The notes: generated by a model from the sequence alone, not told the origin. A stretch of 32,000 nt of DNA from Nostoc punctiforme PCC 73102 (GCF_000020025.1 NC_010628.1:2250001-2282000); one strand, 5' to 3'. Positions 1-32,000 are shown, counted from the first letter of the stretch. Program-made: numbers and translations.

Positions 1-760
1 CATCCCCCAATTTTGCATAAAGTGTATTTGAATCTTCATTATTATATTCAGGTTGAAAAAAAGATTTTAGTAACTGATTATTGGTTGGCTTAGATAAAAT
101 TTCTTGCTTCGGAAAATACTTGTAAATTGATGGTTGTTGTCTAGAAGAATTATTTATAGAAGATTGTAACTGTTCTAGATAGCACCATAAACCTCCGCCA
201 TACAACAACTGGTCTATCCCAAAAGAAATTTTACCAGTCTTTAACTTTATCATCCGGGTTGGGAGAAACCCAGCCAAAAAAAGGTGATACTGAGATTGTG
301 CTTCACTTACATCTTCTTGAATCAAAATGCAAACTACGACTGCATTTTTTTCAACTTCTTCAGAACTGATTGACCATCTAACTCTATCAATATTACCGTG
401 ACGAGATTTAACCTCGATACCAATAGATGGGTCAGAAGTCAAGGTAAAATCTATATTGCCATCGCCGCCGAATCGCTTTTCATAATCGACTTCGGTAATA
501 AAATCTGCTAAACGTTCCTTGACAACTTCCTCACCCAACTTCCCTTTAAGATAGCTAATAAACACGTCACGGACTGGCGAAACACGCTTATATTTCTCAG
601 CCATCAACCAGCAAAATTCTCGCAGTGCCTTTAATCTCTCTCCAGAGATTATAGTTAATTCACTATATTGACCTTCGGTTTCACAATGAAGCAGACAACC
701 AGATGTTAACCTTTTAATAAAATCAGACTGTAGCGATCGCAGTAGTGTAATCCAGTCCAT
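1..760 (-). CDS. hypothetical protein with PD-(D/E)XK nuclease-like motif; C-terminus lies beyond the window edge
   Basis: Manual minus-strand translation gives an open frame from ATG at 760 (TAA immediately upstream at 761-763) running off the window at base 1. An alternative ATG is at 604 (MAEKYKR...). It contains ...GDGNIDFTL-x9-IGIEVKS..., which resembles the D...(D/E)xK restriction-endonuclease-fold signature. It is absent from the ORF track because there is no stop in the window. Confidence 0.5.
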   Translation of the reverse strand, partial: MDWITLLRSLQSDFIKRLTSGCLLHCETEGQYSELTIISGERLKALREFCWLMAEKYKRVSPVRDVFISYLKGKLGEEVVKERLADFITEVDYEKRFGGDGNIDFTLTSDPSIGIEVKSRHGNIDRVRWSISSEEVEKNAVVVCILIQEDVSEAQSQYHLFLAGFLPTRMIKLKTGKISFGIDQLLYGGGLWCYLEQLQSSINNSSRQQPSIYKYFPKQEILSKPTNNQLLKSFFQPEYNNEDSNTLYAKLGD

Positions 761-1054
761 TTATATTTCTGCGAATCTTTTGATGAGATTATTCTATTAA
801 AATATCCAGTCGCCGTAAACCTTTTAATTAGCTTGGCAGAATTTATATCAGTCGAGGTACGGCCATCTCTGATTATGCCAAAGTTTTGACTGCTATGGGG
901 GGTGTAAGAGTGCGATCGCTGGGAATAATACATGAAATATTAATTAGCTAACCCCAAAGCAAAAAGTTTAGAGTTTCTTCTATGGGGCTTACACAAAACA
1001 TCGCATGAATTGAGGGTTAGCAAACACATGTCAGTTGATAACCCGCAACTGTGG

Positions 1055-3370
1055 TTACTTATCAGCCTTACCAGCTTTTTTGATACCTTGCCATCTTTGT
1101 CGCAGTCGCTTCAAGTTAGGCGTATGGCCACCATAACGCCAGCCAACATAGGCTTGGCTAATTTCATCTATTACCTCAGCAGTTGCTGGGGCATGATGCT
1201 GGTACGATCCTTTGGCATACTCTAAAGGTGTTTGTGCTGGGTGTTTACCTAAACCTTTTTGGGTTGTCCATTGCAGCATTTGTTGATAAAGGCTTTCCAT
1301 TGCTGGCAATTTCTTTAACCATCGGCGGTTGCGCCACTCTCGCCACTGACCCCAAGCCAGCCAACCGAAGAATGCCGCTGTAGTTGCCAAGATTAAGCCA
1401 GTTAATATACCAAACCAACCTTGAGAAAATAAAGCTAAAAACCAAGCGATCGCTCTAATCACCCACCTAAATATTGTCTCAAATACATTATTCAACAAAC
1501 CTGTCACTGGAGATGGTAGCCATCCAGCAACCCAGTGCCATAACTGGCGCAATACACTAAAAGTTTGAGTATCTTCTACTGATGGAGGTATGAGAGGATG
1601 ATTGGGAATAGGGTCAAAAGCAAACCAGCCATATTTCGGAAAAAATACTTCCGTCATTACATAAGCGTCAGTATTGCGGACAACATATAGCCCTGTAAAT
1701 GGATTAAATTCTCCTGGACTAAACCCTGCCACTAACCGCGCTGGGATACCAATGGAACGTAGCATTACCGTGAGAACTGTTGAGAAGTGGTCAGGATAAC
1801 CACCGTTATATTTGAATAAAAAAGCTTCTACTAAGTCATCTTTTTCTTCCAAATAAGGCAAATCTAAAGGATTTTGCGGAACAGAGTAGCGTTGTTTTAA
1901 ATATTGAGCTAAGTAGAGAGCTTTTTCATAAGGTGAATCCAACCTTTTAGAAGACTTTGTGACTCTTTCTTGACTGTAGTTAGTGAGAATTTCTTCGGTG
2001 CGTTGTCGGACTTTTTCGGCAATTTCGGGAGGAATTTGCAGATAATGCTTCTTAATCTGTTGAGGATAATTAGTAGAAGCTTGACCTAATAAAGTGCGAT
2101 CGCGGTATGGTACTTCAGAAATGACGGTGTAAGTGAGTCCTTCTGATAATTCCACAGGCGATCGCAATCCATTTTCTGTATCAACCGCAACCATTGGTGT
2201 CGGAAAGTAAATCTCTTTAGGATAAGCCATCGCCGGAATTAGGTTAGGCAAGTCCGCCACCACTGTATAAGTTTGTACTATCTCTTGGGTTTTAGCAGTA
2301 GTCAGAGGTGGATTCAAGTAAATTTGGTAAGACCAAGGCGATCGCTTGAGAGTTGTAACATCTTCATTACGGGAAACTTCCCATCCCTTACCTGTATAAC
2401 GGTCAAATCCTAGTACTCGCCAAAAACCCTCAGCTTGCGATCGCACCCGCATCACAACTTTAGGTTTCATCTCACCGCGCAGATTTTGGTTAATTTGGCT
2501 ATTAAAACCGTAATAAAAGTTATTATCTACCTTACCTGGTTGACCATTTTGGTCTTGTCCCGTACCACTGCCTTGATTATTACCACTACCTTGACGGACA
2601 TAACCAGGATTGATGATACTACGGCCTGTAAAATTACCTTTTAACTGGATAGCAGAACTTACAGGAAAATTCCGTAACTGATAGCCAGGAAATCGTGGTA
2701 AAACAGCAAAAATGGCCAGTCCCAGGCTGACAATTAGTAAAAAAGTCAGAGTTAAAAATTTAAAATTAAGAGAATTCTTCTGGTTGAATTTTTCCTTTTG
2801 AGTTTTTAATGGCTGCAAACCCAAGCGTGAGCGATAATCTAGCACTAAAGTTGGCAGAGCGATCGCTAAAAATAACAACAACACAGGTGCAAATGCTAAA
2901 GTCTGACTTAACGTTGCCGCCACACCCAATAAAATCAGTCCTATAACAATCGAATAGCCCAAATTTTTCCGGCGGGGTGTATCAAAGCTGTGCAAAACCT
3001 GGAGTTGAATTAATAACTCTGCCAAACCCAACCGCGTATCATTTAACTCTCCCACTAACCGCCCAAAGAAACTACCGAGTGCCATTAACATTCCGATAGC
3101 GATGCAAAATTTAACTGCAACATTGGCATCGCGGCGACGATAGTAACTCCAAATCGCACCCAATACACTCAGGGGTAACGCCCAAAAACTGAATGAAGTC
3201 TCGGCGGCGATATCCGTCGCCCCAATTCCCAAAATAACCAATGCTAGCACCAGCAGCCGCAAGGAAATTGAATCTTCCACTTCTGTCAAAGGCGATCGCT
3301 GCAAATTTTGCCGCCAGAAATTACCCACAGGGACACGCCAAAACCGATTCATCCTGGATAAGTTGAGCAT
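1055..3370 (-). CDS. transglutaminase-like (TgpA-type) multi-pass membrane protein; catalytic Cys/His apparently substituted
   Basis: 771-aa ORF. N-terminal multi-TM region, central transglutaminase-core-like segment (GGYPDHFSTVLTVMLRSIGIPARLVAGF ... DAYVMTEVFFPKYGWFAFDP), a C-terminal TM helix and a basic tail. This architecture is typical of DUF3488-TGase-DUF4129 proteins. Confidence 0.85.
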   Translation of the reverse strand: MLNLSRMNRFWRVPVGNFWRQNLQRSPLTEVEDSISLRLLVLALVILGIGATDIAAETSFSFWALPLSVLGAIWSYYRRRDANVAVKFCIAIGMLMALGSFFGRLVGELNDTRLGLAELLIQLQVLHSFDTPRRKNLGYSIVIGLILLGVAATLSQTLAFAPVLLLFLAIALPTLVLDYRSRLGLQPLKTQKEKFNQKNSLNFKFLTLTFLLIVSLGLAIFAVLPRFPGYQLRNFPVSSAIQLKGNFTGRSIINPGYVRQGSGNNQGSGTGQDQNGQPGKVDNNFYYGFNSQINQNLRGEMKPKVVMRVRSQAEGFWRVLGFDRYTGKGWEVSRNEDVTTLKRSPWSYQIYLNPPLTTAKTQEIVQTYTVVADLPNLIPAMAYPKEIYFPTPMVAVDTENGLRSPVELSEGLTYTVISEVPYRDRTLLGQASTNYPQQIKKHYLQIPPEIAEKVRQRTEEILTNYSQERVTKSSKRLDSPYEKALYLAQYLKQRYSVPQNPLDLPYLEEKDDLVEAFLFKYNGGYPDHFSTVLTVMLRSIGIPARLVAGFSPGEFNPFTGLYVVRNTDAYVMTEVFFPKYGWFAFDPIPNHPLIPPSVEDTQTFSVLRQLWHWVAGWLPSPVTGLLNNVFETIFRWVIRAIAWFLALFSQGWFGILTGLILATTAAFFGWLAWGQWREWRNRRWLKKLPAMESLYQQMLQWTTQKGLGKHPAQTPLEYAKGSYQHHAPATAEVIDEISQAYVGWRYGGHTPNLKRLRQRWQGIKKAGKADK

Positions 3371-3485
3371 TTCGAGTCTAAGTTATAGATGCCACGGAAA
3401 CAATGTTGAGGACGAAACTATTCGCCCTACTTTAAAGTATTCCCGTTAAAAGAAGCTTTATTATCCTGTCTTCATTCATCTATCG

Positions 3486-3560
3486 GACTGATATTTGATT
3501 TTTGAAAAAACACCGTACAACTCAAAAAGCCTTCTTTCCTATTGCCTATTGCCTTCCCAC
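3486..3560. repeat. small dispersed repeat, copy A (about 75 nt)
   Basis: About 88% identical by hand alignment to the reverse complement of 26661-26736. The shared core is acaactcaaaaagccttctttcct. Confidence 0.7.
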
Positions 3561-3635
3561 GCAAGTAAATATGGCTACGCTCCCGTGAGGAATACAAAAA
3601 TCAAAGCAGATTCCTATATCAAGGTTTAGCGCCTA

Positions 3636-3678
3636 TTTTTACAAAATAAAAAGGTTGAAAACAGAGTTTTCAACCTTT
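3636..3678 (-). terminator. intrinsic terminator (13-bp perfect stem plus U-tract on the minus strand)
   Basis: aaaggttgaaaac (3650-3662) pairs with gttttcaaccttt (3666-3678). On the minus strand the stem is followed by TTTATTTTGT. Confidence 0.7.
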
Positions 3679-4049
3679 GCTTCCCTTCTCCTGTCGTCGG
3701 GTTTCATTGCGCCAAGAGTGAACATAATTTTGTATAAAAAAACAGCACAATCGAATAAATTCGTTGTGAAAAATTGGTTGCTTGGTAAAATAGAGGCGAA
3801 ATCAGCACGACAAACTAGCTCGTTCCCCAGGCTTTGCTAGTAACCGAGTGGACTGACGAGTATCCACGAACAATCAATTTATGGGATGGAGGGTGAGTCT
3901 ACACCCACTGATTAACTCTAACCACACTTACGTATAAGTAAGCACCCTGTTGCTAGTAGTATCTAGAGACTGAAAAATCCCCAAGGTAACAGCGAGGGAA
4001 TAGTTACCTTAAGATATGCGGCATTACGTACTACCCATGGCAATTAAGA

Positions 4050-5039
4050 TTACACAGTGGGATTAATGACAAACAAAAGCGGCTGTTGGTCTATTTCTGG
4101 AAACTCAACTTCCAGAGTATAAGTTGGGTTAAGTTGCTCACAACCTAACTCTACACTTAAGTATCCCGAAGTCGAAGATGTTGCCATTGCTAAGGTACCA
4201 CTTCCACGAAGTATCAAAGTTCCTTTAACAGGTAACTCAGCCTGAACAAGCAACTTCGTAAGTTTACCTACAGACTGATACTCTACTCTGATGTTCAAAT
4301 TACCGACAGTGGTTAGCCATTCTCTTTCTACCACTGGACTGGTTGCTGAAAGTGGTAGAGTCAAATTTTCCAGCAGTTGTTTAGCTGCCAGCAACGACAA
4401 AGCCATCTGTTGACGCGTCTGTAAATCTGAGTAATCGCCCTGAATATTGGGCAATGTCTCCAGAGTATTGACAGAGCGATAGGTGCTTCTTAGCACCAAT
4501 CCAGCTATATCGTTTAGTGCTTGAGACTCGTTGGGAAAAAAGTTCTCCACCACTTGAACTAATTTTGCCCCCAGAGGGACTGAAGATGTCACCAATGCTT
4601 GACACTGTTCCAGTAATTGCTGGAAAACTCTCTCCGGCAAGGGGCACGGCAGTTTCAGCTTCGATTGTTGTACCATCCATCCCCAGGTAGGAACGAGCGC
4701 TATTGATGGCTCATCAACAAAATCGGGATAGTCGATTAATTGTGTTTCCCAGGGAAACAAAGGTGGGTGGTCTTGGGCTTGGATTTGTAACCGATGTTTA
4801 ATGACGGCTTGAAAACGATCTTGCACAGTAGGAATTTCTCCCAATTGAAGGGTCTGGGGCGTTCCTCCCAATTTTGGCTCACTGCTTTTTGAAGCAGTGG
4901 CTTCATTGAGGAGTTTTTTTACCCCGTCATTTTCCTCAGATTCTACCGATTGCTCGTTATTTTTGACATCATCTGTCAATAACCAACCGAGATACTGGTA
5001 TTGTGAGGATTCTGAGTCACTATTCATGAGTAGATGCAC
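4050..5039 (-). CDS. patU: PatU-like protein (unsplit patU, downstream partner of hetZ)
   Basis: 329-aa ORF immediately downstream of the hetZ-like gene and overlapping it. The likely true start is ATG at 5027, which overlaps the hetZ stop (ATGAATAG). The call rests on the conserved hetZ-patU arrangement known from Anabaena/Nostoc, not on a recognised domain. Confidence 0.55.
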   Translation of the reverse strand: MHLLMNSDSESSQYQYLGWLLTDDVKNNEQSVESEENDGVKKLLNEATASKSSEPKLGGTPQTLQLGEIPTVQDRFQAVIKHRLQIQAQDHPPLFPWETQLIDYPDFVDEPSIALVPTWGWMVQQSKLKLPCPLPERVFQQLLEQCQALVTSSVPLGAKLVQVVENFFPNESQALNDIAGLVLRSTYRSVNTLETLPNIQGDYSDLQTRQQMALSLLAAKQLLENLTLPLSATSPVVEREWLTTVGNLNIRVEYQSVGKLTKLLVQAELPVKGTLILRGSGTLAMATSSTSGYLSVELGCEQLNPTYTLEVEFPEIDQQPLLFVINPTV

Positions 5040-6240
5040 CTGATCCGGACACTAATGAGTTACGAATTTCCCAAGCTTGCTCAAGAATCTTAAACCACCG
5101 TTTTTGAAGTTGTGCCATTGACAGCCCTAAAGTTTTGGCGATTTTTTCATCGGCTTGTCCTTGTTGTTTCAACTCTAATAAAGACCGTTGCTTATTGTCC
5201 AGCTGTGCTGTGTATACTTGCCATTGCTGGGGAGTTAAGCCCAAATTGGTGTGCAAAGAAGCTTCCAGCCACTCGTGAACTAATTCCCAACGGTGTAATA
5301 AAGCAAACCGAATTAAATGATACTTGAAGCGCTGCTGTAAGTAATCTCTCTGACGAGGGGTTAAACCTAAAATCGACTCTATTTCTTGTGCTGAGAGATC
5401 CTGGAGGCGGAGGGAAAAGTAATCAGCACAGTCAGATTGTTGCCGTTGTTCGAGATAATTCATTAATTCTGTAACCACAACCGAACGCAAGGTATCTTCT
5501 TCAGGTTCGGGTTCGGCTTGCGTTGCCATTGTGGAGCGCAATTGATGCACTGCTGGTTCTTCCCAAGAACCATCGCCTTCGTTATTGCTACCTTCTGCGG
5601 CTTGTTCTATATCTACGCTGGTTTCTGGGGGCTGCTGTTGAGAAAAAGTTTGCGCCCGCAGGATAATTAGCTGCTGCTGACGGCCTGGTAAGGGAATGCG
5701 TCGTTTGCCGTAGCGCTCGGTAAATGCCATGTACTCAGACAATTCTAGAAGCGTCTGAGGGCGATAAGTAGCACCAAGTTGATTTTCTCGCCGGAAAGCG
5801 TTTAATGCTTCCAGATAAAAACTTTGTAAAAAATCTTCGATTATAGTCAGTCGCCCTTGATAACTCAATTGCTTCTGAGGCGGATTAATATATCGATAAA
5901 TAATTGCACTCAGAGTACTGTGTAATTCTACCCTGCCCCGATTTGAACCCAACTGATAGTACCTGAGACACTGTTGTAGCCGATGCCGAGCCAGGGTCAT
6001 CGCCGAGCTTTCTACAGTTCCAGAAGCTTGAATACGTTTGCTCTCATGGCAAATCCGATATACTTCGGTGGTAATACGTGTTGCTACATCATGGCAATTC
6101 TGTTCCGAAGCTTTGGTCGATTGTTGAAACTCCTTGGATAGGAGTTGAAAGATCACCTCCACGCCTTTAGAATTTTCTCCCAGAATATTTGCAGATGGAA
6201 TAGTTGCGGTTGCGGCTGAATTCATAGTCTCAGTTTTCAA
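5020..6240 (-). CDS. hetZ: HetZ-like heterocyst differentiation regulator (two sigma-70 region-4-like HTH segments)
   Basis: 406-aa ORF. HTH-like segments are LSAQEIESILGLTPRQRDYL and ADEKIAKTLGLSMAQLQKRW. It is followed by an overlapping patU-like ORF, and an upstream sequence closely resembles the published HetR recognition sequence of hetZ (as I recall it). Confidence 0.7.
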   Translation of the reverse strand: MKTETMNSAATATIPSANILGENSKGVEVIFQLLSKEFQQSTKASEQNCHDVATRITTEVYRICHESKRIQASGTVESSAMTLARHRLQQCLRYYQLGSNRGRVELHSTLSAIIYRYINPPQKQLSYQGRLTIIEDFLQSFYLEALNAFRRENQLGATYRPQTLLELSEYMAFTERYGKRRIPLPGRQQQLIILRAQTFSQQQPPETSVDIEQAAEGSNNEGDGSWEEPAVHQLRSTMATQAEPEPEEDTLRSVVVTELMNYLEQRQQSDCADYFSLRLQDLSAQEIESILGLTPRQRDYLQQRFKYHLIRFALLHRWELVHEWLEASLHTNLGLTPQQWQVYTAQLDNKQRSLLELKQQGQADEKIAKTLGLSMAQLQKRWFKILEQAWEIRNSLVSGSGASTHE

Positions 6241-6390
6241 AAGACCCTAAGTATTTAAATACAACCTGTACGACTGTGGGTGTTGGCTTTTTTGGTTTTA
6301 CGTATAAGCTAAACGCAGACCAATCCTACATTCAGGATATGGCTGATTTTATTATTCCCAACTTGGATGGGATTGTTCACACTTTGATAG

Positions 6391-6903
6391 ATGTTATTGC
6401 CATTACCCAGGAGCCGTATACAAGTCATTATGGATTTAGAAGCACAAATTCAATTGCTGATTGACAATGCACCCCGCGATGGTATAACACCAAATCTGAT
6501 TGCAGCAATTGCTCCTGCCCTTAGAGCGATCGCTCAAAAATTACGTCATTCCCAGTACTATATTCTCCAAAATTCGGAGGCAAGCTGGGTTTTAACTACT
6601 TTGAGCAATCGTGCTAATCCAGGATTGGAAAAGCGCGTTATTTACGCTTTCCCTACCATACAGGATGTCTCTCTAATTTCCCCTGCTGGGCTTGACCCTC
6701 AAATGCTAGCTAAAATTGTTCCTGTCACCCATATTTTGTTCCAATTGGTGGCATTGGAACCCGTAGATAGTATCCTTTTTTTGGAAACGCCGGGTAAGAC
6801 CACTCATCCCGTTGAAATTCGGCGAACGGATCTAGAGAAACTCATGCAACAAAGGCTGCGGCAGCAGCGATCGCCTAAACCGATACCCCCTGATATTGCA
6901 TAG
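6391..6903 (+). CDS. conserved hypothetical protein, divergent from hetZ
   Basis: 170-aa ORF with cyanobacterial-looking composition. The probable start is the in-frame ATG at 6430 (MDLEAQIQLL...). A strong terminator hairpin follows directly. Confidence 0.6.
   Translation: MLLPLPRSRIQVIMDLEAQIQLLIDNAPRDGITPNLIAAIAPALRAIAQKLRHSQYYILQNSEASWVLTTLSNRANPGLEKRVIYAFPTIQDVSLISPAGLDPQMLAKIVPVTHILFQLVALEPVDSILFLETPGKTTHPVEIRRTDLEKLMQQRLRQQRSPKPIPPDIA
6665..6704 (-). promoter_or_regulatory. candidate HetR recognition sequence upstream of hetZ
   Basis: The minus strand reads atttgagggtcaagcccagcaggggaaattagagagacat. This is near-identical to the 40-nt HetR-bound region reported upstream of Anabaena PCC 7120 hetZ (recalled from the literature), and its TGAGGGTC half-site resembles the hetP HetR site. 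It lies 425-464 nt upstream of the hetZ ATG. Confidence 0.4.
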
Positions 6904-6905
6904 AA

Positions 6906-6953
6906 AAATTTGGGATGTGGGATTTTTTAGATACAATCCCACATCCCAAATTT
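6906..6953 (+). terminator. intrinsic terminator, potentially bidirectional (18-bp perfect stem)
   Basis: aaatttgggatgtgggat (6906-6923) pairs with atcccacatcccaaattt (6936-6953). It begins 3 nt after the stop of the 6391-6903 ORF, and both flanks are A/T-rich. Confidence 0.7.
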
Positions 6954-7066
6954 TAAATTTCAAATTTGTTTGAAAAAATTTTTGATGAAAAGAAATTAAT
7001 GCCAATTACTAACCTTTTAGTTCTTTAAAGAACCAGGCGATCGGCTTAATCTAAAATTGCTGAACA

Positions 7067-7087
7067 AACAGTTATCAGTGAACATTT
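7067..7087. repeat. STRR-like heptamer repeat (aacagtt atcagtg aacattt)
   Basis: It shares the 18-mer aacagttatcagtgaaca with 18123-18140. An inverted partner (aataact gataact gagttaa) lies at 7177-7197. Confidence 0.5.
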
Positions 7088-7194
7088 TTCAAAATTTAGC
7101 TCATAACTGAGCCAAATTTCCCCACCTAAGAACATTTGATAGGTTTAACTTGGCATCTAAAGCCCTATTTTGTACCTAATAACTGATAACTGAG

Positions 7195-8166
7195 TTAATA
7201 GAGGCGACTCAGTGTGTACTCAGCTATGTTAATCAATGCCTGGTGAGATTCTGAGGGTGGGAGAACTGCAAGATGTTCAATTGCTAACTTAGCATGGTGA
7301 GCAGCTAACTCCCGCGCCTTGTGTATGCCTTGACTATCTTGAATTAGTGCTAGTGCTTGCTCTAAATCCCCTTCTTGAGCAAACTCCCGGTCAATTAGCA
7401 CTTCTAAGGATGGTTTTTCTGCTAATGCAAATAAAACAGGTGCAGTTAGATTACCGCTTTTGAGATCGGACCCCACTGGTTTACCCAAGGTATCTGTTGT
7501 ACTGGTGAAATCTAGAATGTCGTCAACGATTTGAAATGCTATACCAAAATGACGACCGTAGCTATAAAGATGCTCAACAGTTTCCCGCGAGACTTCACTA
7601 AGTAACCCAGCAGCTTTAGAACTGTTGGCGATTAACGAAGCTGTTTTGTAATAACTCTTCTGAAGGTAAGTTTCAATAGAGATACCAGCATCAAAACGAT
7701 TTAGTCCCTGCTGGATCTCTCCAGTAGCCAGATCCATAATGACTTCTGAGAGGAGTTTCACCACCTCCAAATTGTCCAAGTTTGCTAAATACCAGGACGA
7801 TTGGGCAAAAAGAAAATCTCCTGCTAATATGGCAATGCGATTACCGAACAAACTATGAACGGTAGGAACGCCTCGCCGCACGTCTGATTCATCTACCACA
7901 TCGTCATGTACCAAACTTGCTGTGTGAATCATTTCTGTAATCTCAGCTAGGCGGCGATGACGCGGTGTAATATCTTGCTCTAACATTGTTGCCCGCGATA
8001 TTAGCAGGACAATTGCTGGTCTGATACGCTTTCCCCCAGCTCCGAATAAATGTTCGGCTGCTGCAAACAAAATGGGGTGGCGATTTCCAACTAGCTGTTT
8101 TAGGTTATCTGCTAGTAGTCGCAGGTCTGCTTCCACAGGGGTAAACAGGGAGGTGGCTGGGGTCAT
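7195..8166 (-). CDS. sds: all-trans polyprenyl diphosphate synthase, probably solanesyl diphosphate synthase (plastoquinone side chain)
   Basis: 323-aa ORF carrying both aspartate-rich motifs (LVHDDVVDESD and FQIVDDILDF). Length and sequence style match cyanobacterial solanesyl-PP synthases. Confidence 0.8.
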   Translation of the reverse strand: MTPATSLFTPVEADLRLLADNLKQLVGNRHPILFAAAEHLFGAGGKRIRPAIVLLISRATMLEQDITPRHRRLAEITEMIHTASLVHDDVVDESDVRRGVPTVHSLFGNRIAILAGDFLFAQSSWYLANLDNLEVVKLLSEVIMDLATGEIQQGLNRFDAGISIETYLQKSYYKTASLIANSSKAAGLLSEVSRETVEHLYSYGRHFGIAFQIVDDILDFTSTTDTLGKPVGSDLKSGNLTAPVLFALAEKPSLEVLIDREFAQEGDLEQALALIQDSQGIHKARELAAHHAKLAIEHLAVLPPSESHQALINIAEYTLSRLY

Positions 8167-9114
8167 GGATGGGCGGACTCTGACTTAGGTTACGAAAGTT
8201 TACATATCCTACACTCATTTTAAGATAACCCTGTGCCAGCGCAAAGTTTTCATAAGACAATCCCATTTTTATCAGTCTATCGGTGATAAATAAGATTGAT
8301 AACGTATTTGTCAATAAGCAATTATGCTTAACTTTGGAGAAGTTTGAGTTTTCAATTAACTTAAAACATGACTCCTCAGTACAAGGGAACAAATACCAGC
8401 TTTAATTGTGTTAACTAGTTTATCAGTACACGTTTACCGCCACAGATCAAAGCAAAATTCAAGCAATATTACTTATTGACAAATGGGATATAATTTGGAT
8501 TTAGTTGTCAATGAATAAAACTAAATTTCTGCAGAACTGAAGTGTAGCTATTCAAAAAATTTGAAATTTAGCAGTTGAATGGGCTTCAAATTCAGGGTCG
8601 TTGTGTTACGCTAAAATATAGGAATTTTAAATTTTTCAGATATTCACACCCCAAAGTAGTTCACTTAGTAAGTGATTTTACTGGCTCGGTATCTGAGTCT
8701 AAAATAATTAATCGTAGCCTAGATTAAGGGAATAATACCTTTAATTTTTTCTACGATATGCAAAACTCCTGGTTTGGAGCTATGCTATATCCCTATGGGA
8801 AGCCGCTACACGTCTTCAGCGCACGTTGAGCGCTAGCATTGCTCTTTTCACAGCAGTGTGAGTAAAAATAACGCAGATCAAGTAGATCGCTGAGAATCGT
8901 GGTTTTAGATTGCTAAACGGTAATCTAACTGCTGTGGATCTATGGTCTGCAAGAAGTCTCATTAGACAATAAATTCTTTGTCCGTAGAGAATTTTATCTC
9001 TATAGGTAATTTTACCATAGGAAGCTACAGCAACCAAGTACATTACTTGGTTGGCTGAGGTTCTACTAAATTTTATGGAATTTTATATTCGTTTGAAACA
9101 GTGCTAGTAGAACA

Positions 9115-9312
9115 ATGATTTACGGAAGTATACCTATGATGATTTTTATTTTAGCGTCTGGATATTTGTTCACAGTCTACCTGTTATTGGCACTGGCAAA
9201 GCGAACGGGTACAAAGACTGTTCCTAAAAATTTTCCTTCATCTGCCGAAGGTAAACACAAGCAGGAGATATCGGTAAGGGCAAAAGTAGCTGAAGCTGTT
9301 AATAGTCAGTAG
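9115..9312 (+). CDS. small hypothetical membrane protein (one TM helix)
   Basis: 65-aa ORF with a hydrophobic N-terminal helix (IPMMIFILASGYLFTVYLLLALA) and a charged tail. There is no homology evidence. Confidence 0.3.
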   Translation: MIYGSIPMMIFILASGYLFTVYLLLALAKRTGTKTVPKNFPSSAEGKHKQEISVRAKVAEAVNSQ

Positions 9313-9533
9313 TTGGTAGTGAGGAGTTAGGAGTTATTAATCCAAAACTTTTAACTCGTAATACTGATTACATCTGAGGTTACTTGCGAACAAGGGGATT
9401 TTGCCCCTTGCCTCACTAGCTTGATCTGTAAAGTTTCACAAAGAATTGGTAGAAACCTCGTCTAGCTCGAAACCTGTGATTTTTCTGCCAAAAAATATAA
9501 AAAACATTAGAAATGCCCTTGGTCTAAATCGTT

Positions 9534-9623
9534 CTATTTGTTTGGGTCGTTTTTATCTTTTTTGTCCTTGGGATCTTTTTTAGGTTTTTTAACTTCTTTA
9601 TTACTTTTTCTTTCCTTCGACAT
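9534..9623 (-). CDS. possible 29-aa lysine-rich basic peptide
   Basis: Manual translation: MSKERKSNKEVKKPKKDPKDKKDKNDPNK. A GGAG lies 8 nt upstream of the ATG. It is too short for the ORF track. Confidence 0.25.
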   Translation of the reverse strand: MSKERKSNKEVKKPKKDPKDKKDKNDPNK

Positions 9624-9870
9624 TAGCGTTCTCCAACTAGGTTATTCAGTGAAAGCTTCCACGTTCTGCCGTCAGGAAATCAGGAGATGACTAACCTGAT
9701 ATTCTTTTAAGGCAAAAAAGAAAGTATCAAACATAAATGCTACTAACTACCATGATACGGTGTTGTTTGATTTAATGTAGCTTGAATAAATATTGCCAGA
9801 GGTTGACCAAATCTCATCAAGATTTAGGTTACGGAGGAGAATTTTCTTTCCTGGCAATGATAATCTAAGT

Positions 9871-11610
9871 AGGGCTTGCTGAAAAAGTCATAAAAAAGCA
9901 ATTCTTTTGGGTTGACTAGTTATTTAAGCAAGGTCAAAGATAAGTTTTTGTTGCCTATAGCTAGCAAAATCATAATGCTTGGTTATGTCAATCGCTAAAA
10001 AATGTCTATTTTTCCAAAATAGACATAAAAAGGCACAAAAAAACCGTGACAGGTGAGTAGAAAGATTCATGACTAAAAAAGTAATAGCAATCACAGTTAG
10101 AGTTGTATGAGGAAGTTTCGCCATTACTCTACTCAAGCTAAATCTTCTTTTAGCTTGTCCAAATTTGCCTTCAATACAATTACGAATCCTCTCATCTTGT
10201 AAAGCTTGCTTCTTTTTTTCTTTACTCACATTTTTTGGCGGTCTTCCTAAAGGAACTCCACTGATTCTAATACCTCTTTCTTTGCACCAAGATCGGTTTT
10301 CTCGCTTTGCGATAAATTTTATCAACATGAACAGATTCTGGATAATATCCAGTGTAGTTTTTAAAGGATTCTATTTGTGTTTTTAAGTCTCCTGATTCAT
10401 TAAAGTTATCCCATCTAATATGGTCTAAAAATGCATATCCATCAAAGTAACTAGCAGATAGTTTAGCGCCAAATTCCACGGCTTTACCCGCTTTTCCTCG
10501 GACAATTGGACGGATATGTGGTTGGCTTAAACTTACAATACGGTCATCAATGCTCTGCTTTTTATTTTCATACAGCCATAGTTGTTGACGATATACTTCT
10601 GCGACTACCAGCAACATCTTATATTGTCTATTAGTTAAACTTTTTAGAGATGCTCCTGCTACAATTAGCTGGTCAATATAGGATAAGTTTCTTTTAATAT
10701 ATTGGAGTTGTTTTTTAATCGCTTTTCTCCTCTCTTTTTGAGATACACGACGTTTTTTAGCTACTTCTAAGTAGTCTTTCCTAGCTATTTCTCGGTAAGT
10801 CCTTGGTTTTTTCTCTAATATTCCCTTTATCTGTTCATAAAGCAAGTCAATTATTCTTTCTGTCTGTTTTCTCGCTTGATTTAATAGGTTTAAATCTGTT
10901 GGATAGCTGATATCACTAGGCACACAAGTCGCATCTAATATTAATTTCCCTCGATTTCTTAGCGTATTACCTTGTTCTGCTGCTTTTTCTGTCGATAGCG
11001 CAGCGTTAGCGAGTTCGCGAGCGTCTTCTGTTTTTTTTCGGTGTCAATAGAAGATGCTAACTCTAGCATCTTCTTAACCATTTCTTGATTCACATTATTG
11101 ACTAGTTCTGCACTGATTCTTTCTCGAAAATGTACTAACATGGATGCGTCAAATGGAGTTTTGTTACTATAAGATGACATCCCTATAAAGTACTGTAAAT
11201 AAGGATTCTCCTTGATTTGCTCTACTGTTTCCCTGTCGCTTATACTTAGTTTCTCTTTAATTATTAATGCACCTAACGCCATCCGAAATGACTTTGCTGG
11301 TGCCCCTATCTCTGCGGAGAATCCGGCAGAATATTCCGACTCAAATTCTGTCCAGGGTATTAAATCGGCCATAATTATCCAACGATTATCTGATGATAAC
11401 TTTCCCTCAAATGGAAGCTCAAAACTTTCTGCTGGAATTGGAGTTGATTCTTCTTTTCAGTACATAGTTAATAATGATACACTATGCTGCGACGAACCAC
11501 TGTGATGCAAGGATTTTGGGCTATTTTACCTTCTTGTCTTGCACCTGAATATACTTCTTTGGTCTGAGAATCTAGAGACTGCAACCTTTTCTTTTTTTTC
11601 AGCAAGCCCT
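9871..11610 (-). mobile_element. IS5/IS1182-type insertion sequence (1740 bp) with 16-bp terminal inverted repeats and a 4-bp target duplication
   Basis: Left IR agggcttgctgaaaaa (9871-9886) pairs with right IR tttttcagcaagccct (11595-11610). Direct repeats AAGT flank it at 9867-9870 and 11611-11614. The inside is filled by transposase ORF fragments. Confidence 0.85.
9924..11465 (-). pseudogene. disrupted DDE transposase (InsH/DUF772-type N-terminus, IS5/IS1182-like C-terminus)
   Basis: Three ORF fragments (10959-11372, 10267-10923, 9924-10328). Family-typical motifs are ...DNRWIIMADLIPW..., GKLILDATCVPSDISYPTD, HVDKIY and CIEGKFGQAKRRF. The apparent original ATG at 11465 is followed by TGA at codon 3. 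There is a frame change at an A8 run (11031-11038) and another near 10300-10330. Confidence 0.75.
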
Positions 11611-11664
11611 AAGTAAATCGGCGTAAATAATTAAAAGTTTGCAGGGCTTACGCAAATAATAGCC

Positions 11665-11719
11665 AAAACCAGACGCGGTAGAAGTAATATCATGAATTGC
11701 CTCTACCGCGTCTGGTTTT
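11665..11719 (-). terminator. intrinsic terminator downstream of mreD (18-bp stem including A4/T4)
   Basis: aaaaccagacgcggtaga (11665-11682) pairs with tctaccgcgtctggtttt (11702-11719). It lies 28 nt after the mreD stop. Confidence 0.65.
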
Positions 11720-11746
11720 GCATAAATCCTATCCTAACTCCCTTGA

Positions 11747-12382
11747 CTATTGCTCCAACAATTTCATTCGTTGCCACCAACGATTAAGGGGATAATAAAC
11801 TACGGGTGCCCACAGACTACTAAGAATGGCAGAGGCGAGGGCGACACGCTGGTAATATGTCCAAATATCTGTTACTTTGCGCTCATTTCCTATTAAAGTT
11901 AATTGCAACCCAAAGATAGTTTCTGCCAAAACTGCCATCACAAAGACAATTACAGCAATTGAAATAAAGTCTTCTTCAATAAAACGCTGTTTCTGGAGTA
12001 GACCAGTTAAAATTCCCACGATTCCTAAACTGATGGCGTGAGTAGGGTTAGGTGCTGTCATGGAATCTTGAAGTAGCCCCAGAACTATACCTGCCAAGGC
12101 TCCAGCAAATACTGTGCGCTTCACACTCCAAGCTACCACCCAAATTAATAGCCAGTTAGGTCCAATTCCCAATAATTCCATACCTGGCAGGCGGGTTGGC
12201 AATAATAGTAAACATAACAGTACAGAACTAGCCGTCACTAACCAACTAAATAACTGCCGTACACCGGGATGCCAACGAGAAAGCGGCTGGATTCGGAATT
12301 TCGATTTTCGCTCTGACGATTTTGGCTTTTTCTGCCTGCTAATACCAAATGCAGGAATCTTCATTTTTCTATGGATTTTCAA
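11747..12382 (-). CDS. mreD: rod shape-determining protein MreD
   Basis: Polytopic membrane ORF directly after mreC (8-nt gap), the classic mreBCD order. The basic N-terminal extension means the true start could be internal. Confidence 0.8.
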   Translation of the reverse strand: MKIHRKMKIPAFGISRQKKPKSSERKSKFRIQPLSRWHPGVRQLFSWLVTASSVLLCLLLLPTRLPGMELLGIGPNWLLIWVVAWSVKRTVFAGALAGIVLGLLQDSMTAPNPTHAISLGIVGILTGLLQKQRFIEEDFISIAVIVFVMAVLAETIFGLQLTLIGNERKVTDIWTYYQRVALASAILSSLWAPVVYYPLNRWWQRMKLLEQ

Positions 12383-12390
12383 GGGAGAAT

Positions 12391-13200
12391 TTACTTAGAC
12401 TTTTGCGGCAGTTGATTTACCGACTTTTCATTTTCCGGCTCTTGGTTTTCTGGCTTTGGATAAACTGCTACCCAATCAAGAGAGCGGATTGGCGGAAAAA
12501 GCTCAATTTTCGCTACTGATGCTGGAAGTTTCTTTAAATCCAGCGACTTAATCCGTCCTACTGCCAACCCAGATGGAAATTTCTGACTATAGGTAGATGT
12601 GGAAACTAAATCTCCTATCTTGACATTTGGGACTTTTTCATAAAACTCCAGCACAGCTTCGGCAGAAGAATCTCCTCGCAAAACGCCTTTAGCTGCTGTG
12701 CGGCTAATTGATACACCAACTTGACTCTTGAGGTCACTGATTAACAACACGCGGCTAGTATTGGGAGTTACACTCTCCACCAAACCTACTAATCCGCCAT
12801 CAGCCTTGACTACAAAGCCTTCCTGAATCCCTGCATTCGCGCCGCGATTGAGAGTAACTTGTTGCCACCACTGGTCAGCACTACGTCCTACTACCCTGGC
12901 TGGAATTGGCCGTGATGCCAGTGGTTCTTTTTCCACATAGCCTAATAAATCTTGTAGCTTTGTCTTTTGACTTTCCAAATCTACTATACGGGTTTGCAAT
13001 TCTAATATCCGGGCATCTCTGATCCGTTCTTCTGGAGTTGGCCCTGACTGCAACATCTCTAATGGACGGGTAAGTGCCTGGTATGTCTCAAGCACCAATT
13101 CACCTTGAGTCTGTCGCAATACCCAAGCACTACCAACTACTAGAGCTAACAACCCAATTTGTAAGCCTTTACGATCCCACCAGCGCCGTATTGTAACCAT
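12391..13200 (-). CDS. mreC: rod shape-determining protein MreC
   Basis: 269 aa with an N-terminal TM anchor, a coiled-coil segment and a beta-barrel region carrying the GDLVSTS...FPSGLAVGRI motif. It sits between mreB and mreD. Confidence 0.9.
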   Translation of the reverse strand: MVTIRRWWDRKGLQIGLLALVVGSAWVLRQTQGELVLETYQALTRPLEMLQSGPTPEERIRDARILELQTRIVDLESQKTKLQDLLGYVEKEPLASRPIPARVVGRSADQWWQQVTLNRGANAGIQEGFVVKADGGLVGLVESVTPNTSRVLLISDLKSQVGVSISRTAAKGVLRGDSSAEAVLEFYEKVPNVKIGDLVSTSTYSQKFPSGLAVGRIKSLDLKKLPASVAKIELFPPIRSLDWVAVYPKPENQEPENEKSVNQLPQKSK

Positions 13201-13228
13201 ATATACCTTTATCTACTTATACAATTAA

Positions 13229-13281
13229 GTTCTATTTGGATTCTATTTATATAGAACCCAAATAGAACTCAAATAGAACTC
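13229..13281 (-). other. structured element in the mreB-mreC spacer (17-bp hairpin plus an 11-nt tandem duplicate of one arm)
   Basis: gttctatttgg-a-ttctat ttat atagaa-c-ccaaatagaac (13229-13268). aaatagaactc is directly repeated at 13260-13270 and 13271-13281. Confidence 0.5.
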
Positions 13282-13299
13282 AAGTATTATATTTTTTTG

Positions 13300-14343
13300 C
13301 TACATATTGCGAGAGCTTTCGGTAACAACCCGTTCTAGCTGTTTGAAGTTTTCTAACACCCGACCTGTTCCCAGCACAACACAACAGAGAGGGTCGGCGG
13401 CGATGTGAGTCACAATCCCCGTTTCATGACTAATTAAGGTATCTATGCCTTTGAGCAAAGCACCACCACCAGCTAACATAATCCCTCTGTCAATAATGTC
13501 TGCTGCTAGTTCTGGAGGTGTACGTTCCAGTGTCCGCTTCACAGCTTCTATAATTACTGATAGCGGTTCCAACATACTTTCACGGATTTCTGGGCCTTTG
13601 ATGGTTACAGTTCGTGGTAGACCAGAAAGCAGGTGTAAGCCTCGGATTTCCATCATGGCATCATTATCATCATGAGTAGGATAGGCAGAACCCATCCGAA
13701 TCTTGATGTCCTCGGCAGTACGTTCACCAATGACTAAGTTATGAACTTTCTTAATGTACTGAATGATTGAATCAGTCAGTTCATCTCCAGCAATGCGTAC
13801 TGATTCGCTGATTACCGTACCTTGAAGACTCAGCACTGCAACTTCTGTTGTCCCACCACCAATATCGATGATCATGTTGCCAGTTGCTTCGGCAACAGGT
13901 AGTCCTGCACCAATAGCCGCAGCTACAGGTTCATCGATTAAATAAACTTTTCTTGCTCCTGCTTGGTGAGCTGCATCCATCACAGCTCGCCTTTCTACTC
14001 CTGTGACACCACTGGGAATACCAATGACAATTCGGGGTAAAATTAGAGATTTGCCTTCATTTACACGCTGAATAAAGCTTTTCAGCATCAGCTCGGCTAT
14101 ATCGAAATCAGCGATTACACCATCACGCAAGGGGCGGAGGGCAATCACATTTCCAGGTGTGCGGCCGAGCATTTTTTTGGCTTCTTCTCCTACTGCTAGT
14201 GCTACCTTTTCGTTGACATCGATAGCAACTACAGAAGGCTCTTGCAGTACAATACCTTTACCAGATACATAAACCAGGGTGTTAGCAGTACCGAGGTCGA
14301 TACCCATATCCCACGATGTGCGAAAGTTCCTAAAAATACCCAC
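13300..14343 (-). CDS. mreB: rod shape-determining actin homologue MreB
   Basis: 347 aa with DLGTANTLVY, IDIGGGTTEVAV and LAGGGALL actin-fold ATPase motifs. Confidence 0.95.
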   Translation of the reverse strand: MGIFRNFRTSWDMGIDLGTANTLVYVSGKGIVLQEPSVVAIDVNEKVALAVGEEAKKMLGRTPGNVIALRPLRDGVIADFDIAELMLKSFIQRVNEGKSLILPRIVIGIPSGVTGVERRAVMDAAHQAGARKVYLIDEPVAAAIGAGLPVAEATGNMIIDIGGGTTEVAVLSLQGTVISESVRIAGDELTDSIIQYIKKVHNLVIGERTAEDIKIRMGSAYPTHDDNDAMMEIRGLHLLSGLPRTVTIKGPEIRESMLEPLSVIIEAVKRTLERTPPELAADIIDRGIMLAGGGALLKGIDTLISHETGIVTHIAADPLCCVVLGTGRVLENFKQLERVVTESSRNM

Positions 14344-14670
14344 GCTTCTCTAAGCCCCCTATGTGCGATACTTCTTGACTACAACGGTAAGAGTGGATTC
14401 GATTATGTTTGTATCCTGAGTTCAGCAAACTAAACTATATTTTTATATGATTCCCAGGAATATTTACTATGTCTCAGGCCCTTGTTTTTTGATATTCTCT
14501 GGTTCGCTTAGTATATCCGTATACTTTTATGTGTTTCTCCAAGTAGTTATGTATAATTTTTCAAGTCCACTATATTGTTAACTGTTTAACACATTATTTT
14601 CAAGTGTTTCACAATTCGCTATGATGAAAGTCGGAATTAACAAGTACACCTGTACTGAAAGGTAAAACCT

Positions 14671-15030
14671 ATGAGTATCAATATTGTCACCCTTGTTGGC
14701 CGTGTAGGCGGCGACCCAGATATAAAATATTTTGAGTCTGGTAGTGTTAAGTGTAGATTGACACTAGCGGTAAAAAGGCGATCGCGCAACAGCGACGAAC
14801 CTGACTGGTTCACTCTGGAATTATGGGATAAAACGGCTGAAGTAGCAGGTAATTATGTGCGTAAAGGCAGCTTAATTGGCATTAAAGGTTCCTTAAAGTT
14901 TGACACATGGAGCGATCGCCAAACAGGAGCAAACCGTTCTACACCAATTATTAGAGTAGACCAACTGGAATTATTAGGCTCTAAGCGCGATGGAGAGGGC
15001 GGTGGAGATATGTCTTCAGAACATTTTTAA
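14671..15030 (+). CDS. ssb: short single-stranded DNA-binding protein (OB fold with minimal tail)
   Basis: 119 aa. MSINIVTLVGRVGGDPDIKYF...WFTLELWDKTAE... is a typical SSB OB fold. The C-terminus is only GEGGGDMSSEHF. Confidence 0.9.
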   Translation: MSINIVTLVGRVGGDPDIKYFESGSVKCRLTLAVKRRSRNSDEPDWFTLELWDKTAEVAGNYVRKGSLIGIKGSLKFDTWSDRQTGANRSTPIIRVDQLELLGSKRDGEGGGDMSSEHF

Positions 15031-15141
15031 TTAATTGGGAATTGATTATTAGCCCTTTGCCCTCACAAATGACAAAGCGCAAAGTCTGAGCGCCGGCTTC
15101 CGGCGATCAGAACTTTGTAAGAGAGGACTAATGACAAATTA

Positions 15142-15909
15142 CTAATAACTAATTTGTAACGTCACCGATGCTTCTACTTCCTGTTCACCACCAACAACAG
15201 GAGTGGAAGAATCAGCTACCTTGGCAGCTTCAGCCCGTAAAAACATGGGTGGTGGAGGCGCACTAGCATTATTAACTTGAATGCTGACTATTTCTTTGGA
15301 TTTGAAACCCAAAGCACTGAAAACAGCATCAGCTTGCTGTCGGGCATCTTGGGTGGCTTCTTTTAATGCTTGTTTTTGAGCAGCTGCGATCGCTTCATCA
15401 TTCGCAACAAAACTAATACCATTAATTTGCGTTGCACCTGCTTTCACTGCATCATCTAATAATGTCCCAGCTTTCTCTGTGGGAATGCGAAAACTTACGG
15501 TGTTATTGGCAGCATAGCCTGTAATCCTTTGCACATTATTGGTGTAGCTGTAAACTGGATTCAGTCGGATACCAGTAGTTTGTAATTTTTCGACATTTTG
15601 GCTTTTGAGGAACGCAACTACAGCCGATGATTTCCGGGCGGCTTCTTGCTGTACCTCCTCTGCTGTTTTCCCCTGAATCTCCACTCCTAAGCTAACTTGC
15701 GCCAAGGTTGTAGGAATTGTTTCAACTCCACGACCACTGACACTAAGGGTTCGCCACATTTTCTCCTTTTCTTGCGCCAATGCAGGTAGTACAAAAGTTG
15801 CACATACCAACAGAGCTAAAGGCAGTATTTTCCACAAGTTTCCAGATGGAAACTGAGAACCGGGTAAAGCGGCTCTAGTCATAAAATTTGCACTCCTCAA
15901 AGTATCCAC
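15142..15909 (-). CDS. SIMPL/DUF541-domain secreted protein (BP26-like)
   Basis: 255 aa with a signal-like N-terminus. The body matches the SIMPL pattern (two alpha/beta halves, ...NPVYSY...GY...VSF...). Confidence 0.8.
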   Translation of the reverse strand: MDTLRSANFMTRAALPGSQFPSGNLWKILPLALLVCATFVLPALAQEKEKMWRTLSVSGRGVETIPTTLAQVSLGVEIQGKTAEEVQQEAARKSSAVVAFLKSQNVEKLQTTGIRLNPVYSYTNNVQRITGYAANNTVSFRIPTEKAGTLLDDAVKAGATQINGISFVANDEAIAAAQKQALKEATQDARQQADAVFSALGFKSKEIVSIQVNNASAPPPPMFLRAEAAKVADSSTPVVGGEQEVEASVTLQISY

Positions 15910-16258
15910 AGATGTTTTTAATAAGCGTATTTAGCAATCTTCTGGCGGCTGTTAAAAGTCAACAGTCACCACAAGTTTTCACAACTTAAGTGCGATCGCT
16001 AGATACGATTTGTATGTTCTTACTTTGACACTGCCATTGTCAAAAGCTGAAATGGTTACATTTTTTGAAACTAAAAAATTACACTAACATTTTTAAAGAT
16101 TTTGTCCTGATGGAAAATTAATTCACCGACTTTGACTTGCTGCGCCTTCCTAAACTGTTTGTAGTCAAGGCTTCCGAAGTTTTCTGATAGCGCTTGGTTA
16201 AGTAGACAAATGGCACAAATTAAGTTTTTGAACCTGCCAATATCGTCTCCACAGATAG

Positions 16259-17788
16259 ATGTTTTTCAGAAACACGTCAAAATCAAAGAGAAGGATTTTC
16301 ACAGAACCCATGCATTTGTTAGATCCAATTAACTTCTCTTTTCCTCTGCTGGCTACTGCAACAGAAGCCGCAGACAGTTCAATGGTAGTAGCCGCCGTGC
16401 TACTAAGCTTAGTAGTCGTTTACCTCGCCAGCAAAGTTGGTGGAGAGTTATCAAATAAAGTGGGTTTGCCGCCTGTTTTAGGGGAACTTGTAGGTGGTGT
16501 GGTAGTAGGCATCTCTGTTTTCCACCTTTTAGTGTTTCCAGAAGGCGGCACAGACAGTTCTAACTCTTTGATCGTGTCCTTCCTTCAAATCACTGCTGGT
16601 TTAACTCCTGAAGCTGCTCCAGCCGTCTTTGCAGCGCAGTCTGAGGTCATTTCTGTTTTAGCAGAATTGGGTGTGATCATCCTGCTGTTTGAAATCGGCT
16701 TGGAGTCGAACTTAAAAGACTTAATGGCAGTTGGTATCCAAGCCACCGTTGTAGCAGTAGTGGGGGTAGTAGTACCCTTTGCTGCTGGGACTGTGGGACT
16801 GATGACTTTATTTGGAATTGCTGCTGTACCCGCAATTTTTGCAGGGGCGGCTTTGACTGCCACTAGTATTGGGATTACTTCCAAGGTGCTGTCAGAGTTG
16901 GGGCGACTCAATTCTAAAGAAGGGCAGATTATTTTGGGTGCTGCTGTAATTGATGACGTACTGGGAATTATCGTTTTAGCGGTAGTTGCCAGCCTAGCTA
17001 AAGATGGCGTGGTAGATGTCAGCAAAGTTATTTATTTGATTATCAGCGCCACTGGTTTTATTTTGGGAGCAATCCTGTTAGGGAATGTTTTCAATAAATC
17101 CTTTGTAGCGATCGCCGATCAACTCAAAACACGGGGTGGACTGGTAATACCAGCATTCATCTTCGCCTTTGCTATGGCATACTTTGCCGCCGTCATCCAC
17201 TTAGAAGCGATTTTGGGAGCTTTTGCGGCTGGTTTAGTCCTAGAAGAGACAGAGAAGCGCAAAGAATTGCAAATGCAAGTCTGCCCTATTGCCGATATGT
17301 TAGTGCCAATTTTCTTTGTGACTGTTGGGGCAAAAACTGATTTGGGAGTGTTAAACCCAGCAATTCCCGATAATCGAGAAGGTTTAATTATGGCAACTTT
17401 CCTGATTACAGTAGCCATTCTCGGTAAAGTAATCACAGGCTTAAGCGTGTTTGGTCAACCGGAAATCAACCGTTTAGCGATCGGTGTGGGGATGATTCCC
17501 AGAGGGGAAGTTGGATTAGTGTTTGCTGGTGTCGGCGCAGTCAGTGGCGCTCTCTCGAAACCACTAGGGGCGGCAATCATTATGATGGTTATCTTGACAA
17601 CCTTTTTAGCTCCCCCTTTGTTACGATTTGTGTTCCCAGATCCAAAAACTGTAGATGCAGGCTCAGACCAACTGGTTTTAGATGGTTCCTCTGGAACCTC
17701 GTTGGTAATTGAACCACTTCAGTCAAGGATGCCAGTATCAAATGATAGTGGCAATTTGGAAGTCACTCCAGATTCTGGCGATCGCTAA
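16259..17788 (+). CDS. cation:proton antiporter (Na+/H+ exchanger family, CPA-type)
   Basis: 509 aa with about 11-13 Gly/Ala/Val-rich TM helices typical of the Na_H_Exchanger family and a soluble C-terminal tail. An alternative start is at 16309 (MHLLDP). Confidence 0.85.
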   Translation: MFFRNTSKSKRRIFTEPMHLLDPINFSFPLLATATEAADSSMVVAAVLLSLVVVYLASKVGGELSNKVGLPPVLGELVGGVVVGISVFHLLVFPEGGTDSSNSLIVSFLQITAGLTPEAAPAVFAAQSEVISVLAELGVIILLFEIGLESNLKDLMAVGIQATVVAVVGVVVPFAAGTVGLMTLFGIAAVPAIFAGAALTATSIGITSKVLSELGRLNSKEGQIILGAAVIDDVLGIIVLAVVASLAKDGVVDVSKVIYLIISATGFILGAILLGNVFNKSFVAIADQLKTRGGLVIPAFIFAFAMAYFAAVIHLEAILGAFAAGLVLEETEKRKELQMQVCPIADMLVPIFFVTVGAKTDLGVLNPAIPDNREGLIMATFLITVAILGKVITGLSVFGQPEINRLAIGVGMIPRGEVGLVFAGVGAVSGALSKPLGAAIIMMVILTTFLAPPLLRFVFPDPKTVDAGSDQLVLDGSSGTSLVIEPLQSRMPVSNDSGNLEVTPDSGDR

Positions 17789-18122
17789 TCAAAATTTTGG
17801 GTAAATTATTACTGAGTTCTGAGTGATTTTCCCTCGGAACTCAGCACTCTAAATTCAGTAAAATCACCATATTTTGAAGATTCTGCAATTATAAAGTGGA
17901 AACTTCTCTCTCCAAATTTCCGTCCCATCTGATTGTAGAATAATCGTCTGTTTATAATTTCTAACAGCATTCGGAATGTTATTTATTTCCAGTATCCCTA
18001 GGCTTGTGAGCCATTATCTGAATATTTTCCAGGTAATTGGAGAGTAACACCCATAATTTTTGCTAGATCGTTTGACAGTAATGGGAATTATCTACTTAGT
18101 GCATTGATGGCAAAAAACAAAA

Positions 18123-18157
18123 AACAGTTATCAGTGAACAGTTATCAGTTATTAGTT
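18123..18157. repeat. STRR-like tandem heptamer array (5 units)
   Basis: aacagtt atcagtg aacagtt atcagtt attagtt, intergenic upstream of amiC1. Confidence 0.6.
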
Positions 18158-18306
18158 TTCTAGCTTCCTTGGGAGTCAGATTCCTCCACCTCCAAAGGTG
18201 GAAGATTTTATATTGGGATTTCAAGCAAATATTAAATCTAATAACCGATTTAAGCGTGTCTTTATACCAGCTTAAAAATCAAACAAGGCATCAAAGATCG
18301 AGTTTA

Positions 18307-18383
18307 GGTGGTGACGGTGTGATGACTTACCAATGAGTTGAGATATTGACGGCTCCCATGAACGTGAATTAGGAGAAAGAACT
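18307..18383 (+). promoter_or_regulatory. conserved 5' leader of amiC1 (paralogous to 20518-20595)
   Basis: About 80% identity over about 77 nt with the amiC2 leader, including ttgacggctcccatgaa and the AGGAGAAA Shine-Dalgarno sequence before a GTG start. Confidence 0.4.
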
Positions 18384-20279
18384 GTGAAATTACACTGGTT
18401 ACTACCCAGCACTATTGGAACTATCTTCATGCTATCGTCGCCGGCAATGGCTGCGAGACTTGAATCTTGGCGCTTTGATGCCAATCAAAACAGGCTGGAA
18501 ATTAATACTGTGGGAGCAGTTCAACCCCAGGCACAACTAATTTTCAACCCGACTCGGCTGGTAATTGATTTGCCAGGAACTACATTTGGCCGTCCGCAGC
18601 TAACCCAACAGGTGGGCGGGGGAATTCGCTCAATCCGGGTTGGGCAGTTTGATACAGAAACAACGCGCATAGTTGTAGAACTGACACCTGGTTATACTTT
18701 AGACCCCAAACGCGTCCAATTTGTTGGCACATCTGGCGATCGCTGGACGGTGCAATTACCGAGACCAGAAGTTGATCGAGTAGCCTCATTTTCTGCCTCA
18801 CCGCCGAGAAGTGCTTACACTGTCGTTACCCCAGACTCTGAGCGGCAACCTGGTATTTCAAGGGTTGCCACTACTACACGAGGGGCGACGCAAATTGAGA
18901 GCTTGACAGTAACAGGCGATGGGTTATTCCTCCGTACCAGTGGTGGCAATCCGGGGATTAAGATAATTCGCAGCCGCGATCGCGCTAGTATCTTCATAGA
19001 TGTTTCTGACGCATCTTTATCACCACGTCTGGCGCAACAGAATAATCAGCCTGTTAACAAACATGGTATTAGCCGCGTCGAATTCACTCAACTACAAAAC
19101 CAAGCTCCTATTGTTCGCTTGACTTTGCGGGTAGATAAAAATAGTCCAGATTGGCAAGCAACTAATAGTAACAGTGGTGGTTTGGTGGTTCTGCCTAGTC
19201 GCGTTGTCAGATTGCCTGGAAGTAGTAATTCGGACAATCAATCACAACCACCCTCCTTCCCAAGTAGATTATCTGCTGCTAACAACTCCCCAGCAACCAT
19301 TGAGTCTGTGCAATTGGCTGATAATGGCAGACAGCTGCTGATTAGAGCCGACCAAACTTTATCTGCCGCAGGAACCTGGGATAGATCCTCCGGTGTGTTC
19401 CGCGTCACAATTAACAATGCCAAGTTAGCTCCCAGAGTTACAGGCCCTACTTTTGCCCCCAATAGCCCCATTCTCAGGGTACGTCTGCAACCCCAAGCAG
19501 CCAACACAGTTGTTGTTTTAGTTCAACCAGCACCTGGAGTGCAACTCGATCAACCCCAGCAAATCGGCGACCAGCTTTTGGCTATACCAATACAAGGTTC
19601 TCGTCGAATTGTTTCCCTTCCCGGAAGACCGTCCTTTGCTTTACCTGGGCTACCACCACCAAACCGGGGGCCATTCCCAGACCCAAACAATCCCAACCCC
19701 CAGCCCCAATTCCAACCACAGCGCCGGGTTACCAATGGACGAGTGGTAGTCATTATTGACCCAGGACATGGCGGTAAAGACTCAGGAGCGCTTGGTATTG
19801 GAGGGGCACGTGAAAAGGATGTGATCTTGCCTATTGGTAAAAGACTGGCACAGATTTTGCAGCAAAATGGGGTACAAGTAGTTATGACCAGGGATTCTGA
19901 CTATTTTGTTACCCTTCCGGGAAGAGTGCAATTAGCAGAGCGAGCTAATGCTGATGTGTTTGTGAGTATCCACGCTAACTCAGCAGGCGCGAGTCGTCCC
20001 GATGTTAATGGCTTGGAAGTCTATTATTACGACAGTGGTCTGGATCTTGCTCGCGTTGTCCGTAGTAGCATACTTCAAAGTATTGGTACTCTCAAAGACA
20101 GGGGAGTCCGGCGAGCCAGGTTTTATGTTCTCAGAAAAAGTTCTATGCCCTCCATTCTCGTGGAAACGGGTTATATGACTGGTCGAGAGGATATGGCTAG
20201 GCTGAGAACCTCAGCTTACCAAAATCAAATGGCAGAAGCGATCGCTCGTGGCGTTCTTCAGTATTTAAAGAGAAGATAA
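18384..20279 (+). CDS. amiC1: N-acetylmuramoyl-L-alanine amidase AmiC1 (signal peptide, two AMIN domains, Pro-rich linker, Amidase_3 domain)
   Basis: 631 aa with a GTG start. Signal peptide ...SSPAMA, AMIN repeats (LESWRFD..., IESVQLADNG...), catalytic domain VVIIDPGHGGKDSGA...SIHANS...VLVETGY. First of the tandem pair upstream of murI, as in Nostoc/Anabaena. Confidence 0.9.
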   Translation: MKLHWLLPSTIGTIFMLSSPAMAARLESWRFDANQNRLEINTVGAVQPQAQLIFNPTRLVIDLPGTTFGRPQLTQQVGGGIRSIRVGQFDTETTRIVVELTPGYTLDPKRVQFVGTSGDRWTVQLPRPEVDRVASFSASPPRSAYTVVTPDSERQPGISRVATTTRGATQIESLTVTGDGLFLRTSGGNPGIKIIRSRDRASIFIDVSDASLSPRLAQQNNQPVNKHGISRVEFTQLQNQAPIVRLTLRVDKNSPDWQATNSNSGGLVVLPSRVVRLPGSSNSDNQSQPPSFPSRLSAANNSPATIESVQLADNGRQLLIRADQTLSAAGTWDRSSGVFRVTINNAKLAPRVTGPTFAPNSPILRVRLQPQAANTVVVLVQPAPGVQLDQPQQIGDQLLAIPIQGSRRIVSLPGRPSFALPGLPPPNRGPFPDPNNPNPQPQFQPQRRVTNGRVVVIIDPGHGGKDSGALGIGGAREKDVILPIGKRLAQILQQNGVQVVMTRDSDYFVTLPGRVQLAERANADVFVSIHANSAGASRPDVNGLEVYYYDSGLDLARVVRSSILQSIGTLKDRGVRRARFYVLRKSSMPSILVETGYMTGREDMARLRTSAYQNQMAEAIARGVLQYLKRR

Positions 20280-20517
20280 GTAATTTAGTCGAAATTATTG
20301 AGTAAATACATCTAATCTTTACCATGTTTATCCAATTTAGTAGTAAAACCAATTTAAGTATTATTGCGGCGGGACAAGAGTAGCATCTTTGTTATTGTCA
20401 TCTGATGCTTTACAAGTCAAATTTATCTAGGCTAATGGATAGCATGGCAAAATCAGAGGAGCGTGCTATATTTTACGCCATTAGCTGTGTCTTAATAACA
20501 GCGTAATACTCAAGTGT

Positions 20518-20595
20518 ATGCGGTGATGGTGTGAGGATTTGCCAATATATTGAAATTTTGACGGCTCCCATGAATGTGAATCAGGAGAAAAGACT
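20518..20595 (+). promoter_or_regulatory. conserved 5' leader of amiC2 (paralogous to 18307-18383)
   Basis: See the 18307-18383 entry. Confidence 0.4.
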
Positions 20596-22491
20596 GTGAA
20601 ATTACGCTGGTTACTATCCAGTACTATTGGAACTATCTTCATGCTATCGTCGCCCGCAATGGCTGCGAAACTTGAATATTGGCGTTTTGATGTCAATCAA
20701 AACAAGCTGGAAATTAATACTTTAGGGAATGTTCAACCCCAAGCACAATTAATTTTTAACCCTACTCGTTTAGTAATTGATTTACCAGGAACGACATTTG
20801 GCCGTCCGCAGCTAACCCAACAGGTGGGCGGTGCAATTCGTGCTATCCGTGTTGGGCAGTTTGACGAACAAACAACGCGCATAGTCGTTGAACTGACTCC
20901 TGGTTATACTTTAGACCCCAAGGGAGTACAATTTGTTGGTAGAACTGGCGATCGCTGGACGGTGCAATTACCCACGCCAGTGGCCGAAAATGTTCCCTCA
21001 ATAAATACTGGTGGGCAACAACAAGCTATAGCAACACAACCCTCACTGAGAACATCTCCATCTGTGTTCTCCCCAAGAGATATTTACAACGTGGTGAGAA
21101 CAAGCCCTATTAATCCACCTAAAAACGGGATGCTTGCCGCCAGGGTAACTCAAATTGAGAACTTACAAGTTACAGGCGATGGTTTTTTCATCCGTACCAA
21201 TGGTGGTAATCCTCAGATTCAGGTAAATCGTAGCAACGATCAAAGAGAAATTAACATCGACATTGCCAGCGCTACTTTATCACCAAGTCTAGAGCAACGC
21301 GATTTGTCGATTAATCGTTATGGTGTCAGCCGTATTCAGTTCAGCCAACTACAAACAAGCCCATCTGTTGTTCGCATGACTTTACAGGTGGATGAAAATA
21401 GTCAAAATTGGCGAGCAACTAATAGTAACAGTAGTGGTTTTGTGCTTTTGCCCAGTCGTGGCATTGCTCAGTTCCCTGGAGGTAATAATAATCCACGCCC
21501 CATACCATCTAGTACAGGTACAGCAACTATTGAGTCTGTGCAACTGGCTAATAATGGCACACAACTGCTGATTAGAGCAGACCAAGCTTTATCTGCAACA
21601 GGAGGCTGGGATAGAACTTCTGGTCTGTACCGCATTACCATCAACAATGCTCGGCTAGCTCCCAAAGTTACAGGCCCGACTTTTAATTCTAATAGCCCTA
21701 TCCTGCGAGTCCGCCTGCAACCCCAAGAATCTAATACAGTCACCGTCTTGGTTCAGCCAGCAGCCGGAGTGCAAATTGGCGAACTTAATCAAGTTGGCGA
21801 CCAGCTTTTGGCTCTAGAATTACAACGTTCTGGTAGCGTTACACAGCAGCCCATTGATTTACCTCCTTTATCGCCAAACCAAGGTCAATTTCCCAACTCC
21901 ATAGATAATCCCCCTCCTATATCTCGGCCACAGCCTCGCCCCTCTGTTCCTAGAGGGAAATTACTAGTTGTGATTGACCCAGGACATGGTGGAAAAGACT
22001 CAGGCGCTCCTGGTCTAGGTGGGCTTTTAGAAAAGGATGTAATTCTGCCTATTGGTAAAAGGGTAGCTGCAATTTTAGAGCAACATGGTGTACAAGCAGT
22101 ATTAACGCGGGATGCTGACTTTTTCGTAGAACTTCAGGGAAGGGTAGAAATTGCCGAGCGAGTTAATGCAACTGCATTTGTCAGCATTCACGCTAATTCT
22201 GTTGACAATCGCCCTGATGTGAATGGGTTAGAAGTATATTATTACGATAGCGGTTATGCTTTGGCAGAAGTAGTTCGCAATACTATTCTGCAAAACATCG
22301 ATACAATCAAAAACCGAGGAACCCGCAAAGCCAGATTCTACGTTCTCAGGAAAAGCTCTATGCCCTCGATTTTAGTAGAAACAGGTTATATGACTGGTCG
22401 AGAAGACAATCCCAGATTGGCATCACGAGAGTATCAAAATCAGATGGCAGAAGCGATCGCTCGTGGCATCCTAAAATACTTACAGCGTTAA
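20596..22491 (+). CDS. amiC2: N-acetylmuramoyl-L-alanine amidase AmiC2 (septal nanopore-forming amidase paralogue)
   Basis: 631 aa with a GTG start and the same architecture as AmiC1. The N-terminal AMIN domain and the catalytic domain are highly similar, while the inter-AMIN and Pro-rich linkers are divergent. Confidence 0.9.
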   Translation: MKLRWLLSSTIGTIFMLSSPAMAAKLEYWRFDVNQNKLEINTLGNVQPQAQLIFNPTRLVIDLPGTTFGRPQLTQQVGGAIRAIRVGQFDEQTTRIVVELTPGYTLDPKGVQFVGRTGDRWTVQLPTPVAENVPSINTGGQQQAIATQPSLRTSPSVFSPRDIYNVVRTSPINPPKNGMLAARVTQIENLQVTGDGFFIRTNGGNPQIQVNRSNDQREINIDIASATLSPSLEQRDLSINRYGVSRIQFSQLQTSPSVVRMTLQVDENSQNWRATNSNSSGFVLLPSRGIAQFPGGNNNPRPIPSSTGTATIESVQLANNGTQLLIRADQALSATGGWDRTSGLYRITINNARLAPKVTGPTFNSNSPILRVRLQPQESNTVTVLVQPAAGVQIGELNQVGDQLLALELQRSGSVTQQPIDLPPLSPNQGQFPNSIDNPPPISRPQPRPSVPRGKLLVVIDPGHGGKDSGAPGLGGLLEKDVILPIGKRVAAILEQHGVQAVLTRDADFFVELQGRVEIAERVNATAFVSIHANSVDNRPDVNGLEVYYYDSGYALAEVVRNTILQNIDTIKNRGTRKARFYVLRKSSMPSILVETGYMTGREDNPRLASREYQNQMAEAIARGILKYLQR

Positions 22492-22618
22492 CCTAGTACA
22501 AATTACTATTAAAAGGTGGTATTTAGAATCCTTTGGCGTGCAGAATTTAGTGGTCAATTAGCCGATTGTCTGCTAAATTCTGTATTTTAAATCCCAAAAC
22601 CTAAATTAATATCAGCCT

Positions 22619-23485
22619 GTGTATTCATCTTCGATCTTTGAAGCGAATCTGGACGATTTTTCGGCTCTTGAACCCCAACGTGCCCCAATTGGCATCTTTG
22701 ACAGTGGTGTGGGTGGATTGACGGTACTGCGACAAATATATCGGCAACTCCCCAATGAATCAATTGTTTACTTTGGGGATACAGCCCGACTTCCTTATGG
22801 AATTCGTTCACAAGCAGAAATTTTACAATTTACGCGCGAAATTCTTACCTGGCTACAACAGCAGCAGGTAAAAATGGTAATTATGGCTTGCAATACTAGT
22901 TCTGCCCTAGCCCTAGAAACCGTTCGTCAAGAATTCAACATACCGATTTTAGGGGTGATTCTACCGGGTGCAAAAGCTGCGGTGCAGGAAGGAAAGCGGA
23001 TTGGTGTAATTGCCACTCCAGCTACGGCAAAAAGTAATGCTTATAAGCACGCCATTCTCGAAATTGCTCCTGATGTTCAAGTCTGGCAAGTTGGATGTCC
23101 AGAGTTTGTGCCACTTATTGAGCAAAACCGGATTCACGACCCCTACACTGCGGAAGTGGCAAGAGCCTACTTAGAGCCTTTACTAGAGCAAGAAATTGAC
23201 ACCTTAGTTCATGGCTGTACCCATTATCCCCACCTTACACCAGTATTGCGATCGCTCCTTCCCTCTCAAGTCAAGCTAGTTGACCCAGCTGTTCATGTCG
23301 TGGCAGCTTGTGCCCAAGAGTTAGACTTGCTAGGCTTAAAAAATACTCACCCCCCACTACCAACTCGTTTCGCTGTTAGCGGGTGTCCACAACAATTTTC
23401 CCAGTCAGGAGTGCAATGGCTAGGCTATACCCCGATGGTTGAAGAGGTTCGCTTTAATGATAGCGCTATTTCCCAACTTCTTTGA
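22619..23485 (+). CDS. murI: glutamate racemase
   Basis: IGIFDSGVGGLTVL, MACNTSSA and HGCTHYP motifs (the two catalytic Cys regions). Confidence 0.9.
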   Translation: MYSSSIFEANLDDFSALEPQRAPIGIFDSGVGGLTVLRQIYRQLPNESIVYFGDTARLPYGIRSQAEILQFTREILTWLQQQQVKMVIMACNTSSALALETVRQEFNIPILGVILPGAKAAVQEGKRIGVIATPATAKSNAYKHAILEIAPDVQVWQVGCPEFVPLIEQNRIHDPYTAEVARAYLEPLLEQEIDTLVHGCTHYPHLTPVLRSLLPSQVKLVDPAVHVVAACAQELDLLGLKNTHPPLPTRFAVSGCPQQFSQSGVQWLGYTPMVEEVRFNDSAISQLL

Positions 23486-23487
23486 AG

Positions 23488-23612
23488 GAGGCAGGGGGCA
23501 GGGGGCAGGGGGAAGAGGAAGGAAGACAAGGGAGAGGGGGGAGACAAAGAAGGGAATTGTTTAATAATTCTCCCTTATTCCTCTTGTCCTCCTTGTCCCT
23601 CTGCTGCCTATT
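23488..23612. repeat. purine-rich G-tract block (GCAGGGG x3, G6) followed by a partially complementary pyrimidine-rich block; long imperfect hairpin between convergent genes
   Basis: ggcagggggcagggggcagggggaagaggaaggaagacaagggagaggggggagacaaagaagggaatt ... aattctcccttattcctcttgtcctccttgtccctctgctgcc. It lies between the murI stop (23485) and the msrB stop (23640). Confidence 0.55.
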
Positions 23613-23639
23613 TGTATCAACCTTAGAGTGAAACGTAAA

Positions 23640-24134
23640 TTAGGCGGGAGTAAACTTCAGCGAAACACCGTTCATACAGTAGCGCTTGCCTGTGGGTGCA
23701 GGTCCGTCATCAAAAACATGACCAAGATGACCACCACAACGGCTACAATGTACTTCAACTCTGGTCATAAACAGTGACTTATCTACAGTAGTAGCGATCG
23801 CACCTTCAATCGGGTTAAAGAAGCTTGGCCAGCCAGTACCACTGTTAAATTTGGTATCAGAGGTAAACAGTGGCAGTTCACACGCGGCACAATAATAAGT
23901 ACCCTTGTCATACTCCTTATCTAATGCGCTGGTGTGAGGGCGTTCAGTCCCGTGTTTACGCAATACATTAAACTGTTCTGGCGTTAAAATTGTGCGCCAC
24001 TCTTCTTCTGGTTTGGTAATTTCAAATCCACTATTAGATGTTGTCACCGCTTTTGCCCCCCAGTTGATATACCTTGATAACAATGCTGTGCCGACTATTA
24101 CCGCACTAGCCTGTAAAAAATATCGTTTGTCCAT
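23640..24134 (-). CDS. msrB: peptide-methionine (R)-S-oxide reductase MsrB with an N-terminal export signal
   Basis: SelR domain with the Zn site CAAC...CSRC and the catalytic GKRYCMNG motif. The N-terminus MDKRYFLQASAVIVGTALLS...GAKA looks like a Sec/Tat-type signal peptide. Confidence 0.9.
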   Translation of the reverse strand: MDKRYFLQASAVIVGTALLSRYINWGAKAVTTSNSGFEITKPEEEWRTILTPEQFNVLRKHGTERPHTSALDKEYDKGTYYCAACELPLFTSDTKFNSGTGWPSFFNPIEGAIATTVDKSLFMTRVEVHCSRCGGHLGHVFDDGPAPTGKRYCMNGVSLKFTPA

Positions 24135-24269
24135 ATATCTATTATTTTCTATTTTCCGGTTAACTGGGCAATCAACTCCAGTACGGAATTCCCTACTTAA
24201 TCACTATAATCAGCGATCGCTCTGAATTAACGCTGATAAAGTGATTAAAATTAGCTAAGAAACAAAAAA

Positions 24270-24880
24270 TTATTCTGCAATCAAACACTGTAAGGAATCG
24301 GAATCAAGTTGACTTGATTTTGAATAGACCTGGATATGTAGCGACGCCCAATCATCATCTTCATCAGAGGTAGTTGTTAACTCCTGAGTAGTCCCCTGTT
24401 TACCCTGATTCGTCAAAAATACAAATGCGCGATTGAGCCGCTTTACCCCACTGAGCGTAATTAGGGCCAGTAGCCCTCCTAATAATCCCATTTGCCACAG
24501 ACCACAACCAATCGCAGCCCCCAACCCGGCCGCAGTCTAGACACAGGCGACTGTAGTTAAACCTTTTACTTTTGGTGTTGCAGATTTTCTAGGAGACTCT
24601 TGTAAAATCAATCCGGCTCCGAGAAATCCTATCCCGGTAGCTACACCCTGAATGGTGGACTCAGTGCATTGGTGGCAGCATAAGGACTATCGCCCTCAGC
24701 CTGCAAAGGAATCATTACGAATAGTGCTGCTCCCATACTCACGAGCATAAATGTTCTCATCCCTGCTGGTCTACCCCCTTGCTGACGGTTAAATCCAATC
24801 AGGCAACCAACCAGAAGCGCCAAAGACAATCTAAACGCTATATGTGGCCAATCGTTGGCAGTAATAAACATCGGCCCCAT
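24270..24880 (-). pseudogene. mgtC: MgtC/SapB-family membrane protein gene interrupted by one frameshift and one in-frame TAG
   Basis: Fragments 24641-24880 (...LVGCLIGFNRQQGGRPAGMRTFMLVSMGAALF...) and 24270-24524. The middle piece reads TIQGVATGIGFLGAGLIL...KGLTTVACV*TAAGLGAAIG in a second frame. TAG at 24537-24539 sits where the family has Trp (TGG). Confidence 0.75.
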
Positions 24881-25094
24881 TACCTTTTTCCCCCTAGAGA
24901 CAGAATGGAATTTTGCGCCTATTGCCAGTCAGCTAGATGGCTACCCACGTTTGTAGCTGAAAACCCAAATACAGTAAATCAATAGGTTTGGCGTACATTA
25001 AGGTTAATTTAACAGAAGGTTAGAAATAAGTAAACTAATATACACAAAACTGCCATTGCTGTATAAAGTTTTCCTGCAAAAGCGAATGCTCTCT

Positions 25095-25209
25095 CAATAC
25101 TTTTCGGATAAATCCAATAATCTTTCTTTTGGTCTGGGAAAAGGTTAAAGGGCAATGGGGAAAGGGAAATTCAAACCCTTTCCCTTTCCCCAAAACCCGA
25201 AAAGTATTG
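25095..25209. mobile_element. MITE-like small element (115 bp) with 13-bp terminal inverted repeats, an internal G/C-rich hairpin and a 10-bp flanking direct repeat
   Basis: TIR caatacttttcgg (25095-25107) pairs with ccgaaaagtattg (25197-25209). The flanking direct repeat AATGCTCTCT is at 25085-25094 and 25210-25219. The internal palindrome is ggggaaaggg...ccctttcccc. Confidence 0.6.
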
Positions 25210-25330
25210 AATGCTCTCTAGCAGGAATTCGACCTTCTATTATGAGCAATGGACTTCCAGTCTGAGGGTAATTTTGTATATTTTTAAATGTGATGTCTGC
25301 AACAGGCTACGCCTACGCATTCTGTCTAGA

Positions 25331-26632
25331 TCAACCAAAACTTTGAACAACATACATATCATTACCAGTATCCCCTACTAAAAGCAAGTTACTGTCATCA
25401 CTTTCTAGATTTCGACTGCCAGCAATACCCTTTTGCAGGACTTTAATCAGCCTTTGGGGAGAGAAAGATTCTAATTCCACAAACTTTCCAGATTCTAACC
25501 ATGCTAATTCTTCAGCAGACAAAGTTTGACGAATCTCTTGAGGTAATTGTTTAGCTACTTGCGCCGAATCTAGAGAAGATTGAATGAACATTCCGCGTTT
25601 AGTAGCGATAATTTGACTTGGCGTTAATCCGATATCAATAATTGCAATCTCGCTATTGAGAAACCAACTATCATTGCTTCTCAAATTATGAACTAAACTA
25701 ATTCCTCGTGGATTGCAATCATGAACTGCATATACTTTCAAATCGGGATTGCGGCGTAGCATTTGCATTGTGGTGTCAAAAATGCTTTGGGGATATCCAG
25801 TAATGCTGAGAATTGCACAGTTATTTTCAAAGTGAAAATTATTAGCAATTAATAGTTGAGCAATATTAGCACTATCACAAACAACTAATCTATCGAAACT
25901 GTAAGCAGTCACATCAGGATTAACCGTAGCTGGTGTATTTTCCTCACGCGGAAAAGGTAGGATTTTAAGAATTGAACCATTGATTTTCTGCCATCGGTTT
26001 AACCAACCTTGAAAATCATTTTGAGAAAATGAAAACTCCTGTGCAAATTTAGTTTGTCCTAGCTGTCGAGTTCCCCAGTATATCGACAGCATCCCTAGAA
26101 TAACGGCGATGACAAATAGACTAAACGAGTTATATATAATTAAGCTAGCAACAATTCCTACAGCAAGAATAATGCCTCCTATTATTTGTAAGCATCTAGC
26201 ATATTCTTGGCGAGGCTTAATATGTGTTTTCTTTGATGTAGATTTTGTATATAAATATAATACAAAGCATATATTAAATAGAATAGATACTGTCAGGAAA
26301 GAATTAGCACCAAACAAGAAGGAAGCAAATCCACCTATGAATCCTGGTGCCCAAACATTAAAAAATAGATATATAAACAACAAACCAAATATTGAAGTAG
26401 ACTTGGATTTTATCCGATTATCTAATAAATAAAGCAGTTGCTTGGGTGTAAAAAATAAGGTGTGATTTGCAGAAATATCAGCGATCGCCTTTGCAAAAAA
26501 AGGATCAGTAATCTTAACTTTACTCATACTGGTCGGTTCAAAGGCAAAGGGATGATTGCATTTTATACACCGACCTTGATTAGCTGTCCGGTCTTTTAGT
26601 TTATTGTCAGTTCCGCAGTTAATGCACTTCAT
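25331..26632 (-). CDS. uncharacterised protein: N-terminal zinc ribbon, four TM helices, C-terminal Toprim-like (Spo11/TopoVI-A C-terminal-like) domain
   Basis: 433 aa. CINCG...CIKCNH zinc ribbon, two hydrophobic hairpins (about residues 80-125 and 150-190). The C-terminal segment is RLVVCDSANIAQLL...AILSITGYPQSIFDTTMQMLRRNPDLKVYAVHDCNPRGISLV. This mirrors the Toprim layout vVEK...litgKGyPd..TR.fl..L...pvy.l.D.DP.G..I. Confidence 0.75.
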   Translation of the reverse strand: MKCINCGTDNKLKDRTANQGRCIKCNHPFAFEPTSMSKVKITDPFFAKAIADISANHTLFFTPKQLLYLLDNRIKSKSTSIFGLLFIYLFFNVWAPGFIGGFASFLFGANSFLTVSILFNICFVLYLYTKSTSKKTHIKPRQEYARCLQIIGGIILAVGIVASLIIYNSFSLFVIAVILGMLSIYWGTRQLGQTKFAQEFSFSQNDFQGWLNRWQKINGSILKILPFPREENTPATVNPDVTAYSFDRLVVCDSANIAQLLIANNFHFENNCAILSITGYPQSIFDTTMQMLRRNPDLKVYAVHDCNPRGISLVHNLRSNDSWFLNSEIAIIDIGLTPSQIIATKRGMFIQSSLDSAQVAKQLPQEIRQTLSAEELAWLESGKFVELESFSPQRLIKVLQKGIAGSRNLESDDSNLLLVGDTGNDMYVVQSFG

Positions 26633-26660
26633 AATGGTTGCCCAATGTTATTTATTAATT

Positions 26661-26736
26661 GTTGGGAAGGTAAGAGGCAAGAGGAAAGAAGGCTTTTTGA
26701 GTTGTATGGAGTTTTTTCACACAATCAAATATGAGT
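26661..26736. repeat. small dispersed repeat, copy B (inverted relative to copy A at 3486-3560)
   Basis: Hand alignment gives about 88% identity with one 1-nt gap. It occupies most of the spacer between the LysA-like stop and the Zn-ribbon gene start. Confidence 0.7.
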
Positions 26737-26737
26737 C

Positions 26738-28018
26738 TTATAGCACCTGATTTGTTAGTAAAACACTGTAGTCTTCCCGCCGACGAATCAAGCGATGTGT
26801 GCCATTTTCTAGCAAGACTTCAGCAGGTTTGGGGCGGTGTAAAAAGTGAGACGACATAGCATAACCATAAGCACCGACATCTAGAATGGCAACGATATCA
26901 CCAATTTCTAACGCTGGAAGTTGGCAATTTTTACCCAGATAATCTCGTGAATAGGTGGTATTACCACAAATATCAGTTGTGAATAAGGAGCGAAGATTGT
27001 CTGCTTGCTTCCAAGTGAATATTTCTCGGTAGCCACCGTGTACTGATGGTACTGAAAGATTGGCAACGGTGGTATCAACTCCAATAATCTGTTTTTCTCC
27101 TTGCCATTTCACAGAAACAACTTGAGCAAGCAAAGTTGCACATCCTGCGATCGCACTTCGTCCCGGTTCAATCACCAAATCAATTTTCCGCCCTAAATGA
27201 GTAATTCTCTCGCTTAACTCAGCGCCAAAGACTTCCCAGTCAAAGGCTGTTTTGTTGTGGTGATATGGATAGCCAAAGCCACCACCAAAATCTAAATATT
27301 CCCAATCTGGTAACAGTTGTGCTGTGGCTATGACTGCATCAATCACTTGGGTAAATGCTTCTGTGGCATTGGTTCCAGTCCCTCGATAAAAGTGTAAACC
27401 ACTCAGCTTTAATCCAACTTCACGAGTTAAAGCGATCGCATCACCAAATTCTTCAGGACGCACACCAATGCGGCTATCTCCGGTAATTTCGGGCAAATTG
27501 AGGCGTAAACCCAGCCGAATAGATTTCTCTCTGTGTTTGGGCAAAACTTTGCAGCACAACTGCAACTGAGCGAGACTATCGAGATTGAGTGTTGTAACTC
27601 CCCAATTTAAGACTTGTATCATCTCAGCCCGATTCAAATTGCTACCACTGTAAACAATCTCACTAGGATCGAAACCAGCTTGCAATCCCAGGTAGATATC
27701 TCCTGGCGTATTAGCGTGAAGTCCCCACCCAAATGAGCGAAAAATTTTTAACAGGGCAATATTGCCATTAGTAACGCTTGCAAACCGAAATTGCGTGCGG
27801 CGATAACTGATTGCTTTAGTAATGCACTCAATAGTTTCGCGCAAGTGATCGCCATTATAAACATAAAGAGGAGAACCATAAGTACTCAGGAACTCCTGGG
27901 CAAGTTTCCCAGAAAATGGGAGAGACAAGGGGATTAATTGTTCACTCCTAACTCCTAACTCTTTTTTATCTAACCTTGCCATCGCTTGTAATTTCTCCAT
28001 AGCCAACGATGTAACCAA
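26738..28018 (-). CDS. diaminopimelate/ornithine decarboxylase-fold (fold-type III PLP) protein lacking the canonical PLP-binding lysine
   Basis: 426 aa, collinear with E. coli LysA (SPLYVY, FGGGFG, EPGRS, VGAYGYAMSS, LIRRRE). At the FAxKAxxN motif it reads FASVTNGN (Val82, codon 27773-27775). Alternative in-frame starts are at 28000 and 27982. Confidence 0.85.
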   Translation of the reverse strand: MVTSLAMEKLQAMARLDKKELGVRSEQLIPLSLPFSGKLAQEFLSTYGSPLYVYNGDHLRETIECITKAISYRRTQFRFASVTNGNIALLKIFRSFGWGLHANTPGDIYLGLQAGFDPSEIVYSGSNLNRAEMIQVLNWGVTTLNLDSLAQLQLCCKVLPKHREKSIRLGLRLNLPEITGDSRIGVRPEEFGDAIALTREVGLKLSGLHFYRGTGTNATEAFTQVIDAVIATAQLLPDWEYLDFGGGFGYPYHHNKTAFDWEVFGAELSERITHLGRKIDLVIEPGRSAIAGCATLLAQVVSVKWQGEKQIIGVDTTVANLSVPSVHGGYREIFTWKQADNLRSLFTTDICGNTTYSRDYLGKNCQLPALEIGDIVAILDVGAYGYAMSSHFLHRPKPAEVLLENGTHRLIRRREDYSVLLTNQVL

Positions 28019-29808
28019 AAAGGATGATCCAGGGACTGTTTACTTAGTTCTTCATTTAAAACATGCGATCGCCAAAGTTGCCACATAATAAGTAACCAGA
28101 GAGTCTCACCAATCCGCCTGCCTTGAATAGCTGCTCCTAGTTTGCCTTCAACGATTTGGGCCGCAATGTGAGGATAAAAGTGATTGTTGGTGCGAAGTGT
28201 CTCTGGATTGAGCCAGATGCCTAGCTGATGCCAAAAATCATTTAAACACCAAGAAGTTAGGGGAACCCCCATCCCCCGTTTTTGTCGCCAGACAATTTCA
28301 GGTGGGAGCCAATTTTCTACAGCCCGCTTGAGGATATATTTTTCACAAGCTCCTTGCAAACAGAGTTCTCCAGATAGGCGGAATGTCCATTCTGCCAAAG
28401 GTAAATCACAAAAAGGCGATCGCACCCATAATCCATGAGCAAACCCCAATGCAGCCGCACGTGGATGGATATTCTGCGCTCCTTTGAGCATCAAACTAGC
28501 ACGGCGGAGGCGATGCAGCAAAGATGGACACTCATTGCGATTAAGAGCCGCCAACAGCCAATCTTCAGGATGCAAATTTTGGATCTGTGCATAAACCTCC
28601 GGCTGATAAACTTGAGATTCGTATCCCCCAAGACGGTGAAAGGTGCGGAGATATTGCTGGATAAAAGTTTCCTGTCCTGCGGGATTTTCTGCCTGATAAA
28701 CACCTGCGGCAATTAAAGGTTTGTTCGTCCAACCGGCAAACAATTGATCTCCACCTTCGCCGTTAAAAATTACCTGAGTTTCTTGACTCGCCCTTTCAGA
28801 TAAGAGATACAACGGAACACACACGCCATCTCCAAAGGGTAAATCTAATGCTTGCACAGTAGGAATTAAGGCATTCTTGATGGAACTTGGCGTTACTGCA
28901 ACTTTAATAAGCGGAATTTTGAGAAACTGGGCAACTTGTTCAGAGTATGGATATTCTGGAATGCCTACATCACCAAAATCTAAAGTGTAAGCGCGGACTT
29001 TCACCCCTGCTTGCACCAGCAGCGCCGCCACCACTGAAGAATCGAGTCCGCCAGAGAGAAACACCCCAACAGGTTCATCCTTTAAATCGGCAATCTGTCG
29101 TTCAATGGAATCTTTAAGGAGGGTTTGCAATTCGGTAATTGCTGTAGCTTCATTTGTTAACTGTTCTGGGGCTTCCCGCCACGAGTCGATGTGCTTAGAT
29201 TTAGGTGTTTGCAGCTTACCTGATTGACAATCACTCTGCCAAACTAATTCAGTTCCCGCCGTCACTGCAAACACTTCCTTAACAGGAGTTAAGGGTGTGG
29301 GAACGTAAGAAAAACAGCTATAGCCATATAACCCAGAAATGCTAACTTCTGACTGTTGCAAAATCGGTAAGAGTAGTTGCAGTTGTGATGCAAACCAGAT
29401 AACTTGTTCTTGCTGAGTCCAATACAAGGGCATCTTTCCGAAAGGTTCTCTACCCAAAATTAGGCAGTTATTTTCTTGAACACTTACCCAAGCATCGGGT
29501 GAAGTTAATAATCCTGATGCTGAAATAGCAGCAATTTGATTTTTTAGCGGTGGACAATTTCCATCAAGTCCTATGTAAACAACATTCCAAATAGGAAAAG
29601 GATAATTTTCTTGTAGAGAGAAATTATTTTTCTGACCTAACCCCCTAACCCCCTTCCCTTGCAGGGAAGGGGGAAAGTTCAAAGCCTCTCCCCTTTTAGG
29701 GGAGAGGTTAGGAGAGAGGTTTTCCAGAACGCTATTTAACAACGCCTCCAACTCATGTTGAGCGCCATAACCCCAATAGCCAAGAAAGTGATGCGGGATG
29801 TTGTCCAT
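27970..29808 (-). CDS. asparagine synthetase-family (AsnB-like) adenylating enzyme without the N-terminal Cys nucleophile
   Basis: 612 aa. PP-loop VGVFLSGGLDSSVVAALL, NGEGGDQLFAGW, VRSPFCDLPL and KYILKRAV...WRQKRG match the AsnB synthetase domain. The N-terminus is MDNIPHH... rather than MCG, and the glutaminase-domain region is short and degenerate. Confidence 0.85.
   Translation of the reverse strand: MDNIPHHFLGYWGYGAQHELEALLNSVLENLSPNLSPKRGEALNFPPSLQGKGVRGLGQKNNFSLQENYPFPIWNVVYIGLDGNCPPLKNQIAAISASGLLTSPDAWVSVQENNCLILGREPFGKMPLYWTQQEQVIWFASQLQLLLPILQQSEVSISGLYGYSCFSYVPTPLTPVKEVFAVTAGTELVWQSDCQSGKLQTPKSKHIDSWREAPEQLTNEATAITELQTLLKDSIERQIADLKDEPVGVFLSGGLDSSVVAALLVQAGVKVRAYTLDFGDVGIPEYPYSEQVAQFLKIPLIKVAVTPSSIKNALIPTVQALDLPFGDGVCVPLYLLSERASQETQVIFNGEGGDQLFAGWTNKPLIAAGVYQAENPAGQETFIQQYLRTFHRLGGYESQVYQPEVYAQIQNLHPEDWLLAALNRNECPSLLHRLRRASLMLKGAQNIHPRAAALGFAHGLWVRSPFCDLPLAEWTFRLSGELCLQGACEKYILKRAVENWLPPEIVWRQKRGMGVPLTSWCLNDFWHQLGIWLNPETLRTNNHFYPHIAAQIVEGKLGAAIQGRRIGETLWLLIMWQLWRSHVLNEELSKQSLDHPFWLHRWLWRNYKRWQG
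29632..29722. repeat. small palindromic dispersed repeat (SDR/MITE-like) inserted in frame inside the AsnB-like CDS
   Basis: Two hairpins: cccccttccct/agggaaggggg (29649-29673) and cctctcccct/aggggagagg (29685-29707). The ends are cctaacc.../...ggttagg. It is translated as NLSPNLSPKRGEALNFPPSLQGKGVRGLGQ. Confidence 0.6.
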
Positions 29809-29813
29809 CTGGA

Positions 29814-30437
29814 CTATTTCACTTCAAAGGTTTCATCACTAATCTGCCGACCTTCCAGCAACATCTGCACCTTCCAATTGCCAACAGTTGCAGCCGGATT
29901 AATCGTGTAGCGACACTGCGTATCCCAGACAGACGTATTAATTTCGCGGGTTTGATAACTGTTTTGCTTGACAATTTGACCACTTGGGTCAATCCAATTA
30001 CAGGAGAGAGCCAGCTTTTTACCCAAGGGTGCATCCTTTAAAGTGACATGGTAAAAAATTTCTGGATTGGTTTGGCGGGAAATTGTCTTCAAGTCACCGC
30101 CAGTATTTGATACCAAGGTGATGCGGTCTTGTTGAGCAGAAACACGAGAGAGTGCAGAATTCTGTCGCTGGATGAAAAATATTGTAGATGCACTCAGTAT
30201 CACTAAGAATGCCACAACTCCAGAGGTAATCCATCGATTGCGGCGTTGCTCTACCTCCAGCGCTTGGCGGCGATTTAACTGAATCAGCGCTTCATCTAGT
30301 AACTCAGGCGGTAAATTCAACTCCTGTAAAATTTCTCTAACCTGCTGTTGGTCTAGTTCCGCTTCTCGACGCACTTGCAGACCTTCTACTTCTGTGACTA
30401 TTTGTGCTAATTGTTCTTGAGTCAGTCGCTGCGTCAT
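29814..30437 (-). CDS. hypothetical single-pass membrane protein (helical charged N-domain, TM, about 110-aa two-Cys beta-rich C-domain)
   Basis: 207-aa ORF. The TM helix is WITSGVVAFLVILSASTIFFI. Its stop lies 5 nt before the AsnB-like ATG. Confidence 0.7.
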   Translation of the reverse strand: MTQRLTQEQLAQIVTEVEGLQVRREAELDQQQVREILQELNLPPELLDEALIQLNRRQALEVEQRRNRWITSGVVAFLVILSASTIFFIQRQNSALSRVSAQQDRITLVSNTGGDLKTISRQTNPEIFYHVTLKDAPLGKKLALSCNWIDPSGQIVKQNSYQTREINTSVWDTQCRYTINPAATVGNWKVQMLLEGRQISDETFEVK

Positions 30438-30632
30438 CGCTTAACTCCTGTTAAAAAAACTTGATGGCGATTCTTGATCTTGATTACGTGCAATCAGAAG
30501 AACTCTATACTTACTTTTCTAGGTACATCATAAGCTACAACATAAAGTTGTTGCTTTTCGGATTCTTTCTGAGATATCTTTCCGAAAGCTTTATTTATTT
30601 GACCAATCTAAAATCTAAAATCCAAAATTGTT

Positions 30633-31664
30633 ATGGCTCAAGAACAACAAACCGCAATTGAAGGTATCTATGAAGTCTGTATCGGCATTCCAGAACCAAT
30701 TTCTGCAATTCAGTATTGGGAGCAATTTGGCTATCGTATTGGTCAAGTGGGTGAATTAACCGCAGATATAGCTTATCAATTATATGGAGTAAATTCGTCT
30801 TTACGCTCAATTCGCCTCTACCACCAAAATTCAGATCATGGTTTGATTCGGTTGATGGTTTGGCAAAACCCTACCCATGAAGGTTTGGGAATAGCATCGA
30901 TGAAAATTAAGGGAAATCGTTGGGCAACAAGCCTAACAACCGATGTGTTAAGTATCTTAAATCATATAGAGGATGCAAAAGCCGCAGGTTTTCCTATTAG
31001 GCACTCTAATCCTTATTGGGAAGTCATTTACAACAAAGAGAGGAAAAGCCGTCCTTTTGTTGAGTCAGCAGTTGGTGTGCGAGAAATGCTGCTACTTCAA
31101 CCGTTAGCTCGACAAGTTTTATTTCAACGATTTGGCTATACACTACCGGATTACGGACAAGTTAATCATAATGCTGCTCTCAAGGCTAGTCAGTTTACTC
31201 ATATAGGAATCATCTCTCAAGATGACAGCAAAGAAACCCTCAAGTTTTACGAAGAAGTTTTAGGTTTGCTGCGTGTGCGTGATGATGTCGAAACTAGCTA
31301 TGAATCTTCGCCAGCAGGTCGAGATATTTTTGACCTTAACCCTGGTGAAAAGTTTATTGTTACTGCTTTTGACGATCCGCGTTCTTCTAAGTCTGACCTG
31401 ATGGCTGCACGCAGTGGTAGGCTTTATATTGTTCGATTCCCAGAATCTATTAATTTAGAATCGCGTTTTGAGGCAGCCCAACCAGGTAGCTTAGGTATGT
31501 CTTTATATACCTATCGGGTTAAGGGAATACAACACTATTGCGATCGCATTCAAGCAAGTACTGTACAAAAAGTTACAGATATTATTAGTAATGAGTTTGG
31601 CGAGACGAGTTTCTCTTTCATTGCACCAGATGGCTACTTCTGGACTTTGCTGGAAGCTAATTAA
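30633..31664 (+). CDS. VOC-family (glyoxalase/bleomycin-resistance/dioxygenase fold) protein, multi-module
   Basis: 343 aa. FTHIGIISQDDSKETLKFYEEVLGL is a typical VOC beta-alpha-beta-beta-beta opening motif, and the N-terminal half has a similar layout (IYEVCIGIPEPISAIQYWEQFGY). Confidence 0.65.
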   Translation: MAQEQQTAIEGIYEVCIGIPEPISAIQYWEQFGYRIGQVGELTADIAYQLYGVNSSLRSIRLYHQNSDHGLIRLMVWQNPTHEGLGIASMKIKGNRWATSLTTDVLSILNHIEDAKAAGFPIRHSNPYWEVIYNKERKSRPFVESAVGVREMLLLQPLARQVLFQRFGYTLPDYGQVNHNAALKASQFTHIGIISQDDSKETLKFYEEVLGLLRVRDDVETSYESSPAGRDIFDLNPGEKFIVTAFDDPRSSKSDLMAARSGRLYIVRFPESINLESRFEAAQPGSLGMSLYTYRVKGIQHYCDRIQASTVQKVTDIISNEFGETSFSFIAPDGYFWTLLEAN

Positions 31665-31733
31665 CTGGGCGTTGGGCATTGGACATGGAGGATTGGTAGT
31701 TATAGCCCATAGCCAATGCTCAAAAACTAGTTT

Positions 31734-31982
31734 TCATTTATTTACGTCAATAGACAGTTCCTTTTTGCTATGTCTCAACTGTTTCCAAAGCGCCCTAATT
31801 TGCTCGTAAGCTTCTTCTGGAGATAGTTTTCCGCCTGTTTCTAGACAAGAAATGTAAGTAATTCTTTGGGCAAATTCTTGAAGGTTGGCATTAAATGCTA
31901 AAGTCTCTGGCTGGAATTTACCATAATATCGGCTACGAGGGTAAAGAAAGCTATTTTTATCTTGCGAGTTAGGCTGTGTCAT
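31734..31982 (-). CDS. small hypothetical protein
   Basis: 82-aa ORF with plausible composition. No recognised motif. Confidence 0.45.
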   Translation of the reverse strand: MTQPNSQDKNSFLYPRSRYYGKFQPETLAFNANLQEFAQRITYISCLETGGKLSPEEAYEQIRALWKQLRHSKKELSIDVNK

Positions 31983-32000
31983 TAATTTGCTCTCTGTAAT

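Follow-up and report, generated by a model that had tools for sequence, protein, structure and literature searches.

Gene organisation of the locus

The window, by which we mean the whole stretch of 32,000 nucleotides from Nostoc punctiforme PCC 73102 that was analysed (NC_010628.1:2250001-2282000), contains four neighbouring genes on the minus strand. The first one (29814-30437) encodes the bitopic membrane protein TM207 of 207 aa and is followed by the gene for AsnB1 (27970-29808; 612 aa), a PP-loop adenylating enzyme of the asparagine synthetase (AS) family with a degenerate N-terminal domain lacking the Cys nucleophile. The third gene (26738-28018; 426 aa from a TTG start) codes for a LysA-derived fold-type III protein without the Schiff-base Lys, hereafter the LysA-like protein, and the fourth (25331-26632; 433 aa) for Znr433, which combines a zinc ribbon, four TM helices and a Topo VI-A/Spo11-type Toprim-like domain. 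The ORF listing thus confirmed the positions given in an earlier description of this DNA, the sequence-only reading.

TM207 and AsnB1 are separated by only 5 nt between stop codon and ATG. The start codon of the LysA-like gene is uncertain; its overlap with AsnB1 amounts to 49 nt (TTG at 28018), 31 nt (ATG at 28000) or 13 nt (ATG at 27982). The gene spacing and the overlaps indicate co-translation. A 105-nt spacer lies between the LysA-like stop codon and the start of Znr433, and 57 nt of it belong to a dispersed repeat (26663-26719, no strand assigned), of which an inverted copy (91%) is present at 3503-3559. In other Nostoc genomes, the spacer is commonly 15-29 nt long, and longer where extra sequence is present; the repeat is an insertion that does not belong to the functional module. 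The sequence-only reading had described the 5-nt gap, the overlap of 13-49 nt and the repeat-bearing spacer correctly, and it had also placed murI, the amiC1/amiC2 pair and mreBCD in the window where they are found. Upstream of TM207, an intergenic region of 195 nt (30438-30632, no strand assigned) is shared with a divergent gene encoding a glyoxalase-fold protein and is presumed to contain the operon promoter. No Rfam family was detected in this region at E values up to 1, and its sole consensus promoter-like match is located on the plus strand.

Conservation and extent of the module

Of 80 Nostocales loci, about 95% or more share the order TM207, AsnB1, LysA-like, Znr433. Among the evaluable loci, a TM207 homologue is encoded directly upstream of AsnB1 in 74 of 77, the LysA-like gene is present in 75 of 77 and the Znr gene in all 74. 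Most Nostoc loci likewise have 5 nt between TM207 and AsnB1, and most other Nostocales have 1-9 nt. The four-gene order also occurs in Microcoleus, in Leptolyngbyaceae and on four metagenome contigs, and an Acidobacteriota locus has kept its first three genes (TM207, AsnB1 and LysA-like). In distant taxa, the module genes overlap by 1-14 nt or stand 0-32 nt apart. Moreover, TM207 homologues sharing 30-64% identity directly precede AsnB1 in Microcoleus, Leptolyngbyaceae, Blastocatellia and Obscuribacterales loci. A relative of AsnB1 is encoded in 513 species-level genomes; the identity of AsnB1 across cyanobacterial orders is 62-66%, the gene order is stable and the locus is not part of a variable island. 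The arrangement extends far beyond close relatives, to dozens of genomes from different orders and phyla, and is more than chance.

The tightly coupled module proposed by the sequence-only reading is therefore real and conserved. With a gene order shared well outside close relatives and no protein reaching a characterised family, it withstood the checks of this kind that the reading had named for its refutation. However, it comprises more than the genes listed above. Immediately past the end of the window, and in synteny with them, lies the gene for another AsnB paralogue without the Cys, termed Asn2. Asn2 is present in 34 of the 80 Nostocales loci as well as in Microcoleus, Leptolyngbyaceae and the loci L086 and L088-L090. 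In a second set of 80 further metagenome loci, the constant core consists of AsnB1, the Zn-ribbon/Toprim-like protein and Asn2, in this order. An automatic count identified AsnB1 or LysA-like as the gene directly upstream of Znr in 57 of 64 evaluable metagenome loci; in the remaining 7, AsnB1 is listed before Znr and the adjacency is hidden by an over-extended ORF call. The Znr family adjoins AsnB1 in every evaluable Nostocales and metagenome locus, and Asn2 follows within 700 nt downstream in 48 of 59 metagenome loci. The LysA-like gene is absent from the Iningainema locus (L074), from L070 and from whole sub-families. The LysA-like protein, TM207 and a cupin found in other lineages are accessories to this core. 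The constant core is not the trio of 207-aa, AsnB-like and LysA-like genes, whose co-occurrence the sequence-only reading had put forward for testing. The module is self-contained because neither another recurrent neighbour family nor a recurrent small ORF was found in the 80 metagenome loci. It is thus a conserved, membrane-associated unit, of which the four genes described here are the in-window part.

The proximity of peptidoglycan genes turned out to be no functional hint, since murI is found near the module in only 4 of 80 Nostocales loci, all from relatives more than 95% identical; likewise, the murI, amiC and mreBCD neighbours are common only to Nostoc strains above this identity. Some loci have other envelope genes beside the module, namely Amidase_2 in L085 and WecG/pyruvyl-transferase in L089.

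Sequence features of the encoded proteins

AsnB1 begins with MDNIPHHFLGYWG and has no Cys2. It matches the Pfam family Asn_synthase (1.3e-57), whereas the GATase_7 match is marginal and restricted to residues 111-147. The PP-loop SGGLDS is retained, and E351 and K510 are aligned with E348 and K449 of E. coli AsnB. The alignment thus bears out the earlier description of an AsnB-like protein that lost the nucleophile and kept the ATP-binding motif. The glutamine-hydrolysing Cys is missing from AsnB1 and Asn2 here and in most homologues examined. The PP-loop, Glu and Lys, which serve acyl-adenylate chemistry in AsnB, are intact and invariant in both paralogues, which argues for real adenylation chemistry. 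In addition, each paralogue carries an invariant signature of its own, FNGEGGDQLF[AG]GW in AsnB1 and LNGEGGDPCFGGPKN in Asn2. Their best profile similarities are to small-molecule-type amidotransferases (TIGR01536, TIGR03108 and TIGR03104) and not to lasso cyclases, with AsnB1 reaching 183 bits for TIGR01536 (cut-off 267).

The LysA-like protein consists of the Pfam domains Orn_Arg_deC_N and Orn_DAP_Arg_deC and scores 241.6 bits against TIGR01048 (cut-off 297.9). In an alignment with Aquifex LysA (2p3e), V82 occupies the position of the Schiff-base Lys and YAVKAN is changed to FASVTN, HCHIGS to HFYRGT, RPSIY to VPSVH and CETGD to TYSRD, while GGGFG, EPGR and GAYGY are retained. The loss of the Lys and the persistence of the cofactor-binding motifs had both been recognised before. 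Across 54 orthologues, FASVTNGN, HFYRGT, CGNTTYSRD, GGGFG, EPGR and GAYGY show little or no variation, and most metagenome copies as well as those of Blastocatellia and L086 also contain FA[AS]VTNGN and CGNTT[YF]SRD. Both the replacement residues and the phosphate-binding motifs are under strict conservation. The protein is unable to form an internal PLP aldimine and has other residues in place of those that bind DAP; at most, it would function as a ligand-binding relative.

In TM207, a helical N-terminal region bearing the motif LNLPxELLDEA is followed by a single TM helix (about residues 70-91) and a beta-rich C-terminal domain, which gave weak but recurrent matches to MG2 (9 of 11 members) and DUF3859 (6 of 11). 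An RRNRW cluster before the TM helix suggests an N-in/C-out topology.

Znr433 starts with a four-Cys zinc ribbon (CxxC...CxxC), and four TM helices are predicted. It matches PF21180, the Topo VI-A/Spo11-type Toprim family, with 29.7 bits (Pfam cut-off 24.1), and all 24 family members scanned match at E values up to 0.01. An AF2 model restricted to the domain (pTM 0.62) has its best Foldseek matches in 1d3y_B, M. mazei Topo VI and Spo11, with E values from 4e-5 for 1d3y_B to 7e-4. In the alignment, D253, D305 and N307 take the positions of E197, D249 and D251 of 1d3y; the acidic triad is incomplete, and two distant homologues have Gln as the Glu-equivalent. Znr433 ends with a Gly/Asp/Ser-rich tail whose terminal residues are QSFG. 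All 79 full-length Zn-ribbon/Toprim-like proteins from the metagenomes likewise end with -FG after a variable Gly/Asp/Ser-rich tail. Gly, Asp and Ser make up 49% of the tail as compared to 17.5% elsewhere in the protein, and the AF2 pLDDT of the tail is 25-33.

Possible functions and related systems

The module was found to be covered neither by a curated family, a PADLOC defence model or an Rfam family nor by any paper that could be searched, and in profile searches all of its proteins stayed below the cut-offs of characterised families. We thus describe a widespread gene module for which no characterised member was found. Tentatively, and with a probability of about 0.3, we propose that it encodes a membrane-tethered, glutamine-independent pair of carboxylate-adenylating enzymes that make amide bonds, possibly on the C-terminal tail of Znr. 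AsnB1 and Asn2 would each activate a carboxylate with ATP and pass it to an amine that is not derived from glutamine, yielding an amide, isopeptide or lactam bond in a manner resembling beta-lactam synthetase, lasso cyclases and peptide C-terminal amidases. Judging by synteny, the two soluble enzymes may be tethered to the cytoplasmic side of the membrane through the Zn-ribbon/Toprim-like protein and TM207, the beta-sandwich domain of which would be exposed to the periplasm. The favoured candidate substrate is the flexible Gly/Asp/Ser-rich tail of Znr itself with its invariant -x-F-G carboxylate end. Rather than acting as a decarboxylase, the LysA-like protein would serve as an accessory subunit for ligand binding or tailoring, as would the cupin elsewhere. 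If true, the module would be a new ATP-driven amide-bond machine at the membrane. However, the Znr and Asn2 genes are not nearby in the Blastocatellia locus, a few distant AsnB1 proteins may have kept the Cys nucleophile (L092, which reads MSGICGWIG, and 6 of 46 copies from metagenomes), the profiles most similar to AsnB1 and Asn2 are those of small-molecule-type amidotransferases, and accessories such as the cupin and the LysA-like pocket with its ligands for the PLP phosphate are typical of small-molecule chemistry. Moreover, the invariant -FG may just as well serve docking or belong to the fold of the domain.

It is less probable that the module modifies envelope precursors. At the inner membrane face, the AS-like pair would then act on a lipid-linked intermediate of cell-wall or polysaccharide synthesis and either amidate one of its carboxylates or couple an amino compound to this group. 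The target could be a uronic acid or, in the stem peptide of lipid II, the carboxylate of mDAP or D-Glu, and the LysA-like protein would bind a diamino-acid-type partner. The membrane association of the module and the predicted periplasmic beta-sandwich domain of TM207 are consistent with this idea, as are the phosphate and ring ligands retained in the LysA-like pocket and the envelope genes near the module in L085, L089 and the window. The parent families act on Asp- and DAP-type substrates, the latter being used by LysA and in AsnB-type mDAP amidation by LtsA/AsnB1. However, the murI/amiC linkage is limited to Nostoc strains above 95% identity, no envelope gene is recurrent in the 80 metagenome loci and none of the residues with which LysA binds DAP (Arg, Tyr and Cys-Glu) is left. 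Moreover, the known mDAP/iGlu amidases use glutamine, which the module proteins cannot hydrolyse.

Small-molecule or secondary-metabolite biosynthesis, either beta-lactam/tabtoxin-like or of another kind, appears improbable. Here, the AS-like pair would make lactam or amide bonds in a diffusible compound and the LysA-like protein and the cupin, whose folds are common in natural-product clusters, would tailor the product. Beta-lactam and carbapenam synthetases are Cys-less AS homologues, and a LysA-like protein accompanies the AS-like one in the TblS/TabA pair. AS-family enzymes are also reported to form lactams (PMC13060819). However, no recurrent transporter, NRPS/PKS, oxygenase set or other pathway gene was detected in the 80 metagenome loci, and the high AsnB1 identity together with the stable order is reminiscent of a housekeeping system rather than a patchy biosynthetic cluster. 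In addition, the LysA-like protein lacks the Lys for normal PLP catalysis, structures of beta-lactam and carbapenam synthetases (CarA) are missing from the AsnB1 sequence matches in the PDB at E 1e-5 or better, and two membrane proteins would be left unexplained.

Equally doubtful is a non-catalytic sensor or regulatory complex, in which pseudoenzymes bind ATP, PLP-like compounds or metals and relay an envelope signal from the periplasmic domain of TM207. A hallmark catalytic residue is missing from all three enzyme folds, the Toprim-like one with its incomplete triad included, and the bitopic protein has an extracytoplasmic domain, but the invariant PP-loop, Glu and Lys of both AS paralogues and the lack of a recurrent DNA-binding or kinase output domain in the 80 metagenome loci speak against it. 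An anti-phage defence or conflict system combining a Toprim nuclease/4TM effector with nucleotide-modifying PP-loop enzymes is very improbable: the Toprim-type domain, zinc ribbon and TM helices would suit it, as would weak matches to the SMODS-associated 4TM effector (Pfam E 0.074; PADLOC E 0.0054) and QueC, but no PADLOC model matched significantly, the 4TM matches fall in hydrophobic helices at chance level, the Toprim metal ligands are degenerate and the locus is stable and highly conserved across orders. Finally, a literal reading of the Pfam domains and of the database names 'asparagine synthase (glutamine-hydrolyzing)' and 'diaminopimelate decarboxylase', with two conventional enzymes of these kinds, can practically be dismissed given the missing Cys and Lys, the replaced DAP-binding residues and scores of both proteins below the equivalog cut-offs.

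As in the amidotransferase and PLP decarboxylase pair of XrtA/PEP-CTERM systems and in tabtoxin TblS/TabA, an AsnB-family gene adjoins a LysA-family gene. However, these analogies, drawn by the sequence-only reading, failed as tests of membership: kinship with exosortase-A loci was rejected (TIGR03108, 163 bits versus a cut-off of 817; TIGR03099, 107 versus 478), an exosortase, acyl-CoA ligase/ACP or other tabtoxin gene is absent from every locus examined, and the LysA-like gene is dispensable in many lineages.

AsnB1 shares the two-domain layout and the PP-loop, Glu and Lys positions with E. coli AsnB (PDB 1CT9; TIGR01536) but lacks the N-terminal Cys, has retained a mere remnant of the glutaminase domain, carries a Trp-rich C-terminal extension and is always encoded beside membrane proteins and a second Cys-less paralogue. 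Beta-lactam synthetase/CarA/TblS, the lasso-peptide cyclases and the peptide C-terminal amidases/nitrile synthetase TsrC, ScdTA and PesC belong to the same superfamily as AsnB1 and Asn2 and adenylate a carboxylate; for the synthetases and cyclases, an amine of the substrate itself serves as nitrogen nucleophile. TsrC, ScdTA and PesC are reported to act on peptide C-terminal carboxylates, a precedent for the proposed chemistry, and PesC accepts glutamine or ammonia (PMC13060819). Membership among the lasso cyclases was rejected (NF033535, 52 bits for AsnB1 and 184 for Asn2, cut-off 525), and neither a precursor-peptide, a protease nor a transporter gene is recurrent at the 80 metagenome loci. 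Unlike the glutaminase-less synthetases, the module has two paralogues and membrane proteins.

The LysA-like protein shares the full-length fold-type III architecture of LysA (TIGR01048; 2P3E; E 2e-46). By contrast, a Tyr replaces the second His of HCHIGS, which we take to be the PLP ring-stacking residue (His197 in ODC), the RPxxY substrate clamp has become VPxxH and Cys-Glu has become Thr-Tyr, changes that are fixed or nearly so in the family. An analogy is provided by antizyme inhibitor, an inactive homologue of ornithine decarboxylase. Znr433 has the sequence match and the predicted fold in common with the Topo VI-A/Spo11 Toprim domain (PF21180; 1D3Y) but is devoid of the 5Y-CAP/winged-helix domain with the catalytic Tyr. 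Instead of the E...DxD triad, it has D...DxN, which is not conserved in distant homologues, whereas YSFDR, NNFHFENN and GYP are invariant motifs specific to its family, and the same polypeptide combines its Toprim-like domain with a zinc ribbon, TM helices and the -FG tail.

Organisation and distribution of the module

An ORF listing of the window recovered the four minus-strand genes that the sequence-only reading had described, namely those for TM207, a 207-aa bitopic membrane protein (29814-30437), the 612-aa AsnB-like protein AsnB1 (27970-29808), a LysA-like protein of 426 aa if counted from TTG (26738-28018) and Znr433, a 433-aa zinc-ribbon/TM/Toprim-like protein (25331-26632). The genes are tightly coupled. 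Only 5 nt separate the TM207 stop from the AsnB1 ATG, and the AsnB1 and LysA-like ORFs overlap by 49, 31 or 13 nt with starts at TTG 28018, ATG 28000 or ATG 27982, respectively. Between the LysA-like gene and Znr433 lies a spacer of 105 nt, 57 nt of which are a dispersed repeat (26663-26719) with an inverted copy at 3503-3559 (91% identity). In most Nostoc genomes the spacer is between 15 and about 250 nt long, and the repeat copy fills about half of it here. Rfam searches detected no riboswitch or RNA family in the whole window at gathering thresholds, nor in the upstream region at E values up to 1, and a promoter and terminator consensus scan performed no better than on shuffled sequence.

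Relatives of AsnB1 were found in 513 species-level genomes by one motif-based genome scan, the closest genome being that of Nostoc sp. LEGE 12450 (97% identity in AsnB1). The best 80 loci belong to Nostoc, Desmonostoc, Komarekiella, Cylindrospermum, Stigonema, Scytonema, Calothrix, Anabaena and one Xenococcaceae MAG. Among the evaluable ones of these, the TM207 gene precedes AsnB1 in 74 of 77, the LysA-like gene comes after AsnB1 in 75 of 77 and the gene of the Znr family, to which Znr433 belongs, follows in all 74. Most Nostoc loci share the 5-nt gap between TM207 and AsnB1, and in most other Nostocales this gap measures 1-9 nt; at the remaining junctions, the genes overlap in some genomes and are separated by insertions in others. 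The identical four-gene order recurs in Microcoleus, in one Leptolyngbyaceae MAG and in four metagenome contigs (42-46% identity). Moreover, a Blastocatellia (Acidobacteriota) genome contains the first three genes and an Obscuribacterales fragment the first two. Thus, the gene order is kept beyond the Nostocales, but the LysA-like gene is not always part of it: distant AsnB1 relatives (35-37% identity) lie in loci that lack it and read AsnB1-like, Zn-ribbon/2TM/Toprim-like, Asn2-like. The latter is a second AsnB-family paralogue of about 540-585 aa. In two of three such distant loci (L087 and L091), a different bitopic protein (N-terminal helix DLPEEYLERAAAEL) and a cupin are encoded. The variant without the LysA-like gene was also seen in L093, L101, L138 and L141; it usually carries a bitopic protein of 268-340 aa with a related N-terminal helix motif, in several cases a cupin, and some of these loci derive from high-GC organisms (72% GC in L087). 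A GluQRS-like gene beside the module in L092 was discarded as a one-off neighbour; its product is not a homologue of the proteins of 268-270 aa encoded in L091 and L087.

Asn2 is encoded within 10 kb of the module in 34 of 80 Nostocales loci, and it lies convergently just downstream of it in Microcoleus, Leptolyngbyaceae and four metagenome loci. In the nearest relatives of the window, Asn2 is located directly past a DUF7219 gene (L065, 2438-4216). Therefore, we infer that Asn2 follows immediately beyond coordinate 32000 and that the window truncates the module. In Nostoc, the module and Asn2 are separated by a glyoxalase/VOC-fold gene (30633-31664, plus strand, 343 aa) and the DUF7219 gene (31734-31982, minus strand), which adjoin the module in many Nostoc genomes and are missing from most other lineages.

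A metagenome scan seeded with the Znr family yielded at least 232 relatives, and 80 loci were examined. By automatic count, the gene directly upstream of Znr encodes an AsnB1-like or LysA-like protein in 57 of 64 evaluable loci; in the other seven, AsnB1 is listed before Znr and the adjacency is masked by an over-extended Znr ORF call. In 48 of 59 loci, Asn2 follows downstream at a distance of no more than 700 nt, on the same strand in 29 and convergently in 19. The 32 loci exceeding 9 kb contain AsnB1 (30), Asn2 (28), the LysA-like gene (21), a TM207-type gene (18) and a cupin gene (5). No precursor-peptide gene, small ORF or other neighbour family recurred among the 80 metagenome loci, and the system therefore looks self-contained, with a constant triad of AsnB1, Znr and Asn2 and accessory subunits. 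The LysA-like gene sometimes lies upstream of the TM207-type gene (L136, L160 and L165), and some metagenome loci (L103, L108, L131 and L139) contain a tandem duplication of the Znr gene.

The peptidoglycan genes noticed by the sequence-only reading are indeed present, namely mreBCD (11747-14343), two AMIN-Amidase_3 genes resembling amiC1 and amiC2 (18384-22491; 631 aa each) and murI (22619-23485). However, their linkage to the module did not stand, as murI and msrB lie beside it only in strains sharing over 95% identity with the window. The two amiC-like genes are tandem duplicates that are 73-86% identical in nucleotide sequence across most of their length. An MgtC-family gene (24270-24880, minus strand) seems to have become a pseudogene, since its 79-aa N-terminal ORF (MgtC profile positions 1-45) is split off by a frameshift and an in-frame stop additionally interrupts GLTTVACV*TAAGLG, where MgtC proteins usually carry Trp. 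In L007 and L065, the two fragments are conserved at 95-100%.

Remodelled sites of the module proteins

AsnB1 matches the Pfam Asn_synthase domain strongly (1.3e-57), and no more than a marginal remnant is left of its glutaminase domain. Its PP-loop SGGLDS (residues 252-257) is intact, and E351 and K510 align to the catalytic E348 and K449 of E. coli AsnB (1ct9); across the AsnB1 family and the Asn2 family alike, the PP-loop, the Glu and the Lys do not vary. AsnB1 differs from AsnB in its score against the equivalog TIGR01536 (183.0 bits, cut-off 267.1) and in its N-terminus, MDNIPHHFLGYWG, which lacks the Cys nucleophile of class II glutaminases (Cys2, exposed as Cys1). A conserved N-terminal Cys is likewise absent from 12 aligned homologues and from distant ones, and a possible CG[IVFWLM] occurs near the start of only 6 of 46 metagenome copies. 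Asn2 also lacks the N-terminal Cys and scores below every curated family cut-off. Each family has an invariant signature, FNGEGGDQLF[AG]GW in AsnB1 and LNGEGGDPCFGGPKN in Asn2. A distant AsnB1-like protein (L092, 2211-3965) begins with MSGICGWIG and may retain the Cys nucleophile after a short propeptide, which suggests that the glutaminase loss is not universal in the wider AsnB1 family. The N-terminal region of AsnB1 around residues 30-75 (window 29580-29720) carries a low-complexity insert, LSPNLSPKRGEALNFPPSLQGKGVRGLGQKNNFSLQ, which is shared with Nostoc flagelliforme and absent from nine of ten other aligned homologues; Microcoleus AsnB1 has a shorter, unrelated insert at this position.

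The LysA-like protein is clearly derived from LysA (2e-46 to Aquifex LysA, 2p3e) and keeps the phosphate and ring ligand motifs GGGFG, EPGR and GAYGY. However, it scores below the cut-off of the LysA equivalog TIGR01048 (241.6 versus 297.9 bits), and in the alignment to 2p3e the Schiff-base Lys corresponds to V82 (YAVKAN to FASVTN), while the substrate and catalytic motifs HCHIGS, RPSIY and CETGD have become HFYRGT, VPSVH and TYSRD, so that the second His of the first motif, the Arg and Tyr of the second and the Cys-Glu of the third are all replaced. Val occupies the Schiff-base position in 54 of 54 orthologues, in which the other altered residues are fixed or nearly so, and the Lys-to-Val and other substitutions were also found in both distant copies translated (Blastocatellia and L086). 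Judged from this conservation, the pocket is remodelled under selection rather than decaying, and the aligned residues indicate that the protein probably cannot act as a Schiff-base decarboxylase. Since the LysA-like gene is dispensable in many lineages, we regard its product as a subunit with an accessory role in ligand binding or tailoring.

Znr433 consists of an N-terminal four-Cys zinc ribbon, four TM helices (AF2 pLDDT above 80 in this part) and a C-terminal domain that matches PF21180, the Toprim domain of Topo VI-A and Spo11, with 29.7 bits (cut-off 24.1). The same model is matched by 24 of 24 Znr homologues at E values up to 0.01. The full-length AF2 model was poor (pLDDT 57.5) and gave no significant Foldseek matches, so a domain-only run (pTM 0.62) was used instead; its top PDB matches are Topo VI-A and Spo11 (1d3y_B, E 4.3e-5, probability 1.00). 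Residues were mapped on the alignment to 1d3y, a weak match from the PDB sequence search, in which D253, D305 and N307 fall on E197, D249 and D251, giving a triad D...D-x-N versus the E...DxD of Toprim. Among distant homologues, L086 and L090 have Gln at the equivalent of residue 253, and none has an acidic residue at the third triad position. A Cys/His/Cys site of C252, H304 and C306 in place of the triad had been considered and was dropped in favour of this HMMER alignment. Znr433 is Toprim-like but no topoisomerase, as the 5Y-CAP domain with the catalytic Tyr that belongs to a type IIB cleavage subunit is absent, and a zinc ribbon and TM helices precede the Toprim domain instead.

A hallmark of the Znr family is its C-terminus. 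All 79 full-length metagenome proteins and all 24 cyanobacterial homologues end in -FG, as do distant ones; among the metagenome proteins the ending is DSFG in 53 of 79 and D[AGNCR]FG, [EQS]SFG or QTFG in the remainder. By contrast, the 28 residues preceding this motif are hypervariable and consist to 49% of Gly, Asp and Ser, versus 17.5% elsewhere in the protein, and the tail of Znr433 has an AF2 pLDDT of 25-33. Composition and model together give the pattern of a probably flexible tail presenting a conserved terminal motif. Some tails hold an internal second D-S-F-G copy, for instance ...YDSDSFGVEAGTMDGGADGFG.

In TM207, a helical N-terminus that bears the conserved LNLPxELLDEA motif is followed by a single TM helix and a C-terminal domain rich in beta structure, for which matches to MG2 and DUF3859 (Ig-like) are weak but recurrent. 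A disulfide in the outer domain was considered and dropped, because the Cys pair showed no clean co-variation. PDB sequence searches with the Znr and TM207 families, using profiles and single sequences, returned chance or marginal matches except for the weak 1d3y alignment.

A possible protein C-terminus modification system

From their invariant residues we infer that AsnB1 and Asn2 adenylate carboxylates as active enzymes and cannot use glutamine; they would therefore hand the acyl group to another amine. Znr and the bitopic protein may hold both enzymes at the cytoplasmic face of the membrane. As no further partner is conserved with the triad and Znr ends in an invariant Gly on a flexible tail, the Znr terminus is the favoured substrate candidate, although this assignment is tentative and more likely to fail than to hold. 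AsnB1 and Asn2 would adenylate the Gly carboxylate (...D-S-F-G-COO-) that ends the acidic tail, and the activated terminus would then be amidated, cyclised or ligated to an amine, which the Lys-less LysA-like protein and the cupin subunits might supply or shape. The target would be a membrane protein rather than a secreted RiPP. We put the probability that the module is such a new modification or conjugation system at slightly below one in five (about 0.18).

Several other explanations have to be weighed, the first three of which keep some probability, and the points against them apply jointly. Modification of envelope precursors would fit the peptidoglycan genes in the window, but this linkage is not conserved. 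Small-molecule biosynthesis was suggested by analogies of the AsnB/LysA pairing to known pathways, but neither pathway nor transporter genes recur around the module. According to a third explanation, the proteins form a purely regulatory complex of pseudoenzymes; the loss of hallmark residues agrees with this, whereas the intact adenylation residues of both asparagine-synthetase-like (AS-like) paralogues argue against it. A defence system is disfavoured by the lack of recurrent defence genes and by PADLOC-DB v2, in which no component had a significant match; the best ones were QueC (3.6e-5), a generic PP-loop similarity, and a 4TM effector (0.0054) that aligned inside the TM helices. Finally, the annotations may be taken at face value, as the folds would allow, but as AsnB1 lacks the Cys of the glutaminase and the LysA-like protein the Lys for PLP, the names 'asparagine synthase (glutamine-hydrolyzing)' and 'diaminopimelate decarboxylase', which are used in many cyanobacterial genomes, are almost certainly incorrect, and metabolic reconstructions relying on them would be misled.

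If the module is real, it is a widespread multi-protein machine without a characterised member that extends to Obscuribacterales, Acidobacteriota and metagenome lineages of high GC content, and it points to chemistry that is new to the asparagine-synthetase family, possibly the modification of a protein C-terminus. Three enzyme folds in which hallmark residues were swapped for strictly conserved new ones also bear on how pseudoenzyme-like proteins gain functions. For experiments, the invariant -FG terminus and the core of three genes are direct and cheap handles.

Comparison with known systems

The module appears to be undescribed within the limits of the libraries searched. Its members carry generic or 'hypothetical' protein names at NCBI, no model in NCBIfam, Pfam, PADLOC or Rfam captures it, and searches of the first three placed no protein in a characterised family or pathway. 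Full-text literature searches on AsnB, LysA, Toprim, cyanobacteria and exosortase retrieved precedents for AS-like enzymes only and no description of the module.

The two pairings to which the sequence-only reading had likened the module were not borne out. For the exosortase-A loci, the XrtA/PEP-CTERM models TIGR03108 and TIGR03099 scored 163.3 and 106.7 bits, far under their cut-offs of 816.9 and 478.45, and none of the annotated loci has an exosortase-type neighbour. Tabtoxin (TblS/TabA) was assessed together with beta-lactam synthetase (BLS) and carbapenam synthetase (CarA): no companion gene of these pathways recurs in the metagenome loci, and the PDB sequence matches of AsnB1 at E values of 1e-5 or better comprise only AsnB, TsnB9-type and human ASNS chains, with BLS and CarA absent. 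Beta-lactam synthetase and lasso cyclases transfer the acyl group to an amine other than glutamine. Against the lasso cyclase models NF033535/NF033561, AsnB1 and Asn2 reached 51.6 and 183.8 bits (cut-off 525), and the module differs from lasso-peptide systems in having no recurrent small ORF or protease gene. Lasso-peptide B proteins are transglutaminase-like; the window contains a TgpA-like transglutaminase gene (1055-3370, minus strand; TgpA_N, Transglut_core and DUF4129), which lies 22 kb from the module and is not among its annotated or recurrent neighbours in other loci.

Precedents for the proposed chemistry are the AS-like enzymes TsrC, ScdTA and PesC, which modify C-terminal carboxylates of peptides (PMC13060819). 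If the conjugation reading is true, the logic of the module would be likened to that of ubiquitin and Atg8, but built here from PP-loop enzymes and found in hundreds of cyanobacterial genomes as well as in other phyla.
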